In this document: piece by piece, positions 1-64,000 of the stretch
Layout: each line of letters starts with the position of its first letter
How positions within the stretch are numbered: position 1 is the stretch's first letter
Assembly (NCBI GenBank): GCA_035291085.1
Contig: DATDTA010000145.1
Span: 193 to 64,192 of the forward strand
Direction of reading: 5' to 3'
Source: Candidatus Nanoarchaeia archaeon
GTDB taxonomy: Archaea; Nanobdellota; Nanobdellia; Woesearchaeales; GW2011-AR9
Length of the DNA stretch: 64,000 nt
Translations under genes and position numbers: made by a program
The notes under the pieces: model-generated
What the model saw: the letters and a program-made list of their open reading frames with translations, nothing else
The model's database searches: none
What the model was told of the DNA's origin: nothing

Positions 1-918
1 TAATCGAGGTTTTTGTTCTTGATACATCCTTAGCCCACCACGGCAGATCGCCATCAACGGGTAAGCAGGACCCAAACCTCTATCAAGAGTTATACCTCCA
101 TCTCTAACAGCTTCTCCCACAGTTTCCTCAAGACCTGCAAAATTATCTTCAAGAAAGACGATCGGATGATGATCTCCAACATCAAGATTAGGAAACCCTG
201 CTGTAGTCACTGCTTTTTTTGCTGCTCTTCGGGCTTGACTTTTATCATTTGTTTCTTCAAAGATGCGATCATGCGCTTGAGAATAGATTGCATACGAAGT
301 ATCATAAATTACCTGCACCTGTGCAGCATCAAGCTTACTTTGGGCTAAGAATACTAAATTAATTCCCTGCGTAAATTCTGGATCAGTTTGATATCCTAAT
401 AGTCTTACATCTTCAAAATGATCAGCAGTAAGACCTATCTCTTCTGATGCTTCCGCGTACAATTGTTGAAATAAAGGATTGCCGGTTGCTCCTTCAGCCG
501 GAGCAGCTGCATAACCTAAAGGCATAAGGCTTACTTTTTCATTTTGTACAAAGCCCTGACGGACACCCACTAATATTCTTTCATCAGAGGTTCGCACAAT
601 TCCTTGTACTGTTAATGGTTTTAATCCTGATAAACCATGATCGCGAACCATCTGTGCATAATAACTCGTCGTAACACATAATTGAGCATCTGAGAAATCA
701 ATTTCCGCGGTATTTGAAGGAACCGCAAGAATATCTTCTTTCCACGGTTTGAGTTTAACTTTAGATTCATACAGTTCTATGTGTCTTTCCCATAAAGCTT
801 TCATTCCATCAGAACTGGGAATGAGTAGATGTACTTGGTCAGCACTCAAGGGCTGATCTAAAGCATACACTAATTGCGTTTTATCGTCACGTGTTTTCAA
901 TCCTATTTTTTGTACCAT
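1..918 (-). CDS. Partial CDS; 5' end in window and 3' end beyond position 1. Hypothetical protein, possibly a degenerate Nudix-like fold.
   Basis: My own translation of the minus strand gives an uninterrupted ORF of more than 300 codons. It starts at ATG 916-918 (MVQKIGLKTRDDKTQLVYALDQ...) and is preceded by a strong SD-like AGGTGGAG about 8 nt upstream. No stop codon occurs before the window edge. The segment ...PAEGATGNPLFQQLYAEASEEIGL weakly resembles a Nudix box. It is absent from the ORF track only because it runs off the edge. Confidence 0.5.
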   Translation of the reverse strand, partial: MVQKIGLKTRDDKTQLVYALDQPLSADQVHLLIPSSDGMKALWERHIELYESKVKLKPWKEDILAVPSNTAEIDFSDAQLCVTTSYYAQMVRDHGLSGLKPLTVQGIVRTSDERILVGVRQGFVQNEKVSLMPLGYAAAPAEGATGNPLFQQLYAEASEEIGLTADHFEDVRLLGYQTDPEFTQGINLVFLAQSKLDAAQVQVIYDTSYAIYSQAHDRIFEETNDKSQARRAAKKAVTTAGFPNLDVGDHHPIVFLEDNFAGLEETVGEAVRDGGITLDRGLGPAYPLMAICRGGLRMYQEQKPRL

Positions 919-983
919 GGTTTTCACTCCACCTAAAGAGGTTATAAAGATTATGATTTCTTATTCTACGTTATCCTGTGCTA

Positions 984-3239
984 TTATTCCTTGGTTACAA
1001 ACACTTCCTCGCCTTTCTGAAGAGCATCAATAATAAGTTGCGAGATCTCGGGACGCATAAACCAGTCGGGAGGAGCCTTACCCTCCTCAAATAGTTTTCG
1101 TGCTTCCGTACCGCTTATAGATAGTCTTGGTTCGGCAGGATCGAAAAAAGCATCTTCTTGCTGATGGCGCTGCTGTTTCTGTGAGTAAAGGACATTCTCG
1201 AACCTGACTGCTTTGATTCCTATTTCCGGAAAACGATCGAATATAGTCTGTGATGCTTTGGGGTGATAGAAACTTCCTACGCCAGTATGGTCTCTTCCTA
1301 CAATAAAATGGCTACAGCCAAAATTCTTTCTGCAGAGAGCAGTAAATAACGCTTCTCTCGGTCCAGCATAGCGAGAATAGGTACAGAACGTTCCAAAGAT
1401 AACTTTATTTTTAGGATAAAATTGTCTAATCATGATATCATACGCTTTAATGATCAATGATGCTTTAAAATCGCCAAGCTTTTTTTTACCAACAATAGGA
1501 TGTACTAAAAGACCATCACAATTCTCTAATTCCATCGCTTTAAGCTGTATAAACTCATGGCTACGGTGAATAACATTTCTGGTATGAAAGCCAACTACCT
1601 TCGCCCAGCCGCGGTCTTCGAATAATTTTCTGGTTTGCTGCGGAGTTAATTCATATTCCTTATGTTCCGAGTTTCTTCTTTTGATTAGATCTACTTTTCC
1701 AGCCAGTAAAACTGGTTGCATAGCTTTAACCATTCTCACCCCGGGATGTTTTTCATCTTCCGCACCATACATTTTCTGCATCATCTCGGTTTTATCAAAA
1801 GTATATTTCTCTTCAAGATGAAGAATCGCCATTATCTCGCCTTGTTGATTTAGCAGCGCTACATCTTGACCAATTGCAAGACGATCTGCCTCGTTCTGTG
1901 CTACATCTAGAATGATGGGTATCGGCCAGATCAGTCCATTGCTCAGCAACATATTATCTAAAACACCTTCAAAATCATTTTTGGTCATAAATCCTTCAAT
2001 GGGACTATATGTCCCCAGAGCAATTTGTTCGGCATCCATCTCTTGGGTTTCTGTAATCCTGATTTTCGGCAAGCTGTGCAGATACTCTGCCGGAAGAGGC
2101 GTTCTAACTACTCTGTTGACCAGCTTCCCGCCATGTGGGGTGATTAAAGAAGAGGAAATACCCGCATCAAGAAGATAATTTGCCTGTTCTAGATTTTGCA
2201 CAAATTTGTCTTCTTTGTCCTTAAAATCTTCAACATTTATTGCTAACTGTGAATGTTGGATTAATTTGTTGAGCATATTAATGCATTCCATGGGATATTT
2301 GCCAATCGCTGTTTCTGCAGCAAGAGTTAAGCCGCAAGCGCCATCCACTATAGTATTGAGAATATCATGGATTTCTGCACGAGTGGGCTTGCGCTTTTCA
2401 ATCATGGTTTCCAGCAGATTAGTAGCTACAAAAACTCCTTTTCCTTTCTTTCTCGCTTTGTTGATGATAATCTTTTGAGTAAAAGGAATTTTTTCTAGCG
2501 GAATTTCTTTGCTTAGGTCGCCGCGATCAACAAGTAAAAAGTCTGATTTCTTGATGATCTGATCAAGATTCTCCAAGGCATCAACACACTCTATCTTGGA
2601 AATGATCCGCATCGTATTTTGAGTTGCTCGTCTCACTTCATCAACAGCTGCGCCGGAACGCATAAATGAAGCAGCAATAAATCCTATTCCTTCTTGCAAT
2701 CCTATTTGAATACATTCATAATCCTTTTCTGATAAAGTGGGAAGAATAAATTTCTTTTGACTGGCAGAATCAACCGATACTGCTTTATTTCTGCCCAGAA
2801 CTCCAGAGGTGATAGCGCGAGCAGTGATATAACCCTGTTGTGCAGTGGAAACATCTGAGACGCGTAAGGTTAACGTATCAAAATCAACATAGATTAGATC
2901 TCCCGGTTCAAGCTGCTGCACGATATGTCCTGGCTTAAGACAAATTTTATCCTGGCTGCCCACAATAGTATCAGCATACACTTTTATTTCTTGGTTCTCC
3001 TCAAAAGCAATGCTGTTTTTGTCTAACTCACCAGTTCTGATCTGAGACCCTTCCGTATCGATGATGAAAGGAATGCCTACTTTTTTAGCCATCTGAATAA
3101 CATCCTTAAGATAATCCAAACTAGAATGAGACATATTTACCCTAACAAAATCCACCCCTTTATCCTTAATCTTCCGCAGCGATTCTTCATCACAGGTAGA
3201 AGGACCGATAGTAACGATTATTTTCACTTTTTTTTCCAC
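984..3239 (-). CDS. Bifunctional fusion: N-terminal pyruvate kinase barrel domain (about aa 1-345) joined to C-terminal sulfate adenylyltransferase (ATP sulfurylase, about aa 350-751).
   Basis: Pyruvate kinase motifs: IIVTIGPST, FVRVNMSHSS, FIIDTEGSQIRTG, LVDRGDLSKEIPLEKIPFTQKIIINKARKKGKGVFVATNLLETM. ATP-sulfurylase motifs: VVGFHTRNVIHRSHEFI (QTRN/HxxH type) and GCSHFIVGRDHTGVG (GRDHAG type). Confidence 0.8.
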   Translation of the reverse strand: MEKKVKIIVTIGPSTCDEESLRKIKDKGVDFVRVNMSHSSLDYLKDVIQMAKKVGIPFIIDTEGSQIRTGELDKNSIAFEENQEIKVYADTIVGSQDKICLKPGHIVQQLEPGDLIYVDFDTLTLRVSDVSTAQQGYITARAITSGVLGRNKAVSVDSASQKKFILPTLSEKDYECIQIGLQEGIGFIAASFMRSGAAVDEVRRATQNTMRIISKIECVDALENLDQIIKKSDFLLVDRGDLSKEIPLEKIPFTQKIIINKARKKGKGVFVATNLLETMIEKRKPTRAEIHDILNTIVDGACGLTLAAETAIGKYPMECINMLNKLIQHSQLAINVEDFKDKEDKFVQNLEQANYLLDAGISSSLITPHGGKLVNRVVRTPLPAEYLHSLPKIRITETQEMDAEQIALGTYSPIEGFMTKNDFEGVLDNMLLSNGLIWPIPIILDVAQNEADRLAIGQDVALLNQQGEIMAILHLEEKYTFDKTEMMQKMYGAEDEKHPGVRMVKAMQPVLLAGKVDLIKRRNSEHKEYELTPQQTRKLFEDRGWAKVVGFHTRNVIHRSHEFIQLKAMELENCDGLLVHPIVGKKKLGDFKASLIIKAYDIMIRQFYPKNKVIFGTFCTYSRYAGPREALFTALCRKNFGCSHFIVGRDHTGVGSFYHPKASQTIFDRFPEIGIKAVRFENVLYSQKQQRHQQEDAFFDPAEPRLSISGTEARKLFEEGKAPPDWFMRPEISQLIIDALQKGEEVFVTKE

Positions 3240-3310
3240 TTCTTTGACACCTCTAACAAAATATTCAAAGAAAAATTCCTTTAAAAGTCTTATGAAAGCT
3301 AATCATGCAA

Positions 3311-4099
3311 CTAGAGATGTATAAAGCGTTGTAAAGTTCCTTCATCCAGCCATCGGGTATACTTCTCATAATCTTCAACCGTATCAAATTCTAACCAGCC
3401 ACGATTAATGACTATCGGCTTCACTTCTTGTCCAGTATTGATCAGCGCCTGCAGCATGCAAGTCATGTATGCTTTCTTGAACGATTTGGATCTCAACCAT
3501 GGTTCATCTTTGTCAAAGCATTGCTGTTTATGATAGTGATAGACTTCCTTCAGTTTTTGCACTCCTTTTTTAGAAAATTTGATCAGGCCAACATATCTAA
3601 GCTGAGCCTTATCCCGAGCGCATTTTGTATCTCCTAACTCCACGATCTTCCCATCCTTGACTACCAAACTTTCCATGTCCTCTTCTGGCTTATCAGTTCG
3701 CGCGCACCAGTATTCCCAGTAATCTTGATCGACAGTAACTCCTACTTCTACTGGCGCATCAATAATAACCTGAAGAACTTTTGGCTCATAGATAACATCC
3801 GCATAGCAGACGAGAACATCTTCTTTTCCATCTAATTCTTTTTCAGCACAGAATAATGTCTCTACCATATTAGTGTTGGCAAAATCTGGATTACGATAAT
3901 ACTTCACTCCTTCAAGAGCTATCTTCTCCGGCTGATATCCTCGCACAATAGAGATGTCAGTAATTCCTGCCCTGCGTAATGTATCAACTTGCCGTTCAAT
4001 TAATGATTTTCCAGCAAAATTAAGCATGCATTTCGGAAGATTTTCGGTATACTTTCCTAATCGTGTTCCCATTCCGGCTGCAAGAATGATGGCTTTCAT
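3311..4099 (-). CDS. LicC-like phospho-alcohol/phosphonate cytidylyltransferase (sugar-phosphate nucleotidyltransferase fold).
   Basis: The N-terminus MKAIILAAGMGTRLGKYTENLPKCML... matches the G-x-G-T-R-L signature and the overall pattern of LicC-type CTP:phosphocholine (or 2-aminoethylphosphonate) cytidylyltransferases. Length is 262 aa. Confidence 0.65.
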   Translation of the reverse strand: MKAIILAAGMGTRLGKYTENLPKCMLNFAGKSLIERQVDTLRRAGITDISIVRGYQPEKIALEGVKYYRNPDFANTNMVETLFCAEKELDGKEDVLVCYADVIYEPKVLQVIIDAPVEVGVTVDQDYWEYWCARTDKPEEDMESLVVKDGKIVELGDTKCARDKAQLRYVGLIKFSKKGVQKLKEVYHYHKQQCFDKDEPWLRSKSFKKAYMTCMLQALINTGQEVKPIVINRGWLEFDTVEDYEKYTRWLDEGTLQRFIHL

Positions 4100-4184
4100 G
4101 CTATCTTGGATTGAGAATTTGATTTAAAATGTTATGTTTTTAGTTACGTAACCTTTATAAAATAACTATTGAAGTGATTATTTC

Positions 4185-5045
4185 ATGTATCTTCATCTTA
4201 TCAGGCATGGACCTAAGAACAATGACCCAAATGTTCATGGAACAGGAGTCGAAGCGCTGTTGGATCCTTCGCAATTGCATAAAATCGTTAATTATGGGAA
4301 ATATCTCCAGCAGAGAGCGGGACAAAGTAGATCTCAGCGAATTATTCTTGAAACTACTCCAGTAGAACGGGCAAAAGCAACAGCTGAAGTCTTGTATAGA
4401 ACTATGATTATACAACTTGAACCGGCTTTTAGTTATGTTAAGCCATCAGTAAATCCTTTAATTGGTTCTTATGCTTACGATGAACAAGGTAAGGCTGTAA
4501 ATTTAGGACCTCAAGCTATGTCCAAATTATGGGCAGAAGCTAAGAAATCAGAACATTGTAATCAATTCCAAGGAGAACACCAACCATTATACGCTTGGTG
4601 TGAGCAAGGATTTGATAATAAGCAAGCAAACAATCCTGCGGATCCTGGTATTTCACTGCGAGAAATATCCTGCAGAATAGGAACATATGTTTATCAGACT
4701 TTGCAAGAGAAAGAGAACCGCGACTTTATTACTGCAATCGGTCATTCGGGGGATATCGAACCGTTTCTATATCTATGCTTGGAAATGCTTGAGGGAAGAG
4801 ATGGAAGTAACCACGATGCATTAACTAGACATTTCAAAAAAACAAGGGGAGCTTTAGAACCATTAACTGGTATCGGCATTGCTTATGATCATTCAGACTT
4901 GTACCTTAGTCATCCATCGGAAAATTCCAGCAAGATGTTTAGAAAAAAAATAGGTATCGAATTATTCCAAGAGCAAGATAATTGGCTTAAAGAAAACGGA
5001 AGAAGTCAGCAAGTTCTTGAAAAGAAAATAGCTGGAGAGAAATAA
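4185..5045 (+). CDS. Histidine phosphatase superfamily protein (phosphoglycerate-mutase-like).
   Basis: N-terminal LIRHGPK (RHG catalytic motif) and a later GHSGDIEPF histidine motif. Confidence 0.55.
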   Translation: MYLHLIRHGPKNNDPNVHGTGVEALLDPSQLHKIVNYGKYLQQRAGQSRSQRIILETTPVERAKATAEVLYRTMIIQLEPAFSYVKPSVNPLIGSYAYDEQGKAVNLGPQAMSKLWAEAKKSEHCNQFQGEHQPLYAWCEQGFDNKQANNPADPGISLREISCRIGTYVYQTLQEKENRDFITAIGHSGDIEPFLYLCLEMLEGRDGSNHDALTRHFKKTRGALEPLTGIGIAYDHSDLYLSHPSENSSKMFRKKIGIELFQEQDNWLKENGRSQQVLEKKIAGEK

Positions 5046-5046
5046 A

Positions 5047-5487
5047 ATGAGTGATTGCGGATTATGTTCTGCTTACAATGAAGATTATAGGGTAGTTTTT
5101 AAGAATGAGAAAGCAGTTTCTTTGGTTATTGCTAACCCCTTTAACGACGGTCACTTGATGGTCCTTCCACGAAGGCACGTCATGACTTTGGATAACTTAA
5201 CCGCAGAGGAGTCAAAAGCACTGCATGAAATACTCTATGAAAGCCAAGAAAGGTTACTGGACGTATTTCCTGATTATCCTCCAGTATTGGGGATGCAAAC
5301 CGGGCGTCATTCTACGCAGCCGCACATTCATTACCAAATGTTTCCTAGTGATGCGCATCTTAGATTATTGTACGGAGCTGCTCATCCAACTGGGAGTTTA
5401 GAAGCAATAAAAGTTCCTCGGACGATTACTCATCCGGAGTATACTACTGAAAAATTGGAAGAAATTGCCAGACGCTTACGCGTCTAA
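5047..5487 (+). CDS. HIT (histidine triad) family nucleotide hydrolase/transferase.
   Basis: Cys-rich N-terminus (CGLCSAY), ...NDGHLMVLPRRH... and a C-terminal QPHIHYQMF histidine-triad-like motif. The start is 1 nt after the stop of the upstream phosphatase gene, which suggests translational coupling. Confidence 0.5.
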   Translation: MSDCGLCSAYNEDYRVVFKNEKAVSLVIANPFNDGHLMVLPRRHVMTLDNLTAEESKALHEILYESQERLLDVFPDYPPVLGMQTGRHSTQPHIHYQMFPSDAHLRLLYGAAHPTGSLEAIKVPRTITHPEYTTEKLEEIARRLRV

Positions 5488-5509
5488 ATTAAAATTTTTC
5501 TCTTTATAT

Positions 5510-6190
5510 TCACTTCTTCCACCATCCTTCTCCTTGTACAAACATCCTAACTAACTTCTCATTAAACACCATATCCGGACTTCTCCTCTCTGGATGCCAC
5601 TGTATTCCCACTAGAGGAAGAGAAGGGTGATAGAAACCTTCCACAATTCCCTCATCACTAACCGCAAACATACGCAGTTGAGGAGAAAGTTCCTTCTGAG
5701 TAAGCCCTTGATTGTGAAATGAGTTAACCATTACTTTACTCCCTAGAACATCTTGATCTGTAACTATATTCAGAGAATGATCTTTTCCTGACGGATGAGC
5801 GCCTTCACCTAAAACATCCTTTAGAACAACCAATTTCCCACCAAAATACACGTTCAAAAACTGCATTCCACGACAGATTCCTAAAAGCGGTATCTTCTTT
5901 TCCAAAGCTAATTCGATCATCCTCTTCTCAGTTGCGTCCCGTTCTGGAGCGATGGAGCTGTTCTCACTACGCTTCCCCCCATACAGCAGCGGATCAACAT
6001 CATTTCCTCCACTTAAAATAACCCGTTCAATCGGAAAATGTTTGAAATAATAATCAACATCTCCGCCATTAGGAATTAACAATAATTTCAACCCGAAAGT
6101 CTCAAAATAGTGTAAATATGCTTGCTCCAGTACACCAATAACATCGCCATGCTTGTTCTTTTCCTGCCGTATCGAAATAGTGCATAACAT
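5510..6190 (-). CDS. Class I glutamine amidotransferase-like / peptidase C26 (gamma-glutamyl hydrolase-like).
   Basis: LLGICRGMQFLNVYFGG (nucleophile Cys elbow) and IQWHPE (His-Glu of the triad). Confidence 0.7.
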   Translation of the reverse strand: MLCTISIRQEKNKHGDVIGVLEQAYLHYFETFGLKLLLIPNGGDVDYYFKHFPIERVILSGGNDVDPLLYGGKRSENSSIAPERDATEKRMIELALEKKIPLLGICRGMQFLNVYFGGKLVVLKDVLGEGAHPSGKDHSLNIVTDQDVLGSKVMVNSFHNQGLTQKELSPQLRMFAVSDEGIVEGFYHPSLPLVGIQWHPERRSPDMVFNEKLVRMFVQGEGWWKK

Positions 6191-6196
6191 TTTTTA

Positions 6197-9115
6197 TTAC
6201 CTCGGGATTATTTTTTGCGCTTTGCAGTCTAAAATGACCTGCTGCGCATTTTTAACCTGATTAAAAATCAAATCGCCGCAGCCGATAGCCGCTGGAATGC
6301 CAAATTCTGCGCATCTGATCGACATATGCGAAGCTACCCCACCATATTTAGTGATTAATCCTGCCGGATTTCGAGTAAATATCCAATCATAACCCGGATC
6401 ACCGTTTTCCAAAACTACTATGCAACCTTCCAAATTCGGAACAACCTTGTCCTGCAATTCAGTAATATTAACGATACTGCTTTCTATTTTCTTTTGTGTG
6501 ATAAAATTTGGTTTAGCCTGATAATGCTGAACAATTTCAAAATCTTGTTCAGAAAAAATAAGCGAGGGCAAAACCAGTTTGTCATTGATTGCTCTCTCTC
6601 GTTCTTGGATTTTAATTAATTTCTTCCAATCTTCCGAAACATTCTGGACATCAGTGGAAGAATTATTGATCTGGAAGATCTCATTAACATCAAGCATAGC
6701 TATTTCCTTCCTGGTAAAACCCATTGCTTCTCCGGCCTTAGCTAGTAATTCTAAAGCATCGCTTAAATTCTTAGTAAATTCAAATTTTGACAACTCTCTG
6801 GCTTGAGTAGCTTTTTCCACAAAGGCAAGAAATTGCGGCCCACCGCATTGCAATCCTTCTTGCTGTAGGGCAGCCGTTATCCGTTGGGTGATTTCATCAT
6901 TCAAATAAGAAATCTCTTTCTTCTCTTCATCTATGGGTAATGAAGTAGAAGCAAGTAAATGAGCAGCTGCATCATAGCGAGGACTAGTGATATCGTATGT
7001 TCCCGGGCGAAGATGATAATATTCTTGAATAAAATCCTGCTTAGAAATAACTCCTTTCATCAGTTTCTTGAAATCCTTACTAATGGTGGTAGCTACGGTG
7101 TTGATAGATTGATATTTTGCACCATAGAATTGTTGAGTGATAATACCTCGCTCAACTAAACTCTTTAAAATTATTTTTCCAATAAATCCTAACCGGGCTA
7201 ACCTCGAAAATTGCACCGTTCCTTTTTTCCGGCATTCATCCAGGAGAGTTTTACTGTACCCGATCAATTTTTGTGGATCACTTTCAGAAGCTATTTTTTG
7301 AGATGAAGATTTTCTTATTTCCTCCATGCTGAAAACAGTTTGCAGGTCAGTTTCAACCGTTTCCACGGAATTAGTGATGAGGTTATTAGTCAATTCCAGC
7401 AATGCTTCTTTTAACTCGGCAATCTCTTTAACAGTAAAGCCGGCTTCCAACAATTCACTAGACCGTTGATCAAAAGTAAGATCGTAGCAGGTATAAAGAA
7501 CTTCAAATTCCACTTTGTCCTGAAGATACGGATTTTTCCTGATTTTTTCCAAATAAAAAGAAGTCAATTTCTCTCGTAATTGGGCAGAGATTGCTGCCGG
7601 AGTAAAAGAATTAAAGGTATTACGTATATTTACGTAGGGCTTATTACCGAATAATTCGATCAGCTTTGCTGGTTGAACATTGTAATATCCTTGAGAAGTT
7701 CTTGCCTCATGCCAGGCACTATTGGTAATAAGATAATCATACAAAGAATAATCTAGAAAATTAGGGTTGTCTCCGATAATTTCCGCAGGGTTCCAATCAG
7801 GCATATCTCCAAAATAAGTAGTTTCCCCGCAAAGGTGGGGCTGCGGCTGGGCCAGAGTCTGGAATCTATCTTTTAGACAAATTATTTTTCTTTTTACTTC
7901 TTCATCATGTTTCTCCTTGTAGCGATTAGCAGCTAAAGGCCTGACCTGAAAAATGACTATTGACTTATCCTTTCGCATCGCAAATTCAATATCTAGGGGC
8001 ATTCCTGGAATGATCTCTTCGATCTCTTGCACTGCCTCCAGAAGAGTACCCATTTTTTCCGGTACTTTTTCGGCAAACCTACTTATCACTATTGATTTAT
8101 TTTCTCTTCCTGCAGTTACCGAATCAGTGCTTCCGGTAGTATCGTCATAGTTGATCACATAGTAAGAGCTGTTCTTTCCTAAAGTCCTGGTGAAAACCAC
8201 TCCGCTCATCACAATATCGGTAGTTTGCTGTTGCACCAGCATCTGGTTGAACGATGTTTCCGCATCCTTCTCTTTGTAAGAAAGCAATACTTTTGTAATA
8301 GCCATTTCAACATCTTTGGTATCGCCAGAGTTGACGTCAAGGACACTTTCAAAACATCCGGCCATGGAATGTTCTAAAGTATCTTCTTTCACCGCTGAGC
8401 TACGTACTACTATTTTTCCCGGAGAGAACTGCTCTTGGATTGCTGCTAGCACTTGCTGTTTTTGATTCTTCCAGTCAGAGATGGTAAAGCTATACAAAGG
8501 TTCAATAACTGACTTAGTAAGCAGAGGCTGCAAGGCTTTCAACGTATCTGCTTTAGAAGAGATGATGACTTTATTCCCTTTTTGCGCTTCTGCATCAAAG
8601 GTTCCTTTGTCTTTGATGTACGAGGTAAAATCAGCAATATCTTTGAATTTATCTTTATTGTCAATTAAATAATTGATTATCTTAAAATTAGAAAGCCGGC
8701 TGTAATAGGGGTGTTTTACAACTTGACCACCGATACTTCGTACATACTCTTCTCCAGGAACATAGTTAAGATCTTCGCCGTGCACTAAGATGATCTCCGC
8801 CTCGGGAAATTCTTCGTGTATCTTTTTTAAATTAGTGGTGCAATCTCTCTGATCCTGAATCATGACCCGGTCAACACAGCGTAAACTATCTACTATCGCC
8901 CTCCTTTCTTCAAGAGTTGAGATTGGTTTAACTCGGTATTCTTCGACCGCCTTATCAGTAATGACGCCGCAGATATTGTAATCAGATATAGATTTAGAGA
9001 ACTCTATGGAACGCAGATGCCCATAATGGAAAAAATCGCAGACTACGCCCAAGTATGCAATTCTTTTAGGCTTATTTTTTGTCTCTCGCTGAACCACCAT
9101 TTTACAAAACACCAA
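6197..9115 (-). CDS. Fusion: N-terminal cytidylyltransferase (TagD/ECT-like, HxGH) joined to a PPDK/PEP-synthase-type ATP-grasp nucleotide-binding domain and a C-terminal PEP-utilizing-enzyme mobile (phosphohistidine swivel) domain.
   Basis: N-terminus RIAYLGVVCDFFHYGHLRSIEF (HxGH cytidylyltransferase motif). The middle region resembles the PPDK N-terminal ATP-grasp fold. The C-terminus has GGVASHMSIRCAEFGIPAAIGCG (PEP-utilizers mobile His domain). The domain order ATP-grasp ... His-swivel matches rifampin phosphotransferase / PEP-synthase-like kinases. Confidence 0.75.
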   Translation of the reverse strand: MVFCKMVVQRETKNKPKRIAYLGVVCDFFHYGHLRSIEFSKSISDYNICGVITDKAVEEYRVKPISTLEERRAIVDSLRCVDRVMIQDQRDCTTNLKKIHEEFPEAEIILVHGEDLNYVPGEEYVRSIGGQVVKHPYYSRLSNFKIINYLIDNKDKFKDIADFTSYIKDKGTFDAEAQKGNKVIISSKADTLKALQPLLTKSVIEPLYSFTISDWKNQKQQVLAAIQEQFSPGKIVVRSSAVKEDTLEHSMAGCFESVLDVNSGDTKDVEMAITKVLLSYKEKDAETSFNQMLVQQQTTDIVMSGVVFTRTLGKNSSYYVINYDDTTGSTDSVTAGRENKSIVISRFAEKVPEKMGTLLEAVQEIEEIIPGMPLDIEFAMRKDKSIVIFQVRPLAANRYKEKHDEEVKRKIICLKDRFQTLAQPQPHLCGETTYFGDMPDWNPAEIIGDNPNFLDYSLYDYLITNSAWHEARTSQGYYNVQPAKLIELFGNKPYVNIRNTFNSFTPAAISAQLREKLTSFYLEKIRKNPYLQDKVEFEVLYTCYDLTFDQRSSELLEAGFTVKEIAELKEALLELTNNLITNSVETVETDLQTVFSMEEIRKSSSQKIASESDPQKLIGYSKTLLDECRKKGTVQFSRLARLGFIGKIILKSLVERGIITQQFYGAKYQSINTVATTISKDFKKLMKGVISKQDFIQEYYHLRPGTYDITSPRYDAAAHLLASTSLPIDEEKKEISYLNDEITQRITAALQQEGLQCGGPQFLAFVEKATQARELSKFEFTKNLSDALELLAKAGEAMGFTRKEIAMLDVNEIFQINNSSTDVQNVSEDWKKLIKIQERERAINDKLVLPSLIFSEQDFEIVQHYQAKPNFITQKKIESSIVNITELQDKVVPNLEGCIVVLENGDPGYDWIFTRNPAGLITKYGGVASHMSIRCAEFGIPAAIGCGDLIFNQVKNAQQVILDCKAQKIIPR

Positions 9116-9214
9116 ACGTGAAAGGAATGAAACCGTATTTAAAGGTGATGAAAAGAGGTTCTTTTAGGAAGTGGAACAAAACAAATTAAAAAAGTAGAAA
9201 AAATAAAACCGTAG

Positions 9215-18300: not shown

Positions 18301-20276
18301 TCAATCTCTTTTTGTAATCCACGTTCAAGCGAAACCGTTGGGAGATATCCTAACTCTTGTTGAGCTCTACTCACATCAAATCTGAAATTAACTTTCATCT
18401 TGGAACGTGGCTCAAACCGAATATTTACTTTTTCCCCGGATAGGGTAATAATTTTCTCTGCCAATTCCAAAATACTTACTTTTCGACCACTCGCTATGTT
18501 AAAAATACCTTCTTTCTTTTTTTCTAATGCGGCAATAACATACTCGGCGGCATCGGAGATGAATAGTACATCCCTAATGTCAGTTCCATCTCCATAGATC
18601 ACGGGATTTTCTCCTCGGAGAACGGCGCTAATAAAATTAGGTATGGCGCGCTCGATTTTCTCACCTGGCCCATAGATGTTCGTTAAGCGCAGAATTGTTA
18701 AAGCTAGTGCATTCCTTGCACTATATAACTGTAAGATATTTTCCGCCATCATCTTACTCATCCCATAATGTGATTTTGGATTAAGCGGATGATGCTCGAA
18801 CAGGGGCATCTCGGTAGGGCCATACACTTCACATGTGCTTAAATAAATGAAATGGGTATTCTTTGCTAGCGTCTCTACTAAGTTTATGGTAGCTACAAGA
18901 TTTCCATCCATACATCTCTTGAGATCATCCTCGGCAGCTTTTTTTGGGACATAGCCAGCACAGTGAATGACATGGGTAAACTGGGATAATGTCTTTGCCT
19001 GTGCAGCTACCTCTAATTTATTCGATAAATCACATACCATAAAAGGGGGAGAGTGTTGCTGTAAGAAGGCAGTGGCCTCTTCATTGCTGCCACGCAATAA
19101 TGCTGTTACGTCATACCCTCTTTCCTCCAGCGTTTTAAATAATTCTAATCCAATGTGTCCAGTTACACCCGTTACTAAAATTTTTTTCGATTGAGAATTG
19201 ATTCTCTGACGACGCAATTCCAAAGTAATCTCTGCTTCTTCAATTTTCTTGCTCGTTGTCAACACTGGAAGAAAGTCCATTCCTCGAATCCACACCAGAT
19301 CGGTGGGCAGGGGATTTATTCTCTTTTCAGGAGCAGTAACTGTTTCGCCAAATGCCATCTTTACAAAGAGGTAAGGCATATTCAATCCTGCCCGGGTAAA
19401 AAATTCGTGAGTAGTAAAGAAACGCCCGATATTTATCTCCGTTGGACAAGGAATGCCAGTATTGTCATAAGTTAAATCAACTGAAAAAATTCCATTTGGT
19501 TTCTTATCGATAGCAAAGACTGCTTTCATCGCGATATCATCTACGAGAGGATCACTCATCGTAACTCCCCCGCCGGTTGCACCAGTAACTCCTGACGGAG
19601 AAATCTTAGACAGCTCCCAGTACAATCGTTCCCGACCCTGAGCAACAACTAATTCCCCTTCATTCCAAATAGACATCCAGGTTACGGAGTTTGGTTCCAG
19701 GCATTCTGCCGCAGTATATTTCCCCCACCCCTCCTTAAAATCCAACCAAGATTTTGCTACTTTAAAGTCAGTTGCTGGTAATGAACCTCTGCCTCCAGCA
19801 CCGGTCGTATCACGCAACCAGATCTTATTCCCAAATTTTGCAAAAGCAAGTGTTAAATCATTTTCACCATTAATCAACATGGTCTTGGGTTGTTTAATCC
19901 CTGCTTCTTCCCATCTCTTATAAGATTCCAGTTTATTTAGACATATTCGCACCGTTTCTTTAGAAGGAAGAAAAAGCGCGATGGGAAGTTTCTCTCTGTT
20001 CTCAGAAATCGCTTCCATTTCCACATCATTTTGTATATGTAAAAATTCTGCTTTACTTTCCTTGATTATCTCAGATAGTACCTGAAAGTAATCGTGATCT
20101 AATGCTCCCGGAACCAGATGCCGTTCATCAGTTTCCGCTCGGTGGAGATAATACTTGCTTGAGTCTGTACCGATAATATAAAACTGTTCCGGAGCTGCTC
20201 TCAGGGAACGTATGAAATTTGCGGCAGGACTGCCTCCTGCCCCCGTAACCAATATTCTTTTCATTATACCTTGCAC
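18279..20276 (-). CDS. Fusion: ATP-grasp ligase domain (N-terminal, about 340 aa) joined to an NAD-dependent epimerase/dehydratase (extended SDR, C-terminal).
   Basis: The N-terminus RILVTGAGGSPAANFIRSL with an ATP-grasp-like central fold resembles PylC/carbamoyl-phosphate-synthase-type ligases found in sugar-modification loci. The C-terminus has KKILVTGVTGHIGLEL (Rossmann) and YGMSK (YxxxK). Confidence 0.65.
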   Translation of the reverse strand: MQGIMKRILVTGAGGSPAANFIRSLRAAPEQFYIIGTDSSKYYLHRAETDERHLVPGALDHDYFQVLSEIIKESKAEFLHIQNDVEMEAISENREKLPIALFLPSKETVRICLNKLESYKRWEEAGIKQPKTMLINGENDLTLAFAKFGNKIWLRDTTGAGGRGSLPATDFKVAKSWLDFKEGWGKYTAAECLEPNSVTWMSIWNEGELVVAQGRERLYWELSKISPSGVTGATGGGVTMSDPLVDDIAMKAVFAIDKKPNGIFSVDLTYDNTGIPCPTEINIGRFFTTHEFFTRAGLNMPYLFVKMAFGETVTAPEKRINPLPTDLVWIRGMDFLPVLTTSKKIEEAEITLELRRQRINSQSKKILVTGVTGHIGLELFKTLEERGYDVTALLRGSNEEATAFLQQHSPPFMVCDLSNKLEVAAQAKTLSQFTHVIHCAGYVPKKAAEDDLKRCMDGNLVATINLVETLAKNTHFIYLSTCEVYGPTEMPLFEHHPLNPKSHYGMSKMMAENILQLYSARNALALTILRLTNIYGPGEKIERAIPNFISAVLRGENPVIYGDGTDIRDVLFISDAAEYVIAALEKKKEGIFNIASGRKVSILELAEKIITLSGEKVNIRFEPRSKMKVNFRFDVSRAQQELGYLPTVSLERGLQKEIEWYNSKQ

Positions 20277-21346
20277 CTCTTTAGAATATCAACAATTTTA
20301 CTGCTGATAGCAGGATTCTGTAATTCCGTTTTCACAATCTTTCTCGATAATTGCTCCTCAGCAGCTTTTACTAAATCGCCAGTATTAGTTCCCACTAAAA
20401 ATGCCTTCCCTTGATCAATCAGCTCATGTAGTTCTGTTTTTTCCCGAGGAATAAGCGCAGGCACATTCAAAAAGGTCGCTTCTTCAAGCACCCCCCCAGA
20501 ATCTGTAATTACCACTGAACATTTTGACAACAAAGAAACAAACGCTGCATAACCTTGTGGTTCTAACACTTTTACCTTTGCTGAAAGCCGTATTTTATTT
20601 TCAGATAGAACTTTTTTTGTTCTGGGGTGAATGGGAAAAACTACGGAAGCTTTTTCAGATAAAATATTAAGTGCTTCAACGATATTCCGTAATCTGGCAG
20701 GATTATCAGTATTCTCAGCCCGATGAATTGTTACTAGAATATTCCCCTTACGTTCTGAAACTTCATCATCCGAAACTTCCACAAAAACATTTTTAGAAAC
20801 GTTGCTAAGAGTAATCGCCCGAAAACAAGCTTCTTCTACAATATTTCCTACATAAAAAATTTGTTCTTGTTTCAATCCTTCTTTTAGCAAATTATCTGTA
20901 CTTTCTGTATCGATGGTAAATAAGATATCAGCACAATGGTCAGCAACAATTCGGTTTATTTCTTCCGGCTGATATCTGTTTCTTGACCTGCATCCAGCTT
21001 CTAGATGAACAACTTTGCATCCTAATTTGCTTCCCACTACCGCAGCTGCCAGAGTAGAATTTGTATCTCCTAAGACTATCAGCAAATCAGGTTTTTCTTT
21101 CAACAATACTCTCTCCAGCTCTAACATGATTTTTCCGGTCTGCTCCCCATGCCTTCCAGAACCTACATTAAGATTATAATCCGGCTCACGAACCTGCAAC
21201 TCTTGAAAGAACATCTGGTCCATCTCCCAAGAATAATGCTGGCCGGTATGAACTAAGACCTGCTCAAATTCTGCATCAAGCAGAGGTATCAGTGGGGAAA
21301 GCTTAATAATCTCCGGTCTAGTTCCGAGAACAGTAACAACTTTCAT
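20264..21346 (-). CDS. UDP-N-acetylglucosamine 2-epimerase family (WecB/NeuC/LegG-like).
   Basis: MKVVTVLGTRPEIIKLSPLI is a hallmark N-terminus. Length is 360 aa. Confidence 0.85.
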   Translation of the reverse strand: MKVVTVLGTRPEIIKLSPLIPLLDAEFEQVLVHTGQHYSWEMDQMFFQELQVREPDYNLNVGSGRHGEQTGKIMLELERVLLKEKPDLLIVLGDTNSTLAAAVVGSKLGCKVVHLEAGCRSRNRYQPEEINRIVADHCADILFTIDTESTDNLLKEGLKQEQIFYVGNIVEEACFRAITLSNVSKNVFVEVSDDEVSERKGNILVTIHRAENTDNPARLRNIVEALNILSEKASVVFPIHPRTKKVLSENKIRLSAKVKVLEPQGYAAFVSLLSKCSVVITDSGGVLEEATFLNVPALIPREKTELHELIDQGKAFLVGTNTGDLVKAAEEQLSRKIVKTELQNPAISSKIVDILKRCKV

Positions 21347-22083
21347 AATTCTTTCCCAACCGTTTTGAAAACGACAATTCTTTTCATCAGATTGAGATGG
21401 CTTTTAATCGTGTTCAACAGCTTCATCTTAGAAACACCGAACTGTCGGACTCGCAAGGTGGCAGGAATCTCTTTAACTTTATATCCTTTCAGAACTGCTT
21501 TGATCAGAATTTCCGAAACATACAAAAAATTATTTGCTTCGCTGTGAACATTCTGCAAAACTTCTCTCTTATACACCCGCACCATTGCTCCATGAGTGTA
21601 GATTCCAGAATTCAGTAAATGCTTGTACATCATGGAAGAGCTCTTACTCAGGAAAATCCTCCAGGCCGGCACATTCTCCACTTTTCCCTGCGGATGATAC
21701 GGTGAGACAGTAACGATGTGAGTATCTTTATCAAGCAACCGCAACATCTCCGGCAGCAAAGAAAAAGGATAAGTACAATCACTGTCCCAGGTAGCGATGA
21801 GGCTTCCTTCGGCATGACTAAAACCAGTTTTCAAGGCCGCGCCTAAGTTCTGGTTCTTTTCATGCTTGATTATTTTAACTGCAGGATTACTTCCAAAGTG
21901 CTGATGAAGAAATTCATTTGTTTTATCAGTGCTTCCATCATCCACAAAAATAATTTCTGAGGCATATTTTGGCAGTAGGGAGGCTGTGACAGAAGCAAGC
22001 TGTTCTATCAGCTGCGGAATCCCCTCCTCCTCATTATAACAAGGGACTATAATAGAAAGGGTTTCTTTCTCTTTCAAAGCCAT
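21343..22083 (-). CDS. GT2-family glycosyltransferase.
   Basis: LSIIVPCYNEEEGIP, FVDDGSTDKT, WDSD. Confidence 0.75.
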   Translation of the reverse strand: MALKEKETLSIIVPCYNEEEGIPQLIEQLASVTASLLPKYASEIIFVDDGSTDKTNEFLHQHFGSNPAVKIIKHEKNQNLGAALKTGFSHAEGSLIATWDSDCTYPFSLLPEMLRLLDKDTHIVTVSPYHPQGKVENVPAWRIFLSKSSSMMYKHLLNSGIYTHGAMVRVYKREVLQNVHSEANNFLYVSEILIKAVLKGYKVKEIPATLRVRQFGVSKMKLLNTIKSHLNLMKRIVVFKTVGKEL

Positions 22084-22114
22084 AAATCTGCAAGAAATTT
22101 TTCCTTTAAAAGGT

Positions 22115-23110
22115 TTATGATACTATCTCTTTCTTTTTCTTCCAGAAAATCAGCAAGAGTGAACCTACTGCTACCAAAAGATAATACGCAACCATACGAT
22201 CGATAAGAATTGCGCTTTTAATTACCGGAGGATATGCTCCAGTCAACGAAGAAAGGATGTTGGCAGCAGAAAATTCCACTACTCCAATGCCTCCAGGAAT
22301 AGCTGAAAGAACTCCGATCAGCACCGAAGAACTGAGCACAAATCCTACTGCCATAAACGGCACAGAGACAGTTAAAAAATGTAATATGTACCACAGGCGT
22401 ATTATTTCCAAGATAATTGCCGCCACCGAAATAGCTGCAACAAGAATAAAACTTTTCTCATTAAAAGCAGTAAAGGAAGAGATTATTTGTTCGCACCATA
22501 ACGCTATTTTATCTCGGAAAGAAACTGGAAGAGGCAGCCGAGGTGCAGCTTTTTGCAACATTTTAAGAACCGACACCGGCGAAAGCAGCATCCCCGCAAT
22601 TAACAAGCATAATAACACCAGCAACATACGTATCTGTCCCTGGCCGGTCGCCCCATCAAGATGTACAAAAAATAATCCCAACACCAGAAAAATAAGAACA
22701 GAAAAAAGATCAAATAATCTCTCAATTAACATCAAGGGAAAAGACTTTGAGATTGGGATGTCAAAATCATGCTTTAAGAGGAGCGGCTTGCTCAGCTCGA
22801 TTCTACCGGGGATTAAACTGGCTGCAGCAACTCCCCCCAAGATGGATTTAAAAGAAAATAAAAAAGATATGTTCTCTCCAGAAGCCTTGGAAGTGAGAAA
22901 TTGCCAGCGATACGCCCGCAGGGAAATGCTCAAGATGGTTAACAAGAGAATAATAATTACTGAAGAAAATGTCAGCGAAGATAAGCTTTTTGAAATAGCT
23001 ACTAAATCTAGCGATTTTAAGAAAAAGATCAAGATAATCACGCCCAATAGAAACAGCAGATGTTTCAATCTGAACTTTTTCAGCAGCTCTTTCATAAGAT
23101 CAATGAACAA
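22115..23110 (-). CDS. Polytopic membrane protein; flippase-like (UPF0104 / lysyl-PG-synthase transmembrane-domain-like).
   Basis: Eight or more predicted hydrophobic helices, no catalytic motifs recognised, located between glycosyltransferase genes. Confidence 0.45.
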   Translation of the reverse strand: MFIDLMKELLKKFRLKHLLFLLGVIILIFFLKSLDLVAISKSLSSLTFSSVIIILLLTILSISLRAYRWQFLTSKASGENISFLFSFKSILGGVAAASLIPGRIELSKPLLLKHDFDIPISKSFPLMLIERLFDLFSVLIFLVLGLFFVHLDGATGQGQIRMLLVLLCLLIAGMLLSPVSVLKMLQKAAPRLPLPVSFRDKIALWCEQIISSFTAFNEKSFILVAAISVAAIILEIIRLWYILHFLTVSVPFMAVGFVLSSSVLIGVLSAIPGGIGVVEFSAANILSSLTGAYPPVIKSAILIDRMVAYYLLVAVGSLLLIFWKKKKEIVS

Positions 23111-23216
23111 AAGTAATTTATATAGTTTATGCTAAGGCTTGTGAAAAGGTTAGTGCCGCCTCAAAAAAGATTTCTAATCAATTACTTTTATAAAACAATT
23201 TTGAAGAAATCAATCT

Positions 23217-24689
23217 ATGAGAAAAAAGTTTGTGGTTCTACTAACAGTGATAATCCTGCTAGGACTACTGTTGCGCCTGTATGATCTAAATAAGGAAAGC
23301 ATCTGGGTAGACGAGGCGTATTCACTGCACTATGCCCTGCTGCCTTCTCCAAATGAAGTGATGGCTGGCACTGTTGAAACCGAAGGCGCTCCTCCTGGAT
23401 ATTACCTCTTACTTCATTATTGGATAAAGGCTTTTGGTTCTTCAGAATTTTCAGTGCGCTTTCCGTCTTTATTGGCAGGAGCCCTATCAATTGCCATTAT
23501 CTTCAAAATCGGAGAAGTCCTTTATGATCGTCGCACTGGTTTAATCGCAGCCCTTTTACTCTCCACATCTATGTTGCAGATATTATTTTCACAGGAAACC
23601 AGGCTTTATAGTATTTATGGCCTTCTAACGCTCTGCACTCTATACTTCTTTAGTAAAATCTACAACAAATCGCTGCGGCAGCTGCCAGCTTCGAACCAAG
23701 ATTACTTTTTCTACACCCTAAGCATGATTTTATCACTGTATCTTAATTTCGTTGCTGGAATTCTGATCGCTCTGTATACTTTTGCTGCTCTCTGGCACAA
23801 AAAACATTTTCCCTGGAAAAAATGGTTAGCGACCAACCTTGCTATAATCTTAATTGCTTTACCTTTGATTCCTTTATTTTTACAGCAATATATTACTGCA
23901 GATACGGGAATAGCTCCCGAGCTTATCCAAAAAGGAGTCCCAGTATTCCTAGCAAAATTAGGCGTTTTCTTTTACGCAGTGCCATTGATGGTAGTCCTTC
24001 TGGCAGCCGGAGCTATTTTCTTGTGTAAAAAAAGAATTACCGCTCTTGTTTCAAGACTACAAATTCCCGATTATTATTGGACTTTAATCATACTTACTTT
24101 TGCCATGATCTATCTTTATTTCTCGTTCTTTCCACTCTCTATTCTTGGTTTTGTCCTTTCACGCGCTCCGATAACCCATTCCTTTTTCCTGATACGGCAC
24201 TCTTATTTTTTAGTACCTATACTCTACCTCTACCTCGCCTACAAAATTTCAAACTTCAAAAGAACTAGGCTTACTGTGCTTTGTATCATAGCTTTAGTTA
24301 CTGTAAATTCTCTAGCCCTATCTGAATATTACCAAGAACCTACAAAAGCAGAATGGCAGGAGGCAGCACAGTTCATAGAAGAAAGAACTACTGGAACGAC
24401 TACTCTGTTACTTGATCGCGGCGGTCTAGGACCAGTGTTTCTCTCTGAATACTATTTCTTAAAACCGGAGATCATTAGATTAACCTGGACCGAAGGCCGG
24501 CGTGAAAACAAGATGCTGACGGAAGAAGCTTTGCTGCAAGTCCTACAAGACCAAGACGAATTTTGGCTGATATTATCAGGCAATTATCAACCAGACGAAT
24601 ATTACCGTAAACTTCTAGATAAAAACTACCAACGCGATATCTCTCAGGAATTTTATTTGATAAAAGTGTACCATTATACTAACAACTAG
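23217..24689 (+). CDS. GT-C fold glycosyltransferase (ArnT/PMT, GT39/GT83-like) using a polyprenyl-phosphate-sugar donor.
   Basis: N-terminal transmembrane helix, then a first-loop acidic motif RLYDLNKESIWVDEAYS. Multiple transmembrane helices and a C-terminal soluble domain. Confidence 0.65.
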   Translation: MRKKFVVLLTVIILLGLLLRLYDLNKESIWVDEAYSLHYALLPSPNEVMAGTVETEGAPPGYYLLLHYWIKAFGSSEFSVRFPSLLAGALSIAIIFKIGEVLYDRRTGLIAALLLSTSMLQILFSQETRLYSIYGLLTLCTLYFFSKIYNKSLRQLPASNQDYFFYTLSMILSLYLNFVAGILIALYTFAALWHKKHFPWKKWLATNLAIILIALPLIPLFLQQYITADTGIAPELIQKGVPVFLAKLGVFFYAVPLMVVLLAAGAIFLCKKRITALVSRLQIPDYYWTLIILTFAMIYLYFSFFPLSILGFVLSRAPITHSFFLIRHSYFLVPILYLYLAYKISNFKRTRLTVLCIIALVTVNSLALSEYYQEPTKAEWQEAAQFIEERTTGTTTLLLDRGGLGPVFLSEYYFLKPEIIRLTWTEGRRENKMLTEEALLQVLQDQDEFWLILSGNYQPDEYYRKLLDKNYQRDISQEFYLIKVYHYTNN

Positions 24690-24737
24690 CCCCAAAAAAC
24701 GGATATTTTTATATAATCCCACTGTTCCCAATCATAG

Positions 24738-26723
24738 ATGATCAGTATCATCACTATTATTCTCTTTTTTATCTACCTCTGGGGACTAGGCTTTACTGCT
24801 ACTTATTTTGTCAAGAAGCCAGAGCATTTCTGGGAACGGCAGTTTCTTAATCTAGGGATTGGTTTAGGATTATTTCCTATTCTTGCCATCGTGCTTAATT
24901 TTCTGCATATTCCCTTAGACTGGAAAGTCTTTTTGTTACTAAGCATAGCTTTCCCCATGTATAGAGTTGTAAAATCAATACAAGCAAAAACAAAACCAGA
25001 TTTTTCTGCTTTGCTAAAGTTTACCAAATCAGATCTTGCCATCTTGACAGTTTTAGTTATTGTTCTCGCATCCTTCTACATGTACGCTTCAGGAGCTTTT
25101 AATTATCCTTATCTTGAAGATGAAGATCCCTGGGGACATGCGGTGGGAGCAAAATATGTTTCAATAGAAAAAAATGCTTATGATCCCGTGCTTGAAGAGG
25201 AAAATAAAATTGACCAAACACTTTCATACATCGACCCGTATCCTCCCGCCTACGATATTGTAATGGGCATCCTGCATCAGACCTCCCACGATCTTAACTG
25301 GACCATTAAATTCTTTAACGCTTTAATCATCTCCTTAGGGTTTCTTTTCTTCTATTTGTTTGCCAAGGGATTTACTGATAATAGAAACAAAGCACTTTTA
25401 GCTACTTTTATTTTTGCCATTATTCCTGCCTACTTAAGCCACTTTATCTGGGCCCATTCTTTAGTCATCACTATCTTCTTTCCTTTACTCTACGCCTTTC
25501 AACAAATTAAAGAAGATAAAAAATGGATGTATATTGCTTTGCTGATCATAGCTAGCGTCTGGGTCAGTCAAAATATTGAACAGCCTTTAAAATTATCAAC
25601 GATGGTGTTGCTGTATTTAGTTGTAGTCTCTATTACCCATAGAAAATTTTTCACTCAAGGATTTATCGCCCTTGCGGGAGGAATTGCCCTCTCTTTTGCG
25701 TGGTGGGGAGTGATGATTTACAAATATACTCTCGGCGGTTTTATTGATTATTTCGGCGGTAATGTCGTGAATGAAGAAGGAGCGGCAGTATTAGTACAGG
25801 GACAAGAATTTGCTTCAACAGCCTCGCAAGGGGTGATAGGACATATCGTTTCCATTCTCAAAACGATCACTAATCCGGGAGGCTCAGCATCACGAGCATA
25901 TACCTTCAGCGATTTCTTTGTCGCCCAAGGAAATAATCAGATCAACAACCCCATCGGAATCGGGATAGTTGTATCATTGATTGTCCTTTTCGCGATAGGT
26001 TATATTCTATGGAAACACAAAGCAACCTTGGTGGAAGAGAAAAATGCCTGGCTTTGCATCTCCATACTTTGGTTGATCTTCACCTTCTGGGGTGTCAATG
26101 GCATGACCTTTCCCGTCTCCGTTGCCAAAGGCGCTTTCCGCGTATGGATGTTATTGGCTATCCCCACCGCCCTTATCGCTGCTGAAGGAGTATATTCTGC
26201 TGCTGCTCTCGCTAAAAAATTTAAAATCCCTGCGTTGGTGATCTTTTCTTTGCTTATCGTTGGAATGTTGTTCACCTCTGGATACCAAAAATACCAATTA
26301 AATACCGCAGTCTGGCCAACTTCCGGCTCGTTCAGTGGTGGGCATCCTGCCGAGCCCTTTGAGTATGGTTTGTGGTTTGAAAGTATTCCGCCGAACACGC
26401 CAGTTTTTCTTTACGCTCCCAGAGATAAAGTAGTCATTGGTTTTGGCGGTTATAGCTGCGACTGGTGTCAAGATTTGAAAGATTTCCGAGCAGACATACT
26501 GCATACCGATGCAAAGCAGCTGCATAGTTTTTTGAAAAGAGAAGGTTACCAATATGTAATTATCAATCCGCGCATGGATGCGAGGTATTTAGCGGGCCCT
26601 TTCGGAGAAAATGAAACCAACACATTATTGCCGCAGCGCTACAACGAAATTATCAATTCAGGATCATTATTTACTCCCGTCTATCAAAAAGATAATTTAT
26701 TTTTAGTGTTTAAAGTAAATTAA
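24738..26723 (+). CDS. Large polytopic membrane protein, probable GT-C-type glycosyltransferase with a C-terminal periplasmic/extracytoplasmic domain.
   Basis: 13 or more hydrophobic segments. First-loop acidic motif YLEDEDPWGH. C-terminal about 150 aa soluble region. No WWDYG, so not a canonical STT3/AglB. Confidence 0.45.
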   Translation: MISIITIILFFIYLWGLGFTATYFVKKPEHFWERQFLNLGIGLGLFPILAIVLNFLHIPLDWKVFLLLSIAFPMYRVVKSIQAKTKPDFSALLKFTKSDLAILTVLVIVLASFYMYASGAFNYPYLEDEDPWGHAVGAKYVSIEKNAYDPVLEEENKIDQTLSYIDPYPPAYDIVMGILHQTSHDLNWTIKFFNALIISLGFLFFYLFAKGFTDNRNKALLATFIFAIIPAYLSHFIWAHSLVITIFFPLLYAFQQIKEDKKWMYIALLIIASVWVSQNIEQPLKLSTMVLLYLVVVSITHRKFFTQGFIALAGGIALSFAWWGVMIYKYTLGGFIDYFGGNVVNEEGAAVLVQGQEFASTASQGVIGHIVSILKTITNPGGSASRAYTFSDFFVAQGNNQINNPIGIGIVVSLIVLFAIGYILWKHKATLVEEKNAWLCISILWLIFTFWGVNGMTFPVSVAKGAFRVWMLLAIPTALIAAEGVYSAAALAKKFKIPALVIFSLLIVGMLFTSGYQKYQLNTAVWPTSGSFSGGHPAEPFEYGLWFESIPPNTPVFLYAPRDKVVIGFGGYSCDWCQDLKDFRADILHTDAKQLHSFLKREGYQYVIINPRMDARYLAGPFGENETNTLLPQRYNEIINSGSLFTPVYQKDNLFLVFKVN

Positions 26724-26762
26724 GTAGATAGTTTTAAAAATAATTAGTTTTTCTTTCAAAAT

Positions 26763-27800
26763 ATGGATATTTTAGCAAAAGCAATTCTCGATAGCCAACA
26801 AATCGAAGCACGTAAAAGACTAGGCGTCAAGGGTATCGAACTGCTTCTTCTTGACAAAGATTTTCGTGATCTTGACAAAACTAAAGAAGCCTTGATTCGG
26901 ATTGCTCAGGAATGGGAGATTGTCGCTTTAGAAGCTCCGGACAGCACCAAAGAATACCGCCTTAACCCTTTTTCCGCCGATAGTAAAACAAGAGTATCAA
27001 GTAGAGATTTTTTATTGAGATATGTAGAACTAGCTAACTCCGTAAACAACATCACAAAAAATATTGCCTACGCACAATTCCAATATATATTTGATGGATT
27101 CGATGATAAGGGCAGACCAGTAGAAGTTGATAGAGAAAGGCAATTGGGGGAGATTAGAGAACATTATGAAAGCTTAAGACGAAATTCCCAAGTAGAATTA
27201 CAAATAGAAAATATTACTCAAATTAATCCTGCCTACGCCGACGGTAGTTTGTGCCACTGTTATACCACTACGCGGCCGAGCGATTTCCCAATCATTGGAA
27301 CACCTTTAGCTCTAGACGTAATACACTTAGCCCAAGTTCTGTATACATGGTTAAAAACGGAACCGACGGATGAAGACAAAAACATCGCGAGAGTAAAGAT
27401 TCCCGGGATGCCGCAGTTCGGGGGAGGAGTGTACATTCAAATGACTGATGAGGACAAAAAAACTGCTGAGAGAATTAAGAAAGAACAAAAAGAAACTAAC
27501 CTCAGAGAAACAATTACTTCAGAGTTGGTTAGAGTCATAAACTTTTACAAGCCGCTAATCGGCTCACTGCAATTTGCTAATGCTAGCGTCGGCTTTGGAG
27601 CTTTTCCTGGAGAAGATGGTGTTGCCAGCGACACTGGACTGATAGATTTAAAACGAGTTTTCCAAGAAGCAATAATTCCGGCTAATGTTCCTTACGTAAT
27701 TCCCGAATATAGAGAAACTGATTGGCTTAATCCCCTTAACCAACAAAATGCCATTGCTATGGTAAGGAGATTATCTGAAGAATATTCTAAAAGAGAGTAG
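26763..27800 (+). CDS. Hypothetical protein, no recognisable domain.
   Basis: Clean 345-aa ORF with coding-like composition. I recognise no motifs. Confidence 0.5.
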   Translation: MDILAKAILDSQQIEARKRLGVKGIELLLLDKDFRDLDKTKEALIRIAQEWEIVALEAPDSTKEYRLNPFSADSKTRVSSRDFLLRYVELANSVNNITKNIAYAQFQYIFDGFDDKGRPVEVDRERQLGEIREHYESLRRNSQVELQIENITQINPAYADGSLCHCYTTTRPSDFPIIGTPLALDVIHLAQVLYTWLKTEPTDEDKNIARVKIPGMPQFGGGVYIQMTDEDKKTAERIKKEQKETNLRETITSELVRVINFYKPLIGSLQFANASVGFGAFPGEDGVASDTGLIDLKRVFQEAIIPANVPYVIPEYRETDWLNPLNQQNAIAMVRRLSEEYSKRE

Positions 27801-27803
27801 AGC

Positions 27804-28091
27804 TTACTCAAACACACACTTATACTGATTATCAACTACTGCTAGATTTCCGCCTGCGCCCTCACAGCAATTGTTAATTTCCCGGAATTTGCTGCAAAAC
27901 GCTTCCCCGCGAGTTTCACATTTCTTCTGGATGCAGCGATTGTACCCTTCCTCGCCGACATTCTGTATCGCCATGACCGAGAAAACTATCATTAGCGCGA
28001 CTAACCCATACAGAGAAAAAAGCAATGTCTTCTGCGCAAGCGAAGAAGTATGTTTATCGTGCTTATCGTGTTTATCTTCAACCATGCTCAC
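27804..28091 (-). CDS. Small Cys-rich membrane-anchored protein with an N-terminal HDKHDKH repeat.
   Basis: MSMVEDKHDKHDKH..., one transmembrane helix (LYGLVALMIVFSVMAI), then eight Cys in about 45 aa. Confidence 0.35.
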   Translation of the reverse strand: MSMVEDKHDKHDKHTSSLAQKTLLFSLYGLVALMIVFSVMAIQNVGEEGYNRCIQKKCETRGEAFCSKFREINNCCEGAGGNLAVVDNQYKCVFE

Positions 28092-28348
28092 CAGAAGAAA
28101 GAACCACTATAAAAAGATATCATGATCAGAGCTTAACAAAATTTAAAAAGCATCTAAAGAGAACTTTGAAAAATAGAGATTTTGCTAATTTTTTACTTGT
28201 TTAACAGGCAAAATCTCGACCATTTCAAAGTCTCTAAGATAATTTTGAATAGTGCTCAATAAAGCAACGACTTTATTGGCACATAAATGAAGTAGTTTCT
28301 TCATTTATAGTTTTTCAAAATTCTCTAAAGTAAAAATGTGCTGGATTT

Positions 28349-29629
28349 ATGATAAAAAAAGTGTGTATTATTGGTTTAGGGTATGTAGGTCTTCCCTTGG
28401 CTTGTTTAGCTGCTAGAAAAGGCTATTCCGTTACTGGCTTGGAAATCAACACGAAAAATGTTGAACTGCTAAGAGCAGGAACCTGCCACATTAAAGATGA
28501 ATTCTTACAAAAAGAAGTCCAGGAGTTACAAGGAATACTGCAAGTAACGGATGATCCCTCGACAGCACTTCCTTCTGCAGACATTATCATCATTTGCGTT
28601 CCAACACCTGTAGATCACAAATTTCTTCCTAACCTCGAATATGTCGAATCTGCTGGAAGGAGCATTGCTCAACACCTCCGACCGGGACAGATTATCGTTT
28701 TAGAGTCAACCGTTAATCCAGGGACAACAGAGGAGACGTTACAACCCATATTAGAACAATCAAGCCTACAAGCTGGAAAAGATTTTCACCTTGTTCATTG
28801 CCCTGAACGGATCGATCCCGGAAACAAAAAATGGGGCCTGCACAATATTCCGCGAGTTCTCGGATCATCAACTCCGGAAGGAGCAACAGCAGCAAAACAA
28901 TTTTATGCTTCTATCGTCAATGCAGATATCCTGATTCTTAAAGGACTCAAAGAAGCAGAAGCAACTAAGATTATGGAAAATTCCTTTCGGGATGTCAACA
29001 TTGCTTTCATGAATGAAATGGCCAAATCCTTTGACAAAGCGGGTATTGATGTTACCGAAGTAATCAGGGGAGCCTCTACCAAACCCTTTGCTTTCCTACC
29101 TCACTATCCTGGCTGCGGCGTAGGAGGTCATTGCATTCCCGTAGACCCATATTATTTAATTGAGGGAGCAAAAAAATTCCATTTTGAACATAAGTTTCTG
29201 GAATTAGCTAGAAAGATCAATAAAAGCATGCCCGAATACACTGTTTCATTGCTCGCAGAAGAATTAAACAAAATGGGCAAAAGCGTTAAAGGTTCCCTGA
29301 TCGGATTATACGGGGTAGCGTACAAAAAAGACGTTGATGATGCTCGGGAAAGTCCTTCCTTAGAAATTATGCGCTTGCTGCAGGAAAAAGGCGCTACGCT
29401 TTTTGTCTATGATCCCCATGCCAAACACAAAAATAATGTAACTGACTTTGAAGAATTCCTTAAACATGCGGATTACCTACTTATTGCTACGAACCATGCT
29501 GAATTCACCAATCTAGAATTGGAAAAATTAAAAGAGAATAATATCAAAATTATTGTCGACGGAAGAAACTGCTTGGATAAAGAAAAAATCCAAAGTTTAG
29601 GGATTGCCTATAAGGGGATTGGAAGGTAA
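28349..29629 (+). CDS. UDP-sugar 6-dehydrogenase family (WbpA/WecC-like UDP-GlcNAc/ManNAc dehydrogenase).
   Basis: MIKKVCIIGLGYVGLPLACLAARKGY (NAD-binding), catalytic Cys region GGHCIPVDP. Confidence 0.85.
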   Translation: MIKKVCIIGLGYVGLPLACLAARKGYSVTGLEINTKNVELLRAGTCHIKDEFLQKEVQELQGILQVTDDPSTALPSADIIIICVPTPVDHKFLPNLEYVESAGRSIAQHLRPGQIIVLESTVNPGTTEETLQPILEQSSLQAGKDFHLVHCPERIDPGNKKWGLHNIPRVLGSSTPEGATAAKQFYASIVNADILILKGLKEAEATKIMENSFRDVNIAFMNEMAKSFDKAGIDVTEVIRGASTKPFAFLPHYPGCGVGGHCIPVDPYYLIEGAKKFHFEHKFLELARKINKSMPEYTVSLLAEELNKMGKSVKGSLIGLYGVAYKKDVDDARESPSLEIMRLLQEKGATLFVYDPHAKHKNNVTDFEEFLKHADYLLIATNHAEFTNLELEKLKENNIKIIVDGRNCLDKEKIQSLGIAYKGIGR

Positions 29630-29644
29630 ATCAAAAAGTAAACT

Positions 29645-30568
29645 CTACTTTACCATAATTCTCCTATACTCGATCATCTTTCGTATTCCTTCTTCTAATC
29701 CTACTTTTGCTTCAAAGCCCAGAATATTTTTCGCCTTGCTGGTATCTGGAACCCTTCTGAAAATCTCTCGCTCTTTAGTTCTATCAGAATGTTCAAAGGG
29801 AACTAAAATTGGCCCTTCTTCCTTACCAGAAATCTTAAGCACTAACTGAGCAAGCTCTAAGATCGTGGTCTCAGAAGCAGCATTGCCGATGTTAAACACC
29901 TGTTTACTAGCCTGCTCGCTGAAGATAGCTTTTATTGTCGCCGCAGCAACATCCTCGACGTGAGTAAACGCCCGAATCTGTTTTCCATCGCCGTAGACTT
30001 GTAACGGCATATTATTCAAGACATTATGCACGAATTGGGGAACAACAAAATTATTCACCTGTAACGGCCCATAAACACCAAAGAAACGCAGGATGACATA
30101 ATCAAGATTGAATTTTTTGCTGAAAGCTTTGATGTATTCCTCACCGACCACTTTACTTGCTCCATATTCTGATTTCGGCTGAAATACTTCTTCCTCTTTT
30201 ATAGGAACTCGCAAGGCATCGCCATACACTTCTGATGAAGAAGAAAAAATAATTCTCTTAATATTTTTCGCCACACAGCAATCCAATACATTCCGTGTCC
30301 CGAGAATATTGACATCTAGACATTCCAACGGATTTCGCGTACTGTTAGCTACTCCTAAAAGAGCAGCAAAATGGACAACATATTCACAGCCGTCCATGGC
30401 CTGCAGGATGCTCTCCTGGTCAAGAATTGAACCATTAAAATGAGTAATTCCTTCTATCTTGATAGGATAAAGATCCAGAACATGAACTTTGTGCCCAGCT
30501 CGAAGCAGTTGTTTCACTACTTCATTGCCAATCATACCTGAACCACCTGTTACCAAAATAGTTGCCAC
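29645..30568 (-). CDS. NAD-dependent epimerase/dehydratase (extended SDR). Candidate 4,6-dehydratase or 4-epimerase.
   Basis: MATILVTGGSGMIGNEV, YGASK (YxxxK). Confidence 0.8.
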   Translation of the reverse strand: MATILVTGGSGMIGNEVVKQLLRAGHKVHVLDLYPIKIEGITHFNGSILDQESILQAMDGCEYVVHFAALLGVANSTRNPLECLDVNILGTRNVLDCCVAKNIKRIIFSSSSEVYGDALRVPIKEEEVFQPKSEYGASKVVGEEYIKAFSKKFNLDYVILRFFGVYGPLQVNNFVVPQFVHNVLNNMPLQVYGDGKQIRAFTHVEDVAAATIKAIFSEQASKQVFNIGNAASETTILELAQLVLKISGKEEGPILVPFEHSDRTKEREIFRRVPDTSKAKNILGFEAKVGLEEGIRKMIEYRRIMVK

Positions 30569-30914
30569 GTTCTTTTTCCAAAAAAAGCTGCCGAAAGCGT
30601 TTAAGAAACTTATGCAAGAATGATTTTGTTTTAGAGAGCTCTTCTTCCTAAATCTTTATATATCGACACTTCCAGCATCAGAACTATGGCCGAGAAGTCG
30701 CTAAAATCAATAATCAAGTTGTATCCTAAAAACACATTATATTCTCTGCTGGCGTATTTTCTGGACTTTACTGCCCGCCGCATCATTCGTCCGCAAAAAG
30801 CAGAGCTCGATATTTCCGAGTTCCGCTATGTTATGGATTAACTATTTATAGTGGGTATAGCAAAGAAACATTTAAATAAAGTTATTTGATTATCACTTCG
30901 TTTAGAGGTTCAGA

Positions 30915-33011
30915 ATGAAAAAGAAAGTTTTCCTGGCAGATTTAACGCATACTGGAAGGGGCATCCATGCTTCCACCTTCCCTTTAGGGATGTCCTTCGT
31001 CGCTAGTTATGCAAAGGAGCATCTCGGTGAAGATTATGAGATTAAGGTGTTCAAATTTCCAGACCATTTGTCTGCGGCTATAATTGAGGAATCACCGGAT
31101 TTTCTCTGCTTCTCTAATTATTCTTGGAATCTGGAATTAGGTTACAAAATCAGTTCGTTAGCCAAAGAGATAAATCCTAAGTTGATTGTTATCTCCGGCG
31201 GCCCCAATTTTCCCGTGTTGCCGTCAGAAAGGCGCGATTTCCTGAAGCGTCGCCCGGTCATAGACTTCTATTTCCAGAACGAAGGAGAAATTGGTTTTGT
31301 AGAGCTGATCAAGAAGCTGCAGGAAAATAATTTTGATATAGCCGCGCTGAAACAAAAGGCCGAGCCTATCACTAACTGTGTTTATCTGTGGAGCGAAGAG
31401 CTCATTGAAGGGCCTTTCAAAAGAATTCTTGATCCTAACATCATTCCCTCGCCTTATTTATCAGGAATTCTGGACGCCTTTTTTGATCATCCCCTGACTC
31501 CCATGATTGAAACGACTCGAGGCTGCCCCTTTAGTTGTGCTTTCTGCGCCGACGGGATTATAACCAAAAGCAGGATCGCCCGCTTTGACCGAGAAAGGAC
31601 CAGGGAGGAATTAGATTATATTGTAAAGAGAATAAAAAATGTTGATGAATTGATCCTTACTGATCTAAATTTTGGCATGTACAAAGAAGATATACCCATT
31701 GCCGAGTACATTGCTGAAGTGCAGAAGAAGTATAATTGGCCTATCGTTATCGGCGCTTCGACCGGAAAAAACAACAAAGAACAGGTTCTCAAAGCGATTA
31801 CTATTCTGGGCGGTTCATTAGTGACCGGCGCAGCTATTCAATCCTCCGATCCGCAGGTGTTGAAAAACATTAAGCGGAGCAACATCTCTTTAGAAGCGTA
31901 CCGCGGCTTTCTAGATTTTGCTAATTCTTTTTCTAAGGATGCGGTTGCTTTCACTGAAATCATTTTGGCATTGCCGGGAGATTCAAAAGAAACGCACTTC
32001 AACTCCCTTCGCTATGGCATCGACAACGGCGCAAAAATATTAAGGATGTACCAGGCCATGCTGCTGAGCGGAACCGCCATGGCTTCAGGAGACATGCGCC
32101 AGGAATTCCAGTATCTCACTAAGTTTAGGGTCATCCCTGGCGGAGTAGGGATATACAATTTTAACGATAAGAGCTATCCTATCGCTGAAGTAGAAGAAAT
32201 AATCGTCGGCAGCAAAGATATGCCCTTTGAAGATTATATCGCCTGCCGCAAGATGAATTTGATCATTGAATCTTTTTTTAATAACGGCCTGTTCAGCGAA
32301 TTTTTTTCTGCACTTAAGATCATGAATGTTTCCGCATTTGATTGCTTGTTATATATCTTTGACCACCCCGAACTCTATACGCCTAAGATGAAAGAAATCT
32401 TCGCCAATTTTGTAGATGCTACCAGCGGAGATTTGTATAATACTTACGAAGAAGCTATGGAATACACCTCCCGGCCAGAAGTTCTCCAAAAATTCATCTC
32501 CGGAGAATTAGGAATCAACGAATTATTGGTGCATCGAGCCGAGTTATATCTTGAGCTTGACGATATCTCTCAAGTCTTACTTGCCTCGGCAACAAATTTC
32601 CTGCGCGAAAAAGGTTTATTGAACAATTGGGCCAAAAAATACCTTGAAGAGCTGATCAAGTTCAATACTCTCCGAAAGAAGAGTTTTTACAAATATGAAG
32701 ATACTCTTGAAGGGGAATTCAGTTATGACTTCAAGAGGTTAGAAGAATCTAATTTTGAGATTGATCCCCGTACGCTCCCGCCGGGTGCGAATTGGTCCAG
32801 CTTTAAATTTTATCACGATAACAGCCAAAAAAGCCATATTCAGAATGCTATGAACCTGTATCTCAATACCCCGAGCGGCATAGGGCGGCTCATCCAGCGT
32901 AGCAATTTAAAAAAAATGTACCGGAATTTTGATTATACCCACGCCATCCTTGATGTAAACATGGCCTCTTCCGGGGAGAAGATCACCTATGACGAAAAAA
33001 GCGTATGTTGA
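30915..33011 (+). CDS. B12-binding domain radical SAM enzyme (class B radical SAM, methyltransferase-like).
   Basis: N-terminal cobalamin-binding-like region, radical SAM motif TTRGCPFSCAFCADG (CxxxCxxC), and a long C-terminal extension (698 aa total). Confidence 0.8.
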   Translation: MKKKVFLADLTHTGRGIHASTFPLGMSFVASYAKEHLGEDYEIKVFKFPDHLSAAIIEESPDFLCFSNYSWNLELGYKISSLAKEINPKLIVISGGPNFPVLPSERRDFLKRRPVIDFYFQNEGEIGFVELIKKLQENNFDIAALKQKAEPITNCVYLWSEELIEGPFKRILDPNIIPSPYLSGILDAFFDHPLTPMIETTRGCPFSCAFCADGIITKSRIARFDRERTREELDYIVKRIKNVDELILTDLNFGMYKEDIPIAEYIAEVQKKYNWPIVIGASTGKNNKEQVLKAITILGGSLVTGAAIQSSDPQVLKNIKRSNISLEAYRGFLDFANSFSKDAVAFTEIILALPGDSKETHFNSLRYGIDNGAKILRMYQAMLLSGTAMASGDMRQEFQYLTKFRVIPGGVGIYNFNDKSYPIAEVEEIIVGSKDMPFEDYIACRKMNLIIESFFNNGLFSEFFSALKIMNVSAFDCLLYIFDHPELYTPKMKEIFANFVDATSGDLYNTYEEAMEYTSRPEVLQKFISGELGINELLVHRAELYLELDDISQVLLASATNFLREKGLLNNWAKKYLEELIKFNTLRKKSFYKYEDTLEGEFSYDFKRLEESNFEIDPRTLPPGANWSSFKFYHDNSQKSHIQNAMNLYLNTPSGIGRLIQRSNLKKMYRNFDYTHAILDVNMASSGEKITYDEKSVC

Positions 33012-33237
33012 TAAAGACATCTGCATCGGCTGCAGCGTCTGCACGGATACTTGTCCTGCCGTTTTTACAGTGAAAGAAGATCCCAATTATGCCAAAGATT
33101 TTAAAAGTTTCACCGATGATGAAGTTGATCAGGAACCTCTTGCCGGCAAGGTCCAGGAGGCTATCGATTCCTGTCCGGTGCAGTGTATAAGCTGGCGTGA
33201 AAAAAAAGACGATTCCGCAAAAGACAAAGAAAACTAA
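32989..33237 (+). CDS. Small [4Fe-4S] ferredoxin.
   Basis: CIGCSVCTDTCP (CxxCxxCxxxCP) plus a distal Cys-Pro. Overlaps the radical SAM gene end by 23 nt. Confidence 0.7.
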   Translation: MTKKAYVDKDICIGCSVCTDTCPAVFTVKEDPNYAKDFKSFTDDEVDQEPLAGKVQEAIDSCPVQCISWREKKDDSAKDKEN

Positions 33238-33285
33238 TTCTCTGTTCCAGAAGCCTTAAAAATATATCGGCCAGGGAGTTATGGT

Positions 33286-34221
33286 ATGATGATGGTCTCG
33301 ATACTTGGTAGCGTAGCCAGTTTGCTGGGATTAGAACTTCTGTTACGTAGCTGGCATTACCGAAAGAAAATTATAGCGTATGATCTTCAACATTATCCTT
33401 ATTACCGGCGGCCGCGAAACAGCTATGGGAAGGATATTTATTATGTCAGCCGTTTAGGAAAAAAAAACACCGCACCAATCAGGATTTCCAGCGAAGGGAT
33501 TCGCAATGATATTGCCGGCGAGAAAAGAAAACTTATTCTAGCTTTAGGGTGCTCAGTCACAGAGGGAGCCAGTCTAACTGAGGAAAAGACTTATCCAGGA
33601 ATACTGCAGAAATTTGTCGATGAAAAAGAATATGCAGTCATAAATGCTGGTATCGGTGGTTATGGGATCTTCCAGATCGAGGCACTGTTACATGATCTAA
33701 TTCGCTACCAGCCAAAAGCAGTGATGATACAACTTATTGACTTCAAGCGCATCCCCCTCAAGAAGGAGAAAATAAAAAAAACCGCAAGAATCTTACGCTT
33801 CAGCCAAAAGCTCAAGCAAACCAGTGTGTTGTTATGGCATTTATACAAGATAGTGTATGGTCGCAGGATAAGCAGAGTAAGATCTCCTTACATGATGCGC
33901 GGCCTTCTCCCAGAAGTGCTTTGGGAAAAAAACCTGCCCTATCTGGAAAGCATCCAGCAGCTCTGTTCCAGCCGGAAAATCCCGCTCATCTTTTTTATTT
34001 GGCCCAGTAAGGATCCGCAGTGGATGGACAACAGTTTTTTTCAGCAGAAGATAAAACAATTCTGTCATAAGGGAGCTCACACCTTCGACAGCAGGGAGAT
34101 GCTTCGTTTTTATAGAGAAGAAGAACTACATCTGAAGAACGATGCTCATCCCAGCGCTCTGGCTAATAGGTTAGTGGCAAAAGCAGCGTATGAGTGTTTG
34201 AAGAAGGAGTTGGTTGTGTAG
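33286..34221 (+). CDS. SGNH/GDSL-like hydrolase (esterase/acyltransferase fold) candidate.
   Basis: LILALGCSVTEG (GDS-like block with Ser) and a C-terminal NDAHPS (DxxH-like catalytic block). N-terminal signal/anchor. Confidence 0.45.
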   Translation: MMMVSILGSVASLLGLELLLRSWHYRKKIIAYDLQHYPYYRRPRNSYGKDIYYVSRLGKKNTAPIRISSEGIRNDIAGEKRKLILALGCSVTEGASLTEEKTYPGILQKFVDEKEYAVINAGIGGYGIFQIEALLHDLIRYQPKAVMIQLIDFKRIPLKKEKIKKTARILRFSQKLKQTSVLLWHLYKIVYGRRISRVRSPYMMRGLLPEVLWEKNLPYLESIQQLCSSRKIPLIFFIWPSKDPQWMDNSFFQQKIKQFCHKGAHTFDSREMLRFYREEELHLKNDAHPSALANRLVAKAAYECLKKELVV

Positions 34222-34348
34222 AGAAATTAGTTATAGAAAATCACTTTAATAATTGTAAGATTAGCTAGGCTAAAGTGATTTTCTTACATGAAATTAAGAA
34301 ACAACTTAATTTCAGTACTGAAAATAAACAAAGATTTATTTTCAGGTA

Positions 34349-34423
34349 TTAGGAAATAACTGTAGTAAAGATTTTCGTGAAACTACGAAAATTAAAGTTA
34401 TTTCCTATAGTTATTTCCTATAG
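34349..34423. repeat. Inverted repeat TAGGAAATAAC / GTTATTTCCTA plus a tandem duplication (2 x GTTATTTCCTATA) in a convergent intergenic region.
   Basis: Read directly. 34349-34360 pairs with 34397-34409, and the 13-nt unit repeats at 34397-34409 and 34410-34422. Confidence 0.6.
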
Positions 34424-34442
34424 TTTAAACTTTAACCGCCGT

Positions 34443-35333
34443 TTATTTCTTTTGTTTAAGAGGCATAACTCCTGCCAATTCGCCAATAACATTAACCAGC
34501 TCAGTGTTAGCAGGAATGACTATTTTTGCATTCCTTTGCAAAGAATTCTCTACCGTCTCCAGTTTTCTCAATAGCTGAGCATTTCCTACAAAATACTTTT
34601 CAGCAGATTCATTCACAAGTTTGATCGCCTCAGCTTGTCCCTGCGCTTCTAAGATTTTTGCTTGCCTAGTTCCTTCTGCTTCCTTGATCTTAGCTCTTCT
34701 GACACCATCTGCTTCAGTTTCCTTAGCTGTAGCAAAATCCTTAGCCGCAATTTTTTCGTTTTCAGCCTTTACTACTTTGTTCATAGTATCCTGAACATCT
34801 TTAGGAGGATCAATTTCTTTGAGTTCAGTCCTTACTACTTCTATGCCCCAATTTTTAGTCTCTTCTTTCAGAGTCATCATCAGTTCACGATTGATTTTAT
34901 CCCTCTCACTGTTAGCTGATTTTAGCGTTAAAGTTCCTATTATGTTTCTCAAGGTGGTTCTGGCGAGGTTTACGATTTGAGTCTTATATTCATAAACATT
35001 GTACAGCGCTGCTGCAACATTAGCTTCATCGGGTTTGACCCTAAAATAGACCTGAGCATCGACTCTCGCATTAAGGTTGTCATTAGTGATGATTTCCTGC
35101 GGTTCAGCGTCAACCATAGTTTCGGTGATATTGACTTTAAACAAACGATCAATCACCGGAATGATCCATTGGAATCCCGGTTTACAAAATTTCCTATACT
35201 TTCCTAAGCGTTCAATAACTGCTCGTTCGGTAGGTCTTACAATTCTGACACCAGCAAAAAAGATGACTACTGTTAGCACGATTAATACTTGCAGCCAGGT
35301 TGGCAGAGAAAGAATGAAAGATATGGATCCCAT
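34443..35333 (-). CDS. SPFH/band-7 (stomatin/prohibitin-like) membrane protein.
   Basis: N-terminal transmembrane helix, then ERAVIERLGKYRKFCKPGFQWIIPVIDR and a long coiled-coil Ala/Glu/Lys-rich C-terminus. Confidence 0.8.
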   Translation of the reverse strand: MGSISFILSLPTWLQVLIVLTVVIFFAGVRIVRPTERAVIERLGKYRKFCKPGFQWIIPVIDRLFKVNITETMVDAEPQEIITNDNLNARVDAQVYFRVKPDEANVAAALYNVYEYKTQIVNLARTTLRNIIGTLTLKSANSERDKINRELMMTLKEETKNWGIEVVRTELKEIDPPKDVQDTMNKVVKAENEKIAAKDFATAKETEADGVRRAKIKEAEGTRQAKILEAQGQAEAIKLVNESAEKYFVGNAQLLRKLETVENSLQRNAKIVIPANTELVNVIGELAGVMPLKQKK

Positions 35334-35403
35334 GAAATTGCTTAGTTATAGGGTAGTTTAAATGCTTTTTGGTGCAGAGTTACAAGTAGCGCTAAAATAA
35401 TCT

Positions 35404-37164
35404 TCAATCACTTGCCAACGCTTCACTATCCCACATATCTTCAAAGTTATCTGCCCGTTTAATCAGGAAATTGCCCATAACTAAATAATCGATGCCTGTC
35501 CCCATCATGCAATAATACGCATCCTTCGGCGTGCAGACAATAGGTTCTCCACGAATATTAAATGAAGTGTTAATCAAAATAGGAATTCTCGATAATTTCC
35601 CAAATTCCTTAATCAGATTATAATAGAGCTTATTCTGGTATCGTCGCACGGTCTGCAATCTTCCTGAACCATCAACGTGAGTAACTGCAGGAATCTTTGT
35701 ACGATATTGTTTCTTAATAGGATAGACCATCAACATAAAATCAGTCGGCAAAGGAATAGGGTTATCACATTCAAAATATTTCAGGGCATCATCTTCACAT
35801 ACTACTGGAGCAAAGGGCCGAAACTTCTCTCGATGTTTTACTTTAAGATTCAAGATCTCCTGCATATTTTTATTACAGGGGTTTGATAAAATACTTCTTG
35901 CTCCTAGAGCACGAGGACCCCATTCCATTTTTCCCTGGAACCAACCGATAACATTATTATCATAAATCAGTTTTGCTGTCTTCTTGACTAATTCCTTCTC
36001 GTCACGGAAAAGCGTATACCTAACAAAATGCGAATCAAGAAACTGTTTAATTTCATCATCCATGAATCCCGGCCCGAGATATGCGGTATCTTGCACATAC
36101 CGTTTCTTGTTCCCCAAAATCTGATGATACCCAAACAGAGCTGCCCCGATGGCATTACCTGCATCTCCTGCGGCCGGCTGAATATATATTCTCTTAAACG
36201 GCGTATTTTTCAAAATCTTTCCGTTAGCCACACTATTCAAAGCAACTCCGCCAGCAAGGCAAATATTCTCCTGTTTAGTTTCCTTCCATACATGGTTCAG
36301 TATTCTAAATAACACTTCTTCAGTCACTAACTGCACTGCCGCAGCAATATCTTTATGGCGCTGCGTAAGCGGTTCATCTTTTTTCCGTACTGCGCCGCCA
36401 AGCAACGTACAAAGCTTCACATTAGGCATTCTGGGCTTATAATGAAAATCAAAATACTGCATTCTAAGAGCAAAACTGCCGTCCTCTTTTAGATCAATAA
36501 CCCTTCGTAATCGATGGTAATACTCATTCTTTTCCTTAACCATCATTCCATACGGTGCTAAGCCCATCACTTTATATTCAGAATTATTGACGGTAAATCC
36601 AAGATAGGCAGTAATAGTACTGTACAACAATCCAATCGAATGAGGGAAATGAAGTTCTGCCAGCATATCCACCTTGTTGCCCTTTCCAACACCATAAGTA
36701 GTAGTAGCCCATTCTCCTACTCCATCCAAAGTAACAATAGCTGCTTCCTTGAAAGGAGAGGGAAAAAAACTGCTGGCCGCATGGGATTGGTGATGTTCAA
36801 TAAAATATATCCTTCCCTTATAGTCTAGCTTAAGTCGAATAGTCTGCTCCACCTTCAGCTTTTTCTTGGTCCAGGAAGGAAAGAACTTGGCAAAAGTGTG
36901 GAAAGAAAAAGGAGCCATCTGCAAATGCTGGTTCAAAATACGTTGAAATTTTAACAACGGTTTTTCGTAAAAGCAAATATGATCTAGCTCTACAGCAGTT
37001 ATGCCTGCTTCCTGCAAACAAAAATTAATTGCTTGTATAGGAAAATTATTATCGTGCTTTTTCCTGGTAAAACGCTCTTCCTCAGCCGCTGCGATTATTC
37101 TACCATCTTTAATTAAACAAGCTGCGGAATCGTGATAGTAACAAGAAATACCTAAAATGTACAT
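35404..37164 (-). CDS. NodU/CmcH-family carbamoyltransferase.
   Basis: MYILGISCYYHDSAACLIKDGRIIAAAEEERFTRKKHD (Kae1/HypF-like N-domain), then the YrdC-like C-domain. Length is 586 aa. Confidence 0.85.
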   Translation of the reverse strand: MYILGISCYYHDSAACLIKDGRIIAAAEEERFTRKKHDNNFPIQAINFCLQEAGITAVELDHICFYEKPLLKFQRILNQHLQMAPFSFHTFAKFFPSWTKKKLKVEQTIRLKLDYKGRIYFIEHHQSHAASSFFPSPFKEAAIVTLDGVGEWATTTYGVGKGNKVDMLAELHFPHSIGLLYSTITAYLGFTVNNSEYKVMGLAPYGMMVKEKNEYYHRLRRVIDLKEDGSFALRMQYFDFHYKPRMPNVKLCTLLGGAVRKKDEPLTQRHKDIAAAVQLVTEEVLFRILNHVWKETKQENICLAGGVALNSVANGKILKNTPFKRIYIQPAAGDAGNAIGAALFGYHQILGNKKRYVQDTAYLGPGFMDDEIKQFLDSHFVRYTLFRDEKELVKKTAKLIYDNNVIGWFQGKMEWGPRALGARSILSNPCNKNMQEILNLKVKHREKFRPFAPVVCEDDALKYFECDNPIPLPTDFMLMVYPIKKQYRTKIPAVTHVDGSGRLQTVRRYQNKLYYNLIKEFGKLSRIPILINTSFNIRGEPIVCTPKDAYYCMMGTGIDYLVMGNFLIKRADNFEDMWDSEALASD

Positions 37165-37428
37165 TTAATCTCGCCCCCCATAATTTAAATTTTTTTCCTT
37201 CAGCTTCCAATAACTTCCCTTTTTATGGCGCAGTCGCAGGAAATGCGCCCCACCTAACCGTAACAAAAAAGAGATTGGAGTAAGTACGCCATAGTAGAAT
37301 AAAACCAGCACGAGACAATTATATGCGCCTACAAACCCCTGATAGAATACCTGATAACGGTAGGTCTGCACTTCACCTCTCGCAAACTTCTTCCAGCGAC
37401 TTTTCCAACGACGATAAAATTGTTTCAT
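37165..37428 (-). CDS. Small basic membrane protein immediately downstream of the carbamoyltransferase.
   Basis: 87 aa with a hydrophobic core (LVLVLFYYGVLTPISFLL). Its stop abuts the carbamoyltransferase start. Small partner ORFs of this kind often accompany carbamoyltransferases. Confidence 0.35.
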   Translation of the reverse strand: MKQFYRRWKSRWKKFARGEVQTYRYQVFYQGFVGAYNCLVLVLFYYGVLTPISFLLRLGGAHFLRLRHKKGSYWKLKEKNLNYGGRD

Positions 37429-37471
37429 AAGACTTTACCTAGGCAGTTATTTTTAAACTTTTCTTATCAAT

Positions 37472-38968
37472 CTATGCTGCCCCCTTTTTGCGCAGTATCA
37501 TCACATATTTCTTGATTTCTGCAAGATCGATCAGCTTGAGCAGGTATGCTGCCAATAGATATAACGCCGTTCCCGCTGTCGCCAGCAGCACGATTTGTAC
37601 CCAAGATGGAAAAGGAAGGAATTTCTTGAACACAACTCCGACCACCGCCAAGATCACCCCGGCAACCATATGCTTTGGCCAGAACCATTTTGGAATCCCA
37701 AAAGATAAATAAGGAGCCACCCCAGCGCTGAAAAGGAATAGCCCCAGGCCGAAACTCAGGGTGTTAGCCAAAGCTGCACCAGTTATTCCAAACGAAGGGA
37801 TTAAGATAAGATTCGCCACGACATTGGCGACGGCTATAACAATAATGATCTTAGCCACGTCTTTCGGCCTGCCTAAGGCGATGAGCGCGCCTTGATATAT
37901 TCCAGCTACCACAAATAGCAGCATCCCGACTATCAAAATCTGCAATGACGGCGTTCCTGAAAGATATTCAGATCCAAAGAAGAGCTTGATGAAAAAATCA
38001 GAAAAAATAAGGATGCATAATGAAGGAGGTACAAAGATGATTAAAGTATATTTTATGAGCATCCGCAGGCCTTCGGTCAGACGGAGCAAGTCTTTATTCA
38101 TCCAAAACTTGACCATCATGGGAAAGGTTGCCTCCGTCAACGCGCTCCCGAAGAATAATAACATGGTAGCAGAGGAGTAGATGACATTGTATATTCCCAC
38201 TTGGGCTAGATCAGAAAAATAAGTGAGCATGAGCGTGTCAATGTCACCAATAAATTTACCCGCCAATGAGCTGGCGAACAAAGGCAGCCCGAAGTAGAGC
38301 AACTCTTTCGACACCGGCCAGAAGTCAACTACTTTATGCTTAAAGAAAGGAAACGTCTTCAGCAAAAAAGGCAGCAGAATCAGGGCCATCAGGAAAAAAG
38401 TAAGGATGTTGGCCCAGGCCGGGGCGTAGATGCCTAAACCAAGATACAGAAACATCATCAGCAAAAGGAAAGTAATGGCATTATTCATGAATTCCATCAC
38501 TGAATATACCTTGATGTTCTGAAATCCATTAAAGATGCTGCGGTAAAGGCGATAGAGCAGGCTTCCGAAAACATACAACAATAAGATTCTCAAAAGCATA
38601 ATCGCCCTGGAATCTTTGAAGTAATGCTCGGCCAAAAAGCCGGAAGCAAAAAATACTACTCCCGCAAAAAGTAGTGAGCTGATCATCTGAATTGTGAACG
38701 CAGAAACGATCACTGTCTTAAGATGATGGTGCCTCCCTTGCACCTGAAATTGAGGAATGAATTTCACTAAAGCCGACCCCAATCCCAAGTCCTTAAGAAA
38801 AAGAAAAAAGAGTATGAAAGTAAAGACCGCATAATACAGCCCATAATCAGCAGGCTGCAGGGTTCGGGCCAAGATAATTTTTCCGGCATACGCGATTGCT
38901 GAAGCGATCGTGGTCATCAACAACAAAAAACCGGTACCAAAGACAGCTTTTTTCGTGTAATTAGCCAT
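37472..38968 (-). CDS. Wzx-like oligosaccharide/polysaccharide flippase (MOP superfamily).
   Basis: 498 aa, 12-14 hydrophobic helices, polysaccharide-biosynthesis-protein-like N-terminus MANYTKKAVFGTGFLLLMT. Confidence 0.7.
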   Translation of the reverse strand: MANYTKKAVFGTGFLLLMTTIASAIAYAGKIILARTLQPADYGLYYAVFTFILFFLFLKDLGLGSALVKFIPQFQVQGRHHHLKTVIVSAFTIQMISSLLFAGVVFFASGFLAEHYFKDSRAIMLLRILLLYVFGSLLYRLYRSIFNGFQNIKVYSVMEFMNNAITFLLLMMFLYLGLGIYAPAWANILTFFLMALILLPFLLKTFPFFKHKVVDFWPVSKELLYFGLPLFASSLAGKFIGDIDTLMLTYFSDLAQVGIYNVIYSSATMLLFFGSALTEATFPMMVKFWMNKDLLRLTEGLRMLIKYTLIIFVPPSLCILIFSDFFIKLFFGSEYLSGTPSLQILIVGMLLFVVAGIYQGALIALGRPKDVAKIIIVIAVANVVANLILIPSFGITGAALANTLSFGLGLFLFSAGVAPYLSFGIPKWFWPKHMVAGVILAVVGVVFKKFLPFPSWVQIVLLATAGTALYLLAAYLLKLIDLAEIKKYVMILRKKGAA

Positions 38969-39135
38969 TATTCACGACAGGAAGATAAGATTACGCTTTT
39001 TAAAATTAATGATACTGAGATTTTTTAAAATAGCATTGAATAATATTGGAATAAAGCTCAGAACACCCGACTTTAATACCACAACCATTATAAAGAAAAT
39101 CCCAGGCAGTGGTTGGATAAAATAAGACTGTAACA

Positions 39136-40812
39136 ATGAAAGAGATAGACGATTTTCTACGTAACTGGACTACCAAAAAAAAATGGCGAGGAAAAAAGAT
39201 AGATGAAATCCTGCAGATCGATGGCATCCCGTTATGGTCTTTTTACCATCGTTCATTTACTTCCCATGTCATGCCAAAACACTTAAACACCTTTCCGTTG
39301 CTAGAAAAAAAAAAATCATTGACTAAGACTACCGAAATCTTCCTAGCCGCCAAGGCAGCGATGCTGCGAAAATATCTTCTCTGGAATGAACAGAAAAAAA
39401 TACATTCCATAGTAAAAAAAGAGAAAAATGGGGAAAACCAGCCTGCGGCCAGCGCTGATAAGGAAAACGATGATAAGGAAAAAATACTCTTCTTAAGCTA
39501 TACTGACCATCTTACTTCCCAGGGAACTGTTTTTCGCATCCAGCCACTGATCGATAAAATAAAAAAAGATGGTATCTGCCAACCTTTCTTACTTCTCGCT
39601 AATCCACTATCCAGCGCTAAGCATAAAAAATTGCAACGGCAAGGCGCAAAGCAAAACACGATATACCAATACTATAGCCCAGAAATAGAAATTTTCGCAA
39701 AAGAAAAAAGCGCCACTCTCTCACAAGCATGGAAAGATATTCCTGAAGCAGTGAAAAATGAATTTTTTACCTTAGAAGAACAGAACATATGGCCGTACTT
39801 AAAACCAGCTTTCTCTTTCTTTTTCTCCCCAGAAATGATTTATGTGACAGCATTATATTATGAAATAGCTAAAAAAATACTGCGGCAGGAAAAAATAAGA
39901 ACGGTAGTGCTGACTTCTCAAAGCGGGTTTTTTGAGAAATGTTTTCTTGCTGCTGCAGCCGTTCAAAATACTACTCAAAATAAAAGTAAAGCGAAAATCC
40001 CCGTGTTCCAGATACAGCACGGCATCGGGTCTGGTGCCTTGGACACATCGTATGCAACTAAGCGTTTGATCTTCAGTGATTTCCACAAGAAGGAGCTCCT
40101 CACTGTCGGGGTTGATGAGGAAAATATCTTCATAACCGGACCGATTATTTTTGATGAGATGCATCATTATAAAAAAACAATCTCACCCCTAAATCAAGCA
40201 ACACTGGAGAAGCAGCGCCTACTGATAATAACATCTGCTTTTATCGAAGATAATCTCACCACTAAAGAGCAGTATTTTAGACGAATAGAACGCCTCTTGG
40301 CCGAATCAAAAAATATCCCGAACTTAGAGATAATTTTTAAATTACATCCTCGGGAAAAACATCTTCGGGAATACCAAAAGACGTTGCAGCGTCAAGGAAT
40401 GCAAGCGAAGATTCTGCAGCACATCTCTCGAGAAGAATTCTACCGGGTGCTGCAGAACAGTACCGCAGTGATAAATTTTGGCTCCACTGCCGGTTTCGAA
40501 GCCATCCTGTTCGACAAGCCACTACTTACGATAGACATTGCCGACTTGCGTCTTAACCCAAAACGCGATACTTATTGCCTGTTGATTCTTGAAAATGATG
40601 CAGGGATAAATATTCCTTATCGAGAAGACCTTGCTCACCATCTTTGCTCCTTGCTAGAAGATGCGGGGTGGAAACCTCAGCGCCAAGACTTCATCAGTAA
40701 ATATTGTTACAAGAACGACGGGAAAGCTTCGGAAAGATCCGCTGAGATAATTTATTCCTCGCTGGGGTATAAATACCCCGCTGCTCTGCAGCGATTAGCG
40801 AGGAATGATTGA
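39136..40812 (+). CDS. Putative GT-B-like polyol-phosphate/capsule transferase (TagF/KpsC-like C-terminal half). Function uncertain.
   Basis: C-terminal region with FKLHPREKH and INFGSTAGFEAILFDKPLL resembles CDP-glycerol glycerophosphotransferase-type motifs. The N-terminal 250 aa are unassigned. Confidence 0.35.
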   Translation: MKEIDDFLRNWTTKKKWRGKKIDEILQIDGIPLWSFYHRSFTSHVMPKHLNTFPLLEKKKSLTKTTEIFLAAKAAMLRKYLLWNEQKKIHSIVKKEKNGENQPAASADKENDDKEKILFLSYTDHLTSQGTVFRIQPLIDKIKKDGICQPFLLLANPLSSAKHKKLQRQGAKQNTIYQYYSPEIEIFAKEKSATLSQAWKDIPEAVKNEFFTLEEQNIWPYLKPAFSFFFSPEMIYVTALYYEIAKKILRQEKIRTVVLTSQSGFFEKCFLAAAAVQNTTQNKSKAKIPVFQIQHGIGSGALDTSYATKRLIFSDFHKKELLTVGVDEENIFITGPIIFDEMHHYKKTISPLNQATLEKQRLLIITSAFIEDNLTTKEQYFRRIERLLAESKNIPNLEIIFKLHPREKHLREYQKTLQRQGMQAKILQHISREEFYRVLQNSTAVINFGSTAGFEAILFDKPLLTIDIADLRLNPKRDTYCLLILENDAGINIPYREDLAHHLCSLLEDAGWKPQRQDFISKYCYKNDGKASERSAEIIYSSLGYKYPAALQRLARND

Positions 40813-40871
40813 AAATCCGTCTTGAAGATTTGCGTAATACATGAAAAAAGAAAACTATCTTTTTTCAGTAC

Positions 40872-40897
40872 TGAAAACCAATAGTTTTTGGTTTTCA
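40872..40897. terminator. Bidirectional terminator-like hairpin between convergent genes.
   Basis: TGAAAACCAA-TAGTTT-TTGGTTTTCA, a perfect 10-bp stem, flanked by a T-run (40859-40864) on one side and an A/T-rich tract on the other. Confidence 0.5.
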
Positions 40898-41027
40898 TGT
40901 ACCTCACAGCTCTGCTGTGGTTGGGATAGCAAATCTTAGGATTTTCATTTTATTCTTTAATTAAACCAAGGGGGCTTAATAAAAACTTAAGAGAGTAAGA
41001 GATTAATAGAAAACTGCAAGCTCTCAA

Positions 41028-44000
41028 TCAGGCTTTTTGTAGTAATCCTTTCTCTAGCAAGATCTCAGCATGTTCCAGGATGACGTTGAAGGGACGTTTA
41101 GAACGGACTGCGATGTCCAATAAGCTATGCTCGCCATCAGATAAATTCAGTATCCATAAAAAGCATTCTTGAGAGAGAGAAGTATTACGTTGCGCTCCGC
41201 GTAAGGCATATAATCCTCTTCGTCCTAGTTGCGGCTCACCCTTCGGGTTGGTGTTGATATAGAGTTCATTATGCTCCAATACTTCTAAAACTTCTAAATA
41301 TCGTGATAAAGAAGCAGCTAAATGTTCTGGTTTTACAAAATCAAGATCATCGGCGGAGGTATGATACTGAGGAAAACTGGTATAATGGCTGCGCATCAGC
41401 GATCCTACCGGAAGATTAAAGCCTGGAGAACAGAACTGCCGCTCATCGCTTCCAGTCGGGAAAAAATCTAAGATTTGATACGGTTCATTAGAATCACGCA
41501 GTATTTTTTCCGCAACCTGATCTATCAGAGCATCTCCCCGTCTGCTTTTTTTGTAACTTACTGGTCCTGGACCGCCTACGCAGGTCGCTACCAATCCGTG
41601 TTTTATCTTACCTATATTCCGTTCATTCCGCGCCAGCCAAGTGATCGCGCCGATAGTCTCGGGGATGAATAAAAACCGGTAAGAATAATAATTTGAGCAA
41701 CGTGACTGTAATTCCTTGATAAGCTGGGTAAGAAGCACTACTCCACTGAGATTATCATTGCACATGGAAGGGTGGCAAACATAACAAGTAAGCAACACTT
41801 CTTCAGGATTTTTTCCAGGTAGAAACATCTCGCCGTAGGTAAGGGATCCTTCAGTCAGGCTGCTTTCTATCACTGCCTCATATTGATCTTCTGGTAAAGC
41901 TTCTAGTTCTCTGTGGGTTAAGCAAAAACCCCAATCTTCTTTATAGTAAGAAGTAGAATATGGTATCCAATCGGGATGTTCTGGAAGAGTGTGAAGGTGC
42001 TTCTTTAATTCTTCTAACCCCATCTTCTGGTGCACCGGGATGCTGTAGCTTACCACATGGATATTGCTTCTTTGAAAATCAATAACTTTAACCCCTTTAG
42101 AATTTAGGACATAGGCATCCTTGATATTCCATTCTTTAGGCACAGTCCAGTCAAATACTTTTGTTCCCGTCGGAACTTCAAAGACTTCTAAAGTGGGAAG
42201 ATGCTCTTTAATTATTTGCAAGGTTTCTCTGACTCCTTTGCCAGTAATGCTTCGGCAAATAGGAAAGAGCCGCTGCATCAAAGCATACATTTCTGTTCCA
42301 ACTCCTTTTTCTATATCTTTTTCTTTTACCCATTTTTCTACTCCCGAGCCTGCGCTTTCCACTTCTTCTGCTCTTTCAATGAATTTCTTTTTCCGCAGAA
42401 GATATCCTTCTACATAGATATTATCCAGTTGAACATCCTCTACCGAAATAATTTCTTCCGCAATTTCTATCGGTTTCATCACGATCGGCTTGCCGTGGAT
42501 GTTTAAGGAAGTATTTAGCACTGCTCCAATCCCGGTCTTCCGCTCGAATGCCTTGATAATTTTATAATATAAAGGATTCGATTCCGGTTCTACCCGCTGC
42601 GGTCTGGCCGTTTTATCAAAAGGGTGGATTGCTGCCGCTAAATGCTTTCTGCCTAAAGGAGTGGTATCAAAACCGATAGTCATGTAAGAGCAGTTGATTT
42701 GCTTCGGATTTATGACATAATCGGAGATTCTTTCCGTCAAAATAGAGGGAGTGAAAGGCATCCAAAAATCGCGCTGCTTAATTGCTTCATTAATTTTGGC
42801 GACTGCTTGCTGGTCGCTGGGATTAGCTAGAATCGATCTATGCCCCAGGGCACGCGGCCCAAATTCCATCCGCCCCTGGAATACAGCACAAATTTCTCCT
42901 GCGGCTAGAAGCTGAGCTATATCGTCTGCGCTCGCGTTGGCAATTATGTCATAACGCTCTTGAATGAGAGGATGATTCAACAATTGTTCTATTTCTGTCT
43001 TTGATGCTTCATTTCCTAGGTACGCATGGGTAAGCGTAGGGATATTTTTATAATTCAGCTGATCTAACTTCAGCCGATCTAACAACACATACGCCGAACC
43101 AATAGATAGGGATTCATCTCCTGCTCCAGGGGGAATATACAGAGAGTCGACCATTTCTAATTCCGCCAGGCGTTTATTTATCTTGATGTTTAATGCTAGA
43201 CCTCCACTTATCACGACGTCTTTTATCCCTGTTTCTTTGATACAATTAGAAACCCATTTTACCATCAGCTCTTCAGCAAAATCCTGCACCCCGCCGGCAA
43301 TGCCATCAAATCGGCATCCTTTCAACTTTTCTTGAAAATATTTGAAGAAATCAGTCATTTCAGGATTTCTTTTGAATTTTAATCCCTCCACGTCTAGACA
43401 TTCCATAAAGACTTTGAACGGCCTTTCTTTTTCATAACCTCTAGAGTATGGAGCCAAACCCATCACTTTATACTCATGCTCGTGCGGTTTCATTCCTAAT
43501 AATAGAGTAATACTACTATACATTTTAGCAATCACGTTATCATGAGCTCTGTGGATACATTCATGCTTCCCATTCCTAAATACATTAACCGTTTCATACG
43601 TTCCATCCCCTCCCGCATCAGCAGTCAACACTAAGAAATCTTTTTTCTGCGTACGCAGGGGATTAGTGTAATATCCGAAATAAGCGTGAGATAGATGATG
43701 GTCAACAAAGATTACTCTCTCCGAGGGCAGATTAAAATAGGTTTCAATATACTCCCTCCGAACGATACTGGTCATCTCTTTGGCTTCTTCATTTAACTCT
43801 CGGTTAAACGCAAAGGGAATATTCTGCAAAGGATAGTAATTCCCCCCTTTTGCTTTATGATGTGGGAATACATCTGCTAACTTTATATCTTTTTTATCAT
43901 AAATCACCGGCTGCCAATATTTTTCTTCTAGGGTATAATGGTCCCTGATATTCATGCTGGTGATTAAATTATGCAGATTAGCACAACTTACTTGCTGATT

Positions 44001-44204
44001 GCCGATGGTAACATAATCTACTTCTTCAATAGTGATTCCTGCAATTTCCAAACATTTCTCTATGGCGCGCTTAGGAAATCCGCCCCTGTTTTTTACTCTT
44101 TGAAGTCTTTCTTCAGAAATAGCGCAGACTAATTCTCCATTCTTAATCACACAAGCAGAAGCATCGTGAGAATCATTTATTCCAACTACAATTAATGGTT
44201 TCAT
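41028..44204 (-). CDS. Fusion: NodU/CmcH carbamoyltransferase (about aa 1-600) joined to a C-terminal aminopeptidase-like (M28-like, DUF4910-type) domain with a terminal winged-helix.
   Basis: N-terminus MKPLIVVGINDSHDASACVIKNGELVCAISEERLQRV. The C-terminal half has CHPSMCNDNLSGVV, a YHTSADDLDF metal-binding-like block and a terminal wHTH-like LLDIAVRSKRPFNVILEHAEILLEKGLL. Confidence 0.75.
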   Translation of the reverse strand: MKPLIVVGINDSHDASACVIKNGELVCAISEERLQRVKNRGGFPKRAIEKCLEIAGITIEEVDYVTIGNQQVSCANLHNLITSMNIRDHYTLEEKYWQPVIYDKKDIKLADVFPHHKAKGGNYYPLQNIPFAFNRELNEEAKEMTSIVRREYIETYFNLPSERVIFVDHHLSHAYFGYYTNPLRTQKKDFLVLTADAGGDGTYETVNVFRNGKHECIHRAHDNVIAKMYSSITLLLGMKPHEHEYKVMGLAPYSRGYEKERPFKVFMECLDVEGLKFKRNPEMTDFFKYFQEKLKGCRFDGIAGGVQDFAEELMVKWVSNCIKETGIKDVVISGGLALNIKINKRLAELEMVDSLYIPPGAGDESLSIGSAYVLLDRLKLDQLNYKNIPTLTHAYLGNEASKTEIEQLLNHPLIQERYDIIANASADDIAQLLAAGEICAVFQGRMEFGPRALGHRSILANPSDQQAVAKINEAIKQRDFWMPFTPSILTERISDYVINPKQINCSYMTIGFDTTPLGRKHLAAAIHPFDKTARPQRVEPESNPLYYKIIKAFERKTGIGAVLNTSLNIHGKPIVMKPIEIAEEIISVEDVQLDNIYVEGYLLRKKKFIERAEEVESAGSGVEKWVKEKDIEKGVGTEMYALMQRLFPICRSITGKGVRETLQIIKEHLPTLEVFEVPTGTKVFDWTVPKEWNIKDAYVLNSKGVKVIDFQRSNIHVVSYSIPVHQKMGLEELKKHLHTLPEHPDWIPYSTSYYKEDWGFCLTHRELEALPEDQYEAVIESSLTEGSLTYGEMFLPGKNPEEVLLTCYVCHPSMCNDNLSGVVLLTQLIKELQSRCSNYYSYRFLFIPETIGAITWLARNERNIGKIKHGLVATCVGGPGPVSYKKSRRGDALIDQVAEKILRDSNEPYQILDFFPTGSDERQFCSPGFNLPVGSLMRSHYTSFPQYHTSADDLDFVKPEHLAASLSRYLEVLEVLEHNELYINTNPKGEPQLGRRGLYALRGAQRNTSLSQECFLWILNLSDGEHSLLDIAVRSKRPFNVILEHAEILLEKGLLQKA

Positions 44205-45424
44205 CTTTTATCTCCACGGAAAAAGTTAATGTCTTTATCCAATTGCTTAAAAGCCTCATTATATAATACTTCAGTATCAGCAAGCAATAGCTTTCCATTT
44301 CCAATTTTAACTTTATTAATCAATTTATTCTCTAATAGATATTTCTCAAATAAGGAAGCATCATAAACTACATTCTCATCTAAATTCCTAACGAAATAAG
44401 TGCAGGAATCTTTGAACTCTCTTCCAAAAATTCTAAGCGTTCCTTCAAAAGTTTTCATATACCTGTAAGGAACACCATAGCTTTGCTCTACGTAATGCAT
44501 GAAGGTTGCTGATTGAAATTTAGCTCCAAAGAATAAAATTTTGGCTTTTTCTTTATGCAGTTTTCCGAATATGGAATCTTTTCCAAAACAATCAGCTTCC
44601 ACATTTTTAAACTTCTTCTTATCCTTGCCAAAGATTGCAGCTGAAAAAATCGGATGTATTGTTCTTCCAGGCTTTTCAAAATTCCTAAAATGTTCAGATA
44701 ATACTCCTACGGTAGATGGCGAAAATTCCGGATCATAAACCTGATTATGGCAGTAGCTGTAAGTAAAAGTGGGCATAATAATTGTTCCATTTCCTACACT
44801 TTCTTTTAAAGCTTCAATTAAACTATTTAATAATGAGTTCCTATTTCCTCCAGACAGCTTTCCAAACACAGAAATATCGCTGTGAACAAAAATGGAATCT
44901 CCTTTATTTACCCCAACTTTCTTTAAAGCTTCAACAAAATCTTGATAGTAAAGCTTGTCTTCTCCAAAAATAAATAACGGGTTTTTTTCATAAGTTATAG
45001 GAAGAATTTGCACCGTCCCTGTTCCTTTAAACACGCATTCGCCATTTTCCCTATACATTTTAGTTGAAATCTCCACAAAATGGGTAGAATTACTTTTCCC
45101 CATCACTTCTCCTATTACTTTTATCTTATCTCCAATAAAATAAGGCTTGATATATTTGGCATCCTGTTTAATGCAGATGGAACTCCCCCCCGGTAAATGT
45201 TCTCCGTATAACGTAGACAGCAATGAAGTTAACATAAATCCATAGCCTATCTGCCGCCGATACTCCGTCTGAGAAAAATAATTCTTATCCCAATGAATCG
45301 GACTATAATCATCAACTAATCCTGCAAACAGTTTATGTTTCTGCAGATCTATTTCCATCTCAAATCCTGCTTTCTGGCCAACTGCTATTTCTGAGAATGC
45401 CCACGCTTTATTTCGATGTTTCAT
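44201..45424 (-). CDS. Fusion: MaoC-like hotdog (R-hydratase) domain joined to an AAC(3)-family (Antibiotic_NAT-like) N-acyltransferase domain.
   Basis: N-terminal YSPIHWDKNYF (MaoC dehydratase signature region). C-terminal FVHSDISVFGKL and TIIMPTFTYS match the conserved aminoglycoside 3-N-acetyltransferase blocks. Confidence 0.6.
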   Translation of the reverse strand: MKHRNKAWAFSEIAVGQKAGFEMEIDLQKHKLFAGLVDDYSPIHWDKNYFSQTEYRRQIGYGFMLTSLLSTLYGEHLPGGSSICIKQDAKYIKPYFIGDKIKVIGEVMGKSNSTHFVEISTKMYRENGECVFKGTGTVQILPITYEKNPLFIFGEDKLYYQDFVEALKKVGVNKGDSIFVHSDISVFGKLSGGNRNSLLNSLIEALKESVGNGTIIMPTFTYSYCHNQVYDPEFSPSTVGVLSEHFRNFEKPGRTIHPIFSAAIFGKDKKKFKNVEADCFGKDSIFGKLHKEKAKILFFGAKFQSATFMHYVEQSYGVPYRYMKTFEGTLRIFGREFKDSCTYFVRNLDENVVYDASLFEKYLLENKLINKVKIGNGKLLLADTEVLYNEAFKQLDKDINFFRGDKR

Positions 45425-45497
45425 TTGTTTACGATGTCTCTTAATTTTAGTATCATAAACATTGAAAATACCTGATTAATCCTGCAATTATGTATTT

Positions 45498-45725
45498 TCA
45501 TTTTCTGCTTACAATTTCACATAAATCTTTGAAAGTAATTATTTGATCAATCTCTTCCAGAGTAAATTCCAGATTCACTTTCCTTTCAATCTCAGCAATC
45601 AAAGCCAGATGATTGAATGAATCCCATTCAGAATTATTCTTGCGGGAAAAATTATCATCTATCTGATCAACCGAAATTTCCATTACTTCCGATATTATTT
45701 TTTTTAGCTGTTCCATTTTATTCAT
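45498..45725 (-). CDS. Acyl carrier protein (stand-alone).
   Basis: 75 aa. EWDSFNHLALIAEIE has Ser in the DSx phosphopantetheine-attachment context, with acidic helices. Confidence 0.7.
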   Translation of the reverse strand: MNKMEQLKKIISEVMEISVDQIDDNFSRKNNSEWDSFNHLALIAEIERKVNLEFTLEEIDQIITFKDLCEIVSRK

Positions 45726-46458
45726 AGATTATGTAAGACTGTAAAGGACTCAACACGCTTCTTTGAATTTTGAATTTATCCAATCCAAAAACTTCTTTTA
45801 AAGCAATAGTTTCTCCTGGACATTCCTTATAATTTAATTCATCGAAACCAATTATAGACCCTTTAGTTAGATGTCCTTTAATTAATTTTAAACACTCCTT
45901 AGTGGGCTGATAAATGTCCATGTCAAAATAAACTAAAGAAATAATAGTGTGAGGATTTTCTTGTAAATATTTTTTAAGAGTAATACTCGCATCTCCTTTT
46001 ATAATTTCAAATTTTTTAATATGAGGAATGGGGCTTTCTGATTCATGAAAATCTAAAATCTGTTTTAAATATTCTTCATATCCATGAGTAACCGAATAAT
46101 CACCGGTTTTCATTTGATGATCATTCTCGCTTACCATAGGAAAGCCTTCAAAAGTGTCAAACCCTACAATTTTTCGATTGTAATTGAATGGCTCTAACAT
46201 ACCTCTAAAATTAGAAAATAAGGCTAGGTTATGCCCCCATCTAACTCCTAATTCTATTACTATTCCGTGAGTTTCCAAAGATTTCTGATAAAGCTCATAC
46301 ATAAATAAAATTCTGGACATAGTTCTTCGATTAATGAATAACCCCAAATTGCCTAATAATTCCTGTTCCGGAATGGGTGTATTTTTAAATAACTGGAAGA
46401 ATTTTTCTCTATTAATCCTCTCTTGATTAGAGGTTCTTTCAATAGTATTAAAGTCCAT
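45718..46458 (-). CDS. TylF/MycF-family (macrocin O-methyltransferase-like) class I SAM methyltransferase.
   Basis: GIVIELGVRWGHNL (ExGxxxG), FDTFEGFP, YFDMDIYQPT (metal-binding DxDxY). Confidence 0.7.
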   Translation of the reverse strand: MDFNTIERTSNQERINREKFFQLFKNTPIPEQELLGNLGLFINRRTMSRILFMYELYQKSLETHGIVIELGVRWGHNLALFSNFRGMLEPFNYNRKIVGFDTFEGFPMVSENDHQMKTGDYSVTHGYEEYLKQILDFHESESPIPHIKKFEIIKGDASITLKKYLQENPHTIISLVYFDMDIYQPTKECLKLIKGHLTKGSIIGFDELNYKECPGETIALKEVFGLDKFKIQRSVLSPLQSYIIYE

Positions 46459-46496
46459 TTTACCATTAAATTTTAGCTAGAATCTGTTTAAAAATG

Positions 46497-46516
46497 TTTT
46501 GGTCTACTGTTCTTTT
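46497..46516. promoter_or_regulatory. 17-nt motif TGGTCTACTGTTCTTTT about 40 nt upstream of TylF-like methyltransferase 1. A second copy lies at 48331-48350 upstream of TylF-like methyltransferase 2.
   Basis: Identical 17-mer read in both locations. Both copies lie 5' of paralogous minus-strand methyltransferase genes. Confidence 0.45.
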
Positions 46517-46519
46517 ACA

Positions 46520-46747
46520 CTAAAAAAGCCAGCCTTGGCATGAATGGATGGTCCTGGCTTTTTGGTGCCTAAAGATGTGTTTTAATCCGGCATCTAAACA
46601 GACTTTATTCTCAAACCAGCTTATATCAAATCCATTTACAATCAACCTTCCAGCAAAAAGAGATACTGACTGGCCATATTGTTCGCTATTAAATTTCTCC
46701 CAAAGAGAGTGATAAATTTCACTGAGCTTTGCCTCGCTTTCTTTCAT
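46520..46747 (-). CDS. Small hypothetical ORF 6 nt downstream of the dioxygenase gene.
   Basis: 75-aa ORF on the same strand, tightly spaced. No motif recognised. It overlaps a hairpin-like sequence at 46530-46560. Confidence 0.25.
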   Translation of the reverse strand: MKESEAKLSEIYHSLWEKFNSEQYGQSVSLFAGRLIVNGFDISWFENKVCLDAGLKHIFRHQKARTIHSCQGWLF

Positions 46748-46752
46748 AGAGA

Positions 46753-47487
46753 TTAATTTTTTTTATCAACAAGAATTGAAATTTCGATGCTGACTCTAGT
46801 TCTATCATTAGTTCCAACAACCCCGGCATGCAGGAGCTTATCATGGAAGATAATAATATCTCCTGGGTTTGTGGGGATAACTGTTGCTTTATCAGAAACA
46901 TCTTTTACTGTTGTAGCTTTCCCATATTCTCCAATAGTAAATTCATACTCTTGTTTTTGAGAATGAGGAACAACCATTAATCCAGCTTTTCCCGGCTCGC
47001 AGTAAACGGCTATCCAGGCTTTTAACATTTGCTTGCCTTTAGGCAGACTATATTTGGAACGCTGCCAGAACCAATAATCTGCATGCATGAGGGCAGCATC
47101 ACTTTTTTCAAATGGTCTAACTAAACGCCAATAAATATCTTCTCTTCCTAAATGCCCATTAACCGGACATAAGTCTGTTGCAGAAAATTCTCCTAATACT
47201 TTGCTTAATACCGAAAAGATAGAAAATTTTTTGATTGCATCCACCTGCTCTTTAGAAAAAATTCTAACTGGTTTTGGCCAGGCTTCACTATGATTAATCA
47301 TGTGCGCACTTTTATGATATTCTTCAATAGGACAGTTTAGGAATAAAGAGTAATTATCTTGATATTTGTTCTTAAGATTATCATGATAACTTTTGTTAAT
47401 AAAATTACGGATAGTTGCCAGTTCAGATGTGGATAATTTTAAGTTGGTAATAAAACCGGTTCCTTCATTAAGTTCATTCATAACCAT
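46753..47487 (-). CDS. PhyH-like Fe(II)/2-oxoglutarate-dependent dioxygenase.
   Basis: LMHADYWF (HxD facial triad) and a distal FHDKLLHAG (second His). 244 aa. Confidence 0.6.
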   Translation of the reverse strand: MVMNELNEGTGFITNLKLSTSELATIRNFINKSYHDNLKNKYQDNYSLFLNCPIEEYHKSAHMINHSEAWPKPVRIFSKEQVDAIKKFSIFSVLSKVLGEFSATDLCPVNGHLGREDIYWRLVRPFEKSDAALMHADYWFWQRSKYSLPKGKQMLKAWIAVYCEPGKAGLMVVPHSQKQEYEFTIGEYGKATTVKDVSDKATVIPTNPGDIIIFHDKLLHAGVVGTNDRTRVSIEISILVDKKN

Positions 47488-47500
47488 CTAAACCACCGTT

Positions 47501-48199
47501 TTAAGCTTTGTAATTTTGGATTATAAATCTTCTGCAATTAAAGCCATACATTCCGGCATCTTCAGACTTAATAGAAAATTTCTTTACCGCTTCCAGCCAG
47601 GCGCGTCTTTCTCCGTTCTCATTATCATTGGCGGAAGCATTAAACTCATCAAAGCAAATCATTGCTCCTTGACTAATCATGCTTTTAGAAAATATATAAT
47701 TTAAAACCTCTTCAGTAGATTCATAAAGATCACAGTCAACATGGACTAAAGCAAATTTCTGGTTTTCTGGAAGCTGGGGAAGAGTTTCATTGAACCATCC
47801 CGGATAAATTTTGAGATTATTAATATATTTTTCACATTTTTTTCTGACAGATTCTGGATTGCCTTTGAAATCACCTTTTTTCCATTTGCCCTGGGCTACT
47901 TCTTTCATTCCTGAAGCTATACTCTTTATTTCAGGAAGCCCTTGGAAACTGTCAAATAATAATAAAGCCTTATTATTTTTCTTTATTCTGGATAAAGCAT
48001 AGCTGATATAAGAAGCGCTGAACCCATTCGAAACTCCAAATTCAGCAATATCCCCATCAACTAAGGAATAACTCACGTAATTTACTGCGCTGATAAGACC
48101 TTGCTCACGCTGTAAGGCAGTTTCATTCCAGCTTAGCCTTTGCAAGTTTCTAAGAATATTTCTCTTTAATAATTTAAAATGCCTAATATATTTCTCCAT
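47501..48199 (-). CDS. Second TylF/MycF-family SAM methyltransferase, paralog of 45718..46458.
   Basis: GDIAEFGVSNGFS, FDSFQGLP, HVDCDLYEST. Confidence 0.7.
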   Translation of the reverse strand: MEKYIRHFKLLKRNILRNLQRLSWNETALQREQGLISAVNYVSYSLVDGDIAEFGVSNGFSASYISYALSRIKKNNKALLLFDSFQGLPEIKSIASGMKEVAQGKWKKGDFKGNPESVRKKCEKYINNLKIYPGWFNETLPQLPENQKFALVHVDCDLYESTEEVLNYIFSKSMISQGAMICFDEFNASANDNENGERRAWLEAVKKFSIKSEDAGMYGFNCRRFIIQNYKA

Positions 48200-48243
48200 C
48201 TCTCTAAAAAACAGTAATGTTTTTATAAAGATATCTGTTCTTA

Positions 48244-48331
48244 GATAAAGTCAACTAAACAATCATATCAATCACCTCTCCGACAAACAAAGAAGAACCA
48301 ATATATAGAATTATGTTTAGTTGACTTTATC
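48244..48331. repeat. Perfect 18-bp inverted repeat GATAAAGTCAACTAAACA ... TGTTTAGTTGACTTTATC around a 52-nt spacer. It abuts the second copy of the TGGTCTACTGTTCTTTT motif.
   Basis: Read directly. Arms at 48244-48261 and 48314-48331. It lies in the divergent region between 47501..48199 (-) and 48415..49038 (+). Confidence 0.75.
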
Positions 48332-48414
48332 TGGTCTACTGTTCTTTTTTCAAGACCATTTTCAAGAGCCTTATTGCGTAATCTTTATATTCCCAAAATA
48401 AGCAGTCTTAAGAT

Positions 48415-49038
48415 ATGAGCAACCAAACCAACAGTTATTTGGTCGGCTATAACTGCGGAATTAGTATTGAGATAGAAAGCTTTCCTATCTCTCAGCGCAG
48501 CCTGCGTTATCAGCAACAAGAAAACCCTTCCCTCAGTTTGGGAGACCAAGTCATTTATGCTGTAGCTCAAGTGCTACCTAAATTCCCGGAGTTCAACAGC
48601 TATTTCTCGGGGGAAGTAACAAAATACCCTTCTATTAATATCGCGTACTCAATCAATCTTGGAAAAGGACCAAAAAAAGTAGTGCTCAAAAACGCCGATA
48701 AGCTCTCCTTAGTAGAAGTTTCCTACGCCGTAAAGGCCTTCGCCTTTAAGTATATGCGGGAAAATCTGACTGAAGCTGACACAGAGGGAGCAACGACCTC
48801 CATCCTTAATCTTTCTTTTTTCAATCCCTACAGCGTGGTCACTCCTCTTTTCGCCGACCAAGCCGCCCTCCTTACCATAGCTTCTGAACGGGAGATTGTA
48901 AAAATAGTGCAAGAAAAGGCAGTGGCACAGAAAGTTTTCAATCTTTGCCTAGCCTATGACGTACGGGTTGCTGACTGCCAGAGGGCTTTGCAATTTCTCA
49001 ATGCCATAAAAGATATATTAGAAAAAAAAGAAGCGTAG
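48415..49038 (+). CDS. CAT/E2-fold (2-oxoacid dehydrogenase acyltransferase catalytic-domain-like) protein with an atypical active-site block.
   Basis: C-terminal LCLAYDVRVADCQRALQFLNAIKDILE aligns with the E2 motif SFDHRVIDGAxAARFL, but has Val in place of the catalytic His. 207 aa. Confidence 0.4.
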   Translation: MSNQTNSYLVGYNCGISIEIESFPISQRSLRYQQQENPSLSLGDQVIYAVAQVLPKFPEFNSYFSGEVTKYPSINIAYSINLGKGPKKVVLKNADKLSLVEVSYAVKAFAFKYMRENLTEADTEGATTSILNLSFFNPYSVVTPLFADQAALLTIASEREIVKIVQEKAVAQKVFNLCLAYDVRVADCQRALQFLNAIKDILEKKEA

Positions 49039-49070
49039 AATTTAAGTTCCAGCCATTTAAGCGGATTCAC

Positions 49071-50918
49071 TCAAGCCTTTTTACTTAATTTTTCCTGGTA
49101 ATACTGCTGCAGCATTCTATATAGCACTTTTTTGGTCGGCCCTTTAGGAATATCTGGCAAATCCGGCAGATTATTAATAATAATTATTTCCTTAGGCTGC
49201 TTATACCCGGCTATTTTATCTGAAAGGAAATGACGTAAATCCTCTTCCCGCACCGAGAGCCATCCTTTGTCTTCCTTAAGCTTGACAAAAGCACAAACTT
49301 CCTGTCCCAGTAGCTTACTGGGTATGCCGAACACCGCACATTCTGCTACGGCAGGATGCTTAAAGAGAACATTTTCAACTTCACTGGGATAAATGTTTTC
49401 TCCACCTTTGATGATCAGGAAATCTTTCCTGGTTTTGAAATAGATGTATCCGTCTGCATCCATATAACCGTAATCCCCACTATGAAACCAGCCGTTCCTA
49501 AAAGTTTGATAGTTTTTTTCCGGAAGCATGAAATATTCATTTGCAACATTCAAACCACGTATACAGATTTCACCCTCTTGGCCCAAGGGCAATTCATTAC
49601 CATCATCATTGCGGATGCTGATTTTATTAACAGGAAGAGCCTTGCCCACGGTTCCTACTTTTCGTTTTTCCGCAGGGAAATCATTGAAGCAGGCAAAGGA
49701 AGTAGTTTCCGTCAAACCGTAACCCTCAAACACCGGGATCTTAAAGCGGGATTCAAATTGGTTTTGCATCTCTCTGGTTAAGGGCTGCCCTCCGCAGATT
49801 ATACCTTGCATAGATTGGTCAGTGCGCTCCAGCGGCAGGCTCAACAAAATGGAAAGAATGGAAGGCATGACGCTGATCCAGTTGATGTGATATTGTTCAA
49901 TGAGACGCCAAAACGTCATCAAGCTGGTTTTACCCTGCACCATCACGGTTGAACCGCCGGCATAGAGAGGGCTTAGCAAGGTTACAACCTGCCCATTATT
50001 ATGAAAGAGTGGAAGCAGGCCTAAAGTCCTGGTTGAGGACGAAAACAGGAACCATTCAGAAAGCGCTTTGGCATCAGCCAGCAAATTGAGATGAGTAAGC
50101 ACCACGCCCTTAGGATTTCCCGTCGTTCCAGAGGTATAGATTATGACTGCTTTATCAGTTGGACTAACTTCAGGTGTTTGAAACAAATGCGCAATCGTTT
50201 GCGCAGATGAGTCGGAAAAATATTCTGAAGAAAAAAATTTTTCTGTTGAATAAAAAGTAGCGAGGGGGGCAGCGACAGCCCCTATTTTCGATTCTACAAT
50301 AGGATCAAAGAGAACCATTTTTGTTTGCGAATTAGTAATAATAAATTCCATCTCTGGAGGTGAAAGATCGGGGTTGATGGGCACGACCACTACTCCCAGC
50401 GCCAGCGCGGCAAAATAAAGTGATACGAAAGAAGAGGAAGTAGGGATGATTAAACAGAGGCGATGGCCGGGCTGTAGGCCATGTTCACCCTGAAGCTGAG
50501 CGGCAACCAATTTAATTTTATAGTCAAAATCCTGATAAGTAAAGGACTCATCTTTATCCGGAAAGAAAATAAAATCCTTTGCCAAAAAAAGTTCTTTTTT
50601 GGCTAAGAACAGTTCATAGACATTCTGGTATTCGATAGCAAATGGTTTTTCCAGACGCTGGTGCGGCAGCAGCATTTCTGAATTGATGGGCAATCCTTTT
50701 CTATTCTGAAGGTATTTACGAAGAATTGCTAGAATTGCTGGAACACCGGTCATGCGCAAAGTATCTTTATATTCCAATCTAATGCCAAACTCTTTTTCCA
50801 GCGCCGCTAAGAGCTGAATATGCTTCAGGGAATCCCAGCGCGGAGTATTGGCCATAGTCAAATCAATACTATAACTGCCCATTATTTTCTCAAACACTTC
50901 ACGAAGTTTTTGTTCCAT
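49071..50918 (-). CDS. Fusion: N-terminal ACP domain joined to an acyl-AMP/acyl-CoA ligase (adenylate-forming enzyme).
   Basis: N-terminal PRWDSLKHIQLLAALE (DSL phosphopantetheine site). AMP-binding motif IYTSGTTGNPKGVVLTH and C-terminal GWFHSGDYGYMDADGYIYFKTRKDFLIIKGGENIYP. Confidence 0.8.
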   Translation of the reverse strand: MEQKLREVFEKIMGSYSIDLTMANTPRWDSLKHIQLLAALEKEFGIRLEYKDTLRMTGVPAILAILRKYLQNRKGLPINSEMLLPHQRLEKPFAIEYQNVYELFLAKKELFLAKDFIFFPDKDESFTYQDFDYKIKLVAAQLQGEHGLQPGHRLCLIIPTSSSFVSLYFAALALGVVVVPINPDLSPPEMEFIITNSQTKMVLFDPIVESKIGAVAAPLATFYSTEKFFSSEYFSDSSAQTIAHLFQTPEVSPTDKAVIIYTSGTTGNPKGVVLTHLNLLADAKALSEWFLFSSSTRTLGLLPLFHNNGQVVTLLSPLYAGGSTVMVQGKTSLMTFWRLIEQYHINWISVMPSILSILLSLPLERTDQSMQGIICGGQPLTREMQNQFESRFKIPVFEGYGLTETTSFACFNDFPAEKRKVGTVGKALPVNKISIRNDDGNELPLGQEGEICIRGLNVANEYFMLPEKNYQTFRNGWFHSGDYGYMDADGYIYFKTRKDFLIIKGGENIYPSEVENVLFKHPAVAECAVFGIPSKLLGQEVCAFVKLKEDKGWLSVREEDLRHFLSDKIAGYKQPKEIIIINNLPDLPDIPKGPTKKVLYRMLQQYYQEKLSKKA

Positions 50919-50927
50919 TAGTCTTTC

Positions 50928-51869
50928 CTATTTTACTGAATCTTTGAAATGATCAATGATGTTTTCTGCCGCCCGCCTAGCCATCATCGAACGGCATTCC
51001 TTAGTTGCCGTTCCGATATGCGGAATAATCAAACAATTATCTTTTTTACAGAGCGGATGGCTGGCCGGAAGCGGCTCGGGATCAGTCACGTCGAGGCATG
51101 CTCCCCGAATGAATCCCTTTTGCAATGCCTCGACTAAATCGTCAGTATGGACCACCCCGCCACGGGCCATGTTGATCAAAACTGGCTTCTTCTGCATCTG
51201 CAGGAACTCTTTTTTGCCGATAAAATGTTTTGTTTCCTTGGTCAATGGGAGGTGCAGGGAAATATAATCTGCATTATTGAGGAGAAAAGGCAGTTCTACC
51301 TGCTGAATCGCGACCGGGATTGGTTCATCTGCCGGAGGTGTCGACCGGTTATAGTAAATGACCTGAAGACCAAAACCTAATGCTCTTTTGGCTACAGCTC
51401 TTCCAATTTTACCAAAACCGATGATACCCAGCGTTTTTCCGGAAAGTTCTTCACCGAGAAAAAGTTCAGGATCCCATGATTTCCATTTATCCTGATAAAT
51501 AAAATCACGGGCCGAGTGAATTTTCCTGGTCCAGGCTAAAAGTAAAGCCAAAGTCAGATCCGCAGTACTCTCGGTTACCACATTCGGAGTATTATATATA
51601 GAGATTCCTTTACTTTGCGCTGCAGCCAGATCAATATTATCTAAACCCACAGCGTAATTAGAAATTACCTGTACAGAACTATTATTAAGAATATCCGCGG
51701 TCATTTTTTCCGATACGGTCGTTAAAATTCCATCGTAGTTGGAAGTGATTTCTTTTAACTTTACTAGCGGTAACGGAGCATTTTCTTCAGAAGAGTCAAC
51801 CTGAAAATGTTTACCCAAAAGTTCTTTGGCTATCGGAGGCAAGCGCCTGGTTATAAAAATTCGCTTCAT
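50928..51869 (-). CDS. D-isomer-specific 2-hydroxyacid dehydrogenase (glyoxylate/hydroxypyruvate reductase-like).
   Basis: GKTLGIIGFGKIGRAVAKRA (NAD-binding), catalytic His region IIPHIGTAT. Confidence 0.8.
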   Translation of the reverse strand: MKRIFITRRLPPIAKELLGKHFQVDSSEENAPLPLVKLKEITSNYDGILTTVSEKMTADILNNSSVQVISNYAVGLDNIDLAAAQSKGISIYNTPNVVTESTADLTLALLLAWTRKIHSARDFIYQDKWKSWDPELFLGEELSGKTLGIIGFGKIGRAVAKRALGFGLQVIYYNRSTPPADEPIPVAIQQVELPFLLNNADYISLHLPLTKETKHFIGKKEFLQMQKKPVLINMARGGVVHTDDLVEALQKGFIRGACLDVTDPEPLPASHPLCKKDNCLIIPHIGTATKECRSMMARRAAENIIDHFKDSVK

Positions 51870-51872
51870 GTT

Positions 51873-53132
51873 TTATGATGGTACTTTTGTCGTACTCCTC
51901 CGCAAAAATTCACCTACTTTCTTCATTGCTTCATCAATTTTATCTAAATCATGAACTAGAGGGCCAAACGAAATTCTGACTGCTTCTTGCTGAGATCTTC
52001 CAAAACCCCAACCTGGAACAAAGAGCACACCAGTTGCTTTCAATACTTCCTCGACAAAGACAGCACTATCGCGACCTACTTTCATACAAGTATAAAGACC
52101 GCCCTGGGGCACAAAACAAGGCAAGCCGATATGTTCATGAATCGCTTGTACTGTTTTCTCTGCCGCTTTCTTATAAAGAGCATTTACATCTTTAAGATAC
52201 GTATGTAGACTTCCGTCAGCGATAGCTTTTTCGAGATACGTGGTTAAAGCCATTTGATGTAAAGTATCTGGACAAAGAATCGCTGATGATTGCACCGATT
52301 CAAATACGGAAATCACTTCTTCACTTGCTTCGATCCAACCCAGGCGCCTGCCTAAACCACGGCACCATTTAGAATTCGAATGCAGCGAGAGGTAATTATC
52401 GCTTGGGGGCCAGGAAAAATATTCTGGAAGCTGATCTTCGAAAACGAGGTCTTTGTAAGCAAAATCAATCACCAAGAAACCACTTGTCTCTTCCAGCGCT
52501 TGACGAGCCGCTTGGACAAAAGCATGCGGTAGTACCTGAGAAGTCGGGTTGTCTGGAGCTACCAACAACACTACTTTCGGTTTTTCCTTTCGGATGAATT
52601 GGGCAAATTCTTGAATTTTCTTCTCGGGAATATATTCCCATTTTTCTTCATCAACCACAGGAAAACGAATTATGTCTACGTCCAAAGCAGTTGTAATCTG
52701 CGTCGGGAAATTACAATAAGCTGGATCAAGCAGCAGGATTTTGTCATGCGGATCAAGCAATACCTGGAAAATATCAAAGGTCATCTGGGTAGAATTTGCG
52801 CCAATAGCGATCTGTTCGGGATGAAGTCCCCGCAGGTTGTAGATATGTTGTTCATATTTCACTAATGCTTCTTTACAAGCTAGCATCCCCAAAGTGGGTG
52901 AATACCCGCCAGACTGGTGCAATTTTTCCTCATCATTAATTATTTCCGCATAGGCTTGCTGCATTAATTTAGGAGTTTTATGGTTAACCCATCCCCCAGC
53001 AAAGGAAATCACTTCTTTCGATTCGAAACCTAACTTCTTAAAATAGGCAGGGTTGGCATAGCTCATGATCTGCCGCACCGGAGAGATCTGCCGTCTAAAC
53101 ATTACCGCTTTTTTTGAAAGTTCTGGTCTCAT
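51873..53132 (-). CDS. Class I/II PLP-dependent aminotransferase.
   Basis: LSLHSNSKWCRGLGRRLGW (SxSK PLP-lysine motif), about 420 aa. Confidence 0.75.
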   Translation of the reverse strand: MRPELSKKAVMFRRQISPVRQIMSYANPAYFKKLGFESKEVISFAGGWVNHKTPKLMQQAYAEIINDEEKLHQSGGYSPTLGMLACKEALVKYEQHIYNLRGLHPEQIAIGANSTQMTFDIFQVLLDPHDKILLLDPAYCNFPTQITTALDVDIIRFPVVDEEKWEYIPEKKIQEFAQFIRKEKPKVVLLVAPDNPTSQVLPHAFVQAARQALEETSGFLVIDFAYKDLVFEDQLPEYFSWPPSDNYLSLHSNSKWCRGLGRRLGWIEASEEVISVFESVQSSAILCPDTLHQMALTTYLEKAIADGSLHTYLKDVNALYKKAAEKTVQAIHEHIGLPCFVPQGGLYTCMKVGRDSAVFVEEVLKATGVLFVPGWGFGRSQQEAVRISFGPLVHDLDKIDEAMKKVGEFLRRSTTKVPS

Positions 53133-53156
53133 TATTTCATTTCACCTCTAACATTA

Positions 53157-53891
53157 TCACGTCATCCCGCCATCAACATTTATCACTTGTCCATTCACAT
53201 AGCTGGCCAAATCACTAGCCAGAAAAAGAGCAACCCGAGCTATCTCTTGTGGCTGGCCAATCCTTTTTAGGATGGTTTGATTCAGCAAACGTTCCCGCTG
53301 TTCAATCGTAAGGTAACTAATCATTTCTGTTTCTGTCAATCCTGGAGCTATAGCATTGACAGTAATGCCAATCGGCCCTAGCTCTTTTGCTGCAGTCTTG
53401 GTAAAACCAATTATCCCTGCCTTGCTAGAGCTATAAGCAGCTTGCCCGGGGTTGCCGAATAAACCCATCACTGAAGTGATATTGATTATCTTCCCCCCGC
53501 TAAGGAGCATTATCTTAGCTGCTTCTTTAGTGCAGAGAAAAGTTCCTTTAAGATTTGTGCCTAATATCGCTTCCCACTCCGCTTCCTCAGTCTTGAGAAT
53601 TAAATTATCCTTCAAAATGCCGGCGTTATTGATCAATACATCCAGTCGACCAAAAATTTTTTTGACTTCAGAAAACAAATGCTGCACCTGATCTGCTTTG
53701 CTGATATCTGCCTGAATAGCGATAGCGGTTGGGCAAATAGTTTTTATTTCTTGCAGGGTTTGCTGCAAAGAATCCTCGCTATGGAGATAGTTTATGATCA
53801 CTGTTGCTCCTTGTTGTGCGAAAAGAATAGCGATGGCCTTCCCGATCCCTTTGCTGGCACCAGTAATCAAAACAACTTTATTCTGAAGCAT
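53157..53891 (-). CDS. Short-chain dehydrogenase, 3-oxoacyl-ACP reductase (FabG)-like.
   Basis: VVLITGASKGIGKAIA (TGxxxGxG), NNAGI, YSSSKAG (YxxxK). Confidence 0.85.
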   Translation of the reverse strand: MLQNKVVLITGASKGIGKAIAILFAQQGATVIINYLHSEDSLQQTLQEIKTICPTAIAIQADISKADQVQHLFSEVKKIFGRLDVLINNAGILKDNLILKTEEAEWEAILGTNLKGTFLCTKEAAKIMLLSGGKIINITSVMGLFGNPGQAAYSSSKAGIIGFTKTAAKELGPIGITVNAIAPGLTETEMISYLTIEQRERLLNQTILKRIGQPQEIARVALFLASDLASYVNGQVINVDGGMT

Positions 53892-53895
53892 ATCC

Positions 53896-54291
53896 TTAAT
53901 CTCTCCGCTTTATCTGAATTTTTTCTTTCTCTTGAATGATAACAAAAGCTACTGCTTTATCTTCACAATGCGACAGGCTGATTTTGCTTTGTAAACCAGC
54001 GTACTTTTGATGATGGATTCTTATTGAAGGAACGCCATCTTGAAGATGATAAATCTCAATTTGTGTAAATGGGACGGCTTTTTTTCCCAAACCGTAAAGA
54101 GCTTTGATGATTGCTTCCTTAGCTGCAAATCGCACAGCTAGATGTGGAGCAGGATTTTTCTTTGAAAGACAGTATGCTAATTCATCAGCAGTATAGATCT
54201 TACTAAAAAAGAGACTATCTTCGGATTGCTTCAATCCGCGAAAGCGACTGATACTCTCTATATCCACGCCTATGCCGCAAGTCCAGTTCAT
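53896..54291 (-). CDS. AcpS-type 4'-phosphopantetheinyl transferase (holo-ACP synthase).
   Basis: GIGVDIESISRF, 131 aa, C-terminal SLSHCEDKAVAFVI. Confidence 0.75.
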   Translation of the reverse strand: MNWTCGIGVDIESISRFRGLKQSEDSLFFSKIYTADELAYCLSKKNPAPHLAVRFAAKEAIIKALYGLGKKAVPFTQIEIYHLQDGVPSIRIHHQKYAGLQSKISLSHCEDKAVAFVIIQEKEKIQIKRRD

Positions 54292-54330
54292 GCATTACCT
54301 CGTTTTTGAGCATTTAAATACTTTCTGAAG

Positions 54331-54837
54331 TTATGTTCTTTCTAAAAAAGATTTCCGATCAAGAGCATAATGAAAAATCCGTGAATCGCTACCATCAATC
54401 CTCAAAAAATGAAAACCAAAACTCTCAAAAAGCTTCTTAGATATTTCATTGTGCTGCATGATTCGTGCGGTAATGGTATGTACATTCTCTTGAGAGAGAT
54501 ATTCTTCAAAAGCAAGACTTAAGGATTTCTTCCCATACCCTTGCTGCCGAAAATCTGGATTGAGATTGATGCTCACCTCCGCTTCCTCATCACGACGATC
54601 GAAGCGGATCATTCCGACCTTCTGCTGTTCGAGATTGACAATTAAATACAGCCGAGTAGACGGTTTCTGCAGTACATTTAAATACCACTTTTCATGAATT
54701 TCCAGAGCAACTTCTCCAGTAGGAGAGAAAGCTATGCTTACGGGATCATTTCGCCAACGTAGGATATCCCAACAGTCATCCATTGTAGCAAGACGAAGCG
54801 AGATATTAATACTCCTTAAATTCTGGTAGTGGCCCAT
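54331..54837 (-). CDS. GNAT-family N-acetyltransferase.
   Basis: 168 aa. RQQGYGKKSL (acetyl-CoA binding Q/RxxGxG/A block). Confidence 0.65.
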   Translation of the reverse strand: MGHYQNLRSINISLRLATMDDCWDILRWRNDPVSIAFSPTGEVALEIHEKWYLNVLQKPSTRLYLIVNLEQQKVGMIRFDRRDEEAEVSINLNPDFRQQGYGKKSLSLAFEEYLSQENVHTITARIMQHNEISKKLFESFGFHFLRIDGSDSRIFHYALDRKSFLERT

Positions 54838-55492
54838 ATTTTTCTTCTAATTGCTTTTTTCCCATTGCGATTTTCTGAGGATCAGCGGTAAAAGAGCGCG
54901 GATGTCTTTTATATAAATACAAGGGTTTAGGAACATGCACTCCTTTATATTTAGTGAGGATGCGAAACAGCAAGTCGTATTCTGGAAACATAAAACGCTG
55001 GTCCCAGAAGCCAATTTCTTCGAGAATTTTCTTCCGAAAAAGAATTCCTGCTGCAAGTGTATTCAAGATGTTTTTGCAGCTTATTTCTTTTCTTGCGTTA
55101 GTGCGCAAGTCAATTTCATGATAATCACTGTAGGCAAACGCATATTCACGGCGGTTGCTATAATCTTCATATGGGGCCCCAGATTGAAGACCACTATAAA
55201 GCTCTGAGAGCATATTTGGACTGCATTCATCATCACCATCGAGAAAAACCACATATTCCCCTCTCGCTAAGCGTAGCCCTTCATAACCAGCTTTGATCAT
55301 GCCTTGGTTCTGTTGATGTAATACACGTAATCTGGGGTGATGAAAGGAATCGATGAGGTCACGAGTTTCTTTTTCACTCCCGTCGTCAATAACGAGAATC
55401 TCAAAGTCAGCAAAATCCTGCCGCAAAGCGCTCCGAATTGCTTTGTCAACTAGATTGAGATCGTTATGGGTGCGAATAATTAAGGAAATCAT
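54806..55492 (-). CDS. GT2-family glycosyltransferase.
   Basis: ISLIIRTHNDLNLVDKAIRS, VIDDGSEKET, FLDGDD (DxD). Confidence 0.7.
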   Translation of the reverse strand: MISLIIRTHNDLNLVDKAIRSALRQDFADFEILVIDDGSEKETRDLIDSFHHPRLRVLHQQNQGMIKAGYEGLRLARGEYVVFLDGDDECSPNMLSELYSGLQSGAPYEDYSNRREYAFAYSDYHEIDLRTNARKEISCKNILNTLAAGILFRKKILEEIGFWDQRFMFPEYDLLFRILTKYKGVHVPKPLYLYKRHPRSFTADPQKIAMGKKQLEEKYGPLPEFKEY

Positions 55493-55540
55493 GCTGATCA
55501 GCTTCGGTCTGCTCCGCCCCTGCTTCTACCACCTACTCTT

Positions 55541-58510
55541 TTACTCATTCCACCAGTCCTCCTTCGTTAGCACAGTATAAGGAAAAAGATCGCAGGAGGC
55601 TTTCTTACCCATAATTTCCCAGTAATGCTTGGGATCAAGGGCAGATTCTACTTGTCTGTTGCCAGGACGTAATACGGAAATATTTTCGGGATTGAAGACT
55701 TCACCTTTCTTAATCGGTTTGACTACAAATATTTTTCGTCGCACAAACTTCATCATGCTACGCTGCTCTTCCGTTAATGTTATCTCCCCGTCGCCAAGCC
55801 AAGCTTGATCAATATATATGTGCTTACCTTCTTGAAGCTGTTTCTCAGTTTCACGTACAACTTGCACCATCTGTTTAAGCTCTGCTGGCTCCAGGGACAT
55901 TTTATGGTCGATCCCTTCCATAGCCCTGGAAAGAGTAAAATGTTTTTCGATGATTTTTGCTCCAAGCGCGACTGCAGCTGAGGGGACACCCATATAGTCC
56001 ATGGTGTGGTCAGAGTACCCAACCACTACTTCAGGGAAAAAAGTCGATATTGTTTTTAAGGCCTTCAGATTTGCAGAAGAAGGAGGAGCAGGATATTTAG
56101 CGACGCAATGTAAGATCGAGAGGGATTTATTACCTGTTGAAGCAACCGTTGCGACCGCTTCTTGTACTTCTTTGAGTTGCGCTCCACCGATAGAAAAAAT
56201 CAGAGGCTTGCCAGTAAAAGCAGCTTTTTTCAACAGCGGCAGATGTGTAGTTTCAGAACTGGCTATTTTAAACATTCCAACATGCCGGTCAAGAATATCT
56301 ACCCCTTTTTCATCAAAGACACTAGCAAAAAGAATTAGGCCTTTACTTTGTGCGTACGCAGCTAAGTCAGGAATCCACCACCCCGGAAATTCAGTTTTCT
56401 TCCAGACTTGATAGATATCTACTTCCTCACCCCATTCATTACGAAAGTGGCCCGCATCTGGAACATAAAGTCCTTCTGCCGTAAGCCATTGAAATTTCAC
56501 TGCATCAACACCAGCAGCAGCAGCAACATCGATTAATTTTTTAGCGAGGTTAAAATCACCGTTGTGATTGACACCTGCTTCAGCTATGATGAAACAAGGC
56601 TGATTACTACCAATTATTCTTGTCCCGACTTTGAAAGACACTTTCGGTTTCTCTTCTGTTATTGATGCATATTCAGAATCTTGGAGTATTCTGTATTTCA
56701 CTTCTGCAATTTTCCAATCTTCTTCAGTGTCGATATCCTGGACTTCCAGATCACTTAAGATTACTGCACCGGAATTAGTTGTCCAGAGCAGCTTGTGTCT
56801 CTTGAAACTTTCAGTTTTCATCCAGTAGAATTGTCCACTGTCATGATAAGCTGGCATCAGGTCTTGTGAGCGTTTAGTCAAGTTCTCTGGGTTAATCATG
56901 CTTAGCTTCTCCCCCTCAATTTTAAGAGCCCGTTGGATAGGGTAAGTGTAACGACGTACGGGACATACTGAATCGTAATTCTTTTCGATCATTAAAGAAA
57001 AACATTCTTGCATCTTTTCAACTGAAACAAAAGGTGCAGTCGGAAGCAGACAACAGAAATAATCAAACGTTTTTCCCTGGAGTTCATATCGCTCTAGGAC
57101 TTCCCCCATCACTTCGGCAAGATGAGCAAAATCATTTGCTGTTTTTTCAGATCTCAGAAAAGGCACTTTCGCTCCGGCCCGGATAGCAATTTCAGCAATT
57201 TCTTTATCGTCTGTCGATACCATCACTTCGTCAAATAGTCCCGACTTAATTGCACACTCTATAGAATAAGTGATGATCGGCTTTCCCAAAAAATGCTTTA
57301 TGTTTTTTCGAGGAATTCTCTTGCTTCCCCCCCGCGCAGGAATGATCGCAATTCTACTTTTTCTTGTAGACATAAAAAATTGTTGTATATTAACTATAAC
57401 CCGGTTTTGTTCTTGTTCCATCAAACTAGGATAGATCGGTAAACTGATAATTTTTTCGTAAAATTGTTCAGCGTTAGGACAAAGTCGAGGCTTATACCCT
57501 TTCTGGCGATAATAAGGCTGTAAATAAATAGGCAGATAATGCACCTGGCATAAAATATCTCGTTCTTTCAAATACTCAAATAGAGTACGCCGTATTTTTC
57601 CATTCTTAACTTTAAGAATAAATAAATGATAGGAATTAACCAGGTCGTTTTGTTCTTCTACCATTTCCAATTCTGGATTTTTTTTGAAAGCTTCCCCGTA
57701 CTTGTTCGCCAATTCTCTCCTTTTCTCAATAAAAGAATCTATCTTCGTAAGTTGGCTCATCCCTAAAGCACATTGAAAATCAGTCATGCGATAGTTATAT
57801 CCTAACTCCTGCATCTCTTGATGCCATGGCCCTTCGTCTTTATACCAAAACAGTTCAGGATTTTTCGTTATTCCGTGGGTGCGCAATTTCAATAACTTCT
57901 CATACAGATCTTTGGAGTTAGTCGTAATCATTCCACCTTCACCGGTAGTAATATGTTTCACGGGATGAAAACTGAAGCAACTCATCTGGGAATATGTACA
58001 GTCGCCTATTTTGCTCTCCTTGTACCTTGCACCCAGAGCATGACAAGCATCTTCGATAACGACCAAGTTATGCTTTGATGCAATCTTTTGGATTGCTTCT
58101 AAATCACAGGGCAATCCGCCATAATGAACAGGAAGGATTATTTTTGTCGCAGCAGTTATCTTTTTTTCAACTTCTGCTGGATCAATCAAACCTTGCTCAG
58201 TAATATCCGCAAACACCGGAGTAGCGCCACAATAGAGGGTGCAATTGGCAGAGGCGACAAAACTGAGCGGTGAAGTAATCAATTCTTCTCCCGGCTTCAA
58301 ACCGGCAGCCAGACAAGCTAGATGAAGAGCTGCAGTTCCGCTAGAAACTGCTACGGCATATTTCGCTCCAACATAATTTGCAAACTTTTCTTCAAACTCT
58401 TTTATTTTCGGCCCCGTAGTTAAGAAATCATCTTGAAGGGCTTTCTGTACCGCTGCAAGATCATCTTCTTGGATTGATTGTTTCCCATAAGGAATTTTCT
58501 CTGAAACCAC
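55541..58510 (-). CDS. Triple fusion for nonulosonic-acid biosynthesis: DegT/PseC/LegC-like aminotransferase (aa 1 to about 380), then a CMP-nonulosonate cytidylyltransferase (NeuA/LegF/PseF-like, about 383-620), then a nonulosonate synthase (NeuB/LegI/PseI-like with C-terminal SAF domain, about 640-989).
   Basis: N-terminal KYAVAVSSGTAALHLA and SFHPVKHITTGEGGMITT (DegT). Middle SRIAIIPARGGSKRIPRKN (CMP-NeuAc synthetase P-loop-like). C-terminal PCFIIAEAGVNHNGDFNLAKKLIDVAAAAGVDAVKFQ (NeuB TIM barrel) and a terminal SAF-like region (IFVVKPIKKGEVF). Confidence 0.85.
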   Translation of the reverse strand: MVSEKIPYGKQSIQEDDLAAVQKALQDDFLTTGPKIKEFEEKFANYVGAKYAVAVSSGTAALHLACLAAGLKPGEELITSPLSFVASANCTLYCGATPVFADITEQGLIDPAEVEKKITAATKIILPVHYGGLPCDLEAIQKIASKHNLVVIEDACHALGARYKESKIGDCTYSQMSCFSFHPVKHITTGEGGMITTNSKDLYEKLLKLRTHGITKNPELFWYKDEGPWHQEMQELGYNYRMTDFQCALGMSQLTKIDSFIEKRRELANKYGEAFKKNPELEMVEEQNDLVNSYHLFILKVKNGKIRRTLFEYLKERDILCQVHYLPIYLQPYYRQKGYKPRLCPNAEQFYEKIISLPIYPSLMEQEQNRVIVNIQQFFMSTRKSRIAIIPARGGSKRIPRKNIKHFLGKPIITYSIECAIKSGLFDEVMVSTDDKEIAEIAIRAGAKVPFLRSEKTANDFAHLAEVMGEVLERYELQGKTFDYFCCLLPTAPFVSVEKMQECFSLMIEKNYDSVCPVRRYTYPIQRALKIEGEKLSMINPENLTKRSQDLMPAYHDSGQFYWMKTESFKRHKLLWTTNSGAVILSDLEVQDIDTEEDWKIAEVKYRILQDSEYASITEEKPKVSFKVGTRIIGSNQPCFIIAEAGVNHNGDFNLAKKLIDVAAAAGVDAVKFQWLTAEGLYVPDAGHFRNEWGEEVDIYQVWKKTEFPGWWIPDLAAYAQSKGLILFASVFDEKGVDILDRHVGMFKIASSETTHLPLLKKAAFTGKPLIFSIGGAQLKEVQEAVATVASTGNKSLSILHCVAKYPAPPSSANLKALKTISTFFPEVVVGYSDHTMDYMGVPSAAVALGAKIIEKHFTLSRAMEGIDHKMSLEPAELKQMVQVVRETEKQLQEGKHIYIDQAWLGDGEITLTEEQRSMMKFVRRKIFVVKPIKKGEVFNPENISVLRPGNRQVESALDPKHYWEIMGKKASCDLFPYTVLTKEDWWNE

Positions 58511-58611
58511 GGCTTATTCTGCTTTAAGAGCATATTTAAAGATTACGAAATAGGCATCTTTTTTGTGGGTTCTTCCTCAAAATTTAAATAGGAGCCACCT
58601 AAATCAAATTT

Positions 58612-59721
58612 ATGCGCATTGCCTTCCTTACTACTGGATTTTCGCAAGGAAATAAAGAAGCAACTAAAATAACCATCAGCTTACTAGCGCGAACGCTGCA
58701 AAAACAAGGACAGGAAATATCCATCATTACCCAAGGAAAGTCCTCCGAGCATGAGCAAGGATTATCTATCTTTCGTGCTTCTTCCCCAATTGTAAAAGGC
58801 CTACTCTCGTATCCATTAGCATTACATAAGACTCAGAAAAAATTCCACATACTTCATGGTTTCAGCGCTGCACCAGCTTTGATTCTACGTTCATTATTAT
58901 CAAGGCATTTTTCTCAAAATGCTAAAATCGTTCATAGTCTAAAATCATATTCTAAAAGTAAGTGGGGAAGAAAAGGATATTGGCTGCTCAATAACGCTGA
59001 TGTAGTAACTGTACCTACCGAGGTATTCAAACGACGACTGATTGCTCGTGGTGTAAAGGAACGGAAGATCAAAGTTATTCATTCACCGATCGATTGCCAG
59101 CGATTTGTTCCTTTCACAGCAACAGAGAAAAGCAAGCTACGCAAAAAGTTAGGATTATCCAAAAAGATTATATTTTATTATGGCGGGACCTGGAACGGCA
59201 AAGGTGTACAAGACTTACTAAGAGCATTTACTTTTCTTCTTCACCAGCACGATGCAGAATTACTTCTTGCTCCACGTTATCCATTAGAAAAAAAACATCT
59301 TCAAACCATCCAACAACTTGGCATTGCTGATCGAGTTCGCATGGTCCAGGAAGAGATTGATGTTCCAAAATACTTGAATGCTGTCGATCTGCTAGTTCTT
59401 CCTTATCGTAGTTTAGTTGGCACAGAAGGTAATCCCTCTTGTCTGCTGGAAGCCATGGCCTGCAAAACGCCAGTAGTGACCACAGCTTTACCAGAATTAC
59501 AAGAAATAGTAGGGACAGAAAAAGAAGTTTTGATGGTCAGACCACGAGACCCTGCATCCTTAGCCTTAGCTATGGCACGTTTGCTGGAAAATGCGACACT
59601 GCGGAAGCGATTGACTGAAAATGCTCATCGTAAAGCTCAGGAATTTGATGTGAAGAAGATTGCCTCAGAGCTGATGAAAGTGTATAAGATAGCAAGTATT
59701 CCTGTTCCAAAAAGGATATAA
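58612..59721 (+). CDS. GT4-family glycosyltransferase.
   Basis: SD-like AGGAG 8 nt upstream. EGNPSCLLEAMACKTPVVTT (E-x7-E block). Confidence 0.75.
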   Translation: MRIAFLTTGFSQGNKEATKITISLLARTLQKQGQEISIITQGKSSEHEQGLSIFRASSPIVKGLLSYPLALHKTQKKFHILHGFSAAPALILRSLLSRHFSQNAKIVHSLKSYSKSKWGRKGYWLLNNADVVTVPTEVFKRRLIARGVKERKIKVIHSPIDCQRFVPFTATEKSKLRKKLGLSKKIIFYYGGTWNGKGVQDLLRAFTFLLHQHDAELLLAPRYPLEKKHLQTIQQLGIADRVRMVQEEIDVPKYLNAVDLLVLPYRSLVGTEGNPSCLLEAMACKTPVVTTALPELQEIVGTEKEVLMVRPRDPASLALAMARLLENATLRKRLTENAHRKAQEFDVKKIASELMKVYKIASIPVPKRI

Positions 59722-59740
59722 AGTAAGTTCCCTCATTTTC

Positions 59741-60799
59741 ATGACATTTTTAACTTATAACTGCCAGAAATTAAAAAAAATGAAAATTTACTGCAACATA
59801 GATCTTGACGGAAGAAATTTCGAAGGTAGAACTCAGCTAGCCTTAGCTATAACCAAATATTTGCAAGATCAAGGATATACTTTTACTAACGATCCCGCAG
59901 AAGCAGATCTTATTCATTTCCACAGCAGCGGTATCGGGGATTCATACCGAGCATATCAGCTGAAGAGAAAATATAATCTTCCTGTAATCTATTCTCTTTA
60001 TTCCAACGCTCAAACTTCATGGCTGATGCACCCCATTAATTTTTTAATCCAAGGAATATATTTTCAGAAAACTGCTACCAAATTTTTAGCCAGTTATTCT
60101 GCAGCAATTCCCTTACGCTGGAGAGCTCATTTTTTACAGAGGCTGGATAAAGTAATTGTGCCTTCTACATACCTTAAACAAAAATTATATCCAAACACCG
60201 AAGTCATTACCCTTGGAGTAAATCCAGAAAAATATAAACCTTTAGAGAAAAAACAAGCTAAGAAAGCAAAAGCAGTCAAAATAGCATACTTTGGTCATCC
60301 CGGGGTGTTTAAAGGATTGAACGACTTTGTTCAAGCCTCAAAACTATTTGGAAAAGAACTTGAAACCCATGTTTTCTTAACTCAACGATTTGAAAAAGTA
60401 GACCAATATATCCAAAAACATAATCCCCAGATAAAAATTCATGGCTTTGTAGAAGATCTTGTTGCTATGTACAATGAGATGGACATTATTGTCCTTCCCT
60501 ACCGCATGGAAATCGGCACTGTTGCTAATCCTTTAGTCCTATTGGAAGCCATGGCTTGTGGAAAAGCTATCATCACTACCGATCATGAATTTATTAAAGA
60601 GATAGTGCAGGATTCAGCTATAGTGGTGAAGAAAAATTCGCCTCATTCAATAGCTAAAGCGGTACAAAGCCTTGCCAAGGATTTAGCCCAGAGAAAAAAT
60701 GTAGGCGAAGGTGCAAGAAAAATAGTTGTAGAAAGATACAATCTTACCAAAATGTTAGAAAAGTATCATCAACTGTATCAGGCTTATGAAAAGAAATAG
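59741..60799 (+). CDS. GT4-family glycosyltransferase. The true start may be the internal Met at about 59782.
   Basis: ANPLVLLEAMACGKAIITT (E-x7-E block). Confidence 0.7.
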   Translation: MTFLTYNCQKLKKMKIYCNIDLDGRNFEGRTQLALAITKYLQDQGYTFTNDPAEADLIHFHSSGIGDSYRAYQLKRKYNLPVIYSLYSNAQTSWLMHPINFLIQGIYFQKTATKFLASYSAAIPLRWRAHFLQRLDKVIVPSTYLKQKLYPNTEVITLGVNPEKYKPLEKKQAKKAKAVKIAYFGHPGVFKGLNDFVQASKLFGKELETHVFLTQRFEKVDQYIQKHNPQIKIHGFVEDLVAMYNEMDIIVLPYRMEIGTVANPLVLLEAMACGKAIITTDHEFIKEIVQDSAIVVKKNSPHSIAKAVQSLAKDLAQRKNVGEGARKIVVERYNLTKMLEKYHQLYQAYEKK

Positions 60800-60843
60800 G
60801 CCTTGGTTGTTAAAAGAAAAAATCTAGCTAGAAGAGTTGGAAA

Positions 60844-62133
60844 TCACCACCAATTTCTCAGTAAATAGCTCTCCACAAATTCTAAAGCTTGGACATTCCT
60901 TTTTCCCTTTCCGCCAGTCTGCAATTTTAAAGAATAAGTAAAACGATTAAATATCTCTAACTGCCTCTTTAGATCATCAATATTTTCCGCTGGCCTTCTT
61001 TCCTTAAGCACTTCCGGCGTATTGTACAAGAAAATAGTCAAAGTCGGTTTAGGAAGGAACCATAATAAAAATCGTTTAAATCCAAAAGTAACATTTTTCA
61101 TTAACATAATATCGGAGCCATAACGATCCGTTATAACGATTCTTTTCTGCATCCGAGCTGGAAAAACCCGAGCATAATAGCGAAGTAATTGATCAAACAG
61201 AAATACTGGCGCCGAGGCAGTGTATAATAATTTCTTAGAAAATAACGATTTTGCAGCTGCCGCCGGTGATGGTGAAAGAGCCATTCTTTTCTTTTCCGTA
61301 CGTTTATACATCCGGCCTATCCGGGTGATTGGCAAAAGATGATTCCTTCCTCGCCCCGTATAGACAACCTTAACCCGCCTCCATTTTGCTTCCAGATGTT
61401 CCCGAAGAGAAGAGACTAAAGTTGACTTTCCTGCTCCATCCGGGCCAAGAACGCTAATCAAAGGAGCCGGAGTGAAAAATCTTTTCCATCTCAACCAGCG
61501 CCCACATAAAGCTAAAAATGTGGTGATATGGCGTAGCTTCTTCACCACAAAATATGCCGCGAGGGAATAAGTTGGAATTTTTTCAAATTTCTGTTGCTCC
61601 ACTAAATCAAGAATAGTAGCTGCTTTTCTTCTGTTAAAAATGCGTGAAAGAGCAGCAAGAACCTCGTTTCTATCGTACTTCATAGAAGAAATAATACGCT
61701 GATACTTCTGTTTAAAATAGCGCTTTCCTAAAATGGAATGAACTATGTACATAACAAAAACATCATTTTCCGCTAAGACAAAAAAGAACTCTTTAGCAGT
61801 TTTATTTTTCAAAATACTCTCATCAAGATAGCGCATATCATTCCAATACACACCGCCAACCTGAACATCGAAACTAACCAGTTTTAAATCTACTAATTTA
61901 AAATATGCCTTATGTGCTAATGAAAATTGCTGTTTTCGTTTCATAAAACCAAAATTATGTAACACTTCTCCAACACGAACCAGATCCTGTTTTGAAACAA
62001 CTATATCTAAACCTTCAATTGGAAAAGAATTATCGTAGAGAAACTCATAATTACGTAACAAACAATATTGAATACCTCGAGCATTAAATTCCGTTAGAAC
62101 TTTTTTATACCAATCAACTTGTATATTTGGCAT
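60844..62133 (-). CDS. Two-domain protein: N-terminal nucleotidyltransferase-like region joined to a C-terminal P-loop kinase/NTPase domain.
   Basis: Walker A VLGPDGAGKSTLVSSL (thymidylate-kinase/APS-kinase-like) in the C-terminal half. The N-terminal 200 aa are unassigned (GLDIVV block). Confidence 0.45.
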   Translation of the reverse strand: MPNIQVDWYKKVLTEFNARGIQYCLLRNYEFLYDNSFPIEGLDIVVSKQDLVRVGEVLHNFGFMKRKQQFSLAHKAYFKLVDLKLVSFDVQVGGVYWNDMRYLDESILKNKTAKEFFFVLAENDVFVMYIVHSILGKRYFKQKYQRIISSMKYDRNEVLAALSRIFNRRKAATILDLVEQQKFEKIPTYSLAAYFVVKKLRHITTFLALCGRWLRWKRFFTPAPLISVLGPDGAGKSTLVSSLREHLEAKWRRVKVVYTGRGRNHLLPITRIGRMYKRTEKKRMALSPSPAAAAKSLFSKKLLYTASAPVFLFDQLLRYYARVFPARMQKRIVITDRYGSDIMLMKNVTFGFKRFLLWFLPKPTLTIFLYNTPEVLKERRPAENIDDLKRQLEIFNRFTYSLKLQTGGKGKRNVQALEFVESYLLRNWW

Positions 62134-62587
62134 TCTTCCTCCTTTTCTTCATGAGGATGATAATAAAATACGCTAGCAGAGCAGGAATCAACACTAAATA
62201 AGATTGGTCGGGCCAAATCCAATTAAGGGTATATTTATCAGTTGTGAAAGGATAAAGCCAGGATATGCCGCCTAGGAAATGCCGCAAGAGAGTATCTGAT
62301 AAAAGGTGTGTTAATGTACCTAAACCTAGCCAAGTCACAGTGTGACTATATTTATACCTAAAAAGCGGAGCGATGAGGAGTATTACCAATACTAACACAA
62401 AAGGCACGTGAAAAGCATCCAAGAATTGATAATTCCAATTTGGGATAGGGATGAAAAGTTCTAAAAGAGTCAATTTTGGCAAAAGGTCAGGCAATAATGC
62501 TCCAATCAAAACGACACTTTTCTTTTTTATATCCAGGAGTTCTGCGAATACTAAGGCAATAACAATATGGGTCAACCAATCAGGCAC
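62114..62587 (-). CDS. Membrane-bound metal-dependent hydrolase, YdjM/DUF457-like.
   Basis: MPDWLTHIVIALVFAELL N-terminus with His-rich membrane segments (THLLSDTLLRHF). Confidence 0.55.
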   Translation of the reverse strand: MPDWLTHIVIALVFAELLDIKKKSVVLIGALLPDLLPKLTLLELFIPIPNWNYQFLDAFHVPFVLVLVILLIAPLFRYKYSHTVTWLGLGTLTHLLSDTLLRHFLGGISWLYPFTTDKYTLNWIWPDQSYLVLIPALLAYFIIILMKKRRKNAKYTS

Positions 62588-63029
62588 GTTTAATTCCCCT
62601 CCAGGTTATTTTCCATTCTTTCAAAAAGTAGAATAATACTATCAAACCTGCTAAAAAAGAACTTCCATAAATGCTAATATACGCATAATTATAATTATGT
62701 ACTCCCTCTGCAAAGATCGATCCATCACGCTGTAAAGTCCCATAAATCAACACTTCGCCGTATCTGGGAGGTCCATAATTCACATCATCATTTCTCTCAA
62801 GGTGAACTTTAACGGTGCGTTGATTTTTAATCATAAAAAAGCCCTGCTCAAATCTCCCAGCATATACACCTTTGATGGTCTTCTTCTCTCCAACGTATAA
62901 GGAAGGATTATCTAAGAAATCATCAACACTAAAAGATTTTGAATAGGCTAGGTTGTAGTGAAAGAGGGTTACCAGCAGGGCTACAATAAGTAAGAAATAA
63001 GATATCTTACATAGTAGCCTGATTTTCAT
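62580..63029 (-). CDS. Hypothetical membrane-anchored protein.
   Basis: N- and C-terminal hydrophobic helices. No motif recognised. Confidence 0.35.
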   Translation of the reverse strand: MKIRLLCKISYFLLIVALLVTLFHYNLAYSKSFSVDDFLDNPSLYVGEKKTIKGVYAGRFEQGFFMIKNQRTVKVHLERNDDVNYGPPRYGEVLIYGTLQRDGSIFAEGVHNYNYAYISIYGSSFLAGLIVLFYFLKEWKITWRGIKRA

Positions 63030-63110
63030 TCTTAATCTCTCCAGAATTTCCTTTTTAAAATTAATGGTATATCGTTCTTAAAGATGATGATAACGATATA
63101 AAATAAAAAA

Positions 63111-63581
63111 TCAAGAAAAGTCTACTACTTTAATCTTAAAGTGCAAGGTCTTTCCTGCTAGAGGATGATTTAGGTCGATAGTGACTTCCTCCTTGGTAAC
63201 TTCTACAATCTTAGCTGGAAATTGCATTCCGTTTGGTAATCCTACCGACAAGATCATGCCTATCTTCGGCTCCTGATCCTGCGGCAATTGTTTGCGTGGC
63301 ACTTTCTTGTGCAGTTCAGCTTTTAATTCGCCGTATGCTTCTGCGGGAGGAAGGGTTATATCTTTTTCCTCTCCTTTTTTCATCCCCATCACCGCATCAT
63401 CAAAACCTTTGATCACTTGGCCAGAACCAACTTCAAATTCCAAAGGCTGGCCATGTTTCTCTGAAGCATCGAAAACTGTGCCGTCGTCAAATGTACCAGT
63501 GTAATCTACTTTTACCTTATTTCCTTTCTTTACACTTACTTCCTTTGCAGGCATTATCTCAACTCCCATATAAAACAACAA
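63111..63581 (-). CDS. FKBP-type peptidyl-prolyl cis-trans isomerase (short SlyD/FkpA-core type).
   Basis: VKVDYTGTFDDGTVFDAS...LEFEVGSGQVIKGFDDAVMGMKKGE are canonical FKBP blocks. Confidence 0.85.
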   Translation of the reverse strand: MLFYMGVEIMPAKEVSVKKGNKVKVDYTGTFDDGTVFDASEKHGQPLEFEVGSGQVIKGFDDAVMGMKKGEEKDITLPPAEAYGELKAELHKKVPRKQLPQDQEPKIGMILSVGLPNGMQFPAKIVEVTKEEVTIDLNHPLAGKTLHFKIKVVDFS

Positions 63582-63672
63582 AAACCAAGAATCAGTTTTT
63601 AGTTGTTAGTAATTTCAGCAAAATAATACTTCCATTATTTAAGCGTTACGGAACTAAAGAAGTTAAAGAAAG

Positions 63673-64000
63673 TTAAAAATAGCGAGGATAAACCCCTAAG
63701 AAGAAATCATGCATACTCATCACGGAAGGCTCTAGTTCGCCTAATCGGTTTCTATATCGTTCTGCAAGCCGCTGAGAGAATTTATTGGGAACTCCATCGG
63801 CTGTGATTATTCTGAACTCACTCACCCGACCATACACGCTAGCATCAAATTCAGAAGTCGCTACTTTAATATTCACTAGTCCCCGTAGAGAAGGTTTGTC
63901 GGCACCATGATCACCAAAAAAATAGATCGGCGTAAATACCGGCGCTGTAGGAAGTTCAATTCTTCCGGTTTGGCGGAAATTTTCGCCATTTTCTGTGACA
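63673..64000 (-). CDS. Partial CDS; C-terminal part of a longer protein whose N-terminus lies beyond the window end. Hypothetical.
   Basis: The reading frame stays open from the window edge (...ENGENFRQTGRIELPTAPVFTPIYFFGDHGADKPSLRGLVNIKV...) through the ORF the track lists at 63673..63876. So the tracked M is internal, or a GTG read as Met. Confidence 0.45.
   Translation of the reverse strand, partial: VTENGENFRQTGRIELPTAPVFTPIYFFGDHGADKPSLRGLVNIKVATSEFDASVYGRVSEFRIITADGVPNKFSQRLAERYRNRLGELEPSVMSMHDFFLGVYPRYF

Follow-up and report, generated by a model that had tools for sequence, protein, structure and literature searches.

Does the 64-kb stretch of archaeal DNA analyzed here (hereafter the window) encode three enzymes of nonulosonic acid biosynthesis on a single polypeptide, and if so, what would such a protein make and how did it arise? 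The earlier note on this DNA had placed an aminotransferase, a CMP-nonulosonate synthetase and a nonulosonate synthase with a SAF domain in one polypeptide, in that order, citing the motifs SRIAIIPARGGSKR and CFIIAEAGVNHNGD, both of which were found in the protein. We consider it highly likely that this is a genuine fusion, one 989-aa polypeptide carrying three predicted active enzymes of the biosynthesis of a CMP-5,7-diamino-3,5,7,9-tetradeoxy-nonulosonate, most probably a sugar of the pseudaminic acid type.

Domains of the fused polypeptide

The minus strand at 55541..58510 contains one uninterrupted ORF with a GTG start and zero internal stops. Pfam analysis of the 989-aa product revealed, from the N- to the C-terminus, DegT_DnrJ_EryC1 (aa 12–375, E=1.7e-123), CTP_transf_3 (aa 387–529, E=9e-25), NeuB (aa 659–896, E=8e-75), and SAF (aa 927–982, E=1.7e-5), which is the predicted set and order. 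The coordinates of the three domains, designated C, F, and I, and of other relevant features are given in Table 1.

Domain C scored 507.5 bits against PseC (TIGR03588, UDP-4-amino-4,6-dideoxy-N-acetyl-beta-L-altrosamine transaminase; cutoff 423.5), with aa 6–378 covering model positions 2–379 of 380, whereas its LegC score of 258.9 bits was under the cutoff of 420. It retained all 31 columns with at least 95% conservation across 249 homologues, including K185, which is the PLP lysine, D154, and H157, and Foldseek aligned it with H. pylori PseC (2FN6, 2FNI, and 2FNU) at a TMt of 0.90–0.92. Domain F scored 295.3 bits against PseF (TIGR03584, pseudaminic acid cytidylyltransferase; cutoff 205.7), with aa 387–607 covering model positions 1–221 of 222, and kept 27 of 27 conserved columns, among them the nucleotide- and Mg-binding residues R393, K402, D592, and D594; the ancestral start methionine is also retained, as M381. 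Domain I carries a TIM barrel followed by SAF (PF03102 and PF08666), as expected of the NeuB superfamily, and its conserved columns were likewise complete (33/33, including E644, K672, K748, H835, H857, and R948), so that the metal histidines, PEP-binding lysines, and SAF arginine are kept.

The AlphaFold model had a mean pLDDT of 91. Confidence was low at two places only, a loop in domain C and the F-I linker, the latter overlapping residues 611–619, the sole low-confidence segment between domains. The C-F junction was modeled as a tight turn leading from helix 364–381 to strand 385–390. Each domain superposed on solved homologues with a TMt of about 0.9, and the pTM was 0.57, so the model does not predict the relative arrangement of the domains. 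The F-I linker ends in a GTG codon (V624) at about the point where stand-alone synthases start. No SD-like signal precedes M381 or V624, where an SD-like 4-mer was looked for upstream of the GTG, although this is a weak test with only 17 of 50 genes here having one; internal starts yielding separate proteins were rejected on this basis. A promoter and terminator scan of 48.5–59.5 kb returned counts at chance level and was uninformative.

Table 1. Domains of the fused protein and other features of the window discussed in the text
Feature	Position in the window	Strand	Residues	Basis
Domain C, PLP-dependent sugar 4-aminotransferase, PseC type	57371..58510	-	aa 1-380	Pfam, NCBIfam, conserved residues, Foldseek
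Domain F, CMP-nonulosonate synthetase (cytidylyltransferase), PseF type	56675..57370	-	aa 381-612	Pfam CTP_transf_3, NCBIfam PseF
F-I linker, ~12 aa, EYASITEEKPKV	56639..56674	-	aa 613-624	AlphaFold, gene overlap in relatives
Domain I, NeuB-family nonulosonate synthase (TIM barrel + SAF), SpsE-like clade	55541..56638, including stop codon	-	aa 625-989	Pfam, tree, PDB match
Small soluble GT2, directly downstream of the fusion	54806..55492	-	228 aa	Pfam Glycos_transf_2
GNAT N-acetyltransferase, probable PseH-like step	54331..54837	-	168 aa	NCBIfam PseH best match, 52.2 bits (cutoff 93.1)
GT-B-like protein, candidate CMP-nonulosonate glycosyltransferase	39136..40812	+	558 aa	Weak NCBIfam matches: BFO_1060 family glycosyltransferase (45.1 bits), TIGR04396
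Extended SDR, possible nucleotide-sugar 4,6-dehydratase, not PseB-type	29645..30568	-	307 aa	SSEVYG/YxxxK motif

Synthase clade and predicted product

By the curated cutoffs, domain I is neither PseI nor NeuB/LegI: it scored 278.9 bits against PseI (TIGR03586, pseudaminic acid synthase; cutoff 340.25) and 304.8 bits against NeuB_NnaB (TIGR03569, N-acetylneuraminate synthase; cutoff 399.65). Judged by sequence similarity, it belongs to a clade around B. subtilis SpsE; this clade is our informal grouping, and no curated model covers it. The best PDB match was SpsE (1VLI, 299 bits), ahead of PseI (157) and NeuB (146), and the sub-threshold pattern of NeuB above PseI was shared by the SpsE fragment (299/254.5) and the query. 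A neighbor-joining tree placed domain I within a clade of stand-alone synthases of about 365 aa and outside the clade formed by C. jejuni PseI and the PseI genes of loci L007 and L008. SpsE, the synthase in the sps pathway to legionaminic acid, is the closest solved and characterized relative of domain I (about 40–43% identity, TMt 0.91), although it is a stand-alone protein. It is genetically tied to, and required for, legionaminic acid (Leg) synthesis in B. subtilis (PMC7439481). Because domain I falls under both cutoffs and its closest characterized relative is linked to Leg, the stereochemistry of the product is uncertain.

The suggestion that the remaining pathway steps lie elsewhere in the window held only in part. 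The GNAT at 54331..54837 was closest to PseH among the NCBIfam models, although below the cutoff; it was matched by the GNAT half of an annotated Klebsiella PseG(/H) protein and scored 26.7 bits against the PDB PseH entry 4XPK, and its counterpart in locus L011 passed the PseH cutoff with 133.2 bits. The extended SDR encoded at 29645..30568 does have a dehydratase-like motif, in line with the earlier proposal, but it is not PseB: its 63.7 bits (cutoff 407.75) was the best PseB score in the 64-kb window, which thus lacks PseB, and reference PseB proteins aligned with it at 23–29% identity over the Rossmann part only. Its LegB score (169 bits) was also under the cutoff of 475. The SDR is 54% identical to one located two genes upstream of the L011 synthase, with a UDP-sugar dehydrogenase between them. 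For PseG, the 64-kb window gave no match to the PseG part of two annotated reference proteins, and the window ORFs, each compared with either Pfam or NCBIfam, yielded no PseG model and no PseG-type GT-B (Glyco_tran_28-like) domain. The B. subtilis sps operon includes a PseG-like SpsG and a PseB-like SpsM (PMC7439481), and genes of these types were not found in the window. The gene at 20264..21346, which had been read as a UDP-GlcNAc 2-epimerase/hydrolase, was rejected as a hydrolyzing enzyme, since its profile scores identified a non-hydrolyzing WecB (324 bits, cutoff 210) rather than NeuC (77.7 bits, cutoff 235.9); its neighbors are WbpB-like and DegT genes that belong to another pathway. The product of 39136..40812 has homologues of 31–33% identity in the nonulosonate loci L009, L011, L012, and L013, and the BFO_1060 family to which it weakly matches includes T. 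forsythia transferases of Pse/Leg derivatives (PMC5420450).

The SpsE-like synthase with its Leg-linked relative, the missing PseB, and the dehydratase-like SDR shared with L011 would all fit a different product, a legionaminic-type or other stereoisomeric 5,7-diamino-nonulosonate made via a retaining 4,6-dehydratase such as this SDR, comparable to the UDP-linked Leg route of B. subtilis (SpsM/C/D/G/E/F). We regard this alternative as unlikely while according it real weight, given that domain C exceeds the PseC cutoff and domain F the PseF cutoff, with LegC far below its own, and that domain C is 61–64% identical to aminotransferases adjoining true PseB genes. In L013 and L015, synthases coupled to the small GT2 also occur alongside true PseB, and L011 has an SpsE-like synthase adjoining the GNAT that passes the PseH cutoff.

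From these features we infer the substrates and stereochemistry, the activity of each domain, and a reason for the fusion. In the preferred pseudaminic-type pathway, the PseC-type domain would transaminate a UDP-4-keto-6-deoxy-HexNAc using PLP on K185, and the product would be N-acylated by separate proteins, namely the GNAT and possibly a neighboring acyl-carrier system. Another separate protein, for which the adjoining small GT2 is a candidate, would remove the nucleotide. The SpsE-like domain would condense the free 2,4-diacetamido-2,4,6-trideoxy-hexose with PEP, with H835 and H857 as metal ligands, and the central PseF-type domain would activate the nonulosonate with CTP. The idea that the fusion could channel intermediates is plausible for hand-over from synthase to cytidylyltransferase, which catalyze consecutive steps, but it is not implied across all three domains because two steps performed by other proteins separate the aminotransferase from these two. 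The likely benefit would be expression in a fixed 1:1:1 ratio and genome compactness, with local hand-over confined to the synthase and cytidylyltransferase.

The GT2 at 54806..55492 has no hydrophobic segment and carries a DGDD motif. Its counterparts in L012 and L013, immediately downstream of the synthase, are 49–51% identical to it, and the one in L011, which lies one gene further from the synthase, after a GNAT, falls within the same range; those in L014 and L015 are 38–41% identical, and in protein P0138 the GT2 is fused to the synthase. In loci lacking PseG, a small GT2 always adjoins a synthase of this kind. The GT2 is the obligate neighbor of this synthase type and may be the enzyme behind the missing nucleotide-sugar hydrolase step. 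We tentatively propose, as a possibility less likely than not, that the fusion belongs to a previously undescribed variant of the nonulosonate pathway that dispenses with PseG and is widespread among CPR bacteria and DPANN archaea. Its NeuB-family synthase would always be coupled to a small, soluble protein of the GT-A fold; the GT2 would be the nucleotide-sugar hydrolase feeding the synthase, a non-orthologous replacement of PseG/LegG, and the product might differ in stereochemistry from both Pse and Leg. Synthases of this putative variant are SpsE-like in the window, L011, L012, and P0138, and of other non-PseI types elsewhere.

Integrity and origin of the fusion

The fusion could be real but recent and effectively neutral or decaying, with one domain non-functional and its function supplied elsewhere in the genome; the synthase part, for example, might be poorly translated or misfolded. 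The confinement of the fusion to one population and the distance to its closest known relative (61% identity) would be compatible with such decay, which we nevertheless consider very improbable. All 91 near-invariant positions of the three domains are kept, including the catalytic lysine, metal histidines, and nucleotide-binding residues, so that all three domains look catalytically intact. The AlphaFold model was of high confidence for every domain, GC and GC3 were uniform across domains C, F, and I, and the window has no other NeuB, PseF, or PseC-grade gene, the DegT gene at 16472..17563 being under the PseC cutoff.

The exact 989-aa protein was found on 14 contigs. Comparison of the gene on five contigs obtained by different groups, assemblers, and runs (ENA ERZ28563803, NCBI GCA_001820115.1, the k141-named ENA ERZ4903072, Logan SRR3989338, and Logan SRR2090155) revealed 0 mismatches over 2970 nt (100% identity), which rules out an assembly or frameshift artefact at the junctions, the concern that had been raised. 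The notion that an assembly or base-calling error (for instance, an indel deleting a stop codon) merged two or three adjacent genes is already close to refuted, even though every fusion-bearing contig comes from one aquifer population and a single indel would fuse the overlapping genes of the relatives described below: conserved residues stay in frame on either side of both junctions, many independent proteins have the same C-F junction, and the three-domain form recurs in a second lineage, on two contigs. The exact fusion is carried by one aquifer population only, all of whose contigs are identical.

The domain order C-F-I differs from the pathway order, as had been pointed out, because the fusion arose by loss of stop/start boundaries between neighboring, overlapping genes and so copies gene order rather than reaction order. 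Annotated operons run pseB-pseC-pseF-pseG/H-pseI, and C is upstream of I in almost every one of about 30 species-representative loci with both genes. The PseC-PseF two-domain fusions of CPR/DPANN metagenomes (P0002–P0007, named 'transaminase/pseudaminic acid cytidylyltransferase' by JGI) share 57–61% identity with aa 1–612 of the query and have the same junction. Their genes lie between pseB and a synthase gene, which, unlike in the query, is separate and overlapping and is 37–38% identical to domain I. In the nearest relatives (P0004, P0006, and P0007; 58–61% identity over the C-F part), the synthase gene overlaps the C-F fusion by 10–53 nt in another frame, and in L006–L008 this overlap between two genes in different frames takes the place of the F-I linker. 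Of the three nearest relatives examined, two (L007 and L008) have a synthase of the PseI type next to the C-F fusion, and that of the third is non-PseI and only 38% identical.

These patterns suggest that the C-F join is older and common to many CPR/DPANN relatives, and that the synthase would have joined later, from a clade other than that of the PseI genes located after the C-F fusion in L007 and L008. A recent horizontal gain of the synthase part was rejected, as GC and GC3 are indistinguishable between the domains; this uniformity indicates that the phylogenetic mismatch of the synthase part is old.

Our database search for the same architecture showed it to be rare, though not confined to the query. 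Metagenomes commonly contain two-domain fusions, and these come in every order, whereas the three-domain form was seen in only two protein clusters, that of the query and the legionaminic-type P0042 (962 aa, LegC-cytidylyltransferase-NeuB/LegI; GCA_964344755.1). P0042 has the identical domain order and similarly short linkers, and both loci have a thymidylate-kinase-like gene and a GT4 nearby. Unlike the query, P0042 passes the LegC and NeuB_NnaB cutoffs (NeuB_NnaB 401.8) and has a PtmE-like nucleotidyltransferase and a LegG-like epimerase upstream. Its domains are only 31–37% identical to those of the query, which indicates an independent fusion; a single ancestral C-F-I fusion common to both was ruled out, each domain being far closer to unfused homologues (55–64%). 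No other three-domain protein was found among 1.84 billion representative proteins, a poor census in that neither the query cluster nor P0042 is a representative there. The best 80 loci of a genome-collection scan, made with patterns in domain C only, did not include the query genome and contained no fused ORFs. The fusion is a rare but unsurprising merger of neighboring genes and not a new kind of system.

Comparison with known systems

The three domains belong to the same families as the canonical CMP-Pse enzymes PseC, PseF, and PseI of Helicobacter pylori and Campylobacter jejuni, and the gene order C, F, I recurs in annotated operons of a Klebsiella plasmid (NZ_CP055164.1) and a Parabacteroides plasmid (NZ_OY725823.1); identity to the Klebsiella PseC, PseF, and PseI proteins was 44%, 46%, and 38%, respectively. 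Canonical operons encode separate proteins, with pseG/pseH between pseF and pseI, whereas the query is a single polypeptide that excludes G and H and has a synthase outside the PseI clade.

Precedents for pathway neighbors in one ORF include the PseG-PseH chimera (A. caviae FlmD), the Leptospira NeuB-phosphatase, and mammalian GNE (PMC7874193; PMC3438082), and PGAP names the chimera 'bifunctional ... hydrolase/GNAT'. E. coli K1 NeuA is a further precedent, according to the reference list of PMC6137143. These known fusions have two domains that mostly serve consecutive steps, whereas the query unites three enzymes, with the aminotransferase two steps away from the other two. In agreement with the view that the architecture was undescribed, our literature search found no paper describing a C-F-I fusion, and nothing on nonulosonic acids in CPR/DPANN.

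The fusion reveals no new enzymatic principle. It does provide a Rosetta-stone link between the SpsE-like synthase clade and PseC/PseF-type partners, and it highlights the conserved small GT2 as a possible enzyme for the missing hydrolase step. It also indicates that CPR/DPANN organisms, whose genomes are tiny, devote resources to sialic-acid-like surface sugars and have repeatedly compressed the pathway by gene fusion. Chemo-enzymatic production of CMP-activated pseudaminic-type sugars at present uses six separate enzymes (e.g., PMC7910423), and a natural three-in-one enzyme could simplify it. The 989-aa protein has already been deposited as a "hypothetical protein" of a 2016-era Rifle aquifer MAG.

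The three-domain protein

The ORF at 55541..58510 (-) opens with GTG and runs for 989 codons without an in-frame stop. Pfam recovered DegT_DnrJ_EryC1, CTP_transf_3, NeuB and SAF in the order predicted by the earlier note, and together with the NCBIfam matches this bore out its description of one uninterrupted aminotransferase, CMP-synthetase and synthase frame. The N-terminal domain (C, aa 1-380) scored above the PseC equivalog cutoff (507.5 vs. 423.5 bits) and the middle domain (F, aa 381-612) above the PseF cutoff (295.3 vs. 205.7 bits); the C-terminal domain (I, aa 625-989) scored below the equivalog cutoffs for NeuB_NnaB (304.8 vs. 399.65 bits) and PseI (278.9 vs. 340.25 bits).

The fusion was confirmed as genuine, and an artefactual ORF is very unlikely. 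An identical protein was already on record under the name "hypothetical protein A2822_04470", its source being a MAG of Candidatus Staskawiczbacteria, a lineage within the Parcubacteria/Patescibacteria group, and the exact 989-aa protein is encoded on 14 contigs. Five contigs from differing submitters, assemblers and sequencing runs were compared, and none differed from the window, either within the gene (2970 nt) or over the 2.5 kb that follow it. The three parts did not differ in GC or GC3, and their values are those usual in the window.

There is no sign of a dead domain in the fusion. When each domain was aligned with its homologues (C, n=249; F, n=26; I, n=133), the query kept every column conserved at 95% or more (31/31, 27/27 and 33/33, respectively). 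The alignments also showed retention of the PLP lysine K185 in the aminotransferase, R393, K402, D592 and D594 in the cytidylyltransferase, and E644, K672, K748, H835, H857 and the SAF arginine R948 in the synthase. The AlphaFold model (alignment depth 46 sequences) had a mean pLDDT of 91, with low confidence confined to aminotransferase surface loop 213-236 and F-I linker residues 611-619, and the C-F junction was modelled as a tight helix-to-strand turn. Every domain matched solved homologues in Foldseek (TMt ~0.9), and no solved chain among the matches covered more than one domain (TMq ~0.35).

Features of the 989-aa protein, the window and the compared loci (L-numbers)
Feature	Location	Position	Strand	Detail
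DegT_DnrJ_EryC1	protein	aa 12-375		E=1.7e-123
CTP_transf_3	protein	aa 387-529		E=9e-25
NeuB	protein	aa 659-896		E=8e-75
SAF	protein	aa 927-982		E=1.7e-5
Pyruvate-kinase barrel + PUA_2 + ATP-sulfurylase	window	984..3239	-
Cytidylyltransferase-like + PPDK_N + PEP-utilizer domain	window	6197..9115	-
Histidine phosphatase + methyltransferase	window	9215..10609	-
UDP-GlcNAc 3-dehydrogenase and adjacent second DegT aminotransferase	window	15501..17563	-	WbpB-like, 331 bits
ATP-grasp + extended SDR	window	18279..20276	-
2-Epimerase	window	20264..21346	-	non-hydrolysing WecB
UDP-ManNAc-dehydrogenase-like	window	28349..29629	+
SDR	window	29645..30568
GT-B-like protein	window	39136..40812	+	558 aa; weak BFO_1060 family and TIGR04396 matches
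Carbamoyltransferase + DUF4910/DUF2172 + winged helix	window	41028..44204	-
MaoC-Antibiotic_NAT fusion	window	44201..45424
Free ACP	window	45498..45725	-	75 aa
ACP-AMP-ligase fusion	window	49071..50918	-
D-2-hydroxyacid dehydrogenase	window	50928..51869	-
Class I/II aminotransferase	window	51873..53132	-	top match GntC-like
Ketoreductase	window	53157..53891	-
PPTase	window	53896..54291	-
GNAT	window	54331..54837		PseH-like
Small soluble GT2	window	54806..55492	-	228 aa, directly downstream of synthase gene
Thymidylate-kinase-like P-loop protein	window	60844..62133	-	429 aa
GT2 counterpart	L011	6488-7147
GT2 counterpart	L012	2408-3067
GT2 counterpart	L013	9001-9780
GT2 counterpart	L014	9001-9678
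GT2 counterpart	L015	9001-9666

Origin, rarity and domain order

Two-domain PseC-PseF proteins of ~610 aa are nearest to aa 1-612 (57-61% identity). Three of their loci read pseB, C-F fusion, separate synthase gene, the synthase gene running in a different frame and overlapping the stop of C-F by 10-53 nt. Annotated operons on Klebsiella and Parabacteroides plasmids read pseB-pseC-pseF-pseG(/H)-pseI. In 185,579 species-representative genomes, the best 80 loci had C upstream of I in nearly every case where both genes were present, and none carried a fused ORF. The mismatch between domain order and pathway order that had been pointed out is real, but since operons and relatives share the order C-F-I, the domains simply copy gene order, and the arrangement says nothing special about reaction order. 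M381 is the old pseF start, and the 12-residue F-I linker, EYASITEEKPKV, ends in a GTG codon at about the point where stand-alone synthases begin. The triple fusion is built from well-known families through merging of adjacent genes.

Classification of 384 retrieved homologues against the three query domains revealed 8 C-F, 10 F-C, 9 F-I, 4 C-I, 1 I-C and 2 C-F-I proteins; further architectures included PseB-PseC-PseF, PseC-PseF-GNAT and PseF-GNAT-NeuB. Pairwise fusions are common and the triple is rare: as far as the search reached, a collection of 5.8 billion clusters has it in two clusters (90% identity). It is not unique: a second homologue, P0042 (962 aa), has the same C-F-I order, but it is legionaminic-type whereas the query is PseC/PseF-type. 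P0042 exceeded the LegC and NeuB_NnaB cutoffs, and its locus encodes a PtmE-like nucleotidyltransferase, a LegG-like epimerase and a PglF/LegB-like SDR. Because its domains are each 31-37% identical to the query, farther than unfused homologues (up to 55-64%), the two triple fusions are independent.

Literature searches turned up no publication describing a C-F-I protein, in agreement with the earlier suggestion that the architecture is undescribed, and none on nonulosonic acids in organisms of the Candidate Phyla Radiation (CPR) or DPANN archaea. A PseG-PseH chimera is on record (PMC7874193), and PGAP uses a "bifunctional" name for this type of protein; Leptospira NeuB-phosphatase and mammalian GNE are further fusions in nonulosonate pathways (PMC3438082), and E. 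coli NeuA is another (cited in PMC6137143). The three-domain form is new, while fusions of these enzymes are already known as a kind. It is a candidate biocatalyst and may point to a variant of the pathway, so far undescribed, among CPR/DPANN organisms.

Nonulosonate synthesis proceeds from dehydratase to aminotransferase (C), N-acetyltransferase, nucleotide hydrolase, synthase (I) and cytidylyltransferase (F). Only I and F are consecutive; C acts two steps upstream. Since separate proteins perform the intervening steps, the channelling of intermediates that the earlier note raised as a possibility is not implied by the architecture for the polypeptide as a whole. The more economical reading is that the fusion would provide stoichiometric co-expression of C, F and I and compact the genome; many other genes in the window are fused. 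Enzymes of the PseC, NeuB and CMP-synthetase families are all known as homodimers, which makes a predicted dimeric assembly of the fusion plausible.

Remaining pathway steps and product type

Apart from overlapping shadow ORFs, every ORF of 110 aa or more was scanned with either Pfam or NCBIfam, and a few with both. The expectation that all remaining steps lie in the window did not hold in profile and reference-protein searches: PseB was absent from the 64 kb (top score 63.7 vs. cutoff 407.75), reference PseB proteins aligning to a Rossmann segment only, and comparison with reference PseG proteins revealed no homologue there. The gene assigned to the UDP-GlcNAc 2-epimerase/hydrolase step is a non-hydrolysing WecB (324 bits vs. 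cutoff 210); with the WbpB-like, second DegT and UDP-ManNAc-dehydrogenase-like genes it looks like part of a 2,3-diacetamido-uronic-acid route separate from the nonulosonate genes. The SDR has the dehydratase-type SSEVYG/YxxxK signature but is not PseB. L011 has a 54% identical SDR two genes ahead of its synthase gene, with a UDP-sugar dehydrogenase gene between them, and the SDR of the window may be a retaining 4,6-dehydratase. Of the two proposed N-acyltransferases, the one at 54331..54837 is a PseH-like GNAT that scored below the PseH cutoff. L009, L011, L012 and L013 each have a homologue of the GT-B-like protein (481-557 aa) next to nonulosonate genes. The BFO_1060 family includes the Tannerella Pse/Leg-derivative transferases (PMC5420450), and the GT-B-like protein is a reasonable candidate CMP-nonulosonate transferase.

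The closest solved relative of the synthase domain is B. subtilis SpsE (1VLI, 299 bits), against 157 bits for C. jejuni PseI and 146 bits for N. meningitidis NeuB, and SpsE falls below the same cutoffs with the same NeuB/PseI score pattern. The domain is 52-59% identical to ~365-aa stand-alone synthases of CPR/DPANN metagenomes and only 37-38% identical to the synthases following the C-F fusions in L006-L008, two of which (of three) are true PseI. In a neighbour-joining tree its clade is the sister of SpsE and distinct from the PseI and LegI/NeuB clades. Judging from scores and tree position, it is a third type beside PseI and NeuB/LegI. Genetic evidence shows that B. subtilis needs SpsE to make legionaminic acid by a UDP-linked route (PMC7439481), so the product might have legionaminic-type or other stereochemistry. 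A Pse-type product is nevertheless the probable one, because the PseC and PseF equivalog cutoffs were passed, the SpsE-like synthase of L011 adjoins a GNAT above the PseH cutoff, and true PseB genes accompany GT2-coupled synthases in L013 and L015.

The small GT2 and other neighbouring genes

A GT2 of 215-260 aa directly follows a NeuB-family synthase in all seven loci examined (the window, L011-L015 and the locus of homologue P0138), one gene further on after a GNAT in L011 and fused to the synthase in P0138. The reference-protein search revealed no PseG homologue in the five GT2 loci with DNA either, and neither a PseG-type GT-B nor a canonical ~380-aa NeuC/LegG epimerase is listed in any of the seven, that of P0138 being judged from its Pfam listing. 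The Leg-type locus L009 has a LegG-like epimerase and lacks the GT2. The top PDB match of the GT2 is 6P61, an uncharacterised 228-aa glycosyltransferase chain. In L013, PseG is the one Pse step that lacks an assigned gene, and the operon has just two genes with no assignment, the GT2 and an aldo-keto reductase. This raises the tentative, rather unlikely idea that the GT2, as a GT-A-fold protein, might stand in for the nucleotide-sugar hydrolase.

Some DPANN loci contain two NeuB-family synthases (L015 6076-9004, Woesearchaeota CP070803.1; the P0138 locus), the first adjoining or fused with a cytidylyltransferase and the second coupled to a GT2 and an acetyltransferase. In P0138 the second is SpsE-like; in L015 it shares 43% identity with the synthase of the query. 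Such loci might make two nonulosonate products, or the SpsE-like/GT2 pair might have a second role.

Thymidylate-kinase-like proteins also lie beside nonulosonate loci L009 (424 aa), L011 (458 aa) and L013 (446 aa), usually adjoining GT4 and CDP-alcohol phosphatidyltransferase genes; in tblastn, that of the window was 40% identical to L013 and gave a weak partial match to L011. In the window itself, downstream and in the same orientation, an acyl-carrier-based tailoring set (45498..54291 (-), from the PPTase to the free ACP), which also includes the MaoC-Antibiotic_NAT fusion, methyltransferases and a PhyH-like dioxygenase, suggests that the sugar may be an unusual one with N-acyl or O-linked modifications. 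Several other unusual multi-domain genes in the window (984..3239, 6197..9115, 9215..10609, 18279..20276 and 41028..44204) suggest that gene fusion is widespread in this genome. The fused protein with PPDK_N and PEP-utilizer domains is 55% identical to a gene in the Woesearchaeota locus L015.
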